Assembly: GCA_963745035.1 (NCBI GenBank)
Contig: CAVUVW010000014.1
Coordinates: 416,001-480,000 of the forward strand
Direction of reading: 5' to 3'
Origin: an uncultured delta proteobacterium
GTDB taxonomy: Bacteria; Desulfobacterota; Binatia; UBA9968
Length of the DNA stretch: 64,000 bases
Position 1 is the first letter of the stretch. Each line of letters begins with the position of its first letter. The notes under the pieces were generated by a model, which did no database searches, was not told where the DNA came from, and was given only the letters and a program-made list of their open reading frames with translations. Positions 1 to 64,000 of this stretch are shown here, one piece after another. The position numbers and the translations under genes are program-made.

Positions 1-928
1 CCCGCCGGAAGAATACCGCAAAGAAGGTATACGGACCGTTCTGGCCGTTCCCATGCTCAAGGAAAATAATCTGGTCGGCGCCATCGTGGTTTACCGCAGG
101 GAAATTCGGCCGTTCACGGACAGCCAAATCGCGCTGCTAAAAACCTTCGCCGACCAGGCCGTGATCGCGATTGAAAACGTACGTTTGTTTCAAGAACTCG
201 AAGACAAAAACGCGCAGCTCGAGACCGCCAATCGCCACAAATCGCAGTTTCTCGCCAACGTCAGCCATGAGCTGCGCACGCCGCTCAACTCGATCATCGG
301 CTTTACGAGAATTGTTTTGCGCCGCACCGAGGGGAAACTCGAACCCCTGCAAAAAGAAAACTTGCAGAAAGTTTTGATCAGCTCGGACCATTTGCTGAAC
401 TTGATCAACGAACTGCTCGATCTGGCGAAGATCGAGGCCGGGCGCATGGAGGCCTTCGCCGAGACTTTCAAACTCGACGACATCGTCCGCATGGCGACAA
501 CCACAGTGGAACCGCTGCTTAGAAATGGCCGGGTCAAATTGCTCACCGACATCGCGCCGGACATCCCGCCGCTCAAAACCGACCGCGACAAGCTCAAACA
601 ATCCGTGATCAATCTGCTGAGCAACGCCGTCAAGTTCACCGAAAAGGGCGAGGTCAAAGTCGCCGCCTGGCGCGACAACGGCTTCGTGAAGCTCACCGTG
701 TCGGACACCGGCATCGGCATGAGCCAGGAAGCGCTGCAATACATCTTCGACGAGTTTCGCCAGGCCGACATGTCGAGCACGCGCAAATACGGCGGCACCG
801 GGCTGGGTCTGGCCATCGTGAAGAAGTTCATCAATCTCATGGGCGGCGAGATCGTGGTCGAGAGCGAAGAAGGCAAAGGATCGAAGTTTACGATCACTTT
901 GCCGATGGAACTGAAAATTCAAGCGTAA
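1..928 (+). CDS. GAF-domain sensor histidine kinase (5' end outside window)
   Basis: GAF tail 'RPFTDSQIALLKTFADQAVIAIENVRLF', H-box 'SHELRTPLNSIIG', N-box 'NLLSNAVKFT', G-boxes 'DTGIGM' and 'GGTGLGL'; frame appears open to the window edge. Confidence 0.93.
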   Translation, partial: PPEEYRKEGIRTVLAVPMLKENNLVGAIVVYRREIRPFTDSQIALLKTFADQAVIAIENVRLFQELEDKNAQLETANRHKSQFLANVSHELRTPLNSIIGFTRIVLRRTEGKLEPLQKENLQKVLISSDHLLNLINELLDLAKIEAGRMEAFAETFKLDDIVRMATTTVEPLLRNGRVKLLTDIAPDIPPLKTDRDKLKQSVINLLSNAVKFTEKGEVKVAAWRDNGFVKLTVSDTGIGMSQEALQYIFDEFRQADMSSTRKYGGTGLGLAIVKKFINLMGGEIVVESEEGKGSKFTITLPMELKIQA

Positions 929-1005
929 GGGGTAAGACGTGAGGAGTTAGGCGCGGGATCGGGTGAATACTGGCCGCTGGTGGCTAATCACTTGAGAGAG
1001 AGCCC

Positions 1006-2029
1006 ATGAGTAATCAACACAATGATCGCTGTAGCCGCCGAGAGTTTCTAGCCAACCTTGGAATCGTGGGAAGCGCGGCGCTGCTGGGCTTCCCGTCCGT
1101 GTCAGCCGCCACTGAATCACCACCCGAAACGAAGCGGCTCAGGATCCCGCAACTTCCCAGCACATGCCGCAGCCCGGAGTGGATCGCCGAAGAGCTGCTG
1201 CGCACCGAGGGCTTCAGCGATGTCCAATACCTTCCGGTACAGGGGACCCAAGGCGTCGAGCGCGCGCTCGCCTCGGGCGAAGCGGACCTCGGCGGGCACT
1301 TCGCGGCGCCGGTTATTCTGCGGCTGCGAAGCCGGTGACCCCGTCGTCATGTTGGGCGGGGAGCATATCGGCTGCTTCGAGCTTTTGGGCAGCGAGCGCA
1401 TTCGGACGATACGCGACCTCAAAGGACGAGCGGTGGCGATTCCAGCTCTAGATCCAGCTCCCTACGCCTTCCTCGCGAGCATGGTGTCGTACGTCGGTCT
1501 AAATCCGAACAAGGACATCAACTGGGTCAAACATCGGGCCGGCGAAGCGATGCAGCTCCTCGCGGACGGCAAGATCGACGCCTATCTCGGCTTCCCCACC
1601 GAGCCGCAGGAGTTTCGCGCGAAGAAAATCGGACGGGTCGTCGTCAACAGCGCGGTGGACCGGCCCTGGTCCCAATATTTCTGCTGCATGTTGGTGGGCA
1701 ATCGGGAATTCGTTCGCAAAAACCCCGTCGCGACCAAGCGGGCGATGCGCGCGATTCTCAAATCGGCCGAGATCTGTGCCGTCGCGCCTGAGAGCGTAGC
1801 CAAATCCATCGTCGCCAAAGGCATCGCCAAAAACTATGACTACGCCCTCGAGGCGATCAAAAGTCTCCCCTACGGACGCTGGCGTGAGTACGACGCCGAA
1901 GACACCGTCAGGTTCTGGTCGCTGCGTTTGCACGAAGCCGGCATGATCAAGTCGAGCCCGCAGAAGATCATCGCGCAGGGAACCGATTGGCGGTTTTTGA
2001 AAGAGCTGAAGAAAGAGTTGAAGGCGTGA
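1006..2029 (+). CDS. Tat-exported NMT1/TauA/SsuA-type substrate-binding protein (1 frameshift near 1320-1335)
   Basis: Twin-arginine signal 'SRREFL'; ORFs 1006-1338 and the 3' part of 1058-2029 join into one SBP ('IRDLKGRAV', 'DRPWSQYFCC'). Confidence 0.85.
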
Positions 2030-2098
2030 AATCGTGATCGTGTTCGTGTCTCGTGCTCGTCATGGACACGATTCACGCCCGCGCTAAAGGAGAATCAC

Positions 2099-3116
2099 TT
2101 GAGTAAACGACACAACGACCAGTGGAACCGACGAGAATTCTTAACCACCGCGGCGCTCGCCGGAACCGGAGCGGTTTTGGGATTGCGTTCTGATGCGCTC
2201 GCCGCTGAGCCACCGCCTGAGACCACGAAGATCCGGTTGATACGCAGTGCGCCGATCTGTCAAGCCCCACAGTATGCATCTGAAGACTTGCTGCGGAGCG
2301 AGGGCTTCACTGACGTGCAGGAGATTAGGGTAGGAGCAGATATTCCTGAGCGCATTCAAGCCCTGGGTTCGGGGCAAGGCGACATCTTGAGCACGTACGC
2401 CGGACCCCTCATCGAGAGCATAGACGCCGGAGGTCGAATCGTCATTATCGCGGTCTCCACGTTGGCTGCTTCGAACTCTTCGGAACCGACCGAATACGCT
2501 CGATCCGAGACCTTAAAGGGAAAACCGTCGCCTTGACATCCAGCGTCGCCCAATTCTTCCTCACCAGCGTTGTGTCGTATGTCGGCTTGAATCCCCGTAA
2601 GGACATCAAATGGGCCACCTATTCCTCAAGCGATGCGGCCAACCTTATGGCGCAGGGCAAGATCGACGCGTACATGGCCCTTCCACCGGAACCGCAGGAA
2701 CTCCGGGCAAAAAAAATTGGTCACGTGTTGGTTAACAGCGCCACAGATCGACCGTGGTCGCAGTATTTCTGCTGCATGGTCGCGGCCAATCGCGAGTTTA
2801 TCCGGAAGAACCCGGTGGCCACCAAACGAGCGCTTCGGGCGATTCTCAAGCAGCGGATATGTGCGCAGTAGAGCCGGAACGAACAGCTCGATTCCTAGTG
2901 GATAAAGGTTACACCAAGAACTACGAATACGCCCTAGGCACTCTCAAAGAAATCCCTTACGGCAAGTGGCGCGAGTACGATCCCGAGGACACGTTGCGCT
3001 TTTACGCCTTGCGCCTGCATGAAGCAGCGATGATCAAAACCAGCCCGCAGAAAATCCTTGCTCAGGGCACCGACTGGCGGTTTCTGAGAGACCTGAAGAA
3101 GGAGTTGAAAACTTAG
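2099..3116 (+). CDS. Second Tat-exported NMT1/TauA-type SBP paralogue (frameshifts near 2450 and 2850)
   Basis: 'NRREFL' signal; pieces 2099-2536, 2533-2871 and 2754-3116 are collinear with the preceding paralogue (DRPWSQYFCC, QGTDWRFL). Confidence 0.85.
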
Positions 3117-3118
3117 CG

Positions 3119-3728
3119 ATGTCGGGTTTCGGGTCTCAGGTGTCAGCCGTGAATACAAGAATTCTTACCGGCGTAGCAATTATTTTCTCGTTTGCTGTTA
3201 CGCTCAGCGCTGCAGACGGAGAGAGTCTGCCGAAGATCAAGCCGGCGCCCGAGTTCACGCTGACGAATCAAGACGGCAAGCGGCTTGCTCTCAAGGAACT
3301 CCGCGGCAAGGTGCTCGCGATCACGTTCATCTTCGCAAGCTGCGTCGACACCTGTCCCCTGCTCACGGCAAAGATGGCCGGCATCCAGAACCGGCTTGGC
3401 AACGGACTTCGGCCGACAGGTCAATTTCGTTTCCATCACCGTGGACCCGGAGCGGGATACGCCGGACGATCCTCAAGCGCTATGCCGAAGGCACAGGCGA
3501 ATTCCGCCGGCTGGGCGTTTCTCACCGGCACATCCGCCGAGATCCGCGAGGTCGCCAAACGCTATGGCATCTATTACAAGAAGACGCCGCGCGGCGACGT
3601 GGACCATACTTTTCTCACTTCGCTCGTGGACCAAAGCGGCACCCTCCGCGTCCAGTACATGGGAGTCAAGTTCGATCCGGACGAGATGCTGCGGGATCAT
3701 TCAGCTCGTTGCACGGGAGCGGAAATAA
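3119..3728 (+). CDS. SCO/SenC family copper-binding thioredoxin-fold protein (frameshifted)
   Basis: Signal peptide, 'APEFTLTNQDG', CxxxC 'CVDTC', 'SITVDPERDTP' in an alternative frame, 'DHT' His; likely true stop at 3728. Confidence 0.85.
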
Positions 3729-3774
3729 TTTTGGACCGGGAAACGGAAGAATATTCACCCGAAGAACCTCTGTC

Positions 3775-3847
3775 TCACCGCGGAGGCACGGAGAACGCGG
3801 AGAAGAGAAAATTGATAATCTCTGAGAACTCTGCGTCTCTGCAGTAA
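3775..3847. repeat. Intergenic imperfect inverted repeat built of ~9-nt units
   Basis: tcaccgcggaggcacggagaacgcggaga ... tctctgagaactctgcgtctctgcagtaa. Confidence 0.6.
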
Positions 3848-3854
3848 AATTCAT

Positions 3855-5929
3855 ATGGCTAGAGGCTCTCTACTACAGATATTGCCGCGAATCGTCGCGC
3901 GCGTGCCGGCTAAGGTCCACGCCAAGTTACTTATCGCGTTCCTCGCTATTACAGTGCTGCTAATCGCGCTCGGCGCCGTCGGTCTCCAGGCGCTGAACGA
4001 TACCAACCGGCGCGCCAAGGATCTGGTAGAGCTGCAGCGCAAAATCGCCGCTTACCGCCAACTGCAGCACGACACCACGGCGCAACTCTACAGCGTCGCC
4101 TCCGCTCTTTTGGTCCACGACGAGCGCACGTTGACGCCACGCTGCGCCAGCTCAATCAATTCGGCTACGACCTCGACCGGCTTCAGTTCGTAGCAAAGGA
4201 TGAAGTTGAGCTGCTCGCTCAGGTGCGTAAGGAGTACGATCAGTTCATCAAGGTGGTGAGCCAGTCCGTCGAGTTAATCCGCGCCGGCAAGATCGAGGCA
4301 GGAAATCAATTGCAAATCGCTCAAGCCAATCCATTGGCTGAACGGCTCGAGCGCCTGATGAACCAACTCGTCAATCGCGCCGAAGCCGACATGGTCGCCA
4401 GCATCGAAGCGAGCGACGCGGCATACATTCACTCGCGACGGATCGTGATCGGCTTTGCCGTGGGAAGCATCGCGCTGGCTCTTCTCCTCGGTTACGCCAT
4501 CTCCTGGTCCGTTGTCGGCCCCGTCGAGCTGATGGATGCGCGCTTTCGAGGAAATCGCCTCAGGTAACTTCTCCCAGCGCATCGAAGTTCCCAACCGAGA
4601 CGAGCTCGGGACCCTGGCGGACAACCTGAATCGGATGAGCGAGAAACTGGACCGCTTATATCAGCAGATTGAAACTCGCAATCGCGACCTGAGCGAATCA
4701 TTGGAGCAACAGACTGTAACCAGCGAGATCCTACAGGTTATCGCAAGCTCACCCACCGACATTCAGCCGGTCTTGGATGTGGTGGCTGCAAACGCGGCGC
4801 GTCTATGTGACTCCCAGGATGCTCAGATCTATCGTGTCGAAGGCGACCTCGTGCGGAAAGTGGCAAGCCATGGCGAGTATCCCTGTCGCCCTTGCGGTGC
4901 GGAGAGACCCGTCCGATCAGGCGCGGTTCCGCAATCGGACGGGCCATTCTCGACCGGCAGACAATCCACGTTCACGACATTACGGCCGAGCGCAAAGAAA
5001 ACTACGCGGACATTCAGCACGCCGTCGAGTTGGATATTCGAACGGAGCTCGCCACTCCGTTGCTCCGCGAGGGCATCCCGATCGGAGTCATTCTGATTCG
5101 CCGCACAGAAGTTCGTCCTTTCACACACAAACAGATCGCTCTCCTTAAGACCTTCGCCGACCAGGCAGTGATCGCCATCGAGAACGTTCGTCTGTTTCAC
5201 GAAATCGAAGAGAAGAGCAGACAGCTCGAAGCCGCCAACAGCACAAATCGGATTTTCTCGCGCGCGTCAGCCACGATCTGCGCACGCCGCTCAATGCGAT
5301 CATGGGTTTCACACGCATCGTGCTGCGCCGGCTGGGCGGCCAGATCCCTGATTTGCAGAAGGAGAATTTACAGAAAGTCCTGATCAGCGCCGAGCATCTG
5401 CTCAGCCTGATCAATACCCTGCTTGACCTCGCCAAGATCGACGCAGGCAAAATGGAAGCGGTCGCCGAGACTTTCCGCGTCGAGGACGTCATCCACATGA
5501 CGACGGCTACGGTCGAGCCGCTGCTCAAAGACGGGCGCGTGCGGATCGTCAGGGACATCCCTCCGGATCTGCCGCCGCTCAAAACCGACCGTGACAAGCT
5601 CAAACAGATTCTTTTCAATCTGTTGAGCAACGCGGCCAAGTTTACCGAGCAGGGCGAGATCAAGGTTTCCGCCGCGCGCGAAAACGGCAACCTGAAGCTG
5701 GCGGTCGCCGACAGCGGCATCGGCATGACACCGGCGGCGCTGGAGCATATATTCGAAGAATTTCAGCAAGCGGAGAAAACCACCGCCAGCAAATACGGCG
5801 GCACCGGCCTGGGATTAGCAATCGTAAAAAAATTCGTCAACTCTCATGGGCGGCGACATCGCCGTCGAGAGCGAGGAAGGCAAAGGATCGAAGTTTACGA
5901 TCACATTGCCGATGGAACTGAAACAATGA
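3855..5929 (+). CDS. Membrane sensor histidine kinase (TM-periplasmic helical sensor-TM-HAMP-GAF-HisKA-HATPase), several frameshifts
   Basis: Pieces 3855-4193, 4223-4567, 4536-5096, 4892-5383, 5302-6006; HAMP 'NRDELGTLADNLNRM', 'SHDLRTPLNAIMG', 'NLLSNAAKFT', 'GGTGLGL'; stop TGA at 5927-5929. Confidence 0.88.
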
Positions 5930-5935
5930 GAACAA

Positions 5936-5956
5936 TTTTGGATTTTCGATTTTGGA
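5936..5956. repeat. 7-nt tandem repeat (ATTTTGG/ATTTTCG)
   Basis: ttttggattttcgattttgga; the reverse-complement array lies at 6824-6854. Confidence 0.7.
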
Positions 5957-5976
5957 CGTTTAAGACTTTTAAAATT

Positions 5977-6009
5977 CCCTCTCCCACCGGGAGAGGGCAA
6001 GGGTGAGGG
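5977..6009. repeat. REP-like palindrome, left copy flanking DUF559 gene
   Basis: ccctctcccaccgggagagggcaagggtgaggg, with internal hairpin ccctctccc/gggagaggg. Confidence 0.85.
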
Positions 6010-6022
6010 CCAACCTGTACAA

Positions 6023-6407
6023 AATGGATGCTAAGGTACCTATGCTGCGCGATCGCGCACGACAGCTACGCCGCAATCAAACCGACGTGGAAGGCAAATT
6101 GTGGTCCCGGCTGCGTGCGCGCCAACTCTCTGGTGCCAAGTTCCGCCGTCAATATCCTATCGGAGCGTTTATCGTCGACTTCTGCTGCTACGAACGACGC
6201 TTAGTGATCGAACTCGATGGCGGTCATCACGCTCAGCACATGGATGCTGATCAAAGTCGGACTGATTTCTTCGTTTCCCAAGGTTACCGAGTTCTACGCT
6301 TCTGGAACAATGAAGTCGTAGAAAACATCGACGGAGTATTGGAACAAATTGCGCACACCCTCACCCTGTCCCTCTCCCAGAGGGCGAGGGTTGGGAAAGA
6401 GAGTTAG
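6023..6407 (+). CDS. DUF559 (Vsr-like PD-(D/E)XK) endonuclease domain protein
   Basis: 'ARQLRRNQTDVEGKLWSRLR', 'KFRRQYPIGAFIVDFCC', 'VIELDGGHH', 'GYRVLRFWNNEV'. Confidence 0.9.
6358..6390. repeat. REP-like palindrome, right (inverted) copy
   Basis: ccctcaccctgtccctctcccagagggcgaggg is a near reverse complement of 5977-6009. Confidence 0.85.
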
Positions 6408-6420
6408 GAGCGTAGAGAAA

Positions 6421-6786
6421 ATGGACAAAAAAACAATCCTCGTTGTCGATGACACCGACTGGAATCGCGATCTGCTCGTGCAACTGCTCGAAGAGGACTA
6501 CACGGTGCTCCAAGCCGTGGACGGCGACCAAGGCGTGAAGATGACGCAAGAGGAAAAGCCCGACCTTATCCTCATGGATCTCGGCATGCCGGTGATGGAT
6601 GGCTGGGAAGCGACGCGGCGTATCAAAGCCAACGCTGCGCTTAAACAAATTCCGATCATCGCCGTCACTTCTCACGCCATGGTGGGCGACGAAATCGAGG
6701 CGCGCAAGGCGGGCTGCGACGATTACCTGCCCAAGCCGATTGATGAAGACTTGCTGCTGCAAAAGATCAGAAAGTTCCTCGCATGA
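6421..6786 (+). CDS. Single-domain response regulator (DivK/CheY-like)
   Basis: 'ILVVDD', 'PDLILMDLGMPVMDG', 'AVTSHAM', 'KP'. Confidence 0.92.
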   Translation: MDKKTILVVDDTDWNRDLLVQLLEEDYTVLQAVDGDQGVKMTQEEKPDLILMDLGMPVMDGWEATRRIKANAALKQIPIIAVTSHAMVGDEIEARKAGCDDYLPKPIDEDLLLQKIRKFLA

Positions 6787-6823
6787 TCAGGCATGGAGTC
6801 ATTTCAGCCTGATCCCGGGCGGC

Positions 6824-6854
6824 AATCGAAAATCTAAAATCCAAAATCGAAAAT
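6824..6854. repeat. 7-nt tandem repeat (AAAATC[G/T/C])
   Basis: aatcgaaaatctaaaatccaaaatcgaaaat. Confidence 0.7.
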
Positions 6855-6862
6855 GGTGGGCC

Positions 6863-7945
6863 ATGCCGAATAAGATTCTTATCGTCGACGACGAGCCTTT
6901 CAATCTCGACCTCTTGGAACAGGAGTTGATGGAGTTCAACTATGAGATCGAGAGAGCCAACGACGGCGTGGAAGCCCTGGAGAAAACCCGCAGCTTCAAC
7001 CCCGATGTTATCCTGCTCGATTTCATGATGCCGCGGATGAACGGTCTGGAAGTGGTCAAGCGGCTGAGGGGAGACCAAGAGCACAGAGGCATCCCGGTCA
7101 TCCTGCTGACCGCGAAAGCGACCCAGGAGGATAAAGTCGCCGGGCTCGACGCCGGCGCGGACGACTACGTCACCAAGCCCTTCGACGCCATCGAGCTGCT
7201 CGCGCGGGTACGCGCGATGATGCGCCTCAAGGAGATGCACGACACACTCCAGGAGTGGAACCGCTCCCTCGCCGATACGGTAAAAAAACAGGTGGCCGAT
7301 TTGGAGCGCATGGCCCGCCTCAAGCGCTATCTCGCGCCGCAGATCGCCGAGACGATCCTCGGCGAAGACAACGACCTGTTCAAGACCCACCGCAGAGAAA
7401 TTACCATCCTCTTTCTCGATCTGCGCGGTTTTACCGCATTCTCCGATAACGCCGAGCCGGAAGAGGTGATGGAATTCCTGCGCCATTATCACAGTGAGAT
7501 GGGCCAGTTGATCTTCAAGTACGAGGGTACCTTGGAGCGTTTTATGGGCGACGGGATTGTGGTAATTTTCAACGACCCGATTCTCTGCGAGCGCCACGCC
7601 CACAAGGCGATTGAGATGGCCATCGAGATGCGTGATCGGGTAAAAGAGTTGCGGACAACTTGGCGAAAAAAAGGGTATGATCTCGACCTGGGCGTCGGCG
7701 TTTCCTCCGGCTATGCCACTCTCGGCACGATGGGCTTTGAAGGACGCATGGACTACGGTACCGTCGGCAACCTGCCGAACCTGGCGTCGAGGCTGTGCGC
7801 CGAAGCCAAGGGCGGACAGATTTTAACCGACCAAAAAACCATGAGCCGGCTGGAGGACGCTTTCGAGGCGGAAGCGATCGAAGAACTCAATCTCAAGGGA
7901 ATCCATCGGCCGGTGGCGGCTTTCAACATTATTGGCATCAAGTGA
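6863..7945 (+). CDS. Response regulator fused to class III adenylate/guanylate cyclase
   Basis: REC 'ILIVDDEP...LLDFMMP...KPF'; cyclase 'LFLDLRGFT', 'RFMGDG', 'NLASRL'. Confidence 0.92.
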   Translation: MPNKILIVDDEPFNLDLLEQELMEFNYEIERANDGVEALEKTRSFNPDVILLDFMMPRMNGLEVVKRLRGDQEHRGIPVILLTAKATQEDKVAGLDAGADDYVTKPFDAIELLARVRAMMRLKEMHDTLQEWNRSLADTVKKQVADLERMARLKRYLAPQIAETILGEDNDLFKTHRREITILFLDLRGFTAFSDNAEPEEVMEFLRHYHSEMGQLIFKYEGTLERFMGDGIVVIFNDPILCERHAHKAIEMAIEMRDRVKELRTTWRKKGYDLDLGVGVSSGYATLGTMGFEGRMDYGTVGNLPNLASRLCAEAKGGQILTDQKTMSRLEDAFEAEAIEELNLKGIHRPVAAFNIIGIK

Positions 7946-7952
7946 CGATTCG

Positions 7953-8888
7953 ATGAACGAACCGATTGCACGCGGCGCCAAGGGAGCCGCGCGATTCAGA
8001 ATCAAATTTTGGGGCGTGCGCGGCAGTTATCCGACGGTAGATCCGGCAACCCTTGCGGTCGGGGGCAATACTTCCTGCGTGGAAGCCGAGGTCGACGGGC
8101 GCCGCTTGATCTTCGATGCCGGCACGGGAATCATTCGGCTCGGAAAGGAACTGTGCAACGGCGCATCATCCCCTCCCGCCGCGTATGTTTTTTTGAGCCA
8201 CACTCATATCGACCATGTTTTGGGACTTTGCTTTTTCGAGCCCCTCCTGACGGCCACAGGGCGGACTTTTATTCTCGGTCCCGGCGCAACCCGTGGGGCG
8301 TTGACACGGAGCTTGCGCCACCTGACAAACAGCCATTTGTTTCCCGTTTCTCTCGACGAGCTCAAAGGAAAGAAAGAAATTTTCTCACTCTCAGGCGGTG
8401 AGGTGATTTCCTTCGGATCGTCGGGCACCCGACCTAAGATCGAGGAACCGCGAGCCGCCGAGGGCTTCGAAGCTGGGGAACTGAGAATAACGACTTTGAA
8501 GAGCGCCGCGCATCCGTTAAACGGCGTCATGCTGTACCGGGTTCATTACCAGAACAAGAGTTTCGTTTTCGCCACGGATATCGAGCAACAGGAAGGCGGC
8601 TATCCCGAAATCATCGAGTTTGCCCGTGGCGCGGACCTATTGATCCATGACGCCCAGTATCTTCAGGACGAATACTTTTCACGCACCAAACCGCGCAAGG
8701 GCTGGGGTCACAGCACCATCGACATGGCGGTCGATGTGGCGCAAAAAGCCGGTGTCAAACGCCTCGCGCTCTTCCATCACGAACCGACTCATGACGACAA
8801 AACGATGAATAGCATTCAGAAGCAGGCCAAAGCACTTTTTCGCTCGACCATCGTTGCCCATGAAGGGATGGTCATCAATCTTCTCTAG
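7953..8888 (+). CDS. Metallo-beta-lactamase-fold hydrolase (possible cyclic-nucleotide phosphodiesterase)
   Basis: 'FWGVRGS', 'GGNTSC', 'DAGTG', HxHxDH 'HTHIDH', 'GWGHS', 'FHHEP'. Confidence 0.85.
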   Translation: MNEPIARGAKGAARFRIKFWGVRGSYPTVDPATLAVGGNTSCVEAEVDGRRLIFDAGTGIIRLGKELCNGASSPPAAYVFLSHTHIDHVLGLCFFEPLLTATGRTFILGPGATRGALTRSLRHLTNSHLFPVSLDELKGKKEIFSLSGGEVISFGSSGTRPKIEEPRAAEGFEAGELRITTLKSAAHPLNGVMLYRVHYQNKSFVFATDIEQQEGGYPEIIEFARGADLLIHDAQYLQDEYFSRTKPRKGWGHSTIDMAVDVAQKAGVKRLALFHHEPTHDDKTMNSIQKQAKALFRSTIVAHEGMVINLL

Positions 8889-8890
8889 TA

Positions 8891-9928
8891 GTGAGTAGTG
8901 CAGTTGACGTGAACAATCATCTAAACCGCAAAACTCGCCGCGAACGCGATAGTCGACCGAACATGTTCCTGACTTTCACCGCCTTGATGCTCTTCCTTGG
9001 CGCTCCGGTTCTCGCGCTGGCGCAATCGCCGGCTCGAGTGGGGATACTGGTCCAGGAGATGGAACGTGCCCAGGCACAGGCTATCAAAGGCCTTGGCGAG
9101 GGACTCAAACATCTCGGTTATCAGGAGCGAAAGAATCTTTTTTTTGAAACGCGCAACGTCAAAGGCAATCGCGCCGCGCTGCAGCCGGCGGCCAGCGAGC
9201 TTCTGGCGCGCAACGTTACCGTCATTTTTACGACCGGGACCAGCGCGACACGCGCGGCAATGGCGGCCACCCGCGAAGTTCCGGTCGTATTCATTCATCC
9301 CGGCGACCCCGTTGCCGCCGGTTTGGTCAAAAGCACCGCGGAGCGCGAGAAAAATCTGACCGGCGTAGCGGCCTATGCTTCGTCGCTAATCGAACAGCGT
9401 GTCGTGCTTTTTAAAGAAATCTTCCCCGAGCTGCGCAAGATTCTGGTCTTCTACGACGCCAACAACAATTTTTCGCGCGCCAACTTCGCCGTTACCGAAG
9501 CTGCAGCAAAAAAATCCGGCTTGGAAGTTGTCGGTTACGGCATCAAGTCAGCCGACGAACTGAAAAACACGCTCGGCAGTTTACGGAGCGAACCTGGCTC
9601 GGGGCTTTTCCAATTCGCGGACGATCTGTTCGAAAGCGAGCCTGAGTTTATTTTCACCACTGCGCGCGAAAAGAAGCTGCCCACGATGTTTAATGAGGAA
9701 GCATGGGCGATTCGCGGCGCGCTAGCCGCCTACGGGCCGAGCTATTTCGAAATGGGCCGCCAGGGCGCCCGGCTCATCGACAAGATCATCAAGGGCGAGA
9801 AGCCGGCATCCTTGCCGATCGAGCCGGCGTCTAAGTTCGATCTCACGCTCAATTACCGAACCGCTACCTTTATCGGCCTTCATTTCTCGCGGGCAATGTT
9901 GAAAAAGGCGGACAAAGTCATTCGATAG
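8891..9928 (+). CDS. ABC_sub_bind family substrate-binding protein
   Basis: Signal peptide, 'DPVAAGLVKS', 'NLTGV', 'YGPSYFEMGRQGA...DKIIKGEKPASLPIE'; start may be 8909 or 8963. Confidence 0.85.
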   Translation: MSSAVDVNNHLNRKTRRERDSRPNMFLTFTALMLFLGAPVLALAQSPARVGILVQEMERAQAQAIKGLGEGLKHLGYQERKNLFFETRNVKGNRAALQPAASELLARNVTVIFTTGTSATRAAMAATREVPVVFIHPGDPVAAGLVKSTAEREKNLTGVAAYASSLIEQRVVLFKEIFPELRKILVFYDANNNFSRANFAVTEAAAKKSGLEVVGYGIKSADELKNTLGSLRSEPGSGLFQFADDLFESEPEFIFTTAREKKLPTMFNEEAWAIRGALAAYGPSYFEMGRQGARLIDKIIKGEKPASLPIEPASKFDLTLNYRTATFIGLHFSRAMLKKADKVIR

Positions 9929-9939
9929 CGCGCATCGCC

Positions 9940-12600
9940 ATGGAGCAGCTTGCCGATACGATCCGCAGTATCCCGATCTTCTCCGGGCTTTCGCGCGAGG
10001 ATATCGCCAAGATCCTCGGCAAAATGGAAGAGACATCGTGCGGCGCCGGAGTGACGATATTTTCTCAAGGCGAGCAAGGCGACGCGTTCTATCTGATTCA
10101 ATCCGGCGCGGTGCAGGTCGTGTTGGAAGGTGCCGGGGGGAAATCGGAGGTCGTAGCCATTCTTGGACCGCGGGACTGGTTCGGCGAAATGGCTTTGCTC
10201 TCGGGCGAACCTCGCTCGGCAACGATCGATACGGTCAAGGAAACCGTTCTTTGGCGTCTCCGGCGCGAGGACTGGGACGAATTGATCGAAAAGCACCCGA
10301 CCTGGTTACTGCAGTTTTGCACCACGCTCAGCAAACGGCTTTCCCATGTCGATCGGCAATATTCGACCGGTCGCGAGGCTTTTAATTCGCTCGCCGAGGA
10401 GTTTTACGCATCGCTATCACCGGACGAGCAGTCGTTTTTTCGTCAAGTATCGCTGCTCGGACCGGTTGATAAAGATACTTTAACGGCGCTGGTGCAAAAC
10501 CACGCGCTGAGCAAGCTCGTGACCGAGTTCGGCTACAGCCAATCCCCGCTGATTCGTCGCTTGGAAAATGGCAAGTACGAACTGCACAGTTTCTTTAAAG
10601 ATTTTTTGCGCGAAAAGTTGGTGGCGCTCGATGGCGCGGAGACCCAGCAGAGACTTCACGCCGAGTTTGCCGAACGGTACGAAGCTCTCGGCGAACTGCG
10701 CGAGGCGATTTATCACGCGCTGCAAATCCAAGATTGGCCAACCGTCATCCGGCTCTTCAGCGAGGAAAAAGAGCACCTCCTCGCCGAATCACCGCTCTTT
10801 GTTAAGAATACTCTGGAGAGTTTTCCTCCGGAGCAACTTCTGGCCGATCCGCGGCTGGTCACCCTCCGGGGGAATGCATTGATTCAGCTGGGCGACTTCG
10901 CCGGAGCCTATCGCGCTTATCGTGAGGTGCTGGTCCAGAAGTCACCGGGAGCGGTCGCGGCCGATGCCGTCGCGGGTTACCGTCGAATGGCGGAGAACTT
11001 CGCGCAACGAAAGGATTATGCGCAGGCGATCAATCAACTGCGCAGCGCGCTAACCCTGATCGGCCAGGAAGCGGCCGCCGCCGATGGTTTTCGAGACAAT
11101 GCTCAAAAAATGAGCTGGCCGAGTTTTTCTGCCCTTCCTGCTTTGGAAAGCGGCGCGGCGGCGCAGCCGCGAAGTCGCCTGAGAGCGTGGACCTCGATCC
11201 TCGGTCCGTCGCCGAGTAAATGGCTGGGCGCGCTGCTCGGACTTGGTTTGGGCGGTTACCTTTGGTTTGGCCAACCGGATATCGGGCTAGACCCGTCGGC
11301 AAATAAGTTGCTCGGCCTCATTTCATTGACGTTAGCCTTCTGGGTTTTTCGCGTCCTTCCGGATTACGGCGTGGCCCTCGTGTTTGCCATGGTAATCATC
11401 CTAACCAAACTGGAATCGGCCCAGACCGTTATGGGAGGCTTCGCCAGTACCACTTGGTTCATGACCCTGGGTGTACTCGGACTCGGTGCCGCGATCACCG
11501 GCTCCGGATTATTTTACCGCCTCTCGCTGCATCTCGTCCGCATGTTTCCGCTCAGCTACTATTGGCAGATTGTCGCCACCGGCATCATGGGCGTCGTCGT
11601 GATGGCGTTGATTCCGCAGCAAACCGCGCGCACGGTGATCACCAGCCAGATGCTGGTCAATCTCTCCGAAAGCCTGGGCTACAAGACTCCATCGAAAGCG
11701 TCGACCGGCTTATTCGTCGCCAGCTTCCTCGGCCTGGGCCAATTGGGGTTTCTCTTCTTGACCGGATCGACGACCAGCTTGATCGCCTGGGGCTTGTTAC
11801 CCGACGACGTGCGCGCGCAATTTACCTGGGGTTACTGGTTCCTCGCCGCCTTGCCGCCGACTCTCGTTGTATTCATCATCATCCTCTTGTGCACGATATT
11901 TATCTATCGGCCCGAGACTCAACCGAAGATTTCTTACACTCTGGTGCGAACGCAGCTTAGTATTCTCGGACAGTTGTCGCATAAAGAGTGGATCAGTCAG
12001 GGCGTGCTGCTTTTCACCGTCGGGGGCTGGCTTAGCGCGCCGTACCACGGGATCGACGGCGCGTGGATCGCGATCATCGCCTTTGCGACGCTGATCAATA
12101 CCGGCGTCATAGACTGGAACATGCTCCGCAAGGGCATCGACTGGGAATTGCTCATTTACATGGGCGTTACCTTGAGCATTCCGACGCTTTTAAGACAGGC
12201 AAAGATCGATCAATGGCTGGTCGATGCGATCTCGCCGTTGATTCTTCCCTTCATCGACAGCCCGGCCTGGTTTTTCGTGGTGATCGCTCTATTGACCTAT
12301 GCCCTCAAGCTCATTTTTACGAGCTTCCTTGCGGTGGTGACGCTCTGCGTCGCATTGCTGCCGCTGTCGATCGACGTCGGCATGAGTCCGTGGATCATTG
12401 CGATGATCATTTTAATCGCCTCGGAAGTCTGGTTTTTCCCCTATCAAGTCGACTGGCATATGCTCGCCTACTCGACCACCGACGGCAAAGGATTCTCCTA
12501 TCCGCTGATGCTGTGGATCAACCCGCTCTACGCCTTCGCTTATCTTGTAGCCCTCATTGCAGCTATTCCGTACTGGAGGTACTTGGGACTGATCGGCTAA
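9940..12600 (+). CDS. Fusion protein: cNMP-binding domain + MalT-like helical/TPR region + SLC13/DASS anion transporter
   Basis: 'IFSQGEQGDAFYLIQSG...FGEMALLSGEPRSAT'; 'YELHSFFKDFLRE...LHAEFAERY...EAIYHAL'; multi-TM C-terminal half with 'FLFLTGS', 'TWGYWFLAALPP', 'IDWELL', 'PYQ'. Confidence 0.85.
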   Translation: MEQLADTIRSIPIFSGLSREDIAKILGKMEETSCGAGVTIFSQGEQGDAFYLIQSGAVQVVLEGAGGKSEVVAILGPRDWFGEMALLSGEPRSATIDTVKETVLWRLRREDWDELIEKHPTWLLQFCTTLSKRLSHVDRQYSTGREAFNSLAEEFYASLSPDEQSFFRQVSLLGPVDKDTLTALVQNHALSKLVTEFGYSQSPLIRRLENGKYELHSFFKDFLREKLVALDGAETQQRLHAEFAERYEALGELREAIYHALQIQDWPTVIRLFSEEKEHLLAESPLFVKNTLESFPPEQLLADPRLVTLRGNALIQLGDFAGAYRAYREVLVQKSPGAVAADAVAGYRRMAENFAQRKDYAQAINQLRSALTLIGQEAAAADGFRDNAQKMSWPSFSALPALESGAAAQPRSRLRAWTSILGPSPSKWLGALLGLGLGGYLWFGQPDIGLDPSANKLLGLISLTLAFWVFRVLPDYGVALVFAMVIILTKLESAQTVMGGFASTTWFMTLGVLGLGAAITGSGLFYRLSLHLVRMFPLSYYWQIVATGIMGVVVMALIPQQTARTVITSQMLVNLSESLGYKTPSKASTGLFVASFLGLGQLGFLFLTGSTTSLIAWGLLPDDVRAQFTWGYWFLAALPPTLVVFIIILLCTIFIYRPETQPKISYTLVRTQLSILGQLSHKEWISQGVLLFTVGGWLSAPYHGIDGAWIAIIAFATLINTGVIDWNMLRKGIDWELLIYMGVTLSIPTLLRQAKIDQWLVDAISPLILPFIDSPAWFFVVIALLTYALKLIFTSFLAVVTLCVALLPLSIDVGMSPWIIAMIILIASEVWFFPYQVDWHMLAYSTTDGKGFSYPLMLWINPLYAFAYLVALIAAIPYWRYLGLIG

Positions 12601-13068
12601 AGCTTCATTGGCATGCCTTTCTGATTCAGCGTGTCACTTCGCAAGTTTCACGCATTCACTCCTGGCCCGGACCGAACGCGCCTTCAATCAATTCCCTCAG
12701 CCCAATCTTGCAAGCCGCGAGTGGGGACAGTGGCGATCATGACCCCGCTGTCGGCTAGATCAAGATGCCACGGAATCATGGGACGGCATGATCGTACTGA
12801 GGAAAAATACACTGAGTACTTTGTTCACACCCATGTATCCAAAAGTTTACGCCGGCGTAACCAAGTTTACAGCGGGTTAAGCTAATCCGTCCATCATGCG
12901 GAGCGAGACAATGGACTAGCATGTTGCTGAAAGACTTCCCTTATCCTGCGAGAGCCTCGGATGAGAAGTTGAAATGATTGACAATGTCCAGTTGTTGGTG
13001 AGCCTGCCGAAACATTCCCACTTTTTTTCAGCACAAAGTAGTCTCAAGGTTGTTTAGCAATGACACGA

Positions 13069-13084
13069 TGGCATGCTCCGTGCT
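13069..13084 (+). promoter_or_regulatory. Putative sigma54 (-24/-12) promoter upstream of the secreted-protein/TPS genes
   Basis: TGGCATGCTCCGTGCT versus consensus TGGCACG-N4-TTGC(A/T), with correct GG/GC spacing. Confidence 0.5.
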
Positions 13085-13415
13085 CTTTTGTGCTCGCATT
13101 CGTCAGCGATTCCTAAACCATCGCTGATTTTCATTTTTCGTGGTGACAAGTTCGGGTCGTCTCTGGGCTATTTGGCGCATTTTGATCGGACTTGACAAGG
13201 AGGTTCGACTCTGCTTAGCTAGCGCACTTTCGCGCCTCGCCCTCTGGGAAAAGTTGTTGAACGAAGGAGAAACGAGCTTCTGGTTTCTCTCGTTTGGACG
13301 GCGATCGCTACGAAGTTGGTCCTAGTCAAACGCGCGGGGACGCGCAGTCTCAACGGGTTAAAACAGCCAGCTCTGTTTCGCTCACACGAGCTGCAACAAA
13401 AAGAGGAGGCATAAA

Positions 13416-14800
13416 ATGAAAAAGCTATTGTCCTGGTTGCCGAGCAGTCGGTCGTTCACAAGATTACTTTCGATCAGTGGCTGTTGCGGTCGTGGCCTTC
13501 GCGGCGCTGGAGTTGTTGGCCGTCCAGCAGGCGCTCGCGGGCAAGTGCTGTGTGCTGGTCACGAATCAGCTGCGAAGCACACGACTGCCTCTGCGATTCT
13601 TCAACTTCATGCAATATCACCAGGAACGGCAAGTTCACGGTGACCGCGAGTTCGACGGTCTTAGGACCTGTTGGAACTTCCGAAGTAGTTACGGTGCGGC
13701 CAGCCAACATCACATCCACGATCACTTGCGAGAACGCTCGACGGAACCGGCGAACATCACCGACCTCTGGACCCACAAGTTTCACACAAAGTGCACTACT
13801 GCAATGTCGAAGTACACCGAGTTGCGTAACATAATGACGCTGGCCTCTGTCAATTCGACCTCAAGTATTCTCGGTCTGATCCCAGCGAGTCTCAACGACG
13901 TGCAAACTCCCTGCCGCGGACGACACATCTAAGCTACTTATGCAGGCATCCTGCAGCGAGGCCAGCGGCGGTAACCCGGAACACTGGCGGTAACGGGCAC
14001 GCTCAAGTGTCCTGCAAGCTTGCAACCCACAGAACAGTCGGCGTGCGCATCCACTGGGGAGTTTGGCAGCTCCCCTTGGCTGTGGGCTGCCGTCGCGACG
14101 GCAACCAGGACTGTATCCTGAACTTGGGCATCGCTGGAGTGTCTTCAGGGCAATGTCCCACGTCTTTCCGGCCGGTACCGCGCTGGTTCCGCAGGTCCCG
14201 GACTCTCGCAGGGCAAGTGCTGAGCTTTTCCCAAACAGTACGAGGGTCTAGCCTGCGGCCCGGACAACCCAAGTACTTGCATTTGGCTCACTAGAGGCGA
14301 CTCGGTACTGCAGCGCGGGACTCTTTGCTAACGCTCCCGGCCTTCCCGTAGATTGCACACCGAATCAGGGACCGAACCGCTCACCGGACTCGGAACCGCG
14401 ACAGGCTGCTGTTCAGTTCGACGTCACCTTCTCTCCGACGACCCTTAACATCAACTGCGGCACTAACAACAACGACACCTGGCACTTTACGATCACTGGC
14501 AACCAGCACTTGACGGACTAACACGGATCGTTACGACATCGTCCCTGGCGGTCGAAGGCGTAGCTGGGTCAGGTCACCTGCGAACTGCTTACAAATCGGC
14601 GGCAAACACACTGACTTGCCACATAAACGCGTGTAACCAAATCAGGGCAACTGGATCTAGGGTCAGTTGTTTGTGCAAACAGGAACCCCAACGGGACGGT
14701 GGACCTCACGGTAACGGGAACGATCTTTGAGCGGAACAGACCGCGATCATCGGCGAGGATCTAAAGCCACAAAACGTCGGGAACGTGTACTTTGCAGGCT
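13416..14800 (+). CDS. Secreted Cys-rich, Thr/Ser/Gly-rich protein, heavily frameshifted (end approximate)
   Basis: RBS gaggagg + ATG; signal peptide ...AVVAFAALELLAVQQALA; coherent beta-rich segments in shifting frames (CDSSTSCNITRNGKFTVTAS; DGNQDCILNLGIAG; QFDVTFSPTTLNINCGTNNNDTWHFTITG; VCANRNPNGTVDLTVTGT). Confidence 0.55.
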
Positions 14801-14875
14801 GGCAGGTGATCGCCGCGCTGCCTACCGCCAACAGGCGGTGGGGCAGCGCTATCTGCTGCGACAGAGGGCTCATTC

Positions 14876-17800
14876 ATGTCTAGGTCACGGTGGCACGTGC
14901 GCGCCCTCGTGCTTGGCGCTGCGCTTTACGCGTTCGGCGCGGTCGTGTCCCTCACGGCTATGCGCAGGTCGCCACGGCGATCACGTCCGATGGCACGCTC
15001 GGTACCACGGTAGCGCCGATCCGGCAACCTGTATAACATCAACGGCGGGACGATCAAGGGAACCAATCAATTCCACAGTTTCGGCCAGTTCAGCGTTGGC
15101 ACGGGCGATATCGCGAGTTTCAATGGTCCCGCCGCACGATCCAGAACATTCTGAGTCGCGTGACCGGGGGAACTCGCTCTGAGATCGACGGCACGCTGCG
15201 ATCCACGATATCCGGTGCCAACCTGTTCTTGATGAATCCCAGCGGTATCCTGTTCGGGCCCAATGCGCAGCTCGACGTGAGCGGGTCGTTTCACGCAACG
15301 ACGGCAGACTATATCGGCCTTGCGGATGGGGTGCGCTTCAACGCGGTTCCGTCATCAGCCGACAACCTGCTCACCACCGCGCCCCCGGCGGCCTTTGGCT
15401 TTCTCACCTCGAACCCCGCGCCTATCGACGTGCAGACCGGCGCGTTCGACTCGACGTCTCTGGGTTAAAGAACGTACTGCAAGTACCGGCCGGAAAGACG
15501 TTATCCTTTGTTGGGGGACCCATCAACATTGGGCGCGGCGCCCGGGGCCTTCGCTGGCGGCTTCGTGTTCGCGCCCGGAGGCCGCATCAACCTCGTGAGC
15601 GTCGCCTCGCCGGGCGAGGCCAGATTCGACGGCACTGGCTTCAGCGTGGATACCTTTGCACGGCTCGGTGATATCAGCATCAAGGGAAACAGCGTCATCG
15701 ACGGGAAGGAGGTGTTCATACGCGGTGGGCGGCTCGTGATCGAGCAGGCGATTATCTATGCCCGGCTTTTTCTTTCAATTCGGCGTGCCTGTCGACCCCC
15801 CCGACGGCGGCGAGGTCAACATTCAGGTCTCTGATAGCGTCAACATCAAGGGGCCGCCGCCGGTCTTCAATGAATTCTCCGGCATCCTGACCTTTGCCGG
15901 CCTCCCGTTCCCTGGCGACGTGCCCCATATCAGTATCAAGGCGTCCTCCATATCCCTATCCGAGGGCGCGAGTAGTTCAGACCGTTAGACAAGGCCCTGG
16001 AAATCCGGCGAATATATCAATCGAGGCCGATACCGTGGAGGTACGAAGCGGAGCGTCCATAGCCGCCATGAATGTTTTCGAGGGGCCGGGCGGCACGCTT
16101 ACCGTAAACGCTCGAAATGTGACGCTGGACTCGGCAGGGCAGTGACCAGTTCACCGGGCTCTCGGCGCAGGCCGATTTCCATCCGGACTACGGTTCACTG
16201 ATTTTGAGACGGGATCATTTGCGGGGGCATTTTCGCCGTCTCTTGCAGTTGGCGGATAGCGGATCGATCACGGTCAACGCCACCGGCACGCTAACGATGC
16301 GCGGCAGCGCCCAGATCAGTACGGACAACTTTGCGTTTGGCAAAAGTGGCAATGTCACCGTCAACGCCGGAGACATGCTCCTGGTAGGCGCCGGGACCAA
16401 CACGGGGTTGATCTCTGCTCAAAGCAGGCTCGCCGGACGGTCAGGGGACGTTACGATCAACGCGACCGGAAGTATCGACATGCAAAACGGGTTCCGGATC
16501 AGCGCCAATACACTGGGCAGCGATGACGCGGGCCAGGTGAACGTACGCGCCGGTCGGTCTATCACCATGACCGGCAACTCAACCTTCATATCGAGCGTGA
16601 CGGGTCAGCCTGTGGATAGTGAGCTCGACAGCTTCGCACAGCTGTTTGCCCGTTCTTCGGACGCGTGGAATGATTCTCGACTACCCCTCACTGCGCGCGA
16701 CGCTCGGAGTAGCGCCGGGTCCGAATGACCTCATGAACGTGCTTGCCGCGCTGAGCACGATCTCGGACGGGGCCGGCAATCCCTTGGTGGCCGTCACCGA
16801 CTTCACGCCGGGTGCAGGGGGCAAAGTATCGATAACGGCACCGGTGTTGGCTGTTAACGACGGTGCACATATAGAGACCTCCACCGTCTGGGACGGCAAC
16901 GCCGGCGCGATCGCGCTCAACGTTGGCTCCCTGACCCTGCGCGATGGAGCTATCATCGGCAGCCGCAGCGGCGCTGTGCGTCCGGACCGCGGATTTACCG
17001 TCGGTACGGGCAATGCCGGCACGGTAGACATCGCCGCCACGGGTACCGTCGAGATCTCCGGGCGTTCGCCGACCTCGGGAGAGGGCAGCATCGTAACCAC
17101 TAACACCTTTGGCGATGGCAATGCGGGCAATATTTCCCTGAGCGCCAATCAGGTCAACGTTCAGAATGGTGGCATAGTTACCTCCGCAAGTGGCGGAACG
17201 GTTGACGGTCAGTTGTTCGTCGGGCGCCGGGAATGCCGGGCAGATCAATGTGTCTACACCGACGTTAACAATGGCTGATGGGACGATATCGGTTGCGACA
17301 TCGGGAGCGGGAAGTGCAGGGAGCATTTTGCTGAATGGTAACACTCTTAGCCTCACCGGTGGGTCGCAGGTTGTGAGCAGCACGACTGGCGCTGGTCAAG
17401 GTGGGAGCGTGGCAGCCACAGCGGGAGAATCGATCTTTATTTCTGGGAGTGGGAGTGGGTTACTCAGCACGGCCTCTAGCACCGGCAATGCCGGTCAGAT
17501 TACTGTTTCCACGCCGACGTTGACGATGGCAGAGAGTGGCACGATCTCGGTGGCTACTTCTGGCGCCGGAAATGCCGGCAACATCTCGCTTAACGTCGGC
17601 GACTTTACACAGACAGGTGGAGCGCAGGTTGTGAGCAGCACGACCAGCACGGGCCAGGGTGGGAATCTGACAGTCACTGCGGCAACCGAGTCGGCCTCGA
17701 TCTCTGGGCTGGGAAGCGGGCTATTCAGCACGGCATCGAGCACAGGGAATGCGGGAGAGATTACTGTTTCCACTCCGACCTTGACGATGGCGGACAGCGG

Positions 17801-20355
17801 CACGATCTCGGTGGCTACTTCTGGCGCCGGAAATGCCGGCAACATCTCGCTTAACGTCGGCGACTTTACACAGACAGGTGGAGCGCAGGTTGTGAGCAGC
17901 ACGACCAGCACGGGCCAGGGTGGGAATCTGACGCTTGCGGCAACCGAGTCGGCCTCGTTCTCTGGTTTAGGAAGTGGGCTCTTCAGCACGGCGTCGAGCA
18001 CGGGGAACGCGGGAGAGGTTACTGTTTCCACGCCGACCTTGGCTATGAACAACGGAGCGATCTCGGTGGCGACTTCTGGTGCTGGAAGTGCCGGCAACAT
18101 CTCGCTCAATGTCGGCAACTTTACACAGACAGGTGGAGCTCAAGTCGTGAGCAGCACGACCGGCACCGGCACCGGCGGCGCTATAACAGTCACCGCGACC
18201 GATGCAGCCTCCATCGCCGGGCCGGGCGGCGGACTATTCAGCACGGCATCGAGCACAGGAAATGCCGGTCAGGTGACCGTAACTGCACCGGCATTGGCCA
18301 TGGACAATGGCGGAACGATATCGGTGGCCACCGAAGGGGTCGGAGCCGCCGGCAATGTCTCGCTTAGCGTCAGCGAGTTGACTCTTGGCAGTGGGGCGCA
18401 GATCAGTAGCAGCACCAGCGGTGGTGGAGCAGGTGGGACGCTGGCGGTCGCTGCCGGCGAGTTGGTTTCCATTTCAGGTGCAGGGAGCGGATTATTCAGC
18501 ACGGCATCGAGCACGGGAAATGCGGGAGAGATTGCTGTCTCTGCGCCGGCATTGACCATGGCTGACGGCGGCGAGAATCTCGGTGGCCACTGAGGGTGCG
18601 GGCAACGCCGGTAACATCGCACTGAACGTAAGCAACTTTACACAGACAGGTGGAGCTCAAGTCGTGAGCAGCACGACCGGCACCGGCACCGGCGGCGCCA
18701 TAACAGTCACCGCGACCGATGCAGCCTCCATCGCCGGGCCGGGCGGCGGACTATTCAGCACGGCATCGAGCACAGGAAATGCCGGTCAGGTCACCGTAAC
18801 TGCACCGGCATTGGCCATGGACAATGGTGGAACGATATCTGTGGCCACCGAAGGGGTCGGAGCCGCCGGCAATGTCTCGCTTAGCGTCAGCGAGTTGACT
18901 CTTGGCAGTGGGGCGCAGATCAGTAGCAGCACCAGCGGTGGTGGAGCAGGTGGGACGCTGGCGGTCGCTGCCGGCGAGTTGGTTTCCATTTCAGGTGCAG
19001 GGAGCGGATTATTCAGCACGGCATCGAGCACCGGCAATGCGGGGCAGATTACCGTAGCCGCGCCGTCATTAGCGCCCGTGCCGACGTTGGCTCTGGCAGA
19101 GGGCGGGACAATATCGGTTGCGACATCGGGAGCTGGAAGCGCCGGGAGCATTTTGCTGAACGCGAACAATCTTAGCCTCACAGGTGGGGCACAGGTCGTA
19201 AGCAGCACGACCGGGGCCGGTCAGGGCGGAAGCGTGACGGCCAACGCTACCATCTCGGGTTCACTCTCCGGTCAGGGTACGGGTTTGTTCAGCACGGCAT
19301 CGAGCACGGGAAATGCGGGAGAGATTGCTGTCTCCACGCCGACCTTGACAATCGCTGACGCCGCAAGAATCTCGGTGGCCACTGAGGGTGCGGGCAATGC
19401 CGGCAACATCGCACTGAACGTAAGCAGCTTCACACAAACGGGCGGCGCTCGGGTTGACAGCAGTACAAGCGGCATTGGGTCGGGAGGAGATATAGCTATC
19501 GTGGCAGCTAACTCGACCTCCATCTCCGGTCCAGGAACCGGGCTGTTCAGCACGGCATCGAACTCCGGGGCCGGGGGCGATATCAATGTACAAGCGCCGC
19601 AGCTTAAGATCCTCGACGGCGCGACGATGTCGGCGAACAGCACCGGTACCGCGACGGCCACGGCCGGAAATGTCAACATCGTCACCAGCGACCTCGCCAT
19701 GCAGAGCGGTAGCATCACGACGCAGTCCACGCTAGCGGATGGCGGTAATATCTCGATCACCACCACGGGATCAACGAGCAATCTGACCAACAGCCAAATC
19801 ACCACCAGCGTGGCAAGCGGCACCGGTTCAGGAGGCAACATCACGATTGGTTCCGGGGCTCAGCCGTTTGATTTTATTCTTTTGAATGATAGTGAGATCC
19901 GCGCCGATGCCTTCGGCGGACCAGGCGGTAACATCAACATATTTGCCAATGTCTTTCTTCCTTCCGATAGCATCGTCAGCGCTTCTTCGGCTCTGAGCAC
20001 TCCCGGAGTCATCGACATCCAGGCGGTGTTTACTGATGTCAGCGGCAATGTGGCACCATTGCCGGAGGCGCCGCTTCAGGCGACAGAGCTTCTGCGCGCA
20101 TCTTGCGCAGCCCGCTTTGCGGGCGGGAAAGCGAGCAGCTTGGTGGCCGGCGGTCGCGATGGTGTCCCCATCCAACCGGGTGGACTCCTACCAAGTCCGT
20201 TTTATTCGGCAAGCGGGGCTGGCACTTCCGTTACAGGCATAAAAACATCCGACAACGATCTGCCCGCGCGATTCAGTCTGCTTGGGCCTGCTGATTCAAT
20301 GAATCGACGTTTGATTCAATATAGCCTGTTGCCAAACGTTAAATGCGCCTTCTAA
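14876..20355 (+). CDS. Filamentous haemagglutinin-like TpsA exoprotein (multiple frameshifts)
   Basis: Signal peptide then 'AQVATAITSDGTLGT'; TPS domain 'SRVTGG...ANLFLMNPSGILFGPNAQLDVSGSF'; beta-helix GNAG repeats; C-terminal 'LRASCAARFAGGKASSLVAGGRDGVP'. Confidence 0.88.
17230..19580 (+). repeat. About nine ~86-aa (255-276 nt) tandem repeats within TpsA
   Basis: 'GL(F/L)STASSTGNAG' recurs near 17463, 17724, 17981, 18237, 18494, 18754, 19012, 19288, with a variant at 19546; 18115-18514 is near identical to 18632-19031. Confidence 0.9.
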
Positions 20356-20487
20356 GCGGTGACAGGGCGCAGATCTGAAAATATCCGGTTCCGCGCTTCG
20401 ATTCGCCATTCCTGTGCGAGGGAACGCGGCGATTCGTCCAGTCAACCTAGCCGCCCTGCGTTTTTCTGTCCCAAAGAAACCGAGAGA

Positions 20488-22287
20488 ATGATAGGACTAG
20501 TGAACCTAGCGAGCACTGCGGTTGTAAAAAGAAACTTGGCATCGGGGTTCAACGTGAATTGGCCTATTGTTCGAGCGCTGTTTCTGATCGCGATTATTTG
20601 CTTCCCGGCTGGAGCGCGGGCTGCCGTCGTCGACCCAACCGGCCGATCGGGAGAGGCTCCCACTCTGCCACAGGACTTTCAGCCGCCGAAACCTCAGCCA
20701 GGGACACTCTTGCCGCCTGCGCCACTGGCGCCCACAGGCGATCCCATTCCGGGTTTGCGTGTCTTCGTGCGCGAGATCAAGGTTACCGGTAGCACGGTAT
20801 TTTCGGCGGACGAGCTGGGAAAACTAACGGCTCCTTATTTGAACCGCGAGGTCACGTCGGAGGATCTCGAAGCGCTGCGAGTCGCCTTGACGCTGCTCTA
20901 CGTCAACAATGGCTACGTCAATTCGGGGGCGATTCTGCCGGACCAGAAGGTTGCCGACGGCGTGCTGAATTATCAAATCATCGAGGGCAGCTTGACCGGG
21001 ATTGATGTGCGGGGTAACCGCTGGTTTCGCTCGAGTTACTTTCAAAAGCGTTTTTTACTCGACGCCGGCCCTCCGCTTAACGTCAACGCGTTGCAGCAGC
21101 GCTTACAGCTCATGCTCGAGGACTCCCGCATTCAACGCCTGAATGCGGAATTGCGACCGGGAGTCGCTCGCGGTGAGGGCATTTTGGATGTTCGGGTCGA
21201 GGAGCCGCGTCCCTACCGACTTTCGTTCGAATACAACAATTATCAGTCCCCTTCCGTTGGCGAGGACCGTGGCATCGTCGCCTTAGAACACCGAAACGTC
21301 ACCGGCAACGGGGATGTATTCACCGGGCAGTATGGGAGATCGCGAGGGCTCGATCCCCTGCTCGATTTTAAGTACTCATTCCCGGTGACGGCCCGTGACA
21401 CGATCCTCAGCTATCAGTACCGTAGAAATACCTTCTCTGTGATCGAGCAGCCGTTCGAGGATCTCGACATCGAAAGCAAATCGGACGTCTATACTTTGTC
21501 CGTGCGGCATCCGATTTATCGCACGCTCAATAATGAGATAGCTCTTGACCTCACTGGCGAGCGCCTGTCGCACAAAACGACTCTGTTGGGTGAAAAGTTT
21601 TCATTGGAGCCGGGAGCACGAAACGGCCGCACCGCGGTTACCGCCTTGCGGCCGGGTCTCGAGTGGGTGTACAAGTCGCAGAACCAGGTGATCGCCGCGC
21701 GTTCCCGCTTCTCGTTCGGAATTGATGCGATAGATGCAACGGTTAATGATAATGGCTTGCCCGATGGTAAGTTCTTCGCCTGGCTGGGCCAGTTCCAATG
21801 GGTCCGCCGCCTCGGTGTCTTGGACAGCTATTTTATCTTTAGAAGCGATGTTCAACTCGCTAATGATCCGCTTTTATCGCTCGAACAAATCTCCGTCGGT
21901 GGCCGCTACAGCGTCAGAGGATATCGAGAGAACACCCTGTTGAGAGACAGGGCGCTGATCACTTCTTTTGAGACGCGCCTGCCTTTGATCCCGCTGATGA
22001 GAAATTTCTTCGGGGTCGATTTGAATAGCTACGGCTTTCAATACTTAGAACTGGCGCCGTTCTACGATTTCGGACGGGGTTGGAACAAAGAGCTAAAGAC
22101 TCCCCAACCGCAAGACATTTCAAGTGTCGGCGTCGGTCTTCGATGGGCGGTTGCATATCCCTGGCTTGTGACTATTCGGCCTCAGTTCGAAGTATATTGG
22201 GGCCATCGGTTGAGAAAGGTTTTCAATCCGAGAGACTCTCTCCAGGACAACGGGGTCCACCTGCAATTTGTACTCGGATTCTTCTAG
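20488..22287 (+). CDS. TpsB (ShlB/FhaC/HecB) outer-membrane transporter
   Basis: POTRA region 'LYVNNGYVNSGA', 'GGRYSVRGYRE' motif, C-terminal Phe; start uncertain (20359-20554). Confidence 0.92.
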   Translation: MIGLVNLASTAVVKRNLASGFNVNWPIVRALFLIAIICFPAGARAAVVDPTGRSGEAPTLPQDFQPPKPQPGTLLPPAPLAPTGDPIPGLRVFVREIKVTGSTVFSADELGKLTAPYLNREVTSEDLEALRVALTLLYVNNGYVNSGAILPDQKVADGVLNYQIIEGSLTGIDVRGNRWFRSSYFQKRFLLDAGPPLNVNALQQRLQLMLEDSRIQRLNAELRPGVARGEGILDVRVEEPRPYRLSFEYNNYQSPSVGEDRGIVALEHRNVTGNGDVFTGQYGRSRGLDPLLDFKYSFPVTARDTILSYQYRRNTFSVIEQPFEDLDIESKSDVYTLSVRHPIYRTLNNEIALDLTGERLSHKTTLLGEKFSLEPGARNGRTAVTALRPGLEWVYKSQNQVIAARSRFSFGIDAIDATVNDNGLPDGKFFAWLGQFQWVRRLGVLDSYFIFRSDVQLANDPLLSLEQISVGGRYSVRGYRENTLLRDRALITSFETRLPLIPLMRNFFGVDLNSYGFQYLELAPFYDFGRGWNKELKTPQPQDISSVGVGLRWAVAYPWLVTIRPQFEVYWGHRLRKVFNPRDSLQDNGVHLQFVLGFF

Positions 22288-22319
22288 CGCAGAGCCTACG
22301 CGATCAATACCTTATCGGT

Positions 22320-22424
22320 TGTCGTTCTGAGGCGCAGCCGGAAAATCTGCTTATTGTGTCCATCGGAAAAGCAGATGCTTCGCGGAGTTTACCCTGACTT
22401 TGATCCGAAGGACTCAGCATGACA
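22320..22424. repeat. REP/BIME-like palindromic element between convergent genes
   Basis: tgtcgttctgag ... ctcagcatgaca terminal inverted repeat, with inner atctgct/agcagat pair. Confidence 0.6.
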
Positions 22425-22619
22425 TCCACAGGATTCGTCGCGATCGCTTTTCCTCTGTGGGCGAGCGTAAGATCAGAACTCGCTTGGTGGTGAATAGGAA
22501 AACGTCGATCGAGCGCCGAAGAATTAAGGGCACACAAGTCGTAGCGCGGGAGCTAAAAAAAGAGCCTCGGTGGCTGGCAGGGGAATATTCCACCCGCCTA
22601 ACCGCTTAAATGCCGATCA

Positions 22620-23294
22620 TCACTCGTTGGTGGAAGGCAATCCAACCTGAGTCAGCAGAGCTGCCCGCTGCTTGTGCAGTTCTACGTTCTGCGGCGCGGC
22701 GTCGATCAGATCCGAGATCGACTGCAAGGCGTCGTACCAAATTCCAGCTTCAGCATAGATGAAGGGCTTCTCGTTGTTGGCCGATTGCGCTAGCTTGGCT
22801 TTGAGCGGTTCCGGCATGTCGACCCGCTCAATGATACCGCCGGCCAGTATGTCTTTAGAGCGCCGGTCGGCATCGGGAACCACCGCGACAAACCATCGAT
22901 ACGCCATGCCCGGCTTGAGATGAATTTTATAGTCAACGAGTCGAACCTGCTGAATTCCCGACTTAACAGGAGCAGGAAGCCGTGTTTCCAGGATCGGTTG
23001 AATGCCCTGCGGCTCCATCACGGTCAGTTCGATCGGCAGGGAGGTCACGTTGGAGATGAACCAGTAAAGGGACGGTTGTTCGCTGGTCGTGAACCCACTG
23101 TGATCCGGCGCCAAAACCGAAAGAACGAAAACGTTCTTGTCACCTCTAGTGCCGCCGCCGACGCGGCCCCCGGGTGCTCCCCGGGGCGGAAGTTTATAAA
23201 CCGGAACTGTCGCATCCGCCGCTAACAAAGGTAACACCGTCGCTAGAATGAAAATCGCAGCTGAACAGCAAACCATCGGCCTTAGGTACTTCAT
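22620..23294 (-). CDS. DUF928 domain-containing exported protein
   Basis: Signal peptide; 'PPRGAPGGRVGGGTRG', 'TTSEQPSLYWFI', 'YAEAGIWYDAL', 'LLTQVGL'. Confidence 0.85.
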   Translation of the reverse strand: MKYLRPMVCCSAAIFILATVLPLLAADATVPVYKLPPRGAPGGRVGGGTRGDKNVFVLSVLAPDHSGFTTSEQPSLYWFISNVTSLPIELTVMEPQGIQPILETRLPAPVKSGIQQVRLVDYKIHLKPGMAYRWFVAVVPDADRRSKDILAGGIIERVDMPEPLKAKLAQSANNEKPFIYAEAGIWYDALQSISDLIDAAPQNVELHKQRAALLTQVGLPSTNE

Positions 23295-23646
23295 GATTCT
23301 TTCCTCCTTCGCATACGACGCGTAACATCGCGCCAGCCGCCGGCAGGAACTCGCATCTGCCCGAGAGCGTAGCCTCCCAATTTATCCCGACTCTATTCTA
23401 TAATTTCCCTTTTAGCTATCTATGTTCCGCGTACCGCAACTCACGTTTACCGTCAATGCCATGCACCGGCTCTTTCGTAGCTTAGCGAAAACGTCCCATC
23501 GGATAAAATCTTTTCGGCGAAGCAGTGAGATCAGGATAAAAGCGATTGGCGAGTTTGAGACATGACACACGCCCACGCGATGCTTTCGGCAAAACGGGGT
23601 GATGCTCGTCAAGTCGCATATTGTCGCGGGATTCTGCTGGCTTTTG

Positions 23647-25956
23647 TTAGAGCCAATTATTGATCATCAGGAACGCAGACCAATATCCTGGGTGTTCATA
23701 ACGCGGATTTTCAATCAATTTCAGTTGCGCCCGCTGCAGAGCGACCGCTCTCGATATCGCCGGGTTCTTAACTTCGCGGTAAAAGTCCAGAACCAAGCCC
23801 ACTGTCGCTTCGTCGTTGATGTTCCATAAAGTCGCGAGGGCGCTTCTGGCCCCTGCCTTAATCGCCATTCCCGCCAGGCCCAAAGCAGCTCGGTCATCGC
23901 CGGCCGCGGTGTCGCACGCGCTCAAGGTGAGTAGCTCTAACGGATCATCACGAAATCTGAAGACTCCGACCATCTGATTGAGTCGGTCCAACGACAACTT
24001 GTCATCGAAAGTGAGCAGGAAAGTGTTTTCGACATCGTTCCCAAACTCTCCATGCGAAGCGACATGGACGATGGTGAATTCCTCGTCCTTCAACTTCTTT
24101 TCCAAATTGGCCGCGAGAAACTCGCGGTTGACAAGGTTCTGACTTCCCAGAAGAGTGTGCATTTGTTGCAGCTCCGCCGCGACATTAGGCAATGCCGGAA
24201 ACCCCTGCACCGCCTCCGTCACGCCGACAGCCAACACCTTCATATTTTCTCGCTTGAGTGGGCGAGGATCGCTGAGATTCAAGCTGGGAGTGATCCCTAC
24301 GGCGTATTTGGCGATCAAAAACTGCTTCCCGTCATGCAGGGCCGTCATCGGAATCGTTCGGAGCGCTCCGTCAGGGACGAAAACCAGGGTATCGATGGGC
24401 GACGCCGCAAGGTCCGCCTCCAACGGTCGGATCAGCCAATCATAGAGTTTTTGCGCGTGAGGCAGGTACTCCCGCGTCGTTCGTTTTTCCAGCCTGCGGC
24501 GCAATTGGCGCACCTCCTCTGTGAGCGTCGCCGCGCCGACGGGAACCGATACTCGTTTTAGCCCGCTCGGCAAGCTTAGGAGCAGCTCGGTTCGATCTGC
24601 CAGGAGGATCGGGTAGATGACAACCGCTGTCTGGGCCACGACATCGAGCGTGGTGATTTTCGATAGGGCAGTATCGACGCAATCGTCACGGAAGTAATCG
24701 CGCAATTCGGCCGCCTTAAACAATTCGATAGTCTCGCGCGCTTCGATCAGGTAGGGCCCGACTTGGTCGCGGTCCTGCAGCGACGCTGCGCGTTGCAGCA
24801 GCAGATCCACCAACTCAAAATACACGGGTCCCATACTCTCTCGGAACGAAGTTTGTGGAGCTCCATAGCTGACCGACAGCTCGGGTCGAATCGATTGAAG
24901 CGTTCGCACGGCGCGGCGGTAGGCTCCAATCGCGTCGTCGATCGTTCCGATTTTCCGTAGTAGACGTCCCGTTTGCCATTCCCAGCGATAAAGCGATTCA
25001 GGCGCATTGACTTGCTGGGCTGCGAACGTCGCCCTGCGAGTCAACTGCAAAGCCTCTTGGTAGCGCTGTTCGTCTTCGTACAAACTGCCGAGATGGCCCC
25101 AAGCGTAGGACGACATGCGGCGGTCTCCGATACTCTCGGCCGTCGTGGCCGCTTCACTAAGCGCCTTATGCGCAAGCAGTAAAAGAGACTCTTTTGCGTC
25201 CGGTAAATTTGGACGCAGATCGAAATAGCCCAGCCCGATGTTAACTAAGCCCGCTGCTTTGTCGTGTGATGGTTCCAAGGCAGCCATTTGATCCAACGCC
25301 TTGTCGAGCAGCGCTTTAGCCTCCTTATGTTGGTTGATATTTGTTGACGCGGTTGCGGCATTGACCAGCGCGGTTGCAACCAGCGAGTGGTTATTGCCCA
25401 CGGATGCGAGAGACACACTCTCCTTGTAGGCGGCGAGGGCTTCGGTGTATTTTTTTTGTTGTGTTAGAAGATTTCCGAGGTTGTTCAGGATGATTGCGGA
25501 TACATCCTGGTTCTTCAGTTCTCTTGCCAAGCGAAGCCCTTCATCAAGGTGTTTTCGAGCTGTTTCCAAAGGGCCGGTGGCAATATAAACGTTGCCCAAG
25601 GTTGCTCGCGCAATAGCAAGCTGCGTTCTATCATTCGACTTATCAGCGAGCGCCAGAGCCGACTCGAGATTTTGTAAGGCGTCCCTATAGTGACCAAGCG
25701 CCTGGTATGCTTGAGCGAGGTGAATGAGCGCGCTACTCTGTTCGCTGAACTTTTGCTCTGCTTCGTACAATCGCGCGGCTTCTCGCCAACTCAATGTTGC
25801 CTGCTCGAAATCACCGTGCTGCGATAGGCGCAAGCCCTCTTTCATACGTTGCTCCGCCGAAGGAGATGCCGAGGCGGGCAAAGTGGCGGCTAACGAGACT
25901 GGAAGATTTCCAACAGAAGTGAGAATGGCGAGTGCTAGAATTCGCCCAGTACACAT
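23647..25956 (-). CDS. Exported TPR-repeat CHAT (caspase/separase-like) protease
   Basis: Signal peptide; many TPRs; 'VPDGALRTIPM', 'LPNVAAEL', catalytic His 'HVASHG' and Cys 'LSACDTA', 'TLWNIND', 'HPGYWSAF'. Confidence 0.93.
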   Translation of the reverse strand: MCTGRILALAILTSVGNLPVSLAATLPASASPSAEQRMKEGLRLSQHGDFEQATLSWREAARLYEAEQKFSEQSSALIHLAQAYQALGHYRDALQNLESALALADKSNDRTQLAIARATLGNVYIATGPLETARKHLDEGLRLARELKNQDVSAIILNNLGNLLTQQKKYTEALAAYKESVSLASVGNNHSLVATALVNAATASTNINQHKEAKALLDKALDQMAALEPSHDKAAGLVNIGLGYFDLRPNLPDAKESLLLLAHKALSEAATTAESIGDRRMSSYAWGHLGSLYEDEQRYQEALQLTRRATFAAQQVNAPESLYRWEWQTGRLLRKIGTIDDAIGAYRRAVRTLQSIRPELSVSYGAPQTSFRESMGPVYFELVDLLLQRAASLQDRDQVGPYLIEARETIELFKAAELRDYFRDDCVDTALSKITTLDVVAQTAVVIYPILLADRTELLLSLPSGLKRVSVPVGAATLTEEVRQLRRRLEKRTTREYLPHAQKLYDWLIRPLEADLAASPIDTLVFVPDGALRTIPMTALHDGKQFLIAKYAVGITPSLNLSDPRPLKRENMKVLAVGVTEAVQGFPALPNVAAELQQMHTLLGSQNLVNREFLAANLEKKLKDEEFTIVHVASHGEFGNDVENTFLLTFDDKLSLDRLNQMVGVFRFRDDPLELLTLSACDTAAGDDRAALGLAGMAIKAGARSALATLWNINDEATVGLVLDFYREVKNPAISRAVALQRAQLKLIENPRYEHPGYWSAFLMINNWL

Positions 25957-26323
25957 AACCGGAAAGAAAAGCGACGTATTGCCTGAACAGCACGATTCAA
26001 TAACATAACTTTTTACGTCTCGTCAGTTACTTGAAAGGCGCCCGATCTATATCGCGGAATCTTCTCTTAATCAATCTCTGCCGATGCCCAGGATTTTCTC
26101 TCGGGTGTTAAGAGTTTTAGTCGGGTTTAGAGGGGCGGAGTCAGCCGTTATGCCGTGCAATCAGGCCGCCTTGGGTCGAAGAGCTGAAATGTGGCCGTAG
26201 TCGACTGAAATGGCACTATCATGAGACAGTGAAGGAACATGGGGCAATATTGGGTTTCAGTGTTCAGGTTTCAGGATTAAAAGTTTCTTGACATCGATAC
26301 CTCAAACCTGAAGGAGAAACACA

Positions 26324-26844
26324 ATGAAGTTTCATTTCGTGAAAACAAGTATGAGCGTTGCCCTAGCGACGGTAGTCTCGGCAGTCGTGATAGTGGCTTG
26401 CGGCCCAGCGAGCACATCAAGAGATACCGCCGGTAGCAGGGAAATTGTCACGGCTCGCAGACAGCTCGATGATCACATGGCGGAATGTACCAAACGCTAC
26501 GGTTATGATCCCGAAGCTGGCTCCAAACTTGGGGCAAATGTCCTTGGGCCAGGTGAGCGAGAATGGCGGGGCTGCGTCTATCAGGGAATCGAAAAGTACT
26601 TGATCCCGAGAACGCTGAGCCCCGAAGTCATACCGACGCGCGATTGCCGAGGACCGCAAGATGACCGACAGCCATCGCCAAAGGCGAGATGACCCGCGCG
26701 CAGCGTCAGGCTCGTGTCCAACAGATGCTTGAAGAGATCGACCGGATAGAGGAAGCAAACCGGGCTAAGCAAGACATCGATCGCTTGGAGATGGAGATGC
26801 GACAGGACATGATGCGGCGGTCGCTCAGTCCGCTTGTGCGTTGA
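26324..26844 (+). CDS. Hypothetical lipoprotein (frameshifts near 26630-26680)
   Basis: RBS aaggaga; lipobox 'VIVAC'; corrected frame continues ...MTRAQRQARVQQMLEEIDRIEE...SLSPLVR*. Confidence 0.65.
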
Positions 26845-27062
26845 GGCGGCGTCCACAGCATGGACGGCTTTGGTAAGCAGAATTAGCGCAGTCAGCGGCG
26901 ATTGGAGAACTGCCCCATGCAATAAATAACTCAGTTATCGCTTGACCTCCCGACTAAAGCGCTTTCGCTTGGTCATCGAACAGGTTTCTTGTCCCCTATT
27001 TCGGTGTCCGTTTCACCCGGGCGAGGTCAATCGAATCTTCTTTCGAGGTTAAAAAATTTTCA

Positions 27063-29198
27063 TCATTTCTCCTGCATGACCACCAGGACTCCGTTTTCGC
27101 CCGCCGCCAGCCGCCAGGCATGAAACGCCGCGGGCGCGTCGGCCGGAAAATCGCGGTGCAGCGCAGCGAAAAGTTCCGCGGCTTCAGGTTTTTCCTGGCT
27201 TAGCGCAGCATAGGCTTCGGCGTAGCGCGCCAGCAGCGCCGGCGGGTCGGCCGGAGAGACCGGCGCCAGGATAGGGTACGGCATTCTTTCGGCCTTTCAC
27301 GATTATGTCACCAACCGGACGAAACGCTATGGCGCCGGCACTGCGCGGCGGTCTCGCCGGTCACCGCTACATGGCTGCCGATATACTTGTTCAGCCCCTC
27401 CACGCGGGAGGCGGTGTTCAGCGTATCGCCCAGCGCGCCGTATTTCAGCTTGCCGTGCGTGCCGATATTGCCGACCAGCGCCATGCCGGTATGCACGCCG
27501 ATGCGGGTATGGCCCCACTCGATGCCGCGCGCCGCAAGCTCGGCACTGAAAGCGCTGGCCGCGCTTGTCCATCGCCAGAGCGGCGGCCACGGCGCGGTCA
27601 GCGTGGTCTGCCTGGTGCATCGGCGCACCGAACAGCACCACCAGGCCGTCGCCGATGAAGTCGTTTACCAGGCCGCCATTTTGCACCACCACATCTGTCA
27701 GCACGCCGAAATAGTCGCCTAGCAGCGCGGCCACGGTGGCAGCGTCCAAGTTCTCGGCCGTGGTGGTGAAGCCGGCGATATCGGTGAAGATAGCGGTGAC
27801 CTCGCGGTGCTCGCCACCAAAGCTCGGCAGGGTGTCGCCCTGCATCATCTGGCTGATGATGCGCGGGTCGAGGTAGCTCTCGAAGCTGCGGCGTAGTTGG
27901 GCACGTTCCCGCAGCCCGACCGAGTGCATGACGAAGTTGCAACCTGCCGCGCTCAGTACCCAGGCCAGCGCCACCGGCACGCCTGGCAACAACACTCCAG
28001 CCTCGAAGCCCCAGGCGGTGGCGCCAGCCACCAATCCAAGGGCTAGCAGCAGCGCCACCAACACCACCAGCACACGCCAGACCAGCAGCGCCAGCACCGC
28101 GCCGGCCATGGCCGCGGCCCAGATGGCGACATGGTCCAGCACGCGCGGCAACGGTACCGGGTTGCGCGCTTCGCCATTGGCTAGGCGGATCAGCTGGTCA
28201 GCGGTGTGCGCATGCAGTGCAATCCCGATAAGCGCTCCCTCGCCGCTCCAGCCTGTACTCAACGGGGTGGCGAAACTATCCTTGATGGAAAGCGCCGCGG
28301 TGCCGACCAGCACAATGCGGTCGCGCAGCGTCTCCGCCAGCTCCGGCCGGTCGATGATCTCGGCGAAGCTGATCTGGCGGAAGCGCCGGTGGCCGCCGCG
28401 AAAATCCAATAGCATCTGGTAGCCAGCGGCATCCACCCGTGCATAGGGACCATAGGGCTGGTTCAGCAGCGGGATGCGGCCTTGGCCTAGCGCCAGGTCA
28501 TCGTCCATCGGGCGCAGTTGCTGGCCGGTGTAACGTTCGGCCAGAGAGACGCCCATGGTGCGCCAGTTTGTACCGGTGCGTTCATCGGCGGCGAAAAGCA
28601 GTGCCCGGCGCACCACACCGCCGGCATCCGTCACGTGGTCGGCCAGTACCTCGCGGCCAGTCCCTCGCAGTACCGGCGGCGGCGGAACACCGGTATTGCC
28701 CTCGTCCGGCAGCTTGAAGACCCAATAAAGGTTGTCCTGCGCCCGCTGGATGGCTTGCAACGCCTCGTTGCCCGGCGGCATGGGCAAGTCGCGGTACAGA
28801 TCCACGCCCACCGCCTTCGGCCCGCCGGCGAAGACGCGTGCCAGCACGGCAGAAAGGTCGTTGTCGCGGATGGGATAACCGAAGCGGTTAATATCCGCTT
28901 CGGTGGTGACCACCAGCACCACGCGGTCGCTTTCCTGTGACCCGGCAAAGAAGGTCACCAGCCTGTCGTACGACGAAAGCTCCAACCCTTGCAGCCAGCC
29001 GGCTTCCCGCAGCGGCACCAGTAGCAGGGCCACCAGGCTTGCCACCATCAGCGCCTTGACGAAACGCCGGCGCAGCAGGGCGGCCAGCCAATGCCGCGTT
29101 CGTGCTGGCGCGCCTTGCGCCGCCTGGCCTGCGCCGCCATCGATCTTAACGTCGCGGGATCTTTGACCAACTCCTAAAGTCGGTTGGGTTCCGGGCAT
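27063..29198 (-). CDS. CHASE2-domain class III nucleotidyl cyclase (frameshifts near 27300-27570)
   Basis: CHASE2 'LQGLELSSYDRL...VGVDLYRDLP...LRDRIVLVG...KDSFATP...HAH', 3 TMs, 'IFTDIAGFT', 'FIGDG', 'GDTLNTASRVEG', C-terminal 'GVLVVMQEK'. Confidence 0.9.
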
Positions 29199-29565
29199 GC
29201 CTTATTGATATTCTCGCGACTCTTCACAGCGATCGCGTAGAGAGGTTGGGAGTTTGTCTTTTAACAGCGCCTCATGGGGTTCCCCCATAAAGTTCTGATC
29301 CACACTTTTCGCATTTTCTTTCATTGAATGCGTCCAACAGGTTCTCAAAATAAACCGCAACACGCCCTAGTTTCGGCGGATAGGCTGTAACTACGAACAC
29401 ATTCTGAAGTCGAACATTTCCTTAACTTCCGGTACGGGATATCCGCATGGCGTTTTCTGAAACGAACTTTCCCATCTTCTCGCTCGCAAATACAAACTTC
29501 AGGCGAGAATCCTAATGTGGCCATAATGATGTGTCAATCATTGGAAGGGAAGGGGGATAAAGACA

Positions 29566-29751
29566 TGGGTAACAGAGGATTTTCTCCCATGACGACTCTT
29601 TGTATTTTTCTGTTCTATTATTGGCAGGGCTCGGATTCCCCTTCACGGCTCATGCGACCGACGAACCGCTGGCCGTAGTCGACGGGGTACGATTGGCTCC
29701 GAGAAGTTTGAAGACAGTCTGGCGGGGCAGTTACATCAACTCCAGACTTGA
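29566..29751 (+). pseudogene. Truncated paralogue of the N-terminus of the downstream DsbA-like gene
   Basis: Signal-like 'SVLLLAGLGFPFTAHA' + DEPLAVVDGV/TIGSEKFEDSLAGQLHQL aligns with GDTLAEVDGVPITSEEVEKPLASQLSKL. Confidence 0.55.
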
Positions 29752-29830
29752 CCTGATCGCCCCATCTTGCGGATTGAAACACGGTGGTGTAAGGCTCTAG
29801 TCCTCAAACCATACAATAAAGGACGATTCC

Positions 29831-30853
29831 ATGAGGGCTTTTGCGACGTTACTGATACTGGTATGCCTCGGATATCCACATACAGCTCAAGCGGCAGGCG
29901 ATACGCTAGCCGAGGTCGACGGCGTTCCGATCACCTCCGAGGAAGTTGAGAAGCCTCTGGCGTCGCAGCTGAGCAAGCTCGAAGAGCAAATTTACAACAT
30001 GAAGCGCCAACGTGTTGAGGCGCTTATCAATGAGAAACTTCTTGCTAAAGAGGCAGCGAAAAGAAGCCTCTCGGTTCCGGCGCTTCTCGATGCCGAAGTC
30101 ACCTCGAAAGTCGGTCTAGTCACAGAGCAGGAGATTGAAAAATTTTACGAGCAAAACAAAGCCCAGCTGAAAGGCGAAAAGAGCAGTCTGCGGGAACAAA
30201 TCAGGCCTCACCTGCAAAATCAGAAACTAGCTGCGAAGCGAGAAGAATTTCTAAAATCGCTCCGCTCGCAAGCCAAAATCGTAGTTAACCTGAAGCCGCC
30301 GCACGTCCCTCGGGTCGAAGTGGCGGTGGAGGGAGCACCTTTTAAAGGACCTGAGAAAGCGCCGGTTACCATAGTTGAGTTTTCGGACTTTCACTGCCCG
30401 TTTTGCCAGCAGGTTCTCCCCACTCTCGCTCAAATCGAATCGCAGTACGGCGACAAAATAAAGCTTGTCTTTCGTGACTTTCCGATCGAGGGCATACATC
30501 CGGGAGCGAGCAAGGCCCACGAGGCGGCGCGCTGCGCACACGAACAGGGCAAATTTTGGGCTTATCACGATAAGTTATTTGCTAGTCCGCCGAAGTCCAG
30601 CCCGGAAATCTTCAAAGCGATCGCCAAGGAGCTCGCGCTCGACATGACTCGCTTTGGGACCTGTTTCGATAGCGGGAGGTATCAGGCCATCGTCAAGAAA
30701 GACGTCGAGGAAGGGAATCGCCTAGGCGTAACGGGCACTCCCGGCTTCTTCATCAACGGCCGCAGTGTTTCAGGCGCGCAGCCGCTGGAGGCTTTCACGC
30801 GCATTATCGATGACGAACTGTCCCGCGGTGCTATCCAGAGCGGTACTCGTTAG
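29831..30853 (+). CDS. DsbA-family thioredoxin with SurA-like N-terminal domain
   Basis: Signal peptide; 'EFSDFHCPFC', 'GVTGTPGFFING...GAQP'. Confidence 0.9.
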   Translation: MRAFATLLILVCLGYPHTAQAAGDTLAEVDGVPITSEEVEKPLASQLSKLEEQIYNMKRQRVEALINEKLLAKEAAKRSLSVPALLDAEVTSKVGLVTEQEIEKFYEQNKAQLKGEKSSLREQIRPHLQNQKLAAKREEFLKSLRSQAKIVVNLKPPHVPRVEVAVEGAPFKGPEKAPVTIVEFSDFHCPFCQQVLPTLAQIESQYGDKIKLVFRDFPIEGIHPGASKAHEAARCAHEQGKFWAYHDKLFASPPKSSPEIFKAIAKELALDMTRFGTCFDSGRYQAIVKKDVEEGNRLGVTGTPGFFINGRSVSGAQPLEAFTRIIDDELSRGAIQSGTR

Positions 30854-30895
30854 CTTCGGAAGATTTGGCCTATTGTTTGAGTTAGGTTAAGTTGG

Positions 30896-30934
30896 AAAGG
30901 GGGAAAGGTTCTAGAACCTTTCCCCCTTTTGTTT
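30896..30934 (+). terminator. Intrinsic terminator (perfect 34-nt palindrome)
   Basis: aaagggggaaaggttct/agaacctttcccccttt followed by tgttt. Confidence 0.8.
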
Positions 30935-31065
30935 CGTCTATGTCGCAGTAGCGAAGACGGAAACCATTAATTCCGGCACGAAGCCAAGTTTAAATCGATT
31001 CATTGTTGACCGCTGTTGACAAACTCAGCTATAGACTGCTCGACACCTTCAGAACCTTAAGCCGA

Positions 31066-32463
31066 ATGATTTTGCGCGCTCTTAAATTAACCGTTTTCCT
31101 GGCTTGCAGCCTGCCGGCCATCGGGCTTGCCGACAAGCTCGTATTGATCTCGCCGCACTGGGAGGGCATTCGGTATGAATTCGAGCGTGCGTTTAAAGCG
31201 CGCTATCAGAAGGAAACCGGTCGAACCGTAGAGTTGGAGTGGATTGACGTCGGCGGCTCATCGGAAACCCTGCGCTTTCTGCAATCGGAATTCAAGAACA
31301 AGCCGGCGGGAATCGGCATCGATGTTTTTTTCGGGGGAGGACTCGAGCCTTACCTGGCGTTAAAAACCGAGCGCCTCCTTGATGCTTACCCTCTGCCCAA
31401 GCCGCTGCTTGAAAAGATACCGGCGACCTTGGCAGGGGTGCCGCTGTATGATCCTGACTATTCCTGGTACGGCGCTACCTTGGCGGGCTTCGGCATCGTT
31501 TATAATAAAGTCGTACTGAATCTTATAAAACTTCCGGTGATCACGACCTGGGATGATTTGGCGTCGGCGAAAGCGTTCGGCTGGGTTGGATCTTCGGACC
31601 CGCGCAAGAGCGGCAGTGTCCACATGGTCTACGAGATTATCCTGCAGGCGTATGGCTGGGAAAGAGGCTGGCGGATCATTACGGGACTGGGAGCCAACGT
31701 ACGGAATTTTACGAATGCGGCGAGTCAAATTCCGAAAGACGTCGCGATCGGAGAAGTAGCGTATGGTTTGGCGATCGATTTTTACGCCTGGGCCCAAGTC
31801 AAAGAAGCAGGCGCCGATAAGATCGGGTTCGTCATGCCCGACAATCTAACGATTATCACTCCCGATGGCATCGGCATCCTGAAAGGCGCAGCCAACCTCG
31901 ATGTGGCGAAGGCGTTCGTCCGTTTCGTGATGTCTGAGGAGGGGCAAAAGCTATGGTTGCTGACCGAGAAGGCAGCGGACGGGCCGCAGCGTTTCCAACT
32001 CAATCGCTTCAGCGTACTGCCATCGTTGTATGCGCTGCCGCCGCAGAGCACCGCGGTAAAGCTCAATCCTTTTTCTTGGCAATCGAACTTTGTGTTCGAT
32101 CCAAAGTTGAGCTCGGAGCGTTGGTCGATCGTCAATGATCTACTCGGCGCTTTGGTGATCGACCAAAAGCATCTGCTGACCAGAGCGTGGAAAGAGGCCT
32201 TGGCGGCCGGTTCGAGCGAACAGGAATTTCAGAGATTGGCGGCTATGCCGGTGTCGGCGGATGAGGCTCTGGCCCTGGCGAAAACGAAATGGAAAGATCC
32301 CGCCTTTCGTAATCAAAAACTCAATGACTGGATTCATTTTGCCCGCAGTAAGTATCTGCTGGGGGTCAAGCCGCCGATCATACGCTATGAATGGTATAGC
32401 TTGATCGCCTTTGCTTTTCTCTCACTCGGTTTAGTCGCGTACAGTTGGAAGAGAAAAGCTTGA
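31066..32463 (+). CDS. Fe3+/thiamine-type ABC substrate-binding protein with C-terminal TM anchor
   Basis: 'LISPH', 'IDVFFGGG', 'DPRKSGS', 'PDGIGILKGA'; hydrophobic C-terminus ending KRKA. Confidence 0.85.
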   Translation: MILRALKLTVFLACSLPAIGLADKLVLISPHWEGIRYEFERAFKARYQKETGRTVELEWIDVGGSSETLRFLQSEFKNKPAGIGIDVFFGGGLEPYLALKTERLLDAYPLPKPLLEKIPATLAGVPLYDPDYSWYGATLAGFGIVYNKVVLNLIKLPVITTWDDLASAKAFGWVGSSDPRKSGSVHMVYEIILQAYGWERGWRIITGLGANVRNFTNAASQIPKDVAIGEVAYGLAIDFYAWAQVKEAGADKIGFVMPDNLTIITPDGIGILKGAANLDVAKAFVRFVMSEEGQKLWLLTEKAADGPQRFQLNRFSVLPSLYALPPQSTAVKLNPFSWQSNFVFDPKLSSERWSIVNDLLGALVIDQKHLLTRAWKEALAAGSSEQEFQRLAAMPVSADEALALAKTKWKDPAFRNQKLNDWIHFARSKYLLGVKPPIIRYEWYSLIAFAFLSLGLVAYSWKRKA

Positions 32464-32479
32464 ACACACGGCGGTAAGC

Positions 32480-33583
32480 ATGACGGTCAGCGTAAAATTC
32501 GACTCCATCACAAAGATTCTCGGCCAGTCCCGGGCAGTCGACAACCTGACTTTGGAGATCGGCGCGGGGGAACTGTTTTTTCTTTTGGGGCCGTCCGGAT
32601 GCGGCAAAACCACTGCGCTCCGTACCGTCGCCGGATTTTACACTCCCGACGAAGGCCGAATACTTTTTAATGGCCAAGACGAAAGCCGGGTACCGCCTCA
32701 CAAGCGGAATACCGGCATGGTTTTTCAAAACTACGCGCTGTGGCCGCACATGGACGTGCAAACCAACGTCGCGTACGGCCTCAAAATGCGCCGTGTACCA
32801 TCGGCCGACAAACAGAAGCGGGTCAGTCGCGCTCTGGAAATCGTCCACATGCAGGCCTATGCCGAGCGCATGCCGAATCAACTTTCAGGCGGACAGCAAC
32901 AACGAATCGCTCTCGCCCGAGCGTTGGTCGTCGAGCCGGACGTCGTCTTACTGGACGAACCGTTGTCCAATCTCGACGCCAAACTGAGAATCGAAATGCG
33001 CGCGCAGATCAAAGACATCCACCTGAAGATCGGCCGCACGATGATCTATGTAACCCACGATCAGGCCGAAGCGTTATCGATGGCGGATCGCATTGCGGTG
33101 ATGCGCCGTGGTCGGCTCGTTCAGGTCGGCACTCCCCACGAGCTGTACACCCGGCCCGAGTCAGCATTCGTCGCCCAGTTCATCGGCGGGACCAATCTTA
33201 TCGACGGAACGTTGGAAGAGATCGGCGATTTGTTAACCGTCAAGACTCAGGCTGGCGTCGTGCACGCGAAAAACGGTGTCAAAGGCATAAAGCGAGGAGA
33301 CACGGTTTTTTGTTCGGTGCGGCCGGAATCCTTGGAAATCAGACCCGCGGCCGAGTCAAGCGATAATCGGTCTCGGACGACCAACCACCTGCTCGCCGAG
33401 GTAAAAACCATCATGTATCTCGGCGATAGTGAACAATACTCCTTGCGGCTCGCCGACAGCGTCACGATGCATGCCGTGGAGTACAATCCGACCGCGAGGA
33501 AAGCTCAAGTCGGCGAACGAGTCGCGCTGCAGTTTGATCCCCAAGCCGTGGTCGTGTTGCCCCAGGAGGAGCTGGATGAGTAG
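32480..33583 (+). CDS. ABC ATPase (FbpC/PotA family)
   Basis: Walker A 'GPSGCGKT', 'LSGGQQQR', 'LLDEPLSNLD', TOBE-like C-terminus. Confidence 0.93.
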   Translation: MTVSVKFDSITKILGQSRAVDNLTLEIGAGELFFLLGPSGCGKTTALRTVAGFYTPDEGRILFNGQDESRVPPHKRNTGMVFQNYALWPHMDVQTNVAYGLKMRRVPSADKQKRVSRALEIVHMQAYAERMPNQLSGGQQQRIALARALVVEPDVVLLDEPLSNLDAKLRIEMRAQIKDIHLKIGRTMIYVTHDQAEALSMADRIAVMRRGRLVQVGTPHELYTRPESAFVAQFIGGTNLIDGTLEEIGDLLTVKTQAGVVHAKNGVKGIKRGDTVFCSVRPESLEIRPAAESSDNRSRTTNHLLAEVKTIMYLGDSEQYSLRLADSVTMHAVEYNPTARKAQVGERVALQFDPQAVVVLPQEELDE

Positions 33584-35274
33584 CTGGCTACGTCGCTACG
33601 ACCTCAACACCGCCAATGCCGCGGTGCTCATCAGTCTTTGGGTTTTTTTCATTGTTTTCCTGCTGTATCCGCCTGGGCTACGTTTTCTCCAATGCTTTTT
33701 TCACGTCGGAAGGTTTTTCCCTGGTTTTCATGAAACTCCTGTTTTCCAGCCCCAATTATACGATCATCCTCGCCAACAGCGTCAATCTGGGATTGGCGGT
33801 TACATTATTCACTACTCTGCTCGCTCTTCCCTTGGCCCTATTGCTTGTACGTTACAATTTTCCGGGCAAAGGATTGTTGAACGGTCTGATATTGATTCCG
33901 ATGGTGCTCCCACCGTTCGTCGGAGCAATCGGCATGCGCCAACTGCTGGCGCGATTTGGATCGATCAATCTACTGCTGCTGGAGATGGGTGTTATCAGTC
34001 AGCCCATAGACTGGCTGGGTGGCGGGAGTTTTTGGGGCGTGGTGATCCTGGAGGCGCTGCATCTTTACCCGATCATGTATCTGAATTTGGCAGCAGCCCT
34101 AGCCAATGTCGATCCCAGCCTTGAAGAAGCGGCGAAAAACATGGGGGCGAACGGCTTCAAGCTTTTCAGTACGGTCACTTTTCCTTTGATGCTGCCCGGT
34201 TATTTCGCCGGGGCGATTATCGTCTTCATCTGGGCATTCACCGATCTCGGCACCCCACTGGTTTTTGAATATCGTGAAGTCGTCGCCGTGCAGATTTTCA
34301 ACATGGTGACCGATCTGCATCAAAATCCCATGGGTTACGCGTTCGTCGTAGCCGTGATTGCGCTCACCCTATTTTTCTTTTACCTGTCCAAACGCATCCT
34401 CGGCGGCGGAAGTTATGAGATGCTCGGCCGCGGCCATGTAGTTTCCGCCGCGCGTCCCGCCTCGCCATCCATGACCATCGTCGCCTATGCGGTGGTCCTG
34501 AGTATTTCAGCGCTGGCGCTTATTCCGCACCTGGGCGTGTTGCTCACATCGGTCACTAGCCGGTGGTTCTTGAGCGTGCTGCCGAGTGAATACACCGGAC
34601 AATTTTATGCCAGTATATTTAGTCATGACCTCGCGCTCCTCAGTATCAAAAACAGTCTACTGCTTAGCAGTCTAAGCACGGTCATCGACGTAGTCCTGGG
34701 GGTCACCATCGCTTACCTTCTGGCGCGCAAGCGAGTACCCGGTCGAGGTGTGCTGGACGCGCTCGCGATGCTCCCTTTGGCTCTTCCTGGTCTTGTCTTG
34801 GCGTTTGGCTACGTCGCAGCGTTCTCCGCAACACCGCTCGACGCCCGCACCAATCCGGTTCCACTGCTGGTGATCGCCTACGCCGTGCGCCGACTACCCT
34901 ATATGGTACGCGCGGCGTACGCCGGCTTCCAGCAAACCAGCGTCGTCCTCGAAGAAGCGGCCATAAACCTTGGCGCCAGCCCGATGAAAGCTCTCTATCA
35001 AATCACTATGCCGCTCATCTTCGCCAATCTCGTAGCCGGGGCAGTGTTGTCATTTTCATTCGCCATGCTGGAGGTAAGCGACAGTCTCATCCTCGCCTCG
35101 AAAGAACAGTATTATCCTATAACCAAGGCGATCTATGCGCTTCTCGGGCGAATTTCGGATGGTCCGTATATCGCGAGCGCGATGGGTATGCTCGGCCTGT
35201 TGCTGTTGGCTGCGAGCATCTTCATCGCCGGCCGTTTCTTTGGTCGGCGTATGGGCGAGCTTTTCCGTGCTTGA
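33576..35274 (+). CDS. ABC permease (FbpB-like, two BPD domains; frameshift near 33672)
   Basis: Two EAA loops 'LEEAAKNMGA' and 'LEEAAINLGA'; many TMs. Confidence 0.9.
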
Positions 35275-35380
35275 CTTGAGGGCACAAGGCAAAGGTGCGT
35301 GGCCGAATCGCAAGTGGCCATGATTTTCCGAGCCGTCGCTATCGTCAGATTGCACGCCGGCTCCGCCGGGGTTTATCTTC

Positions 35381-36728
<1,348 letters not shown>

Positions 36729-36938
36729 CGCGAAATCGGCTCTGGCGAAACAAGAATCAAGGTTGTTCTGCTCCTGAGAGCGGCCGGCGCGGGCGCGGGA
36801 TGAGCTTGCAGTGAATAAAACACGCTGTCGTTGTAAGCACGCTTCAGTTCACCGTCATTGCTTCTATTATGCCGGCAGGCGTGTTCAACAAAATTCGACC
36901 ATGCGAGTCGAAATATTTTCTAAAATGATATTTTTTTC

Positions 36939-36968
36939 TTGACATACAAGTTGTTGTGCCTTAATAAT
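36939..36968 (+). promoter_or_regulatory. Sigma70-type promoter of the Lys-rich microprotein gene
   Basis: TTGACA-N18-AATAAT with AT-rich upstream region. Confidence 0.65.
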
Positions 36969-37085
36969 CGAAGCACCTACAAAATATGGGAGGGTTTTTG
37001 GTACGAGATTTGTCTTCGCCTGAGTTACGCTTTAACGCCTGTCAACTGAAAAGCCCACCCGCGGAATCCTAATAAGGAGGTGCTT

Positions 37086-37136
37086 ATGGCTGCTAAGAAG
37101 AAAGCCAAAAAGAAAGCCAAAAAGAAAAAGAAGTAA
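37086..37136 (+). CDS. 16-aa Lys/Ala microprotein MAAKKKAKKKAKKKKK
   Basis: Strong SD TAAGGAGGT, then ATG 4 nt later; mixed AAG/AAA codons; own promoter and terminator. Confidence 0.75.
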   Translation: MAAKKKAKKKAKKKKK

Positions 37137-37218
37137 GCACGAATTTGTGAGGTGGTTGTGGTTGTGGTTTAAACCCTCCTTACTCTCAGGCGACAAGGTA
37201 ACCGTTCTGGTTGCCTAA

Positions 37219-37262
37219 TACACAGCGCCCTCCGACACCCAATCGGAGGGCCTTGTGTTTTC
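37219..37262 (+). terminator. Intrinsic terminator after the microprotein gene
   Basis: gccctccga-cacccaa-tcggagggc followed by cttgtgtttt. Confidence 0.65.
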
Positions 37263-37423
37263 AGTGGTCCGCGCGCGTTTCCATTCTCCAAAATTAATCT
37301 TGCCGCTGTGCGGCTTTGACAAGCCGCCGAGATGTAACTCGCCCAAAACTTCACGCGGCGGCTAGACATCCGCTGAGTCCGTCGGTATTGCGCCGCTCGG
37401 AGCAGTTGGTTAGAGTGCTCTCC

Positions 37424-37990
37424 ATGAAACTCGTGGCTTTTGATTGCAGCCTCAGGATCGCGCTTGCTCTCGCGGCGAGCCTGATCGCGCTGAGCCGCGC
37501 GCCGGCGTGGAGTCAAGCGAAAGTCGACTATAAAGTCGTGCCGATTCTGCAACCGATGAAGGACAACGCGCCGACGCCGGATTTTAATTTGGCCACTCCG
37601 GACGGAAAGAAGCTCTCGCTCAAGGATTTTCGCGGCAAAGTCGTGTTGCTGAATTTCTGGGCGAGCTGGTGCGTGCCCTGCCGCGAAGAGATGCCGGCGA
37701 TGGAGAAGCTCTACCAGGAATACAAGCAGAAGAATTTCGTCGTGCTCGCGGTCGCCGTCAAAGACCGCAAGCAAGACGCCATCGATTTCGTCAAGGAGCT
37801 GAAACTGACCTATCCGATTGCGCTCGATCCCGAAGCGCAAGTCGGCACGCTCTACGGCGCCTGGGGATTGCCGGCGACGTATCTGATCGGCCCGAAGGGT
37901 GAAGGCTTGGCGCGCGGTTGGGGTCCGGCGGATTGGTACAATCAAGCCACGCGCAAGCTGATCCAAGATCTCGTCGACGGCAAGAGATGA
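37424..37990 (+). CDS. TlpA/ResA-family thiol-disulfide oxidoreductase
   Basis: '[16 protein letters not shown]', 'GLPATYLI'. Confidence 0.9.
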
Positions 37991-38724
37991 CCGAAGTCAA
38001 CGTCTTCGTGGCCTTCGCCGCGGGTGTCTTCTCCTTTCTCTCTCCCTGTGTTCTGCCGCTGATCCCATCCTATCTCTCGTTCGTTTCCGGCGTCTCCCTC
38101 GATGAGATGCGCGGCGAGCAGGGGCGCCTGCGGGTGCGCTCGCGGGTGGTGCTCAACTCGCTGGCGTTTATCGTCGGTTTTTCCTTGGTGTTCGTCTCCC
38201 TCGGCGCATCGGCAAGTTTTCTCGGTGGCCTTTTTTTAAATTATCGAAATGCCATCCGCATTCTCGGCGGCGTATTCGTGCTGCTGGTAGGACTTTATCT
38301 TGTCGGTGTTTTCAAAATCGCCGCCCTCGAGCGCTACCTGCAGTTCGATTTGAAAGACAAGCCGGCCGGCTATCTCGGCTCGGTGCTGGTCGGCATCACC
38401 TTCGCCGTGGCCTGGACGCCCTGCGTCGGACCGATCCTCGGCGCGACCCTGGCGCTTGCCAGCACCGCCGGCGAAGTGAGCCGAGGCACGGTGCTGCTGA
38501 GCAGCTACGCCGCAGGCTTGGCGCTGCCGTTTTTTCTGAGCGCCTTGGCCATCAACTCGTTTTTACGATTCTCGCAGCAGCTTCGGCCGTACATCCAAGC
38601 CATCCATATCGGCGGCGGGCTGCTCTTGATTATCGTCGGCATTCTGCTGATCACGGACTATATGACCTTGCTCAACGCCTACGCGCTGCGTTTTACTCCG
38701 CAATGGCTGCTCCAGCGCCTTTAA
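37987..38724 (+). CDS. ccdA: Cytochrome c biogenesis protein CcdA
   Basis: 'SFLSPCVLPLIP', 'WTPCVGPILG'. Confidence 0.92.
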   Translation: MTEVNVFVAFAAGVFSFLSPCVLPLIPSYLSFVSGVSLDEMRGEQGRLRVRSRVVLNSLAFIVGFSLVFVSLGASASFLGGLFLNYRNAIRILGGVFVLLVGLYLVGVFKIAALERYLQFDLKDKPAGYLGSVLVGITFAVAWTPCVGPILGATLALASTAGEVSRGTVLLSSYAAGLALPFFLSALAINSFLRFSQQLRPYIQAIHIGGGLLLIIVGILLITDYMTLLNAYALRFTPQWLLQRL

Positions 38725-38849
38725 GCGCCGCTTCATCGCGACGCTGGTTTGACCCGCTTTCGGCCAAATGATACTTTTTTTAGACTTTTCTGTGACGCGG
38801 GCGATCTTTACACTGGTCAAGGCGTCGACATCTCGCCGGAGCAACCACG

Positions 38850-39398
38850 ATGGAAGAACACATTCGCGAGATTCTTAAGGCGATGGGCGAAGATCCCGAC
38901 CGCGAGGGGCTTTTGAAAACCCCGCAGCGGGTCGCCGAGGCTTTTACTTTTTTGACCCGCGGCTACGAGATGGATCCTGCCAAGGTCATCAACGACGCGC
39001 TGTTTACCGAAGATTACGAAGAAATGATCGTGCAGAAAGACATCGACTTCTACTCGCTCTGCGAGCACCACCTGTTGCCTTTTTTCGGCAAGGCCCACGT
39101 CGCCTACATCCCGCACCATAAGATCGTCGGCATCTCCAAGCTCGCGCGCCTAGTCGATGTCTATGCGCGCCGCCTGCAGGTGCAGGAACGCATGACTAAT
39201 CAGATCGCCACCATCATCATGGAAAAGCTCGACGCGCTCGGGGTGGCCGTGGTGATTGAAGCGGAGCATCTGTGCATGCGCATGCGCGGCGTCGAGAAAC
39301 AAAACTCCTACGTGATCACCAGCAGCCTGTTGGGCGCCTTTCGCACCCGCCAGGATACCCGCAGTGAATTCATGAACTTGATCCGCCACAAGCTTTAA
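38850..39398 (+). CDS. folE: GTP cyclohydrolase I
   Basis: '[11 protein letters not shown]', '[10 protein letters not shown]', '[10 protein letters not shown]', 'HLCMRMRG'. Confidence 0.97.
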
Positions 39399-39408
39399 CG
39401 AGGACTGG

Positions 39409-40884
39409 ATGGAAATACGATTTCGCGACGCCAGCGCCGAGCGCATCAAGACCGGACTGCTCGTCATCCCGGTGCGCGAGAAAAAGCTCGATGCGCCGGA
39501 AATCCGCGCGCTGGACCGCGCTCTCGGCGGCAACCTGCGCGGGCGCATTCAGAAGAGCGGGTTTACCGGCGCCGAAAACAGCACTCTGCTTTACCCCACG
39601 GCCGGCTCTCTGCCCGCGGCGCAACTCTTGTTGGTCGGCATGGGCGGCGGAGCAGAGAGCGCTGAAACGTGGAGAAAGGCCGGCGCGCGCGCGCGCCGAG
39701 AAGCGGCGGCCGTCGGCGCCGATGACCCGGCGCTTTTTTTTGCGCCGGAGAAAAGTTCCGAGAGCGCCGCCGCGGCGGCGGCCGAAGGCGCGCTACTCGC
39801 GGCTTACCAATTCAATAAATATCGCTCCAACGCCAAGCCGGCAGTGGAGATCAAGTCTTTCACACTCTTCAAGCCGGGACTGAAATCCACCGCGGGTTTG
39901 CAAAAAGCGGTAGACACGGCGCAGGCGGTGATCCCCGCCGTGTTCCTGGCGCGCGATCTGGTCAACGAACCGCCGTCGGTGGCGACCGCGCGTTTTTTGG
40001 GCGACGAGGCTGCGCGCCTGTGCCGCGGCCGGGGTTTAAACGTCGAGGTCTGGGGCAAAAACAAGATCACTTCGATGAAGCTTGCCGGGCTCTTGGCGGT
40101 CAACCGCGGCAGCCAGGAAGAACCGCGGTTTATTAAAATTCATTACCGACCAGGCGGCAAAGCCAAAAAGAAAGTCGCGCTCATCGGCAAAGGCATCACC
40201 TTCGATTCCGGCGGCTTGTCGCTCAAGCCGTCCAAGTCGATGGAAACCATGAAGCTCGACATGGCGGGCGGCGCGGCGGTGATCGCCGCGATGAGCTGCC
40301 TGCCGAAGCTCGGGCTCGACGTGGAGGTGACGGGCTACGTTCCGACGACCGACAATCTGCCCGGCCACAACGCGCAAAAGCCGGGTGACGTGATCCGCTA
40401 TTTAAACGGCAAGACCATCGAGGTGTTGAATACCGACGCCGAGGGACGATTGATTTTGGCCGACGCCCTCGCGCTCGCCGCGCAGCAAAAGCCCGACTAC
40501 ATGATCAATCTCGCGACCCTGACCGGCGCCTGCGTGGTGGCTTTGGGCACGCAAGTCGCCGGACTGTTCAGCAATCATCAACCGCTAACGGATGCGCTTT
40601 TGCGCGGCGCAGCCGAAACCGGCGAAAAACTCTGGCCGTTGCCGCTGGTCAAGGAATATAAGGATGCGATCAAGAGCGGCGTGGCCGACATGAAGAACAT
40701 CGGTGGCGCGCACGGCGGCGCCATCATCGCCGCGTTGATCCTGCAAGAATTCGTCGCCGACGTACCCTGGGCGCATCTCGATATCGCCGGGCCGGCGTTC
40801 GCTGAAAGCGATCACTTAACCTGCCCCAAGGGCGGGACCGGCTTCGGCGTGCGCACGTTGATCCATTTTCTTTCGAACTTGTAA
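39409..40884 (+). CDS. pepA: Leucyl aminopeptidase (M17)
   Basis: 'GKGITFDSGG', 'MKLDMAG', 'NTDAEGRL', 'WAHLDIAG'. Confidence 0.95.
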   Translation: MEIRFRDASAERIKTGLLVIPVREKKLDAPEIRALDRALGGNLRGRIQKSGFTGAENSTLLYPTAGSLPAAQLLLVGMGGGAESAETWRKAGARARREAAAVGADDPALFFAPEKSSESAAAAAAEGALLAAYQFNKYRSNAKPAVEIKSFTLFKPGLKSTAGLQKAVDTAQAVIPAVFLARDLVNEPPSVATARFLGDEAARLCRGRGLNVEVWGKNKITSMKLAGLLAVNRGSQEEPRFIKIHYRPGGKAKKKVALIGKGITFDSGGLSLKPSKSMETMKLDMAGGAAVIAAMSCLPKLGLDVEVTGYVPTTDNLPGHNAQKPGDVIRYLNGKTIEVLNTDAEGRLILADALALAAQQKPDYMINLATLTGACVVALGTQVAGLFSNHQPLTDALLRGAAETGEKLWPLPLVKEYKDAIKSGVADMKNIGGAHGGAIIAALILQEFVADVPWAHLDIAGPAFAESDHLTCPKGGTGFGVRTLIHFLSNL

Positions 40885-40894
40885 GGAGGAATCT

Positions 40895-41221
40895 ATGGGA
40901 AAGATCACCGAGGTAGGAGACAGTAACTTCGAGGCCGAGGTCTTGAACTCGGCAGTGCCGGTCTTGGTCGATTTCTGGGCGCCCTGGTGCGGCCCGTGCA
41001 AGTCGATCGCGCCGATCGTCGAAGAGATCGCCGGCGAGTACGAAGGCAAGCTCAAAGTGGCCAAGCTGAACGTCGACGACCACCCCGGCACCGCGTCGCG
41101 CTACAACATCCGCGGCATTCCGAACCTGATTATTCTGAAGGGCGGCGCCGTCAAGGAGCAGATCATCGGCGCCGTGCCGAAAGCAAAGCTGGTGAGCGCC
41201 ATCGAAAAAGCGCTTCAGTAG
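40895..41221 (+). CDS. trxA: Thioredoxin
   Basis: 'WAPWCGPC'. Confidence 0.97.
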   Translation: MGKITEVGDSNFEAEVLNSAVPVLVDFWAPWCGPCKSIAPIVEEIAGEYEGKLKVAKLNVDDHPGTASRYNIRGIPNLIILKGGAVKEQIIGAVPKAKLVSAIEKALQ

Positions 41222-41246
41222 ATTCCAAGGCGATCAGACAAAAGGC

Positions 41247-41305
41247 AACGGCCGCCTGCAGCGATCACCGGGAGAACTCGGGCTCGTGGCAGGCGGCCGT
41301 TTTTT
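41247..41305. terminator. Hairpin/terminator between convergent trxA and rodA
   Basis: aacggccgcctgc ... gcaggcggccgtt followed by T-run. Confidence 0.6.
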
Positions 41306-41361
41306 CGAAGCGGCTGCAAACGAGAATTCGCACATGAGAACGTGGCGCTGCTAACCACGAG

Positions 41362-42465
41362 TCAAAAAACATAGCGCCGCATGCTGACGTTCATGATCAC
41401 GCCCATGGCGAACATCATCGAAGCGAGCGCCGAGCCGCCGTAGCTCACCAGCGGCAAAGGCACCCCGACCACGGGCATGACGCCCGCGACCATCGCGACG
41501 TTGATCGCAACGTGCCAGAAAACGATCGTGATCATGCCGAAGACCAACAGCGCGCCGAAGCGGTCCTTGGCGCGCTGCACCAGGCCGATGCAATACGCGA
41601 TCATGATGAAGTAGAGCAGCAGCAGAATGGCGCATCCCAAAAAGCCCCATTCCTCCGAGAATACGGCGAAGATGAAGTCGGTGTGCTGGGCGGGCAGAAA
41701 ATCGAGCCGGTTCTGCGTGCCGTGCAAAAAACCTTTGCCGAACAGCCGTCCCGAGCCGATGGCGATCTGCGACTGGATGACATGATAGCCGGCGCCGAGC
41801 GGATCGCGGTTGGGGTCGAGAAAGGTCAGGATGCGACCTTGCTGATAGGGCCGGAGAAAATTCCAGAATATCGGCAAGAAAGCCAAGCCGGCGCCGACCA
41901 ACCAAGCAAAGGAGCGGATTCTTAGACCGCCCATCAAGACCATGCTGATAAAAACGATGCCGAGAATGATCGCCGTTCCCAAGTCGGGTTGGATCAGAGT
42001 CAAAAAAATCAGCGGCGCCACCGTGAGAGCGGGTATCCACAGGTCGCGCAGATAATAACCGCGTCCCGGCTCGTCGGCTTGAAAGTATTTGGCCATCATC
42101 AGCACGATAGCGAGCTTGGCGGGCTCTGAGGGCTGCAGGCGGAAAAATCCTAAATTGATCCAGCGCTGCGAGCCGCCGCTCGAATGGCCGACGATCATCA
42201 CCAGGACGAGAAGCACGAGCATGATGCCGAAGAACGGGTACGCCAGCCGATCAATATAATGATAGTCGAAGCTGATCGCCACCAGCATCGCGACCAGGCC
42301 CAGCCCGAACCAGGTCAGTTGCCGCGCCGGCAGGCCGCCGGCATGGCCCTTGTCGAGGTCGAAGTTGGCGCTGTAAATCGTCATGACGCCGACGGCGACA
42401 AACACCAGGCAGAGCAGAAATAACGGCCAATCGAAGTGCGAAATCAAGCGCCTGTCAATTTGCAC
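41362..42465 (-). CDS. rodA: Rod shape-determining protein RodA
   Basis: 'QPSEPAK', 'QPDLGTA', 'HTDFIF', 'PLVSYGGS'; GTG start overlapping the mrdA stop region. Confidence 0.95.
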   Translation of the reverse strand: MQIDRRLISHFDWPLFLLCLVFVAVGVMTIYSANFDLDKGHAGGLPARQLTWFGLGLVAMLVAISFDYHYIDRLAYPFFGIMLVLLVLVMIVGHSSGGSQRWINLGFFRLQPSEPAKLAIVLMMAKYFQADEPGRGYYLRDLWIPALTVAPLIFLTLIQPDLGTAIILGIVFISMVLMGGLRIRSFAWLVGAGLAFLPIFWNFLRPYQQGRILTFLDPNRDPLGAGYHVIQSQIAIGSGRLFGKGFLHGTQNRLDFLPAQHTDFIFAVFSEEWGFLGCAILLLLYFIMIAYCIGLVQRAKDRFGALLVFGMITIVFWHVAINVAMVAGVMPVVGVPLPLVSYGGSALASMMFAMGVIMNVSMRRYVF

Positions 42466-44335
42466 GGGTTTCGCCCTCGGCGCGGACCTCGCGCTTTTCC
42501 ACCGGCGGATTGTGCCGCGCGATGAATTTTTCGAAAACCTGCTTCGCCATCGGCGCGGCGGCTTCGCCGCCATGCCCGCCGTGCTCGACCAGAACGGCGA
42601 CCGCGACCTGCGGATTTTCTACCGGCGCGTAGGAGACGAACCAGGCGTGATCGCGATTGAAGTAACTTAATTGTTCGCTTTTGAGGTAGGCGCCCTTCAT
42701 TTCGATGACCTGGGCCGTGCCGGTCTTGCCGGCGACCTGAATGACGGGCGATCGCGCGGCGCCGCCGGTGCCGCCGGGTCCATGGACCACGTCGGCCAGA
42801 GCTTTTTGCACGCGGTTGATGGTATCCGGTTTCAGCGCGATCGTGCGAATCAAGTGCGGCCCGTATTCGCGTACCGCGGCGCCGTCCAACGACTCCACTT
42901 TGCGCACCAGATAAGGACGGAAGAGCTTGCCGCCGTTGCCCACCGCGGCCATCATGTTGGCAAGCTGCAGCGGTGTCACCGTCACGTAGCCCTGGCCGAT
43001 GGCGACCGAAATAGTTTCTCCGGGGAACCACGGTTGGCGAAATCGCTTCCGCTTCCACTCGGTATCGGGGATGATCCCGCTCTTTTCATCGTCGAGGGCA
43101 ACGCCGGTTTTCTCTCCCAGGCCGAAAGCGCGCGCCCATTTGGCGATCCGATCGACGCCGAGCTTCGCTCCGAGCTGATAAAAATACGTGTCGCAAGAGA
43201 CGACGATCGCTTTGTGCAAATTGACCGCGCCATGGCCGCCCTTTTTCCAGTCGCGAAAATTGCGGTTGCCGAAGGGAAAAAAGCCGGGGTCCTGAATCGA
43301 GCTTTCCGGATTGACCGCGCCTTCCTCGAGCGCGGCGATCGCCATGATAACCTTGAACGTCGAGCCCGGCGGGTACTGTCCCTGGGTGGCGCGATTGCTG
43401 AGCGGGCGGAGCTGATCTTTGATCAGACCGCTCCACTCCTCCGACTTGATGCCGCGCGCGAAGACGTTGGGATCAAACGCCGGCGTGCTGGCGAGCGCGA
43501 GGATCGCGCCGTCTTTGATATCGAGCGCGACGATGGTGCCTTGCTTGCCTTTGAGCGCCTCGTAAGCGGCGGCCTGAAGCTCCCGGTCCAAAGTGAGATG
43601 AACGGTGTAGCCGGGAACATCGGTGACTTCATGGAGCACGCGTACGCGCCGGCCGAGCGCGTCGACCTCGACTTGCTGGCCGCCGCTCTGGCCGCGCAGC
43701 AACTCTTCCCAGCGCCGCTCCAAACCGTACTGGCCGATCTCGTCGCCGACGACATAGCCCTTTTCCCTAAGAACGCTCAACTGCTTCTGATTGATCTCTC
43801 CCAGATAGCCGAGAACATGCGCCGCCATGGGCCCGTCGGCATAGCTGCGCCGCGGGCGCACGCGCAGGCTTACGCCCGGCAGCTCGAGTTGGTGCGTCTC
43901 CACCCCGACCACCGTCGGCCAGTCGACGTCGCGCCCCAGCACCATCTCGTCGAAAGCCGCGCGCGTTTTGCCTTCTTCAAAGATGGTGAGAAGCTCTTTC
44001 TCGTCGCGGTTGAGATAGCGCGCCAACAAGCGCAGCGTGGTGCGCGGGTCCTTGGAATCTTCCGGAACAAAAATGAGATCGAAGGAAGGCCGGCTGTCGA
44101 CGAGAAGCTCGCCGTGGCGGTCGTAAATCATGCCGCGCGTCCCGGCCACGCGCTTGATGCGCACCCGGTTGTTCTCCGAGAGAAACGTGTAGCGCTCGCC
44201 GGCGAGCACTTGCAGAAACGCCAGGCGCGTCACCAGCCCGAGGAACGCGACGGCGAGAATAACGTACACCCACCGGGCGCGCCGGCGCAGCTCCGGAGCG
44301 CCGTCTTGTTTATTGATTTCCGCCAGTGCAGCCAT
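42455..44335 (-). CDS. mrdA: Penicillin-binding protein 2
   Basis: 'PGSTFK' (SxxK), 'SCD', 'KTGTAQ'; mre operon context. Confidence 0.95.
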   Translation of the reverse strand: MAALAEINKQDGAPELRRRARWVYVILAVAFLGLVTRLAFLQVLAGERYTFLSENNRVRIKRVAGTRGMIYDRHGELLVDSRPSFDLIFVPEDSKDPRTTLRLLARYLNRDEKELLTIFEEGKTRAAFDEMVLGRDVDWPTVVGVETHQLELPGVSLRVRPRRSYADGPMAAHVLGYLGEINQKQLSVLREKGYVVGDEIGQYGLERRWEELLRGQSGGQQVEVDALGRRVRVLHEVTDVPGYTVHLTLDRELQAAAYEALKGKQGTIVALDIKDGAILALASTPAFDPNVFARGIKSEEWSGLIKDQLRPLSNRATQGQYPPGSTFKVIMAIAALEEGAVNPESSIQDPGFFPFGNRNFRDWKKGGHGAVNLHKAIVVSCDTYFYQLGAKLGVDRIAKWARAFGLGEKTGVALDDEKSGIIPDTEWKRKRFRQPWFPGETISVAIGQGYVTVTPLQLANMMAAVGNGGKLFRPYLVRKVESLDGAAVREYGPHLIRTIALKPDTINRVQKALADVVHGPGGTGGAARSPVIQVAGKTGTAQVIEMKGAYLKSEQLSYFNRDHAWFVSYAPVENPQVAVAVLVEHGGHGGEAAAPMAKQVFEKFIARHNPPVEKREVRAEGETRAN

Positions 44336-44340
44336 CGTGT

Positions 44341-44844
44341 TCAGGTCACGGCGCCAAATTTCTTGAAATAGCTTTCACTGCGCCGCAGCAGGGCAAATAC
44401 CACGGGCGCCAGCGCCGCCGCCGTCAACGCTTCCAAGATTATAGTCCGCGCCGCGCCGAACCAAAAGCCTTCCGCGTTGAGAAACACCGTCCAGAGCAGC
44501 GCCAGGGCAGCGCCTTTCACCAGCGCGGCGAACAGCACGATCAGCGAGCTCACCACCGGATGGTGCAGCCAGATCGAGCGCGAGCTGAAATAGACCGCCA
44601 AAAACACCAGGGTCATGGCGAAGGCGTTGAGCCCCAACAGGCGACTCGAGACCACGTCGATCGAATAGCCGAGCACGAAGGAACCGAGCGCGGCGCCCAC
44701 CGTCGGATGGTGCAGGCCGAGATAGACGCAGAGCACCAAAACGAGATCCGGTACAACCGGGCTGAACGGCAGCACGTGCAGAAGCGTCGATTGCAGCAGG
44801 ATGAGAAAGATCCCGACCACAAAATACAAGAGGAAAAGCCTCAT
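44341..44844 (-). CDS. mreD: Rod shape-determining protein MreD
   Basis: Hydrophobic, 'PDLVLVL', located between mreC and mrdA. Confidence 0.88.
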   Translation of the reverse strand: MRLFLLYFVVGIFLILLQSTLLHVLPFSPVVPDLVLVLCVYLGLHHPTVGAALGSFVLGYSIDVVSSRLLGLNAFAMTLVFLAVYFSSRSIWLHHPVVSSLIVLFAALVKGAALALLWTVFLNAEGFWFGAARTIILEALTAAALAPVVFALLRRSESYFKKFGAVT

Positions 44845-44872
44845 GGGAAAAATCGCCGGTGGCCGCTTGAGC

Positions 44873-45707
44873 TCACTTCTTTTCCGCGTCCCCGCCGACG
44901 GCGACAATCTGCACTTCTTCGACGCGCGCCGGTTGCACCGCGGGAAGAACTTCGACGAATTGAAACAGGCCGATGTGCTGCTTCATGACCTTGATCACCG
45001 TGCCGACCATCATGCCTTTGGGAAACACGCCGTCGGTGCCGGAGGTGAGCAGACGATCGCCCTCTTGAATGTCTTCGCTGCGCTTGACGTACTTGAGCAC
45101 CGTGCCGTTCTCCAGCGAGCCGGAAACGATGCCGCGCGCGCGGGTGCGCTGCACCAGCACGTCGATGCCGCTGTTAGGATCGGTCAGCAGCAAGACCTTC
45201 GCTGTGCGCGGTGTTACCGCGACCACCTGCCCGACTACACCCAGCGGCGTCACCACGGCCATGCCTTTGCGCACGCCGTCGGCGCTGCCCTTGTCGAGCA
45301 GACAGCTTTGAAACCAGCTGGTCGCGCTGTTGCGCGATGATCGACGCGGTGACCGCTTTGCCGGGCAGCGCGGCGCGAAAATCGAGCAGCTGCTTCAGCC
45401 GGTCGTTGGTCGCCTGGGCCTCCAGCAGCTTCTGCCTTTCGACTTCGAGATCTTCGATGCGCCTTCTCAGCCGCTCGTTTTCGGCGCGGAATCCGGCCAG
45501 GGTGTCGTAGTTTTCCCGCAGTCCGCCGATCCAGTTGACGGTTCCCTGCGCGGCGATTTGCAGCGGGCGGAGAATCCACATGAGCACCGCGCTCAAAGGC
45601 TCGTTTTTGAGCTGGCCGCGCGAGGCCGCCGTGAGAATATAGACCGACAGGAAAAGAAAGAAGCAGCAGCTTAGCGGAACTTGATTCTTGCGCAGAAAAG
45701 CGAGCAT
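44873..45707 (-). CDS. mreC: Rod shape-determining protein MreC (frameshift near 45330)
   Basis: 'ENERLR' coiled coil, 'GVVGQV', 'TSGTDGVFPKG'. Confidence 0.92.
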
Positions 45708-45755
45708 GGAAGGCTCGATGGCCGCCAGCCACCGGGATAAATGCGGACTGCCGGC

Positions 45756-46826
<1,071 letters not shown>

Positions 46827-46986
46827 TTAAGCAACGAGAAAGTAACAGATTTGGGTAAAGCAAGCAAGAAAACGAATTTTTTCGCGAAAATCCGTTCTAA
46901 TATGTCAACCTCAGTTGCATTGGCGGCGGTCATTTTCTATCATATCTGCGACTTTTTGACCGCGTTTTTCCGCGAGGTGGCGTTCA

Positions 46987-48895
46987 ATGCTCGATTTTTT
47001 GCGCAAGCGTAAGAGAAATTGGGTCATCATTCTATTTCTTGGCGCGATTATCGTCAGTTTTTCCTTGTTTGTCGGCACCGGCGACTTCGGTGAACGCTCG
47101 GGCGCGGCGGTAGCCGAAGTCAACGGCGAACCGATCAGCCAACGCGAGTTCGCTTTACAATACGACCGCGAGGTGCAGCGCTATCGCGAGCTCCTGAAGG
47201 GCTCGTTGACCCCGGACATGGTCAAGGGCCTCAACATCAAAGGCAATTTGGTCGAAACGCTGATCCAGAAGCAACTCGTGCTGCAGGAAGCGCGCAACCT
47301 GGGGCTTGTGGCGACCGACGACGAGCTCGCCGACTTCATCGCCAAAGTGCCGGAGTTTCAAATCGCCGGCCGCTTCAGTAAAGAGCGCTATCTCCAGGTT
47401 CTCCAGGCCAATCGCCTGGCGCCCGCTCAATTCGAAGAAGAACAGCGCGAACAGTTGACGATTCAGCGCCTCTACAGCGTCATTCTCGATGCGGTTCATG
47501 TGACCGACGCCGAGGCGCGCGAACGCTACCGGATCGAGCAGGAAAGGATCAATTTGCATTTCATCAAGCTGCCGATCGGCGATTTTACCGCCCAGGTAAA
47601 GCTCACCGAAGACGATATCAAAAAGCACTACGAGCGGAACAAGGAAGCACTCAAAGAACCTTTGAAGATTCAGGTCGAGTATCTTTCCTACCCCTACGAT
47701 CAGTTCGCTTCGTCGGCGGAGGTGAGCGAAAAGGAAATCGAGGAGTATTACAAAACCAACTCGGCGCAGTTTCATCGACCCAAAGAAGCCAAGGTGCGCT
47801 ATATCTCGATCGGCGTGGCGCCGGGCGCGAGCGCGGAGCAGAAAAACCGAGAGAGAGCGCGCGCCGAGACCATCGTCAAGGACGCGCGGGCGGGCAAAGA
47901 TTTCGCGCAGCTGGCGAAGCGAGAATCCAACGACTCGAGCGCCGCCAAAGGCGGCGATATCGGTTGGATCGCGGCCGGCCAAATGCCGCCGCCCATCGAA
48001 ACGGCAATTTTCAGTTTGGCGAAGGGAGCGGTCAGTGACCCGGTGGAAACACCGGCCGGCTTTCAAATCTTCAAAGTCGAGGACCTGAAAGAGGAAAAAA
48101 CCCTGAGCCTCAAGGAAGCGCACGCCGAGATCGTAAAAATCCTGCGGACCGACAAAGCAAAGCGGGAAGCGGCCAAGATCGCCGACGCCGATCGCGAAAA
48201 GGCTCTTTCCGGCGCCGATTTTGCCAAACTCTCCGGCGACCGACGCGTCAATTTAAAAGTAACCGACTGGTTTGCCCAAGGGGAAATCCTCCCCGAGATC
48301 GGCGAGAATCAGGAGTTTTACAAGAACGCCTTTGCGCTCGGCCGCCAACGCCACGAGTCCCATCGTCGAAGGAAGGGAAGCCTATTATCTTTTACGGCTT
48401 AAGCAACGCAGGGAAGCCGCGGTTCCGCCGCTGGACGGCGTAAAGAGCAGGATCGAGAGCGGGCTCCGTGAGTCCAAGGCTTATGAGTTGGCGCTGCAGC
48501 GCGGCAATAGCCTTCTCGACCAACTCAAAAAGGGCAAAGACGTCGAAAAAGTGGCCCAGGCCAACAGCGTGAAACTCGAAGAGACCGGCTGGTTTGCGCG
48601 CAGCGCGCCGCAGTTGCCGAAAATCGGCGAACTCGCGGAGATCAAGGGAGGACCGCTCACGCTCTCGGAACAAAAACCCTTTCCCGACAGGCTCTACACG
48701 CAGAAAGACGCTCTCTACGTGCTCGCGTTCAAGGGAAGCCAGGGCGCTGACATGGAGCAGTTCGAAAAGGAGAAAGAAATCATCAAGAAACAGGCGCTCG
48801 CCGAGAGCCGCCAGCGCGCGTTGATCAAATTCATGGAGGGACTGAAAACCAAAGCCAAGATCGAGCTGAACACCGCCTTCATCGAGGAAGGATAA
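46987..48895 (+). CDS. ppiD: PpiD-like SurA N-terminal/parvulin chaperone (frameshift near 48340)
   Basis: N-terminal TM, 'AEVNGEPI', 'FAQLAKRESND...KGGDIGW', 'PVETPAGFQI'. Confidence 0.85.
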
Positions 48896-48977
48896 AGCGA
48901 GACGAATGAAACCGCCGCGCTGACCGAGCGTGGCGCCGCCTGACGACCTTCTTGATCCTGCCACCGGGAATTTGATC

Positions 48978-49604
48978 GTGCAAATCGTTTTAGTGCGCCA
49001 CGGCGCCACCGACTGGAACCTGCAGGGCCGCTGCCAGGGCTCGTCGGATCGCGAGCTGAGCGAAGCCGGCATGCGCCAGGCCGAGCAAATCTCGGCGCTC
49101 TTGAGCGCGGAACAATTTCACGCCGTCTATTCCAGCACTCTCCGCCGCGCGCGCCAGACCGCCGAGCTCATCAGCCGGCCGCACGATCTGCCGGTGCTGA
49201 TCGAAGAAGGCCTGCGCGAGCTCGACCATGGCGAGCTCGAAGGACTCACTTTCAATGAAATAAAAACCCGGTACGGCGAATTTCTCACCCGCTGGCGCAG
49301 CGAACCGGCCGATATTTGTGTGCCCGGCGGGGAGCGGCTGGCCGACGTGGCCGCGCGTGCGTGGAACAGCTTGAACGAGATCATGCGGCGCCATCCGGAC
49401 GCGCAACGCGTTCTGGTCGTGAGCCACAACTTTCCGATCCTCGGCATCGTTTGCCGAATCAGTGGAACTCATCTGAACGATTACCGGACTTTTCACCTCG
49501 ACCCCTGCGGCGTCACGCGCCTCGGCTACGACCGGGAGCAAGGTTGGCGCATCACCCAGGTCAACGGCCGGGAATATGCTTGCGCACCGGCCATCTCAAG
49601 TTAA
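48978..49604 (+). CDS. Histidine phosphatase family protein (CobC/GpmB-like)
   Basis: 'VRHGATDWN', 'RARQTA', 'LRELDHG', 'VSH'. Confidence 0.9.
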   Translation: MQIVLVRHGATDWNLQGRCQGSSDRELSEAGMRQAEQISALLSAEQFHAVYSSTLRRARQTAELISRPHDLPVLIEEGLRELDHGELEGLTFNEIKTRYGEFLTRWRSEPADICVPGGERLADVAARAWNSLNEIMRRHPDAQRVLVVSHNFPILGIVCRISGTHLNDYRTFHLDPCGVTRLGYDREQGWRITQVNGREYACAPAISS

Positions 49605-51163
49605 GATTTTCCCGGAGGACCGCCCGGGTGATTTCTCGCCGCCAGCGCGATTCCCATAAACAGCATCGTTAAAAGCAAATAGCCGAGAAAAAACTCCGGC
49701 GCCGCCATCACGCCGAAGCGGCTGGCAATGCCTCCCGGTGTGAGCTCGTAGGCGTGAATGATGCCGAAAGTCGAGAGCAGCGCGGCCGCCAGCGCCCAAG
49801 CGGCGGCGCGAGCAAATTTCTTCTCGATCAACGCGACGCCGATGGCGGCTAGAATCATCGAGGTGAAAATGAAGCCGCGCTCCAGGGAGATCATACCGTG
49901 CATCGCCAGGCTTTCTTGATTGAACTTCGCCAGGCCGACTTGATAGAGCGATGTTCCGGCGGCGCGTAGTCCGGTCTCGACCATCAGCAATCCCCACCCT
50001 GCGAGCGCCGGCACGATGCCCAACGCCACTGCGGGCGCGTGCTCTTTCGGCGTTTCCTGAAACGACTGGGCGACAATGATAATGCCGATGTAAAGCAGTA
50101 TTCCTACCCCTGCTTCCAGCGGGATAATACCCAGCACCGACTGAATCGTGCCGGTCAGGCAAAGGAAGCTGATGAAGATCCCGTTCAAAGCGGAGTAGCC
50201 GGAGCGCGCGCCGAGCCTTTTCCAGCCGGGATGGCCGATGTAGATCGTCGTCGGAAATACGCTGCCGAACAACGCCGCGACCACCGAACCGATGCCGTTG
50301 GCCATGAGCGAGGGAAAAGTCTTGAAGCGGTCGCCTGCGGCCTCCGCGCTCTCGATGTTTTGCAGCGAGCCGACGACGTTAAAAATCCCCATCGGTAAAA
50401 TCACCGAAAAATAATTCAGAAACCCCGGATGAGTCAACGCTTCCCAGAGCGACCCGCCCGTGAAGGCGGGCAGGGACAACTCAGCCTTCGTGACGACCGT
50501 TTTGCCGTCCATCGCGCCAAGCAGCCAGCCCAACAACGTGCCGATCGCGATGGCAACCATGCCGCCGGGCAAACCCAACGGCAATTTTTGCTGGGAGAAG
50601 TAGGCGACGAAAATCACCGCCATGGGCACCAAGGCGACCAGCGGCTGGGCGAAAATCTTGAACGTGAAATCCATGGAAATGAACGTGATCGCGATGCCAG
50701 CCAAAGCCGACAGGAGAGCCGCGCGCGGCGTTACGCGCCGCACCGCTTCGGCGATGAATGCTCCAACGATTTCGATGACGCCGTTCAAGAAACAAGCGAC
50801 CAGCCCGACCTTCCAAGCCCACACCGGATCTTTGGTCTCTTGCACGATCGGCAGCATGATAAAGAAAACAAAGGCGAAGAGGCTAACCGTATTGATACCG
50901 TAAGGCAGCGCGGTCACATCCTCGCGCCCGGTTTGCCGCGCCAATTGGCGCGCCTGCCAGGCATAAAAAAAATTGCCGACGAGAATCGACATCGCCGCGC
51001 CCGGCAGAATCTTGCCGAAGATAAGATCGTCCGGCAGGCGGATCAGATCACGGCACAAGGTCACGATCAGAATGAGCTGAATCAAGTTGTCGATCATCAG
51101 GCCGAAGAAGCCGTCGAGATCCTTACGCACAAACCAGGATGGACGAAATGCTGTTTGGCTCAT
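49601..51163 (-). CDS. NCS2/AzgA-like nucleobase permease
   Basis: 'DLDGFFGL', 'TALPYG', 'ESAEAAGD', 'TIYIGHPGWK'; many TMs. Confidence 0.82.
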   Translation of the reverse strand: MSQTAFRPSWFVRKDLDGFFGLMIDNLIQLILIVTLCRDLIRLPDDLIFGKILPGAAMSILVGNFFYAWQARQLARQTGREDVTALPYGINTVSLFAFVFFIMLPIVQETKDPVWAWKVGLVACFLNGVIEIVGAFIAEAVRRVTPRAALLSALAGIAITFISMDFTFKIFAQPLVALVPMAVIFVAYFSQQKLPLGLPGGMVAIAIGTLLGWLLGAMDGKTVVTKAELSLPAFTGGSLWEALTHPGFLNYFSVILPMGIFNVVGSLQNIESAEAAGDRFKTFPSLMANGIGSVVAALFGSVFPTTIYIGHPGWKRLGARSGYSALNGIFISFLCLTGTIQSVLGIIPLEAGVGILLYIGIIIVAQSFQETPKEHAPAVALGIVPALAGWGLLMVETGLRAAGTSLYQVGLAKFNQESLAMHGMISLERGFIFTSMILAAIGVALIEKKFARAAAWALAAALLSTFGIIHAYELTPGGIASRFGVMAAPEFFLGYLLLTMLFMGIALAARNHPGGPPGKS

Positions 51164-51304
51164 GTACGGCGCCGCTCCCCAATAAAATTTTCGCGACTGT
51201 AGCCGCAGCCGCTCTTTTCTGTCAAATAACGCTGTTCCAGCCGAAACGTTGGTGGCCAGCCGGAGAGCACAGCGACAAGATGTCCCGGGGTAGACTCCGC
51301 TGAG

Positions 51305-51856
51305 TCACCGTCGCGGGATGCGCCACCGGTCGATCATCCGAGTAAGTCGCTCGATATTTCCGCCCGGCTCGGCGTGAAGAATGAGAACTTCATCCGACAT
51401 CGCGGCGATGAGCTCATTGCGCTGGCGTGAAGACTTTCGGGTTGGGCTGCGCGGGAGGTCATCGAACGGCGATATGAGCAGCAACCGCCCCTCTTTCAGC
51501 GGCGGCCGCCAGCTCGATGGAATTCGACTTGTTTTCAGGCTTCGCGCCAAGCCGATCACCGACGGCACGTGATCGCCCAGCAAGATTCTTAGACATTCTT
51601 TCTCTACCGGAGAATGAAAACCGCTGACGACAGCTGCGCCCTGATCACGCAGCGCGCGCATAGCGCTGTCCGCCTCGCCGAGAGTATGGCTGGGGCAATG
51701 AACAGAGCAAAATAAGCCGACTTTGTGAAGCGCAAGGATATCCTGGTTTCCAATCGCCCAAAGCTCAGCGGGAGCCGTTGCCTCGAGTCGCTCATTGAGA
51801 TGCCGCGGCCAAGATGCATGCGACGGGGTCAGCGTTACGACTTCGAGAGTTTCCAT
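51305..51856 (-). CDS. Short DprA/Smf-like (SLOG Rossmann) protein
   Basis: 'LWAIGN', 'LFCSVHCP', 'SGFHSPVEKEC', 'RQRNELIAAMSD', 'AEPGG'. Confidence 0.7.
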   Translation of the reverse strand: METLEVVTLTPSHASWPRHLNERLEATAPAELWAIGNQDILALHKVGLFCSVHCPSHTLGEADSAMRALRDQGAAVVSGFHSPVEKECLRILLGDHVPSVIGLARSLKTSRIPSSWRPPLKEGRLLLISPFDDLPRSPTRKSSRQRNELIAAMSDEVLILHAEPGGNIERLTRMIDRWRIPRR

Positions 51857-51989
51857 TGCGGCAAGCTCGCGCCGGCGCGATTTGGCCGACTCTAGCGGCG
51901 GCCGATCTTTTCTGTCAAATCAGCTGCGCCGAATCATAACTTGCAACCGTCATGGCGGGACGATAAAACTTTAAGTGCGAAGGCTCCTC

Positions 51990-52676
51990 ATGCTGCTTTA
52001 CAAACGACTCGGCGGAATGAATTTCGCTGCGGCGCTCGCTGTCCAGGAAGAGTTGGTTGCACGCAAGCAACGCGAGCCTTCGTCCGATATCTTGCTCTTT
52101 GTCGAACATCCGCACGTCTATACGCTCGGCCGTGGCGGCGACGAAGCGAATGTTCTGGCGCCGCAAGGCGTACCGGTTTATCGCACCAGCCGCGGCGGCG
52201 ACGTGACGTATCACGGACCGGGACAACTGGTCGTCTATCCAATCATCGATTTGCGCTCCAAGCTGCGCAAAGACGTCCATCGGTATGTGAGGAATCTCGA
52301 ATTATCGGCGATTCGGACATTGAAGGACTTCGGCCTATTAGCAACCCGCCGCCCGCCATTCACTGGAATTTGGATCGGCGATAAAAAAATCGCCGCCATC
52401 GGCATCGCCGTGCGCCGCTGCATCACCTTTCACGGTCTGGCGCTGAACGTCAATCCGGATTTGAACTACTTCAAGCGTATCGTCCCCTGCGGCCTCAGCT
52501 GGGCCGACGTAACGTCGATGCAAAAAGAACTGGGCGGCGACCAGAATCTCGCCAAAGTGAGAAACCGATTTGTCCGCAATTTTGCCGACGCCTTCGGTTA
52601 TTATGATGTTAGAGAATGGACCGAGCGGACCGGCGACTTGAACGATTTGAACGGCTTGAACGATTTGAACCTGTGA
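51990..52676 (+). CDS. lipB: Octanoyltransferase LipB
   Basis: 'EHPHVYTLGR', 'RGGDVTYHGPGQLV', 'KIAAIG', 'HGLALN', 'IVPCG'. Confidence 0.95.
   Translation: MLLYKRLGGMNFAAALAVQEELVARKQREPSSDILLFVEHPHVYTLGRGGDEANVLAPQGVPVYRTSRGGDVTYHGPGQLVVYPIIDLRSKLRKDVHRYVRNLELSAIRTLKDFGLLATRRPPFTGIWIGDKKIAAIGIAVRRCITFHGLALNVNPDLNYFKRIVPCGLSWADVTSMQKELGGDQNLAKVRNRFVRNFADAFGYYDVREWTERTGDLNDLNGLNDLNL
52638..52670. repeat. 9-nt tandem repeat (TTGAACGAT/TTGAACGGC) in the lipB 3' end
   Basis: ttgaacgat ttgaacggc ttgaacgat ttgaac. Confidence 0.75.
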
Positions 52677-52681
52677 GTTTT

Positions 52682-53530
52682 ATGGGCCGAAGGCATCCCG
52701 ATTGGATCAAAGTCAAAGCGCCGGGAAATCCCAACTACCTGCGCCTCAAGCGCCTCATGCGCGAGAAAAACCTGCACACGGTTTGCGAGGAGGCGCGCTG
52801 CCCGAACATCGGCGAGTGCTGGGGCAACAAGACGGCGACGTTCTTGATTCTCGGCGACACCTGCACGCGCGGCTGTCGGTTCTGCGCCATCGACAAAGGC
52901 AAGCCGCTGGCCCTCGATCCCGAAGAACCGCGCAACGTCGCGCTGGTGGTCAAAGACCTCGGTCTGGACCACATCGTCGTTACCTCGGTGAACCGAGATG
53001 ACTTGCCCGACGGCGGCGCGGCGCATTTCGCCAAGACCGTTTTCTGGATCAAGACTCTCAATCCGCAAATCCGGGTAGAGCTTTTGATTCCGGACTTCGA
53101 AGGCAATCTTCACGCGCTCAAGACCGTGGTCGAATCCGGAATCGAAATTCTCAATCACAACATCGAGACCGTGCCGCGGCTCTACGGCAAAGTGCGTCCA
53201 GGACACACTTATGAATGCTCGTTGAGTATCTTGAAAGAAGCAAAAAAAGTCCGGGCAGAAGTGCTCACCAAGTCGGGCTTCATGCTCGGAGTCGGGGAAA
53301 CTTCCGACGAAGTCATGTCTACACTCCGTGATTTACGCGCGCACGATGTCGATATCGTCACCATCGGCCAGTATCTGCAACCATCCAATCGCCAACTCAA
53401 AGTCGAACGCTACGTCACGCCGGAAGAATTTCAGGAATTCAAGGCAGAAGCCGACAAACTCGGCTTCCGCCACGTCGAGTCCGGCCCGTTAGTGCGCAGT
53501 TCCTACCACGCCTGGAGCCATGTGAAGTAA
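52682..53530 (+). CDS. lipA: Lipoyl synthase
   Basis: 'CEEARCPNIGEC', 'CTRGCRFC', 'RSSY'. Confidence 0.97.
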   Translation: MGRRHPDWIKVKAPGNPNYLRLKRLMREKNLHTVCEEARCPNIGECWGNKTATFLILGDTCTRGCRFCAIDKGKPLALDPEEPRNVALVVKDLGLDHIVVTSVNRDDLPDGGAAHFAKTVFWIKTLNPQIRVELLIPDFEGNLHALKTVVESGIEILNHNIETVPRLYGKVRPGHTYECSLSILKEAKKVRAEVLTKSGFMLGVGETSDEVMSTLRDLRAHDVDIVTIGQYLQPSNRQLKVERYVTPEEFQEFKAEADKLGFRHVESGPLVRSSYHAWSHVK

Positions 53531-53675
53531 GAGACTGGAGTAGTCGGAATCGATGGAGTAATGGAGATGACGCATTGAGAACCTCAATACTCCCATACTC
53601 ACTGGATCAACTTGGTGACAAGGGTAATCGCCGCTTGACATCAGTGACACCGATTAGTTAGCGTTCGCGCAGCTT

Positions 53676-54860
53676 ATGTCGGGTCGCCCGTTTCTTCAGA
53701 TCCCTGGCCCGAGCATCGTGCCGGAGCGCGTTGTTCGGGCGATGTCCCAGCCGCTGATTGACCACCGCGGACCGCAATTTGCCGTGCTTCTCGGCGATGT
53801 GCTCGAAGGCCTCAAAAAGCTCTTCAAAACCGCTCAGGGCCAAATCCTCCTCTTCCCTGGCTCGGGCACCGGAGGTTGGGAGGCCTGCATCGTCAATACG
53901 CTTTCTCCCGGCGACCAAGTGCTGGGTTGTGTGAACGGCCACTTCAGCGATCTCTATTGCCGCACTGCCGCATCCCACGGCGTGAATGTTCAGAGGTTGG
54001 AAGTCGAATACGGCGCCGGTGTCCCGGCTGGCGCGATCGAGGAGCGTCTGCGTCTGGATAAAGAGCGCCAAATCAAGGCGGTGCTGATCGTTCAAACTGA
54101 AACATCGACGGGAGTTACGAGCAGCGTTGCAGCGGTTCGCCAGGCCATCGATGCGGCGGCCCACCCCGCCCTGCTGCTGGCCGACGTGGTTAGCTCGCTC
54201 GGATGCACGGAGTTGCGCTTCGATGAATGGCGACTTGACGTCGCCCTCACCGCGACGCAAAAAGGGCTCATGCTGCCGCCGGGCATGGCGCTTCTCGCCG
54301 TCAGCGAGAAAGCGCTTGTGGCGAACCGATCGGCCAAATGCGCGCGCTCGTTTTGGGACTGGCGAGCGGTTCTGGAAAGCAACACCAACGGCCACTTTCC
54401 ATACACCCCGGCAACCTCCTTGCTCCTCGGCTTAAGCGAAAGTCTCAAAATGCTCTTCGAAGAGGGGCTTGAAAACGTTTTCCGCCGCCACGCGCGGCTG
54501 GCCGAAGCCTGCCGCAGAGCCATCGAAGCGACGGGTCTTAAACTCTTCGCGCAAAATGCCGCGGAATATTCCAATACGTTGACCGCCGTCGCGATGCCTC
54601 AGGGGCTCGACTCCGATGCGTTCATCGATCACACGCTCAAACTCGTCGATCTTCCCCTCGGCAAGGGGCTCGGCAAAGTAAAGGGAAAACTTTTTCGCAT
54701 CGGCCATCTCGGCAGCCTCAATGAGCTTGAACTTTTGGGCATCCTGGCTGGCATTGAAATGGCGCTGAAGAGCTTCGGCGTGAAAATTCCGCTTGGGGCC
54801 GGACTCGCGGCAGCGGAGACCTACCTTCTGGAAAACGCAGTAAGACGATCGCCGTTATGA
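53676..54860 (+). CDS. Class V aminotransferase (serine/alanine--glyoxylate type)
   Basis: 'QIPGP', 'SGTGGWE', 'ETSTGV', 'QKGLMLPPG', 'FRIGHLG'. Confidence 0.9.
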   Translation: MSGRPFLQIPGPSIVPERVVRAMSQPLIDHRGPQFAVLLGDVLEGLKKLFKTAQGQILLFPGSGTGGWEACIVNTLSPGDQVLGCVNGHFSDLYCRTAASHGVNVQRLEVEYGAGVPAGAIEERLRLDKERQIKAVLIVQTETSTGVTSSVAAVRQAIDAAAHPALLLADVVSSLGCTELRFDEWRLDVALTATQKGLMLPPGMALLAVSEKALVANRSAKCARSFWDWRAVLESNTNGHFPYTPATSLLLGLSESLKMLFEEGLENVFRRHARLAEACRRAIEATGLKLFAQNAAEYSNTLTAVAMPQGLDSDAFIDHTLKLVDLPLGKGLGKVKGKLFRIGHLGSLNELELLGILAGIEMALKSFGVKIPLGAGLAAAETYLLENAVRRSPL

Positions 54861-55675
54861 AGATCGATCCTGACAAGTGCGTTGCCTGCGGCAATTGCTT
54901 GCCGGTCTGCCCGATGGGCGCGATCTACATTGATCCGGCGCTGAGCCGCGCGCGCATCAACGCCGACGAGTGCGTCGAATGCTTTACTTGTTACCGCGGC
55001 ATGTCGAAGGAGCACCTGAACCCCGTGTTTGTGCGCGCGATCCGCAGGACGGCGCAACTTTTCCGTTTTCGCTTCGACCCGGAGCCGGACATCTGCCCGA
55101 CGGATGCAATCATCCCGGAGGAGTTGACCTGGCCAAGAGTCGTTCGGCGCGCCTTCTCCGATCCTCAGGTGCCGCACGAGTCCACCGGCATCCACGGGCG
55201 CGGCACCGCCGAGGTCAAGACCAACGACGTAACCAATCGGGTGAAAGCGGGTGACGCGGGATTTGTCATCGAATTCGGCCGGCCGGGAGTCGGCGCTCGT
55301 TTTCGCGACATCGAGCGAGTAACCCGCGCGCTCGCCGAGTTGGGCGTTGAATTCGAAAGCAATAATCCCGTTACCACGCTCATGACCGACCCGGCGCGCG
55401 GCGTCATCCGGCCGGAGATCCTCAACGAGAAGATTCTTTCGGCAATCGTGGAGATCAAAACGCACTTGGGCGACGTGCCTTCGGTCTTGAGAAAGGTCAA
55501 GGAGCTGTCCCGCGAAGTAGATACGGTGATCAGCGTCGGCGTCTCGACGCGCTGCGGCGCCGGAGGCGAAGAACCCTTGCGCGAGATTTTGGAACGCGAG
55601 GGTTATCCCACTTATCGGGGAAAAACCAATCTGGGACTGGGGCGAGTTACGACTCAAAGCCAAAACGCAGAATGA
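54857..55675 (+). CDS. 4Fe-4S dicluster-domain protein of unknown function
   Basis: 'CVACGNCLPVCP', 'CVECFTC...CPTDAI'; C-terminal domain 'GRGTAEVKTNDVT', 'GRPGVG'. Confidence 0.8.
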   Translation: MKIDPDKCVACGNCLPVCPMGAIYIDPALSRARINADECVECFTCYRGMSKEHLNPVFVRAIRRTAQLFRFRFDPEPDICPTDAIIPEELTWPRVVRRAFSDPQVPHESTGIHGRGTAEVKTNDVTNRVKAGDAGFVIEFGRPGVGARFRDIERVTRALAELGVEFESNNPVTTLMTDPARGVIRPEILNEKILSAIVEIKTHLGDVPSVLRKVKELSREVDTVISVGVSTRCGAGGEEPLREILEREGYPTYRGKTNLGLGRVTTQSQNAE

Positions 55676-55733
55676 AAACTGAAACATGCAAAATCAAATT
55701 GCGATCTGCACTTTTCTCTTTTGATGATTTGAA

Positions 55734-56438
55734 ATGACCAACACGCTGCATCGCTACAGCGAGCACTATGCGCTTGAGAGGCCGGCGAACCCCGCGCCGG
55801 TTGGCAACGACTTCATCGTCTTCGCCATGGCCAGCCGGGGCATCAACGACGACGGTTTGGTTGAAAAGTATCGCGCTTTCCTGCGCCTCGCATTGAAGCA
55901 TCATCCGGTGAACATCGGCGACGCTACCAAAGGCGGCATGCTCCGGCCAAGACAAGATCTGAATCCGAAAGCCCACTGGAGGCGCGATCATCAATCCAAC
56001 CCCGAAGCAGTGATCGCGGGTATCGAGGGCCACACGACGGCGGCAGCGGTCTTTGACAACTATCAGAACATGAAGGCTTTCGTCGACGACCTCCAGCGCG
56101 CTAACTTAGGCATCTCGGTGAACATCAGCGCGCCCATTGAAGATGCGGCCCGCTGTTGCCGTGACACCGGGATTACCCGTCATAGCGTGGAATACTCTCT
56201 GGGCTTTTGCGGGCGAGTGGACCGCTTGCCGGACGCCACCGTTCTTGAGCTCACGACCATGTGCGGTCACGGTATGGTATCGGCCAATTTCGCCAAAAAG
56301 ATGATCGATTGGGTCAAGGAAAATCGCCGCGGCCCGGCTGAAGTCGCGCGCACGATGGCGCGATTCTGTAGCTGCGGGGTGTTCAACATCAGCCGGGCTG
56401 AAAGCATTCTCAACGAGGCGCGGACAAAGAACCGCTAA
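55734..56438 (+). CDS. Hypothetical protein with Cys/His motifs
   Basis: 'MTNTLHR', 'TTMCGHGMVS', 'FCSCGVFN'. Confidence 0.7.
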   Translation: MTNTLHRYSEHYALERPANPAPVGNDFIVFAMASRGINDDGLVEKYRAFLRLALKHHPVNIGDATKGGMLRPRQDLNPKAHWRRDHQSNPEAVIAGIEGHTTAAAVFDNYQNMKAFVDDLQRANLGISVNISAPIEDAARCCRDTGITRHSVEYSLGFCGRVDRLPDATVLELTTMCGHGMVSANFAKKMIDWVKENRRGPAEVARTMARFCSCGVFNISRAESILNEARTKNR

Positions 56439-56491
56439 GACACAGAAACTCCAGTCGTAGTGCCGGTGCACGGCAGGAAAGGAGAAATGAG

Positions 56492-57469
56492 ATGAAGCGG
56501 ATCGGGATCACTATTCTTGTGATGACCTTGTTCAGCATATGGGGGCAAGCTCTGCTCGCGCAGTCAAGTACCCTGCGTCTAGGTCACGTCGGCTTTCCCG
56601 GCTCGCTCTTCGCCATCACGGCGGATGAGTATGCCCAGCGAGTCAACACTGCGCTCAAAGGTAAATTGGAGGTCAACGTCTTTCATTCGAGCCAGCTCGG
56701 CAGCGACGAGCAGATGATGCGCGGCATCAAGGTTGGCGCCCCCGAGATGGTGGCGCCGTCAACAGTCATGAGCACCGTGGAAGCAAAATTCGGCGTCTTT
56801 GAGATGCCTTACCTCATTGTCAGCCGCGCCCACATGAAGAAGGTGGCTGAGAACAAACAGGTGCAGGATCAGCTCTTCGGCGGCCTGCCGGCAAAAGGAA
56901 TCAGGGTTCTGGGAGTCTGGGAAAACGGCTTTCGCCATATCACAAGCAATGTGCGGCCGATCGTAAAGCCGGAGGATTTGAAAGGGATCAAGTTGAGAGT
57001 GCCCGGCGGAGTCTGGCGGGTGAAGATGTTCAAGGACTACGGGGCGAATCCGTCGCCCATGCCTCTGGCGGAAGTCTATTCGGCGCTGCAGTCCGGCGTC
57101 ATGGACGCGCAGGAAAATCCCTTCCCGCAAATTGCCTCAGCGAAATTTTACGAGGTGCAGAAATTTCTTTCGTTGAGCGGCCATGTCTATACGCCCGCTT
57201 ATCTGGTGATCGGCGAAGAGGCGTGGGCAAAGCTGCCTAAAGACGTCCAGGGCACGCTCTCCAAGATCGCCTGGGACATGGGGGACTTTGCCCGCTCCGA
57301 GGGCGAACGGCTGGATAAGGAACTGATGAAAAAACTTTCGCCGCCGATGAAGGTCAACGAAGTCGACAAAGAAGCTTTCATCAAGGGCTCGGCGTCGATC
57401 TACGAAGAATTCGGCAAGGAAGTCGCCGGGGGGAGAGATCTCATCAAGGTAGTTCAGTCGCTGCGCTGA
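56492..57469 (+). CDS. dctP: TRAP substrate-binding protein DctP
   Basis: 'ENGFRH', 'DLKGIKLR', 'EVYSALQSG..DAQENP'. Confidence 0.92.
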   Translation: MKRIGITILVMTLFSIWGQALLAQSSTLRLGHVGFPGSLFAITADEYAQRVNTALKGKLEVNVFHSSQLGSDEQMMRGIKVGAPEMVAPSTVMSTVEAKFGVFEMPYLIVSRAHMKKVAENKQVQDQLFGGLPAKGIRVLGVWENGFRHITSNVRPIVKPEDLKGIKLRVPGGVWRVKMFKDYGANPSPMPLAEVYSALQSGVMDAQENPFPQIASAKFYEVQKFLSLSGHVYTPAYLVIGEEAWAKLPKDVQGTLSKIAWDMGDFARSEGERLDKELMKKLSPPMKVNEVDKEAFIKGSASIYEEFGKEVAGGRDLIKVVQSLR

Positions 57470-57555
57470 GGCAGGAACCATCTTGAGTCTTGGGCTTCTA
57501 GAGGCTGGCATCGAAACCCTCGACACAAGACGCGAGACTCTAAACCGAAGAAACC

Positions 57556-58071
57556 ATGCAGCGAATCTTCGATCGAGTGATCAGAGTTATCGAGTGGTGG
57601 TCGATGCTGCTGCTCATCCTGATGGTCGTACTGGTTTTCCTGGGGGTTTTGTTCCGTTACGTCCTCGGCGCGTCTCTTGCCTGGTACGATGAGTTCGCTT
57701 CCTACCTGCTGGTCTGGCTGACTTTTTACGGAGCGGTGGCGGCTTCCTACCGTGGCCGCCATATCGGATTTGACCTGGTGGTAAACCGCTTCATGCCGCG
57801 CACGAGAAAGGTGGCCGAGGTTGTCGCCGAGCTCCTGGTTTTGGGATTCCAGGTTGTGCTTTTCTACTATGGATGGGTACTCACGCAGAGGATGGGCGAC
57901 GAGACGGCGGTTTCGCTGCCCTGGGTCAAAATGGGCTGGGTGTACAGCGTGCTGCCAATTGCCGGCGGGCTCATGCTCGTGATCAGTCTTGAGCGCCTGC
58001 GTCATCTTCTGTTCGGCAACGGGACTGGGAAAGGAGCTGAAGCGGCGTGGAGTGGCTCATCCTCGGAGTAA
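57556..58071 (+). CDS. dctQ: TRAP small permease DctQ
   Basis: 'RYVLG..LAWYDE', 'HIGFD'; 4 TMs. Confidence 0.9.
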   Translation: MQRIFDRVIRVIEWWSMLLLILMVVLVFLGVLFRYVLGASLAWYDEFASYLLVWLTFYGAVAASYRGRHIGFDLVVNRFMPRTRKVAEVVAELLVLGFQVVLFYYGWVLTQRMGDETAVSLPWVKMGWVYSVLPIAGGLMLVISLERLRHLLFGNGTGKGAEAAWSGSSSE

Positions 58072-59324
58072 TCGTTCTCCTCACGGTCATCAACGTCCCG
58101 ATCGCGTTCGCCCTTTCGATCACCACCATCCTGTTTCTTCTCTGGAAGGGAACCGCCTCGCTCAGCGTGGTCCCGCTGAATCTTTTTTCCGGAGCGTCGA
58201 GTTTTCCGTTGCTCGCGATTCCGCTCTTCATCTTGGCCGGGGGTCTGATGGAGACTTCGGGCATCTCGCTGCGGCTGGTAAACCTGGCCAATAGTTTTGT
58301 CGGTTTTATCCGCGGCGGACTTGCGATGGTGACCGTGGTGGCGACGATGATTCAGAGCGAGATCTCCGGCTCGTCCGTCGCAGACGCGGCTGCGATCGGC
58401 AACGTCGTGATCCCAGCCATGGAGAAGCGGGGTTATCCGAGGGCACTGAGCGCGGCCATTGTTTCCAACGCGGCCTCGGCGGCCATTCTCATTCCTCCCT
58501 CCATCCCCATGATCATCTACGCCTGGATGGCCGAGGTCTCGGTGGCGAAGCTCTTTTTCGCCGGCTTTCTCCCCGGCTTTATCGCTTGCGTGAGCATGAT
58601 GGGGCTCAGCTACTATTACGCGCGCAAGCTAAATTTACCCGTGGAGCAGAAATTCTCGTTGAACGAGGTCGGAAAATCCTCCGTCCGAGCCTTCTGGGCG
58701 CTCTTCATTCCGATTGTGATCTGGGGCGGGATCTTTCTCGGCATCGCCACTGCCACCGAGGTCGCAGCGCTGGCCGTAATCGCAGCATTGATTATTGGCG
58801 CCTTTATCTACCGTGAGCTGCCCGCGCGCGAGATTACCCGCGTTCTACATGATTCGACGGGCCAGACCGCCGTGGTCATGGCGATCGTGGCCTCCTCTGC
58901 CGTGCTCGGGTGGTTTCTGACGAGTGAACAGATTCCCCAGAAGTTCGCTCGGATGATCCTGGAGACGACATCGAACAAATACTTGATCCTGCTCTTTTTG
59001 AATATCTTTTTTTTCATTGCCGGAATGTTTCTCCACTCGGCGGCGGCGATTATCCTGATCGTTCCCATCGTCATGCCGCTGATCCGCCAGATCGGCGTGG
59101 ACCCGATCCACTTCGGCATCATCGTAACGATCAACCTCGGCGTCGGCCAGCAAACCCCACCCGTGGCCACCGTGCTTTTCACCGTCGCCACTATCGCGCG
59201 TTTGCCCTTCTGGGAAGTCTTCAAAGCGGGGTGGCCATTCACGGCCGTTCTCGCTTTGGTTACTCTGCTAGTCACCTATGTTCCGTGGATCAGCCTCGGT
59301 TTGGTCAATCTGATTAACTGGTAG
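58047..59324 (+). CDS. dctM: TRAP large permease DctM
   Basis: 'LLAIPLFILAG', 'ISGSSVAD', 'IPPSIP', 'DPIHFG...TPPV'. Confidence 0.93.
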   Translation: MEWLILGVIVLLTVINVPIAFALSITTILFLLWKGTASLSVVPLNLFSGASSFPLLAIPLFILAGGLMETSGISLRLVNLANSFVGFIRGGLAMVTVVATMIQSEISGSSVADAAAIGNVVIPAMEKRGYPRALSAAIVSNAASAAILIPPSIPMIIYAWMAEVSVAKLFFAGFLPGFIACVSMMGLSYYYARKLNLPVEQKFSLNEVGKSSVRAFWALFIPIVIWGGIFLGIATATEVAALAVIAALIIGAFIYRELPAREITRVLHDSTGQTAVVMAIVASSAVLGWFLTSEQIPQKFARMILETTSNKYLILLFLNIFFFIAGMFLHSAAAIILIVPIVMPLIRQIGVDPIHFGIIVTINLGVGQQTPPVATVLFTVATIARLPFWEVFKAGWPFTAVLALVTLLVTYVPWISLGLVNLINW

Positions 59325-59622
59325 CCTGCCATTTTGGATCATAGAATTCAATTTCCCTTTTTGCCTGACTACTCGATCTTCGCCCTGACCCCTGCTGCGC
59401 CGTCGTCGCCAATACTGAGACTCACGGTGACTGGGTTTGCCATCCCTTTGAAGTTGGCACGTTCGAGTTTCAATCTCGAACTCGAAAACGCCGGCGCGCA
59501 AAGACCGGATCGATGCGATTATTTTACGCCGTTGATCGTCCCAAGAAATGAGACTCGCTGTTTTTGCTCATCTTGAAGGACCCCGTCGATCCTCCATCTT
59601 CTATCTTCGTCCAAAATGTAGC

Positions 59623-60963
59623 TCAGCTCTCCGCCATCTTCGCCGCCAGCCAGCGCGCCGTCCGCAACAGGCGCGCATCGCCGTGACGCGGGCCGACGAG
59701 CTGCACACCGATCGGCAAACCGTTAACACTTTGCAACAGCGGCAAACTGATCGCGGGCATGCCGCACAAGGTCCAGAGCGTGCAGAAAACCGGATCGCCG
59801 GTGCTCGCCAGTCCTTTGGGCGCGGCGCTGGGCGCGGACGGCGTGAGAATCGCGTCGTAGCGCTGCTCGAAGAGCTCGAGGAAACTCGCATGGAGCGGCG
59901 CAATTTGGCTGAGCGCGCCCAGGTAATCCGACGCGCGCACTTCGCGGCCGCGCTCGATCTGCGCGCGCAATTGCTCGGAGAGAAGATCGCGGCCGTTCGT
60001 CCATTCACGCTCGAGGTTGTGCGCCATTTCCGCGCCCATGATGGTCTGGTGCCACTGCCATGCGTCCGCCGCCGAGGGAAACAGCTCGACTTCCTCGACC
60101 TGGCTACCGAGATGTTCGATGATTTCGGCAAATCCCTCTTTGGTCTCTTCGTCGGCGCGCTCCCAATCGGCGTTTTGATAAACGCAAACATCGGCGGCAA
60201 CGGCGGCTCTTCGGCGGCGATTTGACCGAATGGAATGTGCGCGCGCGGGCTCGTATCGGGATCCTGCTCATCGTAGCCGACGATTTGTTCGGCAAGCAAT
60301 GCAATATCGTCCACCGAATTGGCAAACAATCCGACATGGTCGAGCGTGCGCGACAAGCATCAGCGCGCGGTGGCGCGAGATCAGCCCGTGCGTCGGTTTG
60401 AAACCGACGACGCCACAATACGCAGCCGGGCGAATCGTGGAACCGTTGGTCTGGCTGCCAATCGCGAGCGGCACCATGTTCGCTCCGACGGCCGCCGCCG
60501 AACCGCTCGAAGAACCGCCCGGCGTATGCTCGGGATTGTGCGGATTACGCGTTTTACCCGGTGAAAAATAGGCAAACTCCGTGGTCACGGTTTTCCCCAT
60601 GATGACCGCGCCCGCTGCGCGCAGCATCGCGACCACGCTGGCGTCGCGCGACGGCGTGCGCCCGGCGTAAATCGCCGAACCATATTCAGTCGGCATGTCG
60701 GCGGTATCAAAAATATCCTTGATGGCAACCGGCACGCCATGGAGCGGGCCGATCGGCGCACCGCTCAAGCGTCGCTGGTCCGCCGCGCGCGCTTGCTGAA
60801 GAGCATAATCAGGATCGAGAAATGTCCAGGCTTGAACTCTCCCGTCCACCTCGGCAATCCGCGCCAGACACGCGTCAACGAACTGCTCCGAGCTGATCAC
60901 GCCGTCGCGGATCAAACGGACCGCTTCGGTCGCGGAAACAGAGTAAAGATTTGTCAGATCCAT
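59623..60963 (-). CDS. Amidase signature family protein (frameshifted)
   Basis: 'GPLHGVPVAIKD', 'TPGGSSSGSAAAV', 'GSQTNGSTIRPA', 'GLPIGVQL'. Confidence 0.9.
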
Positions 60964-61006
60964 GATCTACGTTCCTAACAAAAATTTTTCGGTATCATCT
61001 TCCCGG

Positions 61007-61133
61007 GTGCCGCGAGGAGAAGCTAGCAGCCCAAGGCCCCGAAGGAGAAGGGCACCGGAAACGTACGCGGTCAGTACGTTGAGGATGCCCGACGACTGAG
61101 AACGCAGGGATGCGACGCTTATCGTCGCGGCAC
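61007..61133. repeat. MITE/REP-like structured intergenic element
   Basis: Terminal inverted repeat gtgccgcga/tcgcggcac; inner hairpin aacgtac-gcggtca-gtacgtt. Confidence 0.5.
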
Positions 61134-63199
61134 TAATTCCCGTAGAGGAACTCCGGCAGCCACAACGTCATACCCGGCCAGACGTACATAAAGACCAGAC
61201 AGATGCACACGATAATCATATACGGCATCATGCCGGCGAAAATTTGATTGAGAGTGACATGGGGCGGCGCCACGCCCTTCAAGTAGAATGCCGACATCGC
61301 CACCGGCGGCGAAAGAAATGCCGCCTGGAGATTCACCGCTACCATGATGCCGAACAGGATCGGGTCCACCTGGAAGTGGCTCAATAGTGGAATGAAGATC
61401 GGACAGAAGATCACGATGATCTCGGTCCATTCGAGGGGCCAACCCAGCAAGAATATAATTAGCTGAGAAACGAAGAGAAATCCCAGCGGCGAGAGATTCA
61501 TGCTGAGTACCCAGCGCTCGATCAGTCCCTGGCCCCCGTGCAGCGCAAAGACGCTGGAAAACAGCGCCGAGCCGACGAAAAGCCAGCACACCATCGCCGT
61601 CGTTTTCGCCGTCAGGAATACCGATTCCTTGAGATTCTGTCGCAGCTCGGGCGACTTCGGCAAGGCCCACAGGAAAGGCACCGCGGTTCCCACAAATACA
61701 CCGCCGAGAGTTCCCGACACGAGCAAGGTCACGAAACCGCCGCGAGACCAGCCGAGTGCCACGCCGACGATCACCCCAACAAGGCTCGACCACCAGACAA
61801 GACCCGGGTATTTCATCATGACCGCCAAATACAAAGCCCCGAGCGCCCCGATCCCGGCCGACTCGGTGGCGGTCGTAATCCCGAACAGGATCACCGCGAG
61901 CACTACGACGGTGAGCACCCCCAGCGGCACTACAGAGACGACTAGCTCCTTCAGGATCTCAAGCTGCTCGCCGTCCATACGCCGGTAATAGAAGGCAAGC
62001 GGGATCGCACTCAGCACAGCTAATCCCCAGAACCAAACGTAGAAGTGTTCCGGGATTTTCCCGGCCGCCGCTGCGCCCCTCGGCTCGGGCAGCGAGCCCA
62101 TTTGCTCGGCCGGTGCGTCGGCAGGCTGAGACGGCTCCGTGGACTCACCAGTCGTCTCCGCGGCGCCGAGTTCCTGTGGTTTCTCTTCCGCCGACCCAAG
62201 CTCCTGCGCCGTTTCCGACTGAGCGGTGGCTGGCCCCGTTGTCGGCGGCGGGACAGCCGCGGCCTGAGGTGTCACGGCGACCGCGCCCGCCACTGCCGGC
62301 GCGTTGTAGATCGTGACATACCACCAGGCGGCACCGAACGTGCCAACCATCAGGGTCACCGGTACCATGAGCACGAGAAAATTCTTGACAATCCAACCGT
62401 AACCCAACGGTTTGCCGTCAGCCCCGCGCGCGCCCTGAAGCAGACCCGGGCGGAACAAGGCCGCGACGAGAACTCCGAACACCCGCTTCGATGACCCGCG
62501 TTCGAGCCGCCGCAGCCACTCCGGCGCCTCAATGCGATATTGATCCGGCGCCAGCTTGGGCGCGATCTTCGGGTTGAGGATTGCCCAGCCAAGGATGTAG
62601 ACGAGGTAAAGGAACGTGAGGAAAAAGCCTGGCAGCATTGCCGCCGCGTACAGTTTCACGATCGACTGTCCGGCTACGGCGGCATAGACAATGAGCATCA
62701 CCGAAGGCGGGATCAATATGCCGAGGGTGCCGCCTGCGGCAATCGCGCCGGAGGCGAGCCGCACGTCGTATCCGGCATTCAGCATCGGACGCAACGCAAT
62801 CACGCCCATCAGCACCACCACGGCGCCGACAATACCGGATGCGATCCCCCAGAACGCGCAGACTAGAAGCGTCGTCACGGCAAGCGACGCGGGCACCCGC
62901 CGAAACGCAAGCTGGACGCTATGGAACATCCGGTCGACCAGCGCCGCTCGTTCCATGATGTAACCCATGAAGACAAACAGCGGCACCGACAGCAGCGTGT
63001 CATTGACCATAACGCCGTAAGTCCGCTGGACCATTAGATCGAAAACCCGGTTATCGTACCAGTGTTGACCTGGAAGCCAGAAAGCCAAGAATCCAAACAC
63101 CATTCCCAGTCCCATGAGCGTAAACGCGGTCGGGAAACCCATCATGATCGCGATCACGATAAGCCCGAGCATGGTCAGGCCGAGGATCGGATCGCTCAT
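61133..63199 (-). CDS. dctM: TRAP large permease DctM with large internal insertion
   Basis: 'LSVPLFVFMG', 'GTLGILIPPSVM', 'ATESAGIG', 'LSPPVAMSAFYLKG'; 688 aa. Confidence 0.9.
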   Translation of the reverse strand: MSDPILGLTMLGLIVIAIMMGFPTAFTLMGLGMVFGFLAFWLPGQHWYDNRVFDLMVQRTYGVMVNDTLLSVPLFVFMGYIMERAALVDRMFHSVQLAFRRVPASLAVTTLLVCAFWGIASGIVGAVVVLMGVIALRPMLNAGYDVRLASGAIAAGGTLGILIPPSVMLIVYAAVAGQSIVKLYAAAMLPGFFLTFLYLVYILGWAILNPKIAPKLAPDQYRIEAPEWLRRLERGSSKRVFGVLVAALFRPGLLQGARGADGKPLGYGWIVKNFLVLMVPVTLMVGTFGAAWWYVTIYNAPAVAGAVAVTPQAAAVPPPTTGPATAQSETAQELGSAEEKPQELGAAETTGESTEPSQPADAPAEQMGSLPEPRGAAAAGKIPEHFYVWFWGLAVLSAIPLAFYYRRMDGEQLEILKELVVSVVPLGVLTVVVLAVILFGITTATESAGIGALGALYLAVMMKYPGLVWWSSLVGVIVGVALGWSRGGFVTLLVSGTLGGVFVGTAVPFLWALPKSPELRQNLKESVFLTAKTTAMVCWLFVGSALFSSVFALHGGQGLIERWVLSMNLSPLGFLFVSQLIIFLLGWPLEWTEIIVIFCPIFIPLLSHFQVDPILFGIMVAVNLQAAFLSPPVAMSAFYLKGVAPPHVTLNQIFAGMMPYMIIVCICLVFMYVWPGMTLWLPEFLYGN

Positions 63200-63873
63200 G
63201 ATTTTTTCTCTCCCTCGGTGTCCGTGGAGCTGCGATGACGCGCCGCTTCGTCAATGGCGTGGGCCGACCCCATGGCGGTACGGCGCGACTCTTCATCGAT
63301 GAACTCGCTATGGGAGAGTTGGGTTTCGATGACGTCGATTTCCTCGACGTCCTCGAGCCGCGCGGGCCAGGTGCCGGTGCGCAGACACTGGATGCAGCGT
63401 AAGATCTCGGCTACCCCCTGGAGCATCACGAGCGCTCCCGCGATGGGAATCACCGATTTGAAGTGATAAATGGGCGGCCCCTCCGCGGTCACCGTCGAGT
63501 GCTCCCCGATGAGCCACGATTCCTTGGCATAACCGTAACCGGCGTAGCTGAGCGCGAGGATTCCTGGAATGAAAAAAAGAAAATAGAGCGCCAGGTCGAG
63601 AGTCGCTTGCCGGCGCGGCGAGAGCCGCCCGTAGACGAAGTCGGCGCGCACATGCCCGCCGAGCGCGAGCGTGTATGCGCCGCACATCATGAACAGCGTA
63701 CCGTAAAGCATGTTGTTTAAATCGAAAATCCAGGCCGTCGGGGCGTTCAGGATGTAGCGCTTGAAGACCTCCACGGAAATCACGAGAGTAGCTGCGACGA
63801 TCAGCCAGGCAAAAGCTTTGCCCGACCAGTAACTGATCTGATCGATGGCATGGAGCAGGCGCTCGGCGTTCAT
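63196..63873 (-). CDS. dctQ: TRAP small permease DctQ
   Basis: 'EVFKRYILNAPTAW', 'GHVRADF'. Confidence 0.88.
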   Translation of the reverse strand: MNAERLLHAIDQISYWSGKAFAWLIVAATLVISVEVFKRYILNAPTAWIFDLNNMLYGTLFMMCGAYTLALGGHVRADFVYGRLSPRRQATLDLALYFLFFIPGILALSYAGYGYAKESWLIGEHSTVTAEGPPIYHFKSVIPIAGALVMLQGVAEILRCIQCLRTGTWPARLEDVEEIDVIETQLSHSEFIDEESRRTAMGSAHAIDEAARHRSSTDTEGEKKS

Positions 63874-63949
63874 CGGTGTGCAAAACCAGCCAGCCACCTA
63901 CCTCGGGGGCAGATGGCTGGCAGGATGAATGGGATCTGTCGCGGAGTGG

Positions 63950-64000
63950 CTAGCTCTTCTTGGGCTCCTGCTTAGCGGCAGGTGCCGCGGGCTTGTCGGC
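63950..64000 (-). CDS. C-terminal end of an upstream gene, probably the TRAP SBP (partial)
   Basis: ADKPAAPAAKQEPKKS* read from the window edge, directly upstream of dctQ. Confidence 0.5.
   Translation of the reverse strand, partial: ADKPAAPAAKQEPKKS

Follow-up and report, generated by a model that had tools for sequence, protein, structure and literature searches.

In the classical carriers of the DASS/SLC13 family the Ser-Asn-Thr (SNT) motifs at the hairpin tips bind Na+ and substrate, as described for VcINDY, and in the yeast phosphate carriers Pho90 and Pho87 the SPX domain is regulatory. Membrane proteins may also be gated by a cyclic-nucleotide-binding domain (CNBD), as is the sperm Na+/H+ exchanger SLC9C1; in the phosphate-binding cassette of this domain it is a Gly-Glu pair and an Arg-(Ser/Thr)-Ala motif that make contact with ribose and cyclic phosphate. 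How second messengers control bacterial secondary transporters at the post-translational level has been little documented. A review from 2023 describes fusions of regulatory domains to transporters in genomes, including CNBDs on MFS transporters, and states that no UspA-transporter fusion has been characterised in transporter regulation (PMC10710835). A further report presents solute-binding proteins (SBPs) that work with elevator-type carriers as an emerging theme and, for TAXI-GltS, uses gene linkage and fusions as the argument for a new SBP-dependent secondary transporter (PMC12344293).

We report the computational analysis of a gene that brings these themes together, found in a 64,000-nucleotide stretch of DNA (the window) from an uncultured member of the Binatia. 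The gene is a real and widely conserved transporter gene of uncultured soil Binatia and looks like an uncharacterised signal-gated nutrient carrier, whose nearest known kinds are regulatory-domain-fused DASS proteins such as Pho90, CNBD-gated channels and SBP-dependent secondary transporters. The reading that we favour, with moderate confidence, is that of a secondary, elevator-type carrier under the control of a cyclic nucleotide produced locally and probably fed by its own binding protein.

Architecture and conservation of the fused gene

The gene and its parts are as follows.

9940..12600 (+): whole gene, CNBD plus STAND-like winged-helix domain (WHD)/TPR plus DASS-fold transporter; 886 aa plus stop (ORF list, translation)
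9940..10356 (+): CNBD, residues 1-139, with the start of a long C-helix (model helix 120-158); Pfam PF00027
10180..10224 (+): phosphate-binding cassette, F81-GEMALLSGEPRSAT-95
10357..11094 (+): MalT/STAND-like winged-helix domain and arm/TPR helices, residues 140-385, no P-loop
11095..11211 (+): variable linker, residues 386-424, predicted disordered (pLDDT below 50 for residues 379-423)
11212..12597 (+): DASS/SLC13-fold membrane domain, residues 425-886; Pfam PF00939
11614..11631 (+): first hairpin-tip motif P559-Q-Q-T-A-R564, P-S-N-T in classical DASS (HMMER alignment)
12316..12330 (+): second hairpin-tip motif F793-T-S-F-L797, F-A-S-N-T in VcINDY (HMMER against VcINDY and DiT chains)
12421..12459 (+): clade-specific motif S828-EVWFFPYQVDWH840, in the last helical hairpin region

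An initial annotation, made from the letters of the sequence, had described an uninterrupted ORF of 886 codons with a tripartite architecture. The ORF list and the translation bear out the former, and the latter is exactly as described, recovered by Pfam, NCBIfam, PDB-profile and Foldseek matches and conserved in relatives. Three independent domain matches at such E-values in an ORF this long lie far beyond chance. The AlphaFold2 model of the full-length protein has a mean pLDDT of 80.6 and a pTM of only 0.54, which makes the modelled arrangement of the domains tentative.

The fused gene is found in 60 distinct loci of species-representative genomes and in database clusters, of which the best 120 listed all carry both PF00027 and PF00939 at 74-99% identity and 91-100% coverage; these clusters and loci are mostly from Candidatus Binatia MAGs. 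Of the 62 representatives of 50%-identity clusters that were scanned, 55 combine cNMP_binding at the N-terminus with Na_sulph_symp at the C-terminus. Each of the three folded modules evolves under purifying selection (dN/dS 0.05-0.22 in 8 pairs; 0.15, 0.11 and 0.09 for the three modules in the least saturated pair, that with locus L001).

These relatives also bear on whether assembly or gene calling has joined separate genes, as separate genes in relatives would have indicated. A few observations point in that direction: the linker of one relative (L017) contains an in-frame stop codon, tblastn matches are split at three loci (L008, L046, L052) and, among the listed clusters, P0272 is without the CNBD and P0273 without the DASS domain. 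Against them stand the same uninterrupted architecture in the best 120 listed clusters, which come from several sources, the 34 clean full-length genes aligned from 34 loci, and full-length divergent representatives down to 25-34% identity. With the fused gene present in those clusters, in the divergent representatives and across the 60 loci, an assembly fusion is rejected and an artefact of either kind is refuted with near certainty.

The middle region had been likened to MalT-type STAND regulators, and the resemblance holds in sequence and in predicted structure. The NCBIfam MalT model aligns residues 148-310 to MalT positions 252-415 only (E 3.7e-12), and a profile of residues 140-385 finds as its best PDB match the MalT structure 8bob (residues 257-409, E 6.8e-8), in an alignment containing both stretches quoted initially, YELHSFFKDFL and LH..A.RYE...EAIYHAL. 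Modelled alone, the middle domain reaches a pLDDT of 88 and a pTM of 0.81, and its top two Foldseek matches are the STAND proteins 6mfv (E 1e-4) and MalT 8bob (E 3e-4, rmsd 3.3 Å over 155 columns), with Apaf-1 also among the matches. Pfam TPR_2 is found at residues 309-331, and PF25873, probably a MalT-type winged-helix family, is among the precomputed domains of 111 of the best 120 listed relatives. The middle region had also been said to be without a P-loop; indeed the Walker A motif [AG]xxxxGK[ST] occurs nowhere in the 886-aa protein, so that the P-loop NTPase domain (NB-ARC/NACHT-type), the hallmark of STAND ATPases, is missing by this measure. Neither Pfam nor NCBIfam gives a match to a LuxR-type DNA-binding output domain, in whose place stands the DASS domain. 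A search with residues 140-400 for other carriers of this module was uninformative, the best 120 of 211 matches all belonging to the same family and showing no other architecture. The TPR part may, as initially suggested, serve in protein docking.

The linker that follows has a mean identity to close relatives of 14%, with dN/dS of 0.36-0.73 or saturated. Because this tether of about 40 residues to TM1 is both disordered and unconserved, rigid mechanical coupling is unlikely. Moreover, 13 of the 55 CNBD-DASS representatives are short-linker members of 627-698 aa with no room for the scaffold; since these keep the CNBD and the DASS domain, the core function does not need the WHD/TPR module.

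The putative cyclic-nucleotide sensor and its signalling neighbours

Pfam cNMP_binding (PF00027) matches residues 35-119 of the protein with E 6e-23 and 81.1 bits against a cutoff of 27.5, a match that covers the stretch FGEMAL..PRSAT; this had been picked out initially as CRP-type and is the phosphate-binding cassette, residues 81-95. Among 52 full-length relatives, down to 25% identity, G82 and E83 of the cassette are invariant and R92, S93 and A94 at least 90% conserved. The top PDB sequence matches are PKA/PKG regulatory domains, Epac, CRP-family proteins, SthK and MloK1, the CNBDs of the last two with E-values from 2e-12 to 3e-10, and the beta-barrel is modelled with a pLDDT of about 80-90. 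The domain is therefore described here as a putative receptor for cyclic nucleotides; its 'RSAT' does not discriminate cAMP from cGMP.

The genes upstream of the transporter, all on the same strand, are the following.

4536..6006 (+): HAMP/HisKA/HATPase histidine kinase, in at least two frames (4536..5096, 5302..6006); Pfam
6349..6786 (+): stand-alone response-regulator receiver; Pfam Response_reg, E 4e-29
6863..7945 (+): response-regulator receiver fused to a class III nucleotide cyclase; Pfam
7932..8888 (+): MBL-fold hydrolase with HxHxDH present, a candidate cyclic-nucleotide phosphodiesterase; Pfam Lactamase_B_2, E 5e-20
8963..9928 (+): periplasmic solute-binding protein, PF04392 (ABC_sub_bind); Pfam E 2e-52

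The receiver-cyclase (Response_reg E 9e-32, Guanylate_cyc E 5e-23), whose likely start is the ATG at 6863 within an ORF listed from 6599, has as its closest structure CyaB (3r5g, E 3e-38) and keeps the metal-binding Asp motifs. Its purine-specifying pair is Arg/Gly, which is non-canonical and does not discriminate cAMP from cGMP. The neighbouring MBL hydrolase probably breaks the messenger down: it matches the NCBIfam 'cyclic nucleotide-degrading phosphodiesterase' model NF041851 (E 7e-11, far below its cutoff) and its nearest Atlas clusters have Anti-Pycsar_Apyc1 on 20-32% of their members. The histidine kinase lies upstream of the cyclase in the same gene order in related loci. A promoter and terminator scan of 4000-13600 gave 3 promoter-like and 9 terminator-like sites, no excess over shuffled sequences (3.9 and 10.1), and is uninformative on the operon limits; an Rfam scan of the whole window returned no match at gathering scores.

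Similar neighbours recur with the family. In the 27 loci flanked by 4 kb or more on each side, from raw counts at the loci themselves, a class III cyclase domain is found in 16, an MBL or PDEase_II gene in 14 and either of these in 21. The nearest cyclase lies no more than 2.4 kb from the transporter in 31 of 33 cyclase-bearing loci, and three or more non-orthologous kinds of cyclase occur (REC-, CHASE2- and AAA_16/TPR_MalT-linked), with phosphodiesterase-like neighbours of two types. The link to cyclic nucleotides proposed in the initial annotation is strengthened by this recurrence of non-orthologous cyclases and phosphodiesterase-like genes together with the conservation of the cassette.

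Folds of the CRP/FNR type can also accommodate other ligands, and the CNBD-like domain might accordingly bind some other effector or be purely structural, its cyclase neighbours being coincidental. The non-canonical specificity residues of the cyclase would fit such a reading, as would the 6 of 27 well-flanked loci in which neither a cyclase nor a phosphodiesterase gene was found. We nevertheless consider it very improbable, given that the Gly-Glu and Arg-Ser-Ala residues of the cassette are so strictly kept, that the domain is closest in sequence to genuine cAMP/cGMP receptors (PKA-R, PKG, Epac, SthK and MloK1), and that three non-orthologous cyclase types and two phosphodiesterase-like types recur within about 2.4 kb.

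The membrane domain and the adjoining binding protein

The full SLC13/DASS-like membrane domain claimed for this protein is substantiated by Pfam Na_sulph_symp (PF00939) at residues 446-884 (E 2e-34, 119.8 bits against a cutoff of 27), with positions 22-471 of the 472 in the profile covered, and by Foldseek. The best structural match is AtDiT2.1 (9mcu, E 1e-15, TM-score 0.86 by target), followed by DiT1, LaINDY, NaCT, NaS1, VcINDY and Pho90; the matching structures include 6wtw, 7jsj and 4f35 and, for Pho90, 8r33-8r35. An elevator mechanism is expected from the shared fold. The score against the NCBIfam 'DASS family sodium-coupled anion symporter' (TIGR00785) is 135.3 bits, below the subfamily cutoff of 198.6.

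In HMMER alignments and family columns the SNT motifs of classical DASS are absent from both hairpin tips. The first-tip motif aligns with 'PSTTAR' of DiT2.1 and 'PSVSAR' of DiT1, the nearest solved relatives, which are likewise without Asn in this motif; P559 is invariant in the 52 relatives. The clade-specific motif reads (S/T)E(V)WFFx(Y/F)Q(V)DWH in close relatives, with Q836 invariant in all 52. Judged by the replacement of SNT by PQQT and TSFL and by the sub-cutoff NCBIfam score, the domain could have lost or changed transport. Since the SNT motifs are lost and a binding protein is conserved next door, 'dicarboxylate/sulfate' is an unsafe guess at the substrate. The initial annotation had missed both the adjoining binding protein and the loss of SNT.

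Loss of the SNT motifs would also suit a transceptor or scaffold, in which the DASS-fold domain would serve chiefly to sense, and not to move, a periplasmic ligand brought by the binding protein, the WHD/TPR module would recruit signalling partners such as the cyclase, phosphodiesterase or receivers and the protein would act as the hub of a cyclic-nucleotide circuit with feedback through the CNBD. TPR and STAND arm modules, to which the best structural matches (6mfv and MalT 8bob) belong, act as scaffolds that bind proteins or ligands, purifying selection is seen on the middle module, and the gene lies among signalling genes (histidine kinase, two receivers, cyclase and MBL hydrolase). We regard this as unlikely, however: the membrane domain is complete in fold and profile and better conserved than any other part of the protein (close relatives share 62-90% identity in it, with dN/dS 0.05-0.09), and the short-linker representatives do without the scaffold.

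The favoured reading, a carrier that transports, gains a possible partner in the PF04392 protein, whose stop codon lies 11 bp ahead of the transporter ATG and which has a signal peptide (M25-A44, numbered on the listed ORF 8891..9928); its PDB relatives are 3lkv, 6hni and 3lft. At 41 of 47 loci the gene that directly precedes the transporter, in the same orientation, is an ortholog of this protein; signal peptides are present, and the gap does not exceed 31 bp in 38 of 43. An exported binding protein is, then, encoded beside the membrane component, as in SBP-dependent secondary transporters. One CNBD-DASS representative (P0187) has a type I periplasmic binding domain, Peripla_BP_6, fused C-terminal to the DASS domain, with no signal peptide between them. 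By analogy, the binding protein probably captures the substrate for the carrier. Binding-protein-driven one-way uptake fits poorly with the nearest solved relatives, DiT1/DiT2.1 and LaINDY, because these are exchangers.

PF04392 proteins normally serve ABC importers, and it is possible, though we think it the less probable case, that this one is unrelated to the carrier, serving an ABC importer elsewhere or acting as a periplasmic sensor that partners the histidine kinase, with the transporter working alone and still under cyclic-nucleotide control. The family is of ABC type, and the known ligands named in two reports are L-Trp, L-Tyr and L-Phe (PMC10443332; PMC6816091). A search for longer PF04392 proteins gave 9 fusions, of which one carries an ABC permease (PF02653); a DASS domain was present in none of them, a negative that is weak evidence. 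At several loci the kinase has additional PF04392 paralogues next to it, and a paralogous clade (L033, L042, L046) has neither the binding protein nor cyclic-nucleotide genes nearby. Complex prediction for DASS residues 425-886 with the mature SBP gives docking on the carrier weak support, scoring 0.33 against 0.00 for the best of 3 controls, with at least 87% of contacts agreeing between runs and a partner pLDDT of at least 83. In calibration, 116 of 157 solved complexes passed the mark applied, as did 2 of 215 mismatched pairs, scores of 0.60 or below that reached it coming from only 18 of the 157 and from both passing mismatches; the prediction was made from our own alignments, so that these calibration counts hold only roughly. 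On the other side, the adjacency is kept in locus types without a histidine kinase (those of L021 and L059), no ABC permease of matching type was found in the first 16 kb of the window or among the ORFs scanned within about 4.5 kb at 7 loci, the spacing is tight and the fusion in P0187 joins a CNBD-DASS protein to a binding domain.

A proposed mechanism and its place among known systems

Building on the established domains, their conservation, the fold and the gene neighbourhood, we propose a DASS-fold carrier of the inner membrane bearing on its cytoplasmic N-terminal side the CNBD, a long helix, the STAND-derived winged-helix/TPR module and a flexible tether. A signal would reach the histidine kinase and the receiver-cyclase encoded upstream or, in other genomes, a CHASE2- or STAND-type cyclase, and the cyclase would make a 3',5'-cyclic nucleotide locally. 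Binding of this to the CNBD would move the C-helix and shift the WHD/TPR module relative to the cytoplasmic side of the transporter, presumably a dimer, so permitting or blocking the elevator movement, while the neighbouring MBL hydrolase would reset the signal. Outside, the co-transcribed PF04392 protein would probably capture the substrate and pass it to the carrier (cf. TRAP, TTT and TAXI-GltS). The direction of regulation, like the substrate, the coupling ion and the dimeric state of the carrier, is something that we infer. We offer only tentatively, as rather doubtful, the further proposal that uptake in the cell is switched on and off by a private circuit in the same operon (kinase, receiver-cyclase and Apyc1-like phosphodiesterase), with the STAND-derived module as transducer from sensor to elevator.

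The initial annotation knew of no characterised example of this architecture, and our literature searches agree with it: no paper describing a CNBD-DASS fusion was found, most subscription journals lying outside the search. The locus would be a compact, self-contained test case, with synthesis and breakdown of the messenger, receptor and effector in one operon and many natural variants of differing linker length on offer. It would lengthen the list of elevator carriers with recruited binding proteins, would provide a case of a STAND winged-helix/TPR module that works without an ATPase of its own and would be the first functional handle on cyclic-nucleotide signalling in Binatia, an abundant uncultured soil lineage.

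With the classical DASS/SLC13 proteins (VcINDY, NaCT and NaDC, and the exchangers LaINDY and plastid DiT1/DiT2.1) the protein shares fold and Pfam family, but it has about 425 extra N-terminal cytoplasmic residues, PQQTAR and FTSFL in place of SNT at the tips, a score below the NCBIfam subfamily cutoff and a conserved binding-protein partner. The Pho90/Pho87-type carriers of yeast resemble it in having a cytosolic small-molecule sensor N-terminal to a DASS-fold transporter; there, however, the sensor is SPX, whereas here it is a CNBD with a STAND-type WHD/TPR module, in a bacterial protein with a binding-protein neighbour. The K+ channels MloK1 and SthK and the CNBD-fused MFS transporters likewise carry a canonical CNBD on a membrane transport protein, but that of the channels is C-terminal and directly coupled, while the present one is N-terminal, behind a STAND module and a 40-residue tether, on an elevator carrier. 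The winged-helix and arm/TPR helices are homologous in sequence and fold to those of MalT and other STAND regulators (PH0952, 6mfv; Apaf-1), with the difference that the NTPase (NBD/HD) and the LuxR DNA-binding domain are missing here and a CNBD takes the place of the nucleotide switch. Finally, as in TRAP, TTT and TAXI-GltS, a binding protein with a signal peptide tightly adjoins an elevator-type secondary carrier, one relative here being fused; in this family the binding protein is of PF04392 rather than DctP, TAXI or TctC, the membrane part is DASS and an intracellular cyclic-nucleotide sensor is joined to it.

Domain composition of the transporter

The open reading frame at 9940..12600 (+) runs uninterrupted through 886 codons, and the initial annotation read it as a fusion of a cyclic-nucleotide-binding domain (CNBD), a MalT-like middle region lacking a P-loop and a full SLC13/DASS-like membrane domain, all of which profile searches recovered. 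Pfam places cNMP_binding at residues 35-119 (E 6e-23) and Na_sulph_symp at residues 446-884 (E 2e-34, profile positions 22-471 of 472), with CitMHS as a further, weaker match and TPR_2 as a weak match at residues 309-331. Residues 148-310 align to positions 252-415 of the NCBIfam MalT model (E 3.7e-12), and a profile of residues 140-385, made from the window and 36 loci, has as its top PDB sequence match the MalT structure 8bob (residues 257-409, E 6.8e-8), in an alignment that takes in both MalT-like stretches originally quoted. A motif scan found no Walker A motif anywhere in the 886-residue protein.

The full-length AlphaFold2 model, built on a 52-sequence alignment (mean pLDDT 80.6, pTM 0.54), has the CNBD as an eight-stranded barrel followed by a very long helix (residues 120-158), then a winged-helix unit (helices 161-199, strands 205-215) and a paired-helix stack reaching residue 383; pLDDT falls below 50 at residues 379-423, after which comes the membrane domain. 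In Foldseek searches of the PDB the first match of this model is AtDiT2.1 (9mcu, E 1e-15, TM 0.86 by target), followed by DiT1, LaINDY, NaCT, NaS1, VcINDY, NaDC and yeast Pho90, and its N-terminus matches CRP-family proteins. The middle domain modelled alone (pLDDT 88, pTM 0.81) matches the TPR-containing STAND protein 6mfv (E 1e-4) and MalT 8bob (E 3e-4, rmsd 3.3 Å over 155 columns), and thereafter generic TPR proteins and Apaf-1. Because of the matches to 6mfv and 8bob, the modelled middle part is assigned as a STAND winged-helix plus arm/TPR module (WHD/TPR) from which the ATPase has been lost. Structure prediction, which had been proposed as a check, thus returns the CNBD barrel, the STAND-like middle and the DASS fold.

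The membrane domain belongs to the DASS fold and Pfam family. In HMMER alignments its first hairpin tip reads P559-QQTAR, at the place of PSTTAR in DiT2.1 and PSVSAR in DiT1 (P(S/T/N)xxx(R/K) in distant family members), and its second reads F793-TSFL, as against FASNT in VcINDY; a clade-specific motif, SEVWFFPYQVDWH (residues 828-840), occupies the place of the VcINDY ...LPVA... stretch. Asn residues bind Na+ in VcINDY and, since the tips read PQQTAR and FTSFL, these residues are missing from the transporter, which also misses the cutoff of the NCBIfam sodium-coupled DASS model (135 vs 198.6 bits). With the tip Asn residues missing and the score under the cutoff, we do not accept its identification as a sodium-coupled dicarboxylate/sulfate symporter.

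The fusion among relatives

A word-indexed protein search gave 678 matches among 8000 scored candidates, the best 120 of which (74-99% identity, 91-100% query coverage) all carry PF00027 and PF00939 and come from NCBI, ENA, JGI and Logan assemblies; named relatives are annotated 'SLC13 family permease [Candidatus Binatia bacterium]' or 'anion transporter'. An exhaustive search of 50%-identity representatives returned 595 proteins at E up to 1e-30, with full-length single-stretch relatives down to 28-34% identity, and a Pfam scan found an N-terminal CNBD with a C-terminal DASS domain in 55 of 62 representatives. The architecture search suggested at the outset therefore upholds the fusion, and an assembly artefact joining separate genes is ruled out by the same uninterrupted architecture in relatives from several assembly sources.

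Length classes of the 55 CNBD-DASS representatives
866-914 aa, as in the window protein: 22 of 55
747-844 aa: 17 of 55
627-698 aa: 13 of 55
longer forms (1039 aa; 1005 aa with C-terminal Peripla_BP_6; 1380 aa with N-terminal CstA): 3 of 55

Given these lengths and profile comparisons in which the middle module is still recognisable in representative P0142 (899 aa; E 3e-5, 207 columns) and recognisable in part only in P0143 (798 aa; E 6e-4, 115 columns), the CNBD-DASS proteins are, as judged from sequence, a large family with a variable insert, of which the tripartite form is one major version. The 1380-aa form (P0203) is a CstA-CNBD-DASS fusion. Among the exceptions, locus L017 (10001-12667) is interrupted by one in-frame stop, which falls within the unconserved linker at codon 412 and would leave a soluble CNBD-WHD/TPR protein and a separate DASS protein; it may reflect either a naturally split gene or an error of sequencing. 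Three loci (L008, L046 and L052) give split matches, and P0272 and P0273 are each a listed cluster without one end.

Close relatives have a mean identity to the window protein of 73% in the CNBD, 50% in the WHD/TPR, 14% in the linker and 76% in the DASS domain. Nei-Gojobori dN/dS over 8 pairs is 0.06-0.22 for the CNBD, 0.08-0.18 for the WHD/TPR, 0.05-0.09 for the DASS domain and 0.36-0.73 or saturated for the linker, values which are only approximate, since most pairs have a dS above 1; in the pair least affected by saturation (L001) they are 0.15, 0.11 and 0.09 for the three domains in turn. Within the phosphate-binding cassette, the 52-sequence alignment shows no variation at G82 and E83, and conservation of at least 90% at R92, S93 and A94.

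Gene neighbourhood in the window and in other genomes

Genes preceding the transporter gene in the window
4536-6006, +, HAMP/HisKA/HATPase histidine kinase in at least two frames (HAMP 4536-5096, HisKA/HATPase 5302-6006)
6003-6407, +, DUF559 (endonuclease-like) reading frame between the kinase and receiver genes
6349-6786, +, receiver
6863 (likely start)-7945, +, receiver-cyclase
7932-8888, +, metallo-beta-lactamase (MBL)-fold hydrolase with HxHxDH motif
8891/8963-9928, +, PF04392 periplasmic binding protein (SBP)

The transporter gene starts 11 bp past the SBP gene. The kinase match is continuous in related loci and split over frames in the window, the result of either a frameshift in the gene or an indel in sequencing; a DUF559 homolog holds the same place in locus L026 (51-392). 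The cyclase domain has as its nearest structures P. aeruginosa CyaB (3r5g, E 3e-38) and chain 2w01, keeps both metal-binding Asp motifs and has Arg/Gly as its purine-specifying pair, compared with Lys/Thr in CyaB and Glu/Gly in 2w01, the Arg being kept in 19 of 20 cyclase orthologs. The MBL protein matches the NCBIfam 'cyclic nucleotide-degrading phosphodiesterase' only distantly (E 7e-11), and in its nearest Atlas clusters 20-32% of members bear Anti-Pycsar_Apyc1; we take it as a lead, a candidate cyclic mononucleotide hydrolase.

Elsewhere in the window lies a two-partner-secretion cluster (14727-22287, +; 22620-23294, -; 23647-25956, -), whose TPS-domain exoprotein is spread over several different reading frames (ORFs at 15160, 15508, 15894, 16204, 16619, 17190 and 18583), suggesting a pseudogene or assembly indel errors. 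It also encodes a ShlB/FhaC-type POTRA transporter (20359-22287), a DUF928 protein and a CHAT-TPR (MalT-like TPR) protein.

One scan of species-representative genomes yielded 60 loci, most of them in Candidatus Binatia or 'Deltaproteobacteria' MAGs and a few in bins with other phylum labels. An SBP ortholog (44-87% identity) lies directly upstream on the same strand in 41 of the 47 loci that include the start of the transporter gene and no less than 1100 bp upstream of it, and is absent from that position in six (L026, L033, L042, L043, L046 and L051); in L045 and L047 the ortholog is encoded downstream, on the opposite strand. In 38 of 43 cases no more than 31 bp separate the two genes, and signal peptides are found at SBP starts. 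For the 27 loci whose sequence extends at least 4 kb to either side, raw counts give a class III cyclase domain in 16, an MBL-ortholog or PDEase_II gene in 14 and at least one of these in 21; 8 have an upstream 5'-nucleotidase gene on the opposite strand. Over all loci a cyclase is present in 33 of 60, the nearest within 2.4 kb in 31 of the 33 (again raw counts), and at least three arrangements occur.

Arrangements around the transporter gene
1: the window's type
2 (L021): PDEase_II (opposite strand) / SBP - transporter - CHASE2-cyclase
3 (L059): 5'-nucleotidase (opposite strand) / SBP - transporter / CHASE2-cyclase (opposite strand)

A cyclase-AAA_16-TPR_MalT protein is encoded just downstream in L041. 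That cyclases recur beside the transporter gene and yet are non-orthologous points to a probable functional linkage of the two, and not to a gene order passed down by descent. The SBP, cyclase and PDE neighbours are all missing around the members of a paralogous clade (L033, L042, L046). Two contigs carry paralogues some 40 kb apart (CAVYDL010000009.1, L010 and L033; CAVXEP010000025.1, L008 and L042), one of each pair with SBP and MBL neighbours and the other, ~57% identical, with a HemN-like radical SAM gene upstream and DUF898 and M48 peptidase genes downstream.

A 5'-nucleotidase (Metallophos + 5_nucleotid_C) is encoded about 1.1-1.4 kb upstream on the opposite strand, beyond the SBP gene, in 12 of the 60 loci (L020, L027-L029, L031, L032, L034, L035, L038, L044, L054, L059), with a signal peptide in both loci examined, L027 and L059; a phosphodiesterase-like gene holds this position in other loci. 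The nucleotidase might point to a substrate derived from nucleotides. Several further PF04392 paralogues, with 30-36% identity to the SBP of the operon, cluster beside the kinase, upstream of it, in L001, L003, L019, L024, L053 and others, and could be periplasmic co-sensors of the histidine kinase.

Binding protein, proposed regulation and known systems

The nearest structures of the window SBP are 3lkv, 6hni and 3lft. PF04392 members of known structure have L-Phe, L-Tyr or L-Trp as ligands and work with ABC importers (PMC10443332; PMC6816091). Neither the first 16 kb of the window nor the ORFs scanned within about 4.5 kb of the transporter gene at 7 loci showed a matching ABC permease. A search for longer relatives returned 9 long proteins containing the SBP, none fused to a DASS domain and one with an ABC permease domain. 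In representative P0187 the C-terminus of a CNBD-DASS protein continues directly into a type I binding domain, and P0227 and P0253 are DASS representatives with a C-terminal PG_binding_1 (peptidoglycan-binding) domain; a periplasmic C-terminus of the DASS domain fits all three fusions.

Co-folding of DASS residues 425-886 with the mature SBP scored 0.33 (runs 0.35, 0.30 and 0.33; best of 3 controls 0.00), with at least 87% contact agreement between runs and partner pLDDT of at least 83. The mark is reached by 116 of 157 solved complexes and 2 of 215 mismatches; scores reaching it yet at 0.60 or under comprise only 18 of the 157 solved complexes and both passing mismatches, and this calibration holds only roughly owing to the custom alignments. 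Co-folding thereby lends weak backing to a predicted SBP-DASS complex.

On balance we favour the reading of the transporter as a cNMP-regulated carrier; that it is also served by the binding protein is a more tentative proposal, and the less certain of the two. In CRP, PKA and CNG-type CNBDs a long C-helix after the barrel moves on ligand binding, and in the AlphaFold2 model the corresponding long helix runs straight into the winged-helix domain. Since a long, disordered and unconstrained tether leads to TM1, the cytoplasmic module would regulate transport by docking on and undocking from the carrier's inner face, rather than as a rigid lever.

The component domains are already visible in public annotation. 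No published description of the CNBD-WHD/TPR-DASS architecture was found in the literature searched, which lies largely outside the subscription journals, and to this extent the earlier remark that no characterised example is known holds. For TAXI-GltS, the case for a secondary transporter of a new, SBP-dependent kind was made from gene linkage, translational coupling and fusions, evidence of the same type as that set out here for SBP dependence; the paper describes SBPs on elevator carriers as an emerging theme (PMC12344293). The transporter is a member of the CNBD family (PF00027) and of the DASS Pfam family (PF00939), stands outside the sodium-coupled DASS proteins both by motif and by subfamily score, and is not a STAND ATPase. 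We think that it works in the manner of the Pho90-type SPX-DASS carriers and of the CNBD-gated channels, and it may also work like the TRAP and TAXI-GltS systems.

Follow-up and report, generated by a model that had tools for sequence, protein, structure and literature searches.

The genes for TpsA, TpsB, a TPR-CHAT protease, DUF928, and a CHASE2 cyclase constitute a co-inherited module, whose clustering beyond chance is observed from synteny over 79 loci. This five-part envelope module is widespread and uncharacterised, and a literature search found no published description of the five-gene module. The window, that is, the whole 64,000-nucleotide stretch of DNA analysed here, holds one copy, and this copy sits in a soil bacterium that resembles Candidatus Binatia. 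The best explanation, to which we give somewhat less than even confidence, is an envelope module in which a TpsA tail, a protease, an adaptor, and a cyclase form a relay, with the frame breaks in the window copy being likely errors.

Composition and distribution of the module

An earlier note on this DNA had named six genes, for TpsA, TpsB, DUF928, TPR-CHAT, a lipoprotein, and a CHASE2 cyclase. All six are present in 13416..29198, and the named domains are confirmed by Pfam matches (Table 1). The interval opens with the start codon (ATG) of the gene for a Cys-rich exported protein upstream of TpsA and closes at the start of the cyclase gene.

Table 1. Positions of the module genes and of two neighbouring genes in the window
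Feature	Positions	Strand	Remarks
cNMP-binding + MalT-like TPR region + DASS anion symporter (candidate effector)	9940..12600	+	cNMP_binding E 6e-23, Na_sulph_symp E 2e-34
Cys-rich exported protein	13416..14883	+	directly upstream of TpsA; ATG at 13416, then signal-like segment
TpsA, filamentous-haemagglutinin-like exoprotein	14876..20355	+	~1,825 aa if read through
TpsB, Omp85-family outer-membrane transporter	20359..22287	+	ShlB E 4.1e-26, POTRA_2 E 6.3e-19; intact
DUF928 protein, 224 aa	22620..23294	-	PF06051 E 2.2e-36; intact
Exported TPR-CHAT protease, 769 aa	23647..25956	-	CHAT E 5.7e-59 (PF12770), TPR_12 E 4.7e-28; intact
Small lipoprotein	26324..26844	+	lipobox-like VIVAC after hydrophobic segment
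CHASE2 + transmembrane segments + class III nucleotidyl cyclase	27063..29198	-	CHASE2 E 1.1e-41
DsbA-like thioredoxin lipoprotein with SurA-N-like domain	29831..30853	+	Thioredoxin_4 E 2.7e-33, DSBA E 4e-25; context only

TpsA is composed of an N-terminal TPS secretion domain at 15037-15468 (PF05860, E 6.8e-26; TIGR01901, E 7.7e-19), a β-helix with 258-bp repeats (tandem repeat at 17358-19070), and a conserved C-terminal tail predicted to be disordered. The NPNG-type motif of the TPS domain is visible in the translation as NPSGILFGPNA. In the AF2 model, the β-helix is followed by about 107 low-confidence residues, and the tail motif, read as LLRxxCxxR..GKxSSLVxxGRxGxPxxPG from the alignment of 48 related loci and the window, falls in this region. 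In a 43-sequence alignment, the Cys residue of the tail is at least 90% conserved and the motif stands in the consensus. The TpsB ORF begins 4 nt past the TpsA stop, placing the cognate pair side by side. The longest TpsB ORF starts at 20359, and an ATG at 20488 precedes a hydrophobic signal-like segment. TpsB is 63–75% identical to its counterparts in L001–L007.

A DUF928-anchored scan, with patterns drawn from non-cyanobacterial sequences and cyanobacteria left unsampled, yielded 79 loci, 73 of which have at least one partner. Among the 32 loci flanked by 9 kb or more on each side (full-flank loci), TpsA is found in 27, TpsB in 29, CHAT in 29, and CHASE2 in 28, and 22 loci have the complete set of four. 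The loci with all four partners fall under many different phylum-level labels. The usual order of the module on a single strand is TpsA, TpsB, CHAT, CHASE2, and DUF928, and in most related loci the DUF928 gene follows immediately after that for CHASE2. Pairwise distance matrices of TpsB, DUF928, CHAT, and the CHASE2 cyclase correlate at r 0.84–0.91 over 30 loci, with species phylogeny not controlled for. The grouping of these genes described in the earlier note is thus supported as co-inheritance. Three proteins from one lineage, close relatives of each other (P0274, P0275, and P0276), are in-frame CHASE2-cyclase-DUF928 fusions, in which the signal segment of DUF928 is retained as a possible membrane helix; these could be read-through gene calls instead of true fusions.

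The position of the CHASE2 gene should be noted. The gene order is rearranged in the window and its closest relatives, where no canonical CHASE2 gene separates CHAT from DUF928 and a divergent CHASE2 cyclase, approximately 30% identical to the canonical one, is found nearby in varying orientation. The rearrangement is what might be expected if the genes stood together by chance without shared function. This idea is barely conceivable, however, being contradicted by the presence of all four partners in 22 of 32 full-flank loci across many phylum-level labels, by the natural fusion of two of the parts, and by the correlated distance matrices. A Nitrospirales-type variant (L054, L061, L062, L074, and shorter loci) retains TpsA, CHAT, DUF928, and TpsB with no CHASE2 cyclase detected in these loci, and therefore the cyclase is not obligatory for the module.

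The emphasis of the earlier note on a non-cyanobacterial lineage is correct as to the host, since the named PBP2 matches are Candidatus Binatia (87, 85, and 81% identity), but such a host is unremarkable and usual for the module: none of the 79 loci found with the non-cyanobacterial patterns is labelled cyanobacterial. As for the two exported proteins regarded as extra, the lipoprotein has no relative in the 79 loci and no Pfam, NCBIfam, or PADLOC match. The upstream Cys-rich protein recurs in close relatives. Its N-terminus is 60–62% identical to an ORF upstream of TpsA in L005, and weak collinear similarity in three different frames connects it with a protein of 380 aa that is encoded intact upstream of TpsA in L012. 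It has no Pfam match and is a lineage-specific accessory. On the other side of the module, the DsbA-like gene adjoins the cyclase in the window, in L003 (66% identical), and in L038 (81% identical).

Frame breaks in the window copy

Four genes of the window copy, those for the upstream Cys-rich protein, TpsA, the lipoprotein, and the cyclase, are disrupted in frame; TpsB, DUF928, and CHAT, located between them, are intact. TpsA is not one ORF: about 11 frame changes are found, homology to intact TpsA proteins uses all three frames, and the gene is collinear with TpsA of L005, L004, and L007 across frames 1, 2, and 0. One repeat spacing in TpsA is 259 instead of 258, placing a +1 near 18570. 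The Cys-rich gene is read over three frames with several disruptions. The lipoprotein and cyclase genes, too, are not intact; the earlier note had missed these disruptions. In the former, two +1 shifts near 26625 and 26675 carry the reading on in two further frames to an end near 26844. In the latter, nucleotide alignment with three orthologues reveals single-base insertions at about 27550, 27329, and 27276 in the catalytic domain, which is divided between two frames in Pfam matches. The frame is regained after the third insertion, and the true gene end is near 27063, not 27327 as in the 27327-29198 ORF.

Counting TpsA, the lipoprotein, and the cyclase, we place at least 16 breaks; the upstream gene contributes further ones, and the whole set falls within 16 kb. 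The break density in 13416..29198 is, by our own count, about seven times that in the rest of the window. These numbers, together with the survival of three intact genes among broken ones, would suit a genuinely decaying, non-functional locus in which the breaks are real mutations. We consider such decay unlikely, though worth serious attention, judging from the nature of the breaks. Nearly all are +1 insertions, whereas deletions predominate in the natural decay of bacterial genes. They lie in short patches that restore the frame, such as a group of three within 275 nt in the cyclase gene and two pairs inside the TPS domain. No large deletions are seen, and stop codons occur only in out-of-frame stretches. 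The sequence between the cyclase breaks is close to the three orthologues with scattered substitutions only, and outside the insertion patch the cyclase is about 90% identical to its orthologues in protein. Genes for MreC, an amidase, a histidine kinase, and an NMT1-like protein in the window are broken too, with MreC and the amidase showing the same pattern, and the same module genes are split likewise in loci from MAG records (L005, L006, L007, and L042). Because the breaks are nearly all +1, are patchy, and affect housekeeping genes as well, the likeliest explanation for them is faulty assembly and not gene decay.

Protease, adaptor, and cyclase in the proposed relay

All five module parts have an envelope-exposed portion. 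Hydrophobic signal-like segments, called by a hydropathy heuristic, are found at the N-termini of DUF928, CHAT, TpsB, and the lipoprotein, in line, for DUF928 and CHAT, with the signal peptides described earlier, and 40 of the 48 CHAT ORFs of related loci have such an N-terminus. The His/Cys dyad of CHAT is intact as had been claimed: the protein carries both His635 and Cys681, and an alignment of 48 sequences shows each to be conserved to at least 95%. When solved chains are compared with this protein by sequence, only the TPR part matches.

The DUF928 protein scores 125.8 bits against a Pfam cut-off of 26. It has a signal-like segment, a conserved motif PVYKLPPRGAPGGRVGGGTRG, an Ig-like β-sandwich, and four TPR-like helices, and its AF2 model (mean pLDDT 87.8) suggests an Ig-like and TPR-like adaptor. 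The signal-like segments argue for an envelope location, as do P0143 and P0232, in which DUF928 is fused to a peptidoglycan-binding domain, so that the proposed export of both CHAT and DUF928 is supported. Of the 77 loci in which the DUF928 ORF extends far enough upstream for its Gly/Arg motif to be scored, 67 keep the motif: 50 of 56 where a CHASE2 gene is present and 17 of 21 where it is not. Since the variant without CHASE2 keeps the motif, the motif is independent of CHASE2.

The cyclase has an N-terminal membrane helix, CHASE2, membrane helices, and a class III cyclase domain, as judged from Pfam, hydropathy, and alignment to 705-aa orthologues, and the alignment with the L038 and L001 proteins covers its full length. 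Guanylate_cyc is found in 51 of 53 CHASE2 ORFs scanned (58 candidates, 5 unscanned). In an alignment of 45 sequences, both metal-binding Asp residues are present in all 45, the Asn in 44, and the Arg in 43. On this alignment, the module cyclase looks catalytically competent. The window cyclase has both Asp residues; the Asn and Arg are encoded in the shifted frame, within the stretch displaced by the three insertions. The specificity position over the 45 sequences is Asp in 25, Gln in 9, Lys in 6, Ser in 3, and Asn in 2. The window cyclase has Asp at the position of Cya2 Glu488, and the second position is Gly in the L038 orthologue, the window residue being out of frame. Neither the Lys/Asp pair of adenylate cyclases nor the Glu/Cys-type pair of guanylate cyclases is found in the window and L038 enzymes.

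Genes for cNMP-binding effectors occur near the module at 11 of 79 loci (8 of 32 full-flank loci), with DASS, Ser/Thr kinase, patatin, HD, and CRP-HTH outputs. Cyclic-nucleotide synthesis as the output, as envisaged in the earlier note, is supported by these genes together with the frequency of the cyclase domain and its invariant metal-binding residues. The candidate effector of the window lies outside 13416..29198. Its orthologue in L007 (87% identity) flanks the module, in an ORF cut at the locus end with only the symporter domain visible. A similar cNMP-binding-DASS fusion flanks the module in L014, and cNMP-binding proteins with other output domains are found in 9 further loci. A separate REC-cyclase gene at 6599-7945 also neighbours the cNMP-DASS gene, which may belong to it rather than to the module.

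The scheme of the earlier note, in which the filament would sense contact or damage and CHAT would be activated via its TPRs, is conjectural at these steps. In the relay that we infer, TpsA would be exported via TpsB, and its tail, with the Cys residue and the Gly/Arg motif, would stay periplasmic. The periplasmic CHAT would act on Gly/Arg-rich linear motifs in the TpsA tail and/or the DUF928 N-terminus. DUF928 and the CHASE2 domain would then relay the state of the filament-protease pair to the cyclase. The product would be read by cNMP-binding effectors, here possibly a cNMP-gated DASS symporter (9940-12600); with Asp instead of Lys at the specificity position, this product may be something other than cAMP. 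A narrower version is possible, if rather doubtful: the module may be a new type of outside-in envelope sensor, in which the retained TpsA tail couples the filament mechanically or chemically to periplasmic CHAT, and Gly/Arg cleavage in the tail or DUF928 makes a CHASE2 ligand that switches on synthesis of a possibly non-cAMP nucleotide. If true, this would be the first time that an input is defined for a CHASE2 domain and a role for an exported bacterial CHAT protease.

The signal might run in the opposite direction. The main job of the module would then be to hold or release TpsA, with the CHASE2 cyclase and DUF928 sequestering or freeing CHAT, CHAT trimming the periplasmic tail, and the cyclic nucleotide serving as feedback. 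By analogy, such a cast would fit the Lap logic of an adhesin in an outer-membrane pore, a periplasmic cysteine protease, and an inner-membrane nucleotide-signalling protein. The conserved and predicted disordered TpsA tail, the signal-like N-termini of CHAT, and the cyclase-less variant, which keeps what could be an adhesin and protease core, are consistent with it. However, the inner-membrane partner retains its catalytic residues and is an enzyme, not a degenerate receptor, and the adjoining cNMP-binding effectors with unrelated outputs point to an inward signal. Furthermore, only TPS, CHAT, and CHASE2/cyclase families are found, and no part is homologous to LapA, LapG, or LapD. We therefore regard this direction as quite improbable.

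In CDI systems, TpsA/TpsB pairs serve for toxin delivery, and CHAT proteases are known from conflict systems. A conflict role of the module, in contact-dependent inhibition, toxin delivery, or anti-phage defence, would require a toxic TpsA C-terminus, CHAT as a maturation or executioner protease, and DUF928 as immunity protein. PADLOC gives weak domain-level matches in this direction (a TPR model, BovA at E 2e-4, and a Pycsar cyclase at E 3e-10) but no defence-system model above domain level. The TpsA C-terminus is conserved, not polymorphic, over 48 loci, and its last 599 aa have no Pfam family and no toxin or pre-toxin domain. Exported DUF928 and CHAT are ill-suited as an immunity protein or a cytoplasmic executioner. 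No cas genes are found among the ORFs scanned around the module, the neighbours being housekeeping and transport genes. These observations make a conflict role very improbable. The gene set also differs from CdiA/CdiB/CdiI in the conserved, Pfam-free TpsA C-terminus and in the export of the neighbouring small proteins.

Comparison with known systems

The module shares the TPS domain, the β-helical passenger, and the adjacent Omp85-family TpsB with POTRA with two-partner secretion systems of the FhaB/FhaC and ShlA/ShlB type, and its possibly periplasmic TpsA C-terminal part recalls the FhaB prodomain. It differs from them in adding CHAT, DUF928, and the CHASE2 cyclase as conserved partners and in its tail, where the motif is family-specific and predicted to be disordered and no toxin or haemolysin domain is found. 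Csx29, the TPR-CHAT protein of the type III-E CRISPR Craspase, likewise has TPR repeats followed by CHAT with a His/Cys dyad. Csx29 is cytoplasmic and encoded beside gRAMP/Cas7-11, whereas the module CHAT is exported, judging from its signal-like N-terminus, and no cas families are found among the ORFs scanned.

The two closest functional analogies, the Lap adhesin-protease system and the Sinorhizobium NsrA-to-CHASE2-cyclase pathway, are absent from the earlier note. In the LapA/LapG/LapD system of Pseudomonas, the adhesin sits in an outer-membrane pore and is associated with a periplasmic cysteine protease and an inner-membrane c-di-GMP receptor. The likeness lies in functional logic only, namely a surface adhesin, a periplasmic cysteine protease, and inner-membrane coupling to nucleotide signalling. 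Type I secretion in Lap contrasts with TPS in the module, a transglutaminase-like protease with CHAT, and a c-di-GMP receptor with a cyclase, and therefore the direction of signalling is probably opposite. Pfam and NCBIfam scans found neither a LapG-type protease nor a LapD-type GGDEF-EAL receptor.

For DUF928, a profile search of the PDB gave no match at E up to 1, and the best PDB fold match to the model is the C-terminal domain of MtxA from Magnetospirillum (4z29, E 2.5e-5). MtxA is described as a periplasmic Big+TPR protein of unassigned function whose gene lies in a signalling operon (PMC4439547). Both proteins appear to combine Ig-like and TPR-like parts, yet the TM scores are only 0.46/0.57 and sequence similarity is not found.

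The closest solved catalytic domain to the cyclase is that of Cya2 (2W01), with E 2e-30 to the intact L038 orthologue and E 1.6e-19 to the window ORF. Synechocystis Cya2 is a CHASE2-regulated guanylate cyclase that an E488K substitution turns into an adenylate cyclase (PMC5995499). The architecture is the same, and Gly is common to Cya2 and the L038 orthologue at the second specificity position. The window cyclase differs in having Asp where Cya2 has Glu488, and the CHASE2 part in the window is of the divergent type.

In Sinorhizobium meliloti, the outer-membrane barrel NsrA acts upstream of the CHASE2 cyclases CyaD1/CyaD2/CyaK, whose cAMP is passed on to Clr, and the input is a protein signal, as presented in the accessible portion of the paper (PMC13001267). 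Unlike the module, the pathway in that portion involves no TPS exoprotein, CHAT protease, or DUF928; what it shares with the module is an outer-membrane β-barrel, CHASE2 class III cyclases, and a cNMP-binding regulator.

Genes of the region and their reading frames

The gene anatomy of the region was obtained by reading it in all frames and scanning the pieces with Pfam and NCBIfam models. The domain list of the earlier note is correct, since every domain named there was found (see the table). The His/Cys dyad of CHAT, claimed to be intact, is so: His635 and Cys681 are conserved at a level of at least 95% in 48 aligned sequences. Judging from hydropathy, DUF928, CHAT, TpsB, and the lipoprotein have signal-like N-termini. 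A signal-like segment is also found in 40 of the 48 CHAT ORFs of related loci, with a lipobox-like Cys in several. A search of the PDB by sequence with CHAT matched the TPR part only.

Features of the region and of its surroundings in the window
Feature	Position	Strand	Remarks
NMT1-like gene	2030–3113		split
Histidine kinase	3914–6003		HAMP, GAF, and HisKA-HATPase parts in three frames
DUF559 ORF (Vsr-like endonuclease fold)	5973–6404		flanked by the broken histidine kinase gene and a response-regulator gene
REC-cyclase	6599–7945
MBL-fold hydrolase	7932–8888
cNMP-binding, MalT-like TPR region, and DASS	9940–12600		one protein
Cys-rich exported protein	13416–14883	+	several frame changes
TpsA	14876–20355	+	TPS domain (E 6.8e-26); β-helix with a 258-bp repeat (×6.6); about 11 frame changes
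Tandem repeats of TpsA (258 bp)	17358–19070
TpsB	20359–22287	+	ShlB and POTRA_2; intact
DUF928	22620–23294	−	intact
TPR-CHAT	23647–25956	−	intact
Small lipoprotein	26324–26844	+	two +1 shifts
CHASE2, membrane helices, and class III cyclase	27063–29198	−	three 1-nt insertions
DsbA-like thioredoxin lipoprotein with SurA-N-like domain	29831–30853		adjoins the cyclase
Cell-shape operon (MreB, MreC, MreD, PBP2, RodA)	41362–46790
PBP2	42455–44335
MreC	44876–45755		barrel without its N-terminal part
Amidase	59626–60966		unaligned out-of-frame middle stretch (~55 aa) and a stop codon

The Cys-rich exported protein upstream of TpsA has counterparts in L005 and L012, two of the 79 related loci (L001–L079) described below, and the small lipoprotein has no relative among these loci. 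The DsbA-like lipoprotein is likewise found beside the cyclase in L003 (13542–14573) and L038 (2484–3524). This neighbor may bear on the Cys-rich exported protein and on the cysteines of the TpsA tail. Neither Rfam models nor a tRNA scan gave a match anywhere in the window.

The frame breaks should be noted. From 12.7 to 17.2 kb, in the TpsA region, the longest ORF is at most 231 aa. The window is collinear with the intact or near-intact TpsA of L005, L004, and L007 while switching frames. Alignment with them gives two short out-of-frame patches within the TPS domain (~15020–15135 and ~15465–15545) and six successive +1 shifts at ~15775, 15965, 16135, 16700, 17223, and 18570, and reading of the translations places the first shift near 14950. 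The last one (~18570) corresponds to one repeat spacing of 259, the other spacings being multiples of three. Two 300-nt stretches of TpsA share 94% identity at an offset of 517 nt, which equals two repeat units plus one base. Over its whole length, the window cyclase aligns in one frame with the 705-aa proteins of L038 and L001, except for about 90 nonsense residues. Nucleotide alignment with three orthologues locates its three insertions (two of them extend short homopolymers); the remaining differences are scattered substitutions alone. The lipoprotein reading carries on through both of its shifts.

Outside the region, breaks were judged by Pfam split-domain evidence, as a codon-usage frame plot was too noisy for counting frameshifts. 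Four genes there (the NMT1-like, histidine kinase, MreC, and amidase genes) are also broken, which points to indel errors occurring in patches throughout the window. The density of breaks is about seven-fold higher inside the region, which fits real decay of the window copy, a possible explanation. Since the frame changes are nearly all insertions grouped in frame-restoring patches, housekeeping genes are affected, and split versions of these genes also occur in other MAG records (L005, L006, L007, and L042), the breaks are probably assembly errors. Programmed frameshifting and an altered genetic code were dropped as causes, because the changes run in both directions and affect unrelated genes too. 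The window copy is a poor-quality sequence of the module, and the practical lesson of patchy insertion errors is that gene calls from this sequence will break real genes.

Conservation of the five-part module

The DUF928 family comprises 4,831 representatives at E values up to 0.001, and its feature look-alike clusters are most frequent in Cyanobacteriota and Pseudomonadota. The 79 loci come from a scan of the species collection with an alignment of 16 non-cyanobacterial DUF928 sequences as anchor. Their titles name Nitrospirota, Methylomirabilota/Rokubacteria, Beta-, Gamma-, and 'Delta'-proteobacteria, Desulfobacterota-type genera, Geobacter relatives, Entotheonella, Scalinduaceae, and others, some of these labels being plainly unreliable.

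When the window proteins were searched against all ORFs of these loci, at least one partner of DUF928 was found in 73 of the 79. In the 32 loci with 9 kb or more on each side (full-flank loci), TpsA is present in 27, TpsB in 29, CHAT in 29, and CHASE2 in 28. All four partners occur together in 22 of the 32, which bears out the co-occurrence and synteny of the domains, and none of the 32 is without any partner. The dominant gene order is TpsA, TpsB, CHAT, CHASE2, DUF928. A Nitrospirales-type variant (L054, L061, L062, L074, L076, L077, L079, and similar loci) has TpsA, CHAT, DUF928, and TpsB, with no CHASE2 cyclase detected within the flanks. Pairwise distance matrices of four of the proteins in 30 loci correlate with r of 0.84–0.91, with mean identities of 0.45–0.48. 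These values fit inheritance as a unit, though a common species history would by itself raise them too. The module is real, conserved, and unexplained, and is a signaling candidate of considerable interest.

The host was claimed to be non-cyanobacterial, and this is borne out by PBP2 in the cell-shape operon, whose named matches are Candidatus Binatia at 87, 85, and 81% identity, with two labelled Deltaproteobacteria and one Betaproteobacteria. The best match to the window DUF928 among the species-collection loci is 75% identical. The window, L001, L003, and L038 have in common a divergent CHASE2 cyclase, 85–90% identical among them and only ~30% identical to the canonical one, and its place and orientation vary. 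The canonical cyclase normally lies between CHAT and DUF928; these two genes are directly adjacent in the window, L002, and L003, the loci of the rearranged kind where both were seen, and the canonical order is retained in L004, L005, and L007.

DUF928, the TpsA tail, and the CHASE2 cyclase

The AF2 model of DUF928, built from a 59-sequence alignment (mean pLDDT 87.8), consists of a signal helix, a low-confidence N-terminal segment, a seven-strand sandwich (58–157), and four helices (162–216). A sequence-profile search of the PDB gave no match to solved structures. In fold, the model comes closest in the PDB to the MtxA C-terminal domain (E 2.5e-5, TM 0.46/0.57). MtxA is described in PMC4439547 as a periplasmic Big and TPR protein encoded among signaling genes, for which the authors suggest a part in sensing or interaction. 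Within DUF928, conservation is highest in YxPPxRGAPxGRVGGGTRG, which sits in the low-confidence segment. Of 56 loci with a CHASE2 gene, 50 have this motif, as do 17 of 21 without, and it is unchanged in the Nitrospirales-type variant; the motif is therefore independent of CHASE2.

Three DUF928-family proteins of 904–915 aa (P0274, P0275, and P0276) contain CHASE2, the cyclase, and DUF928 in one frame, with the DUF928 signal segment between the latter two. Such a topology would bring DUF928 back to the periplasm, next to the CHASE2 domain. All three are closely related, and read-through in gene calling might account for them. A periplasmic DUF928 is supported by P0143 and P0232, in which a peptidoglycan-binding domain is fused to it. 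P0271 is a tandem double DUF928, and L006, L009, and L064 each have two DUF928 ORF matches, the overlapping pair in L006 probably being a frame split. Complex prediction with the periplasmic part of CHASE2 (58–352) and mature DUF928 (27–224) gave scores of 0.00 and 0.01 (mark 0.32), which speak neither for nor against binding.

The last ~300 residues of TpsA are conserved across 48 loci. Their AF2 model is a β-helix up to ~193, followed by ~107 low-confidence residues with one short helix bearing LLRxxCAAR and then GKxSSLVxxGRxGxPxxPG, and many sequences have a terminal Cys. Like the N-terminus of DUF928, this tail is a Gly/Arg-rich linear motif, and many caspase-fold proteases prefer Arg or Lys, which makes the two segments candidate substrates of CHAT.

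A class III cyclase domain is present in 51 of the 53 CHASE2 ORFs scanned (out of 58); the other two, from L006 and L007, are truncated ORFs. Both metal-binding Asp residues occur in all of 45 aligned sequences, the transition-state Asn in 44, and the Arg in 43. In Cya2, a CHASE2-regulated guanylate cyclase, the E488K substitution yields an adenylate cyclase (PMC5995499). The residue equivalent to Glu488 is Asp in the window cyclase and its orthologue in L038, and Asp (25), Gln (9), Lys (6), Ser (3), or Asn (2) across the 45 sequences. The product is uncertain because of this residue and its variety, and may often not be cAMP. The specificity position is unusually variable, and the Lys of adenylate cyclases is rare.

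Proteins that bind cNMP are encoded within 10 kb in 11 of the 79 loci, 8 of them among the 32 with full flanks, with DASS symporter, Ser/Thr kinase, patatin, HD, and CRP-type HTH domains as outputs. The window example combines cNMP binding with DASS; its assignment as effector of the CHASE2 cyclase is ambiguous, because a separate REC-cyclase and an MBL-fold hydrolase adjoin it. These three genes form a second cyclic-nucleotide neighborhood just upstream of the region. The hydrolase has weak similarity, well below the cut-off, to a cNMP phosphodiesterase family. The observation behind the proposal of a caspase-coupled envelope signaling system is confirmed in part, and the proposal itself is sustained in part, namely for a co-inherited module (22/32 loci) and for a cyclic-nucleotide output (51/53 ORFs); its proteolytic relay is hypothetical.

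Significance and comparison with known systems

To our knowledge, no role has been assigned to exported CHAT proteases. CHASE2 is a common bacterial sensor domain, whose natural signals are given as not known in PMC5192318. The gene set links both to a secreted filament, an adaptor, and a second-messenger enzyme, and is conserved under Nitrospirota, Methylomirabilota, several proteobacterial class, and Desulfobacterota labels, among others, and here in a Binatia-like host. The circuit that it suggests is concrete and testable: there are candidate cleavage motifs, a catalytic-Cys control, and cNMP levels as read-out.

The constituent families (TPS, Omp85, CHAT, CHASE2, and class III cyclase) are already known. 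No description of the five-part combination was found in the literature searched, which covers main texts and few subscription journals. Searches for CHAT or CHASE2 with hemagglutinin and for CHAT with two-partner secretion found no paper, those for CHAT with CHASE2 found none on the module by title, and those for DUF928 and the Pfam accessions of the module found nothing relevant. PADLOC gave domain-level matches only. A Craspase-type TPR-CHAT was rejected, because the window CHAT is exported, judging from its signal-like segment, and no cas genes occur among the nearby ORFs scanned. A CDI locus was also rejected, since the TpsA C-terminus is conserved and has no Pfam toxin domain. The nearest working analogies to the module are two: the Lap adhesin-release system, and the Sinorhizobium pathway in which, according to PMC13001267, a protein signal acts through the outer-membrane NsrA on CHASE2 cyclases, and thereby through cAMP on Clr.

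What the first reader, a model, noticed from the sequence alone, without database searches (positions are those of the whole stretch)
36939..37262. Stand-alone transcription unit for a 16-aa polycationic peptide (MAAKKKAKKKAKKKKK)
Seen: consensus -35, strong SD (TAAGGAGGT), 11 Lys in 16 residues with mixed AAG/AAA codons, and a terminator. It is below normal gene-calling thresholds. Inference: a highly expressed nucleic-acid-binding microprotein (histone H1/Hc1-tail- or protamine-like nucleoid condenser, small ribosomal protein, or polyphosphate/RNA counter-ion). It is not placed like an attenuator leader, since no lysine genes follow.
Basis: partly seen in the sequence, partly recalled or inferred. 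Interest (0 to 1): 0.7.

Follow-up and report, generated by a model that had tools for sequence, protein, structure and literature searches.

The report
Tiny poly-lysine gene with looped mRNA
A real, conserved, separately transcribed mini-gene in uncultured soil bacteria (class Binatia) encodes a 16-residue peptide made almost only of lysine, apparently the shortest form of a histone-H1-like family, and gene finders miss it.

Summary
Window 36939-37262 carries a near-consensus sigma-70 promoter, a 110-nt 5' UTR, the SD TAAGGAGGT, the ORF MAAKKKAKKKAKKKKK (ATG 37086, stop 37134-37136), a 125-nt 3' UTR and an intrinsic terminator. It is the only SD-preceded Lys-rich micro-ORF in the 7.43-Mb genome.

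The unit is conserved in three orders of class Binatia. The coding signature is clear: 15 of 16 third codon positions vary, against 4 and 3 of 16 at positions 1 and 2, and length variants of 13-40 aa all stay in frame. Contigs from four RNA libraries cover it.

Both UTRs are conserved. An invariant 8-10-bp helix, (C/U)GCCUGAG with CUCAGGC(G/A), joins the 5' and 3' UTRs around the ORF.

In a sister family the same locus holds an 84-aa histone-H1-like KKAPAKK-repeat protein. I therefore read the peptide as a minimal H1-like polycation that binds nucleic acid; this is inferred, not shown. The main rival is a lysine-sensing leader, because in sister lineages an alpha/beta hydrolase gene starts 10-45 nt after the terminator.

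No Rfam, Pfam, NCBIfam, PDB or literature match was found.

The parts
36918..36938 (+). A/T-rich block upstream of the -35 hexamer (CTAAAATGATATTTTTTTC), probably an UP element
   Evidence: Conservation among relatives begins here. Reading it as an UP element rests on recalled knowledge of UP elements; it was not tested.
36939..36968 (+). Sigma-70-type promoter: TTGACA, 18 nt, AATAAT. The predicted start of transcription is near 36975.
   Evidence: 11 of 12 matches. The -35 hexamer is invariant across relatives. The -10 varies only among good hexamers at a fixed distance: TATAAT, TATACT, TAATCT in this order, and TATGAT or TATACT in two other orders. The RNA 5' end is not established.
36988..36996 (+). 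G-box GGGAGGGUU in the 5' UTR (SD-like)
   Evidence: Nearly invariant. It is complementary to the C-box: 96% of cells paired in 36 sequences, with changes on one side only.
37017..37024 (+). 5' strand of the long-range helix, CGCCUGAG
   Evidence: Predicted by RNAalifold. 99.7% of cells are paired: 7 invariant pairs and 1 covarying pair (CG 28, UG 4, UA 3, other 1).
37053..37060 (+). C-rich block GCCCACCC, which can pair locally with the SD
   Evidence: RNAalifold hairpin. 98.3% of cells paired, no change on both sides.
37073..37081 (+). Shine-Dalgarno sequence TAAGGAGGT
   Evidence: AAGGAGGT is invariant in the 26 sequences of alignment A1 and the 36 of A2.
37086..37136 (+). Micro-ORF with stop codon: MAAKKKAKKKAKKKKK
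   Evidence: Intact in 27 of 27 related loci. Substitutions fall almost only at third positions and indels stay in frame.
37146..37170 (+). G/U-rich tract after the ORF (UGUGAGGUGGUUGUGGUUGUGGUUU)
   Evidence: The G/U-rich character is kept in relatives while the sequence varies. In two other orders a G-rich tract sits in the 5' UTR instead. Its role is unknown.
37172..37182 (+). C-box AACCCUCCUUA (anti-SD-like) in the 3' UTR
   Evidence: It is complementary both to the G-box and to the SD (96.4% of cells paired). No covariation separates the two partners.
37185..37192 (+). 3' strand of the long-range helix, CUCAGGCG
   Evidence: CUCAGGC is invariant in the 36 type-I (A2) and 21 type-II (A3) aligned units.
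37196..37216 (+). Small 3' hairpin (AGGUAACC / GGUUGCCU)
   Evidence: 6 of 8 pairs show changes on both sides.
37227..37262 (+). Intrinsic terminator: stem 37227-37251 plus a U-rich tail
   Evidence: 5 of 9 pairs show changes on both sides.

Best explanation
This is a genuine, independently transcribed and translated micro-gene. A strong sigma-70 promoter drives a roughly 290-nt mRNA. Its only product is a 16-residue Lys/Ala peptide. The peptide is the shortest form of a length-variable family (13-84 aa) of Lys/Ala/Pro-rich, histone-H1-tail-like polycations held at one locus in class Binatia. I infer that it acts by charge: it coats or bridges nucleic acid (nucleoid DNA and/or RNA) as an abundant, genetically encoded polycation. 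The mRNA is closed into a panhandle by an invariant 8-10-bp helix between the 5' and 3' UTRs. SD-like G-boxes and anti-SD-like C-boxes lie around the helix. I infer that this structure stabilises the message and/or tunes how often the ORF is translated. Shown: the signals, the conservation, the coding signature, presence in RNA libraries, the complementarity of the helix with limited covariation, and orthology of the locus with an H1-like gene. Inferred: what the peptide binds, its abundance, and the role of the panhandle.
For: (1) Signals: promoter, SD, ORF and terminator are all present.
(2) Conservation: the roughly 350-nt unit was found in 28 of 41 relatives, that is genus 21/24, a second family 5/5 and a third family 1/11 (a 28-nt match only). 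It was also found in 18 of 20 genomes of a second order and in about 16 of 25 of a third order (18 matched; 2 of the 18 had only non-poly-K matches, as one search showed). RpoB identity to this genome is 77-81% for those orders, against 61% for another class.
(3) Coding: among 36 distinct units the variable columns are 4/16, 3/16 and 15/16 at codon positions 1, 2 and 3. Fifteen units encoding the identical peptide use 10 different nucleotide versions, and all 13 variable sites are at third positions. Lengths of 13, 15, 16, 17, 19 and 24-40 aa are all in frame, and the stop varies between TAA and TAG.
(4) Uniqueness: it is the only SD-preceded Lys-rich micro-ORF in 7.43 Mb.
(5) RNA libraries: contigs from 4 runs of 4 studies lie on 36910-37305. 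One is a 230-nt contig at 100% identity (36986-37215) in a run of 38 M letters. Another is a 191-nt contig (36918-37108) with no differences.
(6) H1-like kinship: in the family that lacks the unit, the locus between the ExbB-like gene and the alpha/beta hydrolase holds an 84-aa ORF, MAAAKKKAPAKKK.... It scores 39.0 bits against a cut-off of 40 for Pfam HC2, and E 6.8e-10 for NCBIfam hist_H1_lk_Burk. Peptides of the other two orders share AKKKAPAKK.
(7) Panhandle: RNAalifold found the helix independently in two alignments. It is 99.7% paired, with one pair covarying as CG/UA/UG, and 10 bp are paired in 21/21 units of the other orders.
Against: No binding, abundance or translation experiment exists, and Binatia are uncultured. 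The window peptide has no Pro and is too short for any profile test. Its likeness to H1 tails may be only compositional, and the 84-aa relative itself stays under both curated cut-offs. The contigs cannot show RNA ends, strand or level. Contigs of three studies begin at 36917-36920, upstream of the predicted -35, so either the start of transcription is misplaced or DNA or read-through RNA is in those libraries. The long-range helix is almost invariant, so only one pair gives covariation. The G-box/C-box, C-box/SD and SD/GCCCACC pairings cannot be told apart. In sister lineages a hydrolase gene starts 10-45 nt after the terminator, which fits a leader-and-attenuator reading too.
Confidence: 0.6

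Rival explanations
1. Lysine-sensing leader peptide. In this reading, translation of the run of Lys codons reports lysyl-tRNA supply or elongation status, and the terminator at 37227-37262 is an attenuator. Read-through into the downstream genes is what gets regulated: the alpha/beta hydrolase in most lineages, and tlpA-like plus ccdA-like genes here. The peptide itself would be a by-product.
For: The unit has a short ORF with 11 Lys codons of 16, followed by a conserved intrinsic terminator. In a second order, 11 of 12 loci have the hydrolase directly downstream on the same strand. Its start lies about 10-20 nt after the U-tract in two loci and 44 nt after it in a sister genus, which leaves no room for a promoter of its own. 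The hydrolases downstream of units from different orders are homologous: 26% identity at E 2e-23, and 38% over 47 aa at E 9e-10.
Against: The unit is fully conserved in this genus although the hydrolase is gone. The hydrolase was not found in G000 (92.6% complete). Only 3 of 24 congeners gave weak matches (29-32% identity), two of them with stop codons. Here 160 nt separate the terminator from the next ATG. Neither RNAalifold run predicted an antiterminator that competes with the terminator. The helix strands lie 62 nt before the ATG and 48 nt after the stop, out of reach of a ribosome on the ORF. None of the downstream genes belongs to lysine metabolism. The peptide keeps non-Lys features (AKKKAPAKK) and grows to 84 aa at the orthologous locus. 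Poly-Lys micro-ORFs of distant lineages have no shared downstream gene.
Confidence: 0.15
2. Ribosome-associated micro-protein. In this reading the peptide is a single basic helix that sits in rRNA, like bTHX, bL36 or eukaryotic eL41, or is an accessory factor bound to ribosomes.
For: The size and charge resemble those proteins (recalled, not tested). The promoter is strong with an A/T-rich upstream block, as in genes of the translation apparatus (this interpretation is recalled).
Against: No family match was found in NCBIfam or Pfam for 12 relatives of 21-52 aa, and a 25-aa relative gave no PDB chain match. Distribution is patchy within one order: 0 of 5 nearly complete (97-99%) genomes of a sister family carry any such ORF, and DNA search found 0-1 of 11. 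Length varies from 13 to 84 aa, which is unlike a protein fitted to a fixed rRNA pocket. bS21 is present whether or not the unit is present.
Confidence: 0.12
3. The RNA is the functional product, for example a regulatory small RNA whose C-box mimics the anti-SD and titrates SD sequences. The ORF would be incidental, or would serve only to load ribosomes.
For: The UTRs are as conserved as the ORF, with invariant boxes and a panhandle. The C-box CCCUCCUUA resembles the 3' end of 16S rRNA (recalled).
Against: Third-position-only variation and in-frame indels show selection on the reading frame. The C-box is missing from the units of two other orders. Distant lineages keep similar peptides with unrelated UTRs. 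No Rfam family matches.
Confidence: 0.08

Closest known systems
Bacterial histone-H1-like Lys/Ala/Pro-rich proteins and tails (Chlamydia Hc1/Hc2, Pfam PF07382; NCBIfam NF038053 'histone H1-like DNA-binding protein'; the tails on HU/HupB, PhaM and AlgP are recalled)
   Same: The composition is Lys with Ala, plus Pro in the longer forms, with KKAPAKK-type repeats. The 84-aa protein at the orthologous locus scores E 1.2e-9 on HC2 and E 6.8e-10 on NF038053. Its database relatives carry the same kind of repeat attached to DUF6496 or HU domains (one search does not bear on this).
   Different: The known proteins have 100-200 residues or are tails on folded domains. This one is a free 13-40-residue peptide, 16 aa here and without Pro. 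The scores of the 84-aa relative stay under the curated cut-offs (39.0 vs 40; 39.5 vs 80). The dedicated panhandle mRNA has no counterpart that I know of.
Tiny basic ribosomal proteins (bTHX, bL36, bS22, bL37, eukaryotic eL41); recalled
   Same: Very short, very basic peptides, probably a single helix, from highly expressed genes.
   Different: There is no sequence match, the distribution is patchy and the length varies widely.
Amino-acid leader peptides with transcription attenuators (trpL, hisL, pheL, thrL); recalled
   Same: A short ORF rich in one codon family, followed by an intrinsic terminator, with a promoter-less gene right behind it in sister lineages.
   Different: No competing antiterminator was found. 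The downstream genes are unrelated to lysine. The unit persists without the downstream hydrolase.
Pairing of a 3' UTR with the 5' UTR of the same mRNA, as in Staphylococcus aureus icaR, where a C-rich 3' UTR motif pairs with the SD; recalled
   Same: A C-rich, anti-SD-like box in the 3' UTR is complementary to the SD over 7-8 bp. A long-range 5'-3' helix is also present.
   Different: Here the C-box has a second and stronger partner, the G-box (9 bp). The main closing helix does not involve the SD. No RNase III or translation data exist.

Membership tests
Histone H1-like nucleoprotein HC2 (Pfam PF07382) / NCBIfam NF038053 | Profile score at or above the curated cut-off | tested here: not met
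   The window peptide (16 aa) is below the tool's 20-aa minimum and could not be scanned. The 84-aa protein of the orthologous locus (L211:786-1037) scores 39.0 bits against 40 (Pfam) and 39.5 against 80 (NCBIfam). Twelve relatives of 21-52 aa matched no such family.
Histone H1-like nucleoprotein HC2 (Pfam PF07382) / NCBIfam NF038053 | Lys/Ala/Pro-rich repeats of the KKAPAKK or PAKKA kind | tested here: inconclusive
   The repeats are present in the 84-aa ortholog and as one AKKKAPAKK copy in the 24-40-aa forms. The window peptide has only K and A in an AKKK period.
Histone H1-like nucleoprotein HC2 (Pfam PF07382) / NCBIfam NF038053 | Binds and condenses DNA | not testable with these tools
   This needs gel-shift or condensation assays with synthetic peptide.
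Leader peptide with transcription attenuator | Short ORF enriched in codons of the sensed amino acid, followed by an intrinsic terminator | tested here: met
   11 of 16 codons are Lys, and the terminator lies at 37227-37262.
Leader peptide with transcription attenuator | An antiterminator that competes with the terminator and whose formation depends on ribosome position in the ORF | tested here: not met
   Neither consensus fold shows one. The conserved long-range strands lie 62 nt before the ATG and 48 nt after the stop.
Leader peptide with transcription attenuator | Downstream genes belong to the metabolism of that amino acid | tested here: not met
   Here the downstream genes are AhpC-TSA/Redoxin (tlpA-like) and DsbD_TM (ccdA-like). 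Elsewhere it is a generic alpha/beta hydrolase.
Small basic ribosomal proteins (bTHX, bL36, bS22, bL37) | Sequence match to a ribosomal protein family or to a chain of a solved ribosome | tested here: not met
   No ribosomal family matched among 12 relatives in NCBIfam or Pfam. A 25-aa relative gave 0 PDB chains at E up to 10.
Small basic ribosomal proteins (bTHX, bL36, bS22, bL37) | Present throughout the clade that has it | tested here: not met
   Not found in 5 of 5 nearly complete (97-99%) genomes of a sister family with a loose pattern. The DNA search found 1 of 11, and that was only a 28-nt match.
Any Rfam RNA family | Covariance-model match at the gathering score | tested here: not met
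   cmscan of 35500-38500 at E up to 10 gave 3 matches. All were far under gathering and none lay inside the unit.

The most novel reading that the evidence does not exclude
Stand-alone poly-lysine micro-genes may be a widespread, unannotated class of genetically encoded polycations, a peptide counterpart of polyamines or protamines. Each lineage would have its own strong promoter and structured mRNA. The Binatia form described here would be one family of that class. Its mRNA panhandle with SD-like and anti-SD-like boxes would set the dose of a peptide that is toxic in excess. Of these, 63 were Lys/Arg-rich ORFs of 60 aa or fewer. Carriers tested in four other lineages had RpoB only 45-68% identical to this genome's.
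Probability: 0.35. Interest if true: 0.85.

Novelty: new variant of a known kind. Interest (0 to 1): 0.7.

Why it matters
Gene finders and family libraries miss ORFs of 13-40 codons, and trypsin-based proteomics would destroy this peptide. A conserved product that appears to be highly expressed in a globally common, uncultured soil lineage has therefore gone unseen. If the peptide is an abundant nucleic-acid polycation, it bears on how these cells compact DNA and balance charge. It would also give a minimal natural model of histone-H1-tail function, which can be tested with a 16-residue synthetic peptide. The invariant 5'UTR-3'UTR helix defines a new candidate class of structured bacterial mRNA that can be probed with compensatory mutations. 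The scan also shows similar micro-ORFs in distant lineages, so small-protein surveys should look for them.

Tried and rejected
- **Rfam:** nothing in the unit. A c4-a1b1 match at 37294-37330 has E 0.16 and 18.7 bits against 46.7, so it is chance.
- **Protein families and structures:** NCBIfam and Pfam found nothing for 12 relatives. PDB phmmer found nothing.
- **The search for homologous proteins:** I used it only for the 84-aa relative.
- **Literature:**
  - Four full-text searches found no paper on such peptides. Their terms were lysine-rich/small protein/ribosome/bacteria/microprotein; the strings MAAKKK, KKKAKKK, AKKKAKKK and MAKKKAKK; lysine-rich/sORF/Ribo-seq/bacterial/highly basic; and Binatota/Binatia.
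  - I read only listings and abstract starts from these.
  - Passages of PMC10117765 (found by term) held nothing relevant.
  - Supplements were not opened.
- **Spread over three phyla, rejected:**
  - Record titles call some carriers Polyangiaceae, Limnocylindria, Syntrophobacter or Chloroflexota.
  - RpoB identity places the Polyangiaceae-labelled genome and four genomes of the order containing the Limnocylindria-labelled one at 77-81%, as for other Binatia, against 61% for another class; the Limnocylindria-labelled genome itself gave no RpoB match.
  - One order also shares a genome with the 'same class' set.
  - The Syntrophobacter and Chloroflexota titles were not checked.
- **Phylum-wide pattern scan:** the pattern was too loose. 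Only 3 of the 26 listed matches (in 24 of 401 genomes) were poly-K units.
- **Replacement of bS21 by the peptide, rejected:** bS21 is present in 22/24, 5/5 and 10/11 genomes of the three families.
- **AAA-rich codons as a slippery signal:** the usage is ordinary.
- **Neighbours of alpha-proteobacteria-type units:** no shared theme.
- **L078:** a 10-bp inverted repeat lies outside that unit's promoter and terminator. I did not count it as helix covariation.
- **Reads:**
  - The stretches 36700-36888 and 37321-37500 had no cover in the four runs laid.
- **Complex prediction and structure prediction:** not used, because a 16-residue polycation gives no meaningful model and I make no binding claim for a protein pair.

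Full report
**What is in the window**

The stretch 36939-37262 reads as a complete transcription unit.
- The promoter is TTGACA (36939-36944), 18 nt, then AATAAT. It matches 11 of 12 positions and is the only promoter-like site in 2.2 kb, against 0.5 +/- 0.7 in shuffles.
- A 5' UTR of about 110 nt follows, then the SD TAAGGAGGT (37073-37081).
- The ORF is ATG 37086 to TAA 37134-37136 and reads MAAKKKAKKKAKKKKK.
- A 3' UTR of about 125 nt ends in a terminator: stem 37227-37251, then a U-rich tail.

Rfam has nothing in the unit. In the whole 7.43-Mb assembly (58.1% G+C) there are 17 ORFs of 10-60 aa with at least 40% Lys. Two of the 17 are nested starts of this ORF, and only its ATG form has an SD. 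The AAA/AAG mix is ordinary, since AAA is 46% of Lys codons genome-wide.

**Who has it**

Record titles of matching contigs name the organism as Candidatus Binatia.

A BLAST search with 401 nt found the whole unit in 28 of 41 relatives.
- In the same genus it was found in 21 of 24 genomes. The three misses are 60, 88 and 91% complete.
- In a second family it was found in 5 of 5.
- In a third family it was found in 1 of 11, and that was only a 28-nt match.

A pattern for the 5' strand plus SD plus ATGGC found it in two further orders: 18 of 20 genomes in one and 18 of 25 in the other. In the second, 2 of the 18 genomes had only matches that one search showed not to be poly-K ORFs.

The titles of some carriers say Polyangiaceae or Limnocylindria. 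RpoB identity to this genome is 81% for the Polyangiaceae-labelled genome. It is 77-80% for four genomes of the order that holds the Limnocylindria-labelled one, which itself gave no RpoB match. Known members of the class give 79%, and another class of the phylum gives 61%. I therefore treat all panhandle-type units as Binatia and drop the idea of spread across phyla.

One unpublished genome (G005, locus L002) is a row in the alignments. Nothing rests on it alone.

**It is a coding sequence**

The ORF is intact in 27 of 27 loci first fetched. Across 51 loci there are 29 distinct nucleotide versions of the ORF.

In 36 distinct units of the window's type, the variable columns number 4, 3 and 15 of 16 at codon positions 1, 2 and 3. 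Fifteen units encode the identical 16-mer with 10 different nucleotide sequences, and all 13 variable sites are third positions.

Length changes are always in frame. They are 13, 15, 16, 17 and 19 aa in this order, and 19-40 aa in the other two orders. The longer peptides share ...AKKKAPAKK(G/K)(G/A)AKKKK. This is the pattern of a translated, selected peptide, not of an incidental frame.

**RNA evidence**

Contigs of four metatranscriptome runs from four studies lie on 36910-37305.
- One is a 230-nt contig at 100% identity (36986-37215) in a run of only 38 M letters.
- Another is a 191-nt contig without differences (36918-37108).

These are contigs from RNA libraries. They show presence, not strand, ends or level, and DNA can be in such libraries.

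In three studies the contigs start at 36917-36920, which is 19-22 nt upstream of the -35 hexamer. That position is also where conservation among strains begins. Assembly breaks, read-through RNA or carried-over DNA could all explain it. The 5' end therefore stays open.

The promoter reading itself is strong. TTGAC(A/T) is invariant, and the -10 changes only among good hexamers (TATAAT, TATACT, TAATCT, TATGAT) at a fixed distance across three orders.

**The mRNA is structured**

Both UTRs are conserved.

*The closing helix.* RNAalifold pairs (C/U)GCCUGAG (37017-37024) with CUCAGGC(G/A) (37185-37192), which encloses the SD and the ORF.
- In 36 distinct units, 99.7% of cells pair.
- Seven pairs never vary. 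The eighth shows CG 28, UG 4, UA 3, other 1.
- In 21 units of the other two orders, an independent alignment again gave this helix. There it is 10 bp, CUCGCCUG(A/G)G with CUCAGGCGAG, and it is paired in 21 of 21.

*Hairpin and terminator.* The small hairpin (37196-37216) and the terminator covary well: 6 of 8 and 5 of 9 pairs change on both sides.

*The boxes.*
- The G-box GGGAGGGUU (36988-36996) can pair with the C-box AACCCUCCU (37172-37180), with 96% of cells paired. Together with the closing helix this would form a pseudoknot.
- The same C-box fits the SD, with 96.4% paired.
- The SD also fits GCCCACC just upstream, with 98.3% paired.
- None of these three has compensatory changes, so I cannot say which forms.
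- The other orders lack the C-box. They carry a long G-rich tract in the 5' UTR instead.

The single-sequence fold has z = -2.9.

I infer that the panhandle protects the message and/or sets the translation rate. The near-invariance of the helix hints at sequence-specific recognition, but nothing tests that.

**Neighbours**

In this genus the unit is followed by a tlpA-like thioredoxin (37316-37990) and a ccdA-like gene (37918-38724) in 21 of 22 loci. A sigma-54 response regulator lies upstream in 15 of the 21 loci that include upstream sequence.

Elsewhere an alpha/beta hydrolase follows on the same strand.
- This holds in the second family, in a sister genus, in 11 of 12 loci of the second order and in 3 of 9 poly-K loci of the third order.
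- These hydrolases are homologous: 26% identity at E 2e-23, and 38% over 47 aa at E 9e-10.
- They have no specific family.
- The hydrolase start is 10-45 nt behind the terminator in several lineages, so the gene is probably transcribed by read-through.

That keeps a leader-and-attenuator reading alive. Against it, four points stand. The hydrolase is missing from this genome and from most congeners. No antiterminator is predicted. No lysine genes follow. The peptide has conserved non-Lys features.

**The clue to function**

In the family without the unit, the same locus can be recognised by its flanking genes: an ExbB-like gene, divergent and 58-59% identical, and the hydrolase at 38-43% identity. 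I fetched four such loci.
- One genome has an 84-aa ORF there, MAAAKKKAPAKKKAAAKKAAAKKAPAKK....
- One has a 17-aa basic ORF.
- Two have nothing.

The 84-aa protein scores 39.0 bits on Pfam HC2 (cut-off 40; E 1.2e-9) and E 6.8e-10 on NCBIfam hist_H1_lk_Burk (39.5 against 80). Its database relatives are HC2-type repeats, often attached to DUF6496 or HU domains.

The micro-ORF thus looks like the short end of a length-variable H1-tail-like family. This is resemblance by composition and by locus. It is not membership: the cut-offs are not reached, and the 16-mer cannot be scanned at all.

**Beyond Binatia**

- 63 of them are ORFs of 60 aa or fewer with at least 40% Lys+Arg.
- 23 of the 63 have both exact helix motifs, that is, they are of the Binatia type.
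- The others have their own conserved UTRs. Examples are a group of roughly 2-Mb genomes labelled alphaproteobacterial, a group labelled Dormiibacterota whose stop codon sits in a hairpin, and 25-52-aa forms in small genomes labelled Patescibacteria.

Four such carriers have RpoB only 45-68% identical to this genome's. Their labels are the depositors' and were not checked.

**Verdict**

The finding is real and not annotated. I found no match in the libraries or in the papers I could search. My confidence in each reading is:
- minimal H1-like polycation made from a panhandle mRNA: 0.6;
- lysine-sensing leader: 0.15;
- ribosome-bound micro-protein: 0.12;
- RNA-only function: 0.08.

Noticed in passing
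L023:1978-2799, L151:3624-4391, L152:1-276 (not in the window): The alpha/beta hydrolase that follows the unit in sister lineages has a conserved N-terminus (..PPEKxKFxxPxxLxHGLWxGxWxW). At the nucleophile elbow it reads GHSVGG in one order and AHDAA in another, so Ser is replaced by Asp. It has no specific family.
   Followed up: partly
Loci L067, L140, L095, L034, L055, L061 (record titles): Contigs that carry the Binatia-type unit are titled Polyangiaceae, Limnocylindria, Chloroflexota or Syntrophobacter. RpoB identity (77-81%) puts the two orders containing the Polyangiaceae- and Limnocylindria-labelled genomes in class Binatia. The other titles were not checked.
   Followed up: partly
L062, L081, L099, L107, L121 and L204-L208: A second family of poly-Lys micro-ORFs (18-25 aa) occurs in roughly 2-Mb genomes. 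It has its own conserved promoter and short 5' UTR (..ttgttgactc..acacaacat..cactctactcta..aggaggtcact ATG) and a 3' hairpin plus terminator. Its neighbours show no common theme.
   Followed up: partly
L033, L085, L146, L078: In poly-Lys units labelled Dormiibacterota, the last Lys codons and the stop codon pair with the sequence right after them (for example GAAGAAGUA / UACUUCUUC), so the stop sits in a hairpin. In L078 a 10-bp inverted repeat (TTCGTCTGAC / GTCAGACGAA) flanks the whole unit outside its terminator.
   Followed up: no
window 36917-36975: Contigs of RNA libraries from three studies begin at 36917-36920. This is upstream of the predicted -35 and is exactly where conservation among strains starts. 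The 5' end of the RNA is therefore unsettled.
   Followed up: partly
L212 (G034), upstream of the hydrolase: In one genome of the family that lacks the unit, a 17-aa basic ORF (MATKTRRSAKKRTIYDSS) lies at the orthologous position. It may be a decayed or diverged relative.
   Followed up: no
window 37294-37330: A weak Rfam match to c4-a1b1 (18.7 bits, gathering 46.7, E 0.16) lies just after the terminator. I take it to be chance.
   Followed up: no
L206 and L207 (minus strand, near the poly-Lys units): Large proteins of 750-783 aa with Lys/Ala/Pro-rich N-terminal ends (KAKAKPKAKPVAKKVAAKK...) lie near the micro-ORF in two of the roughly 2-Mb genomes. L207 contains a masked stretch.
   Followed up: no
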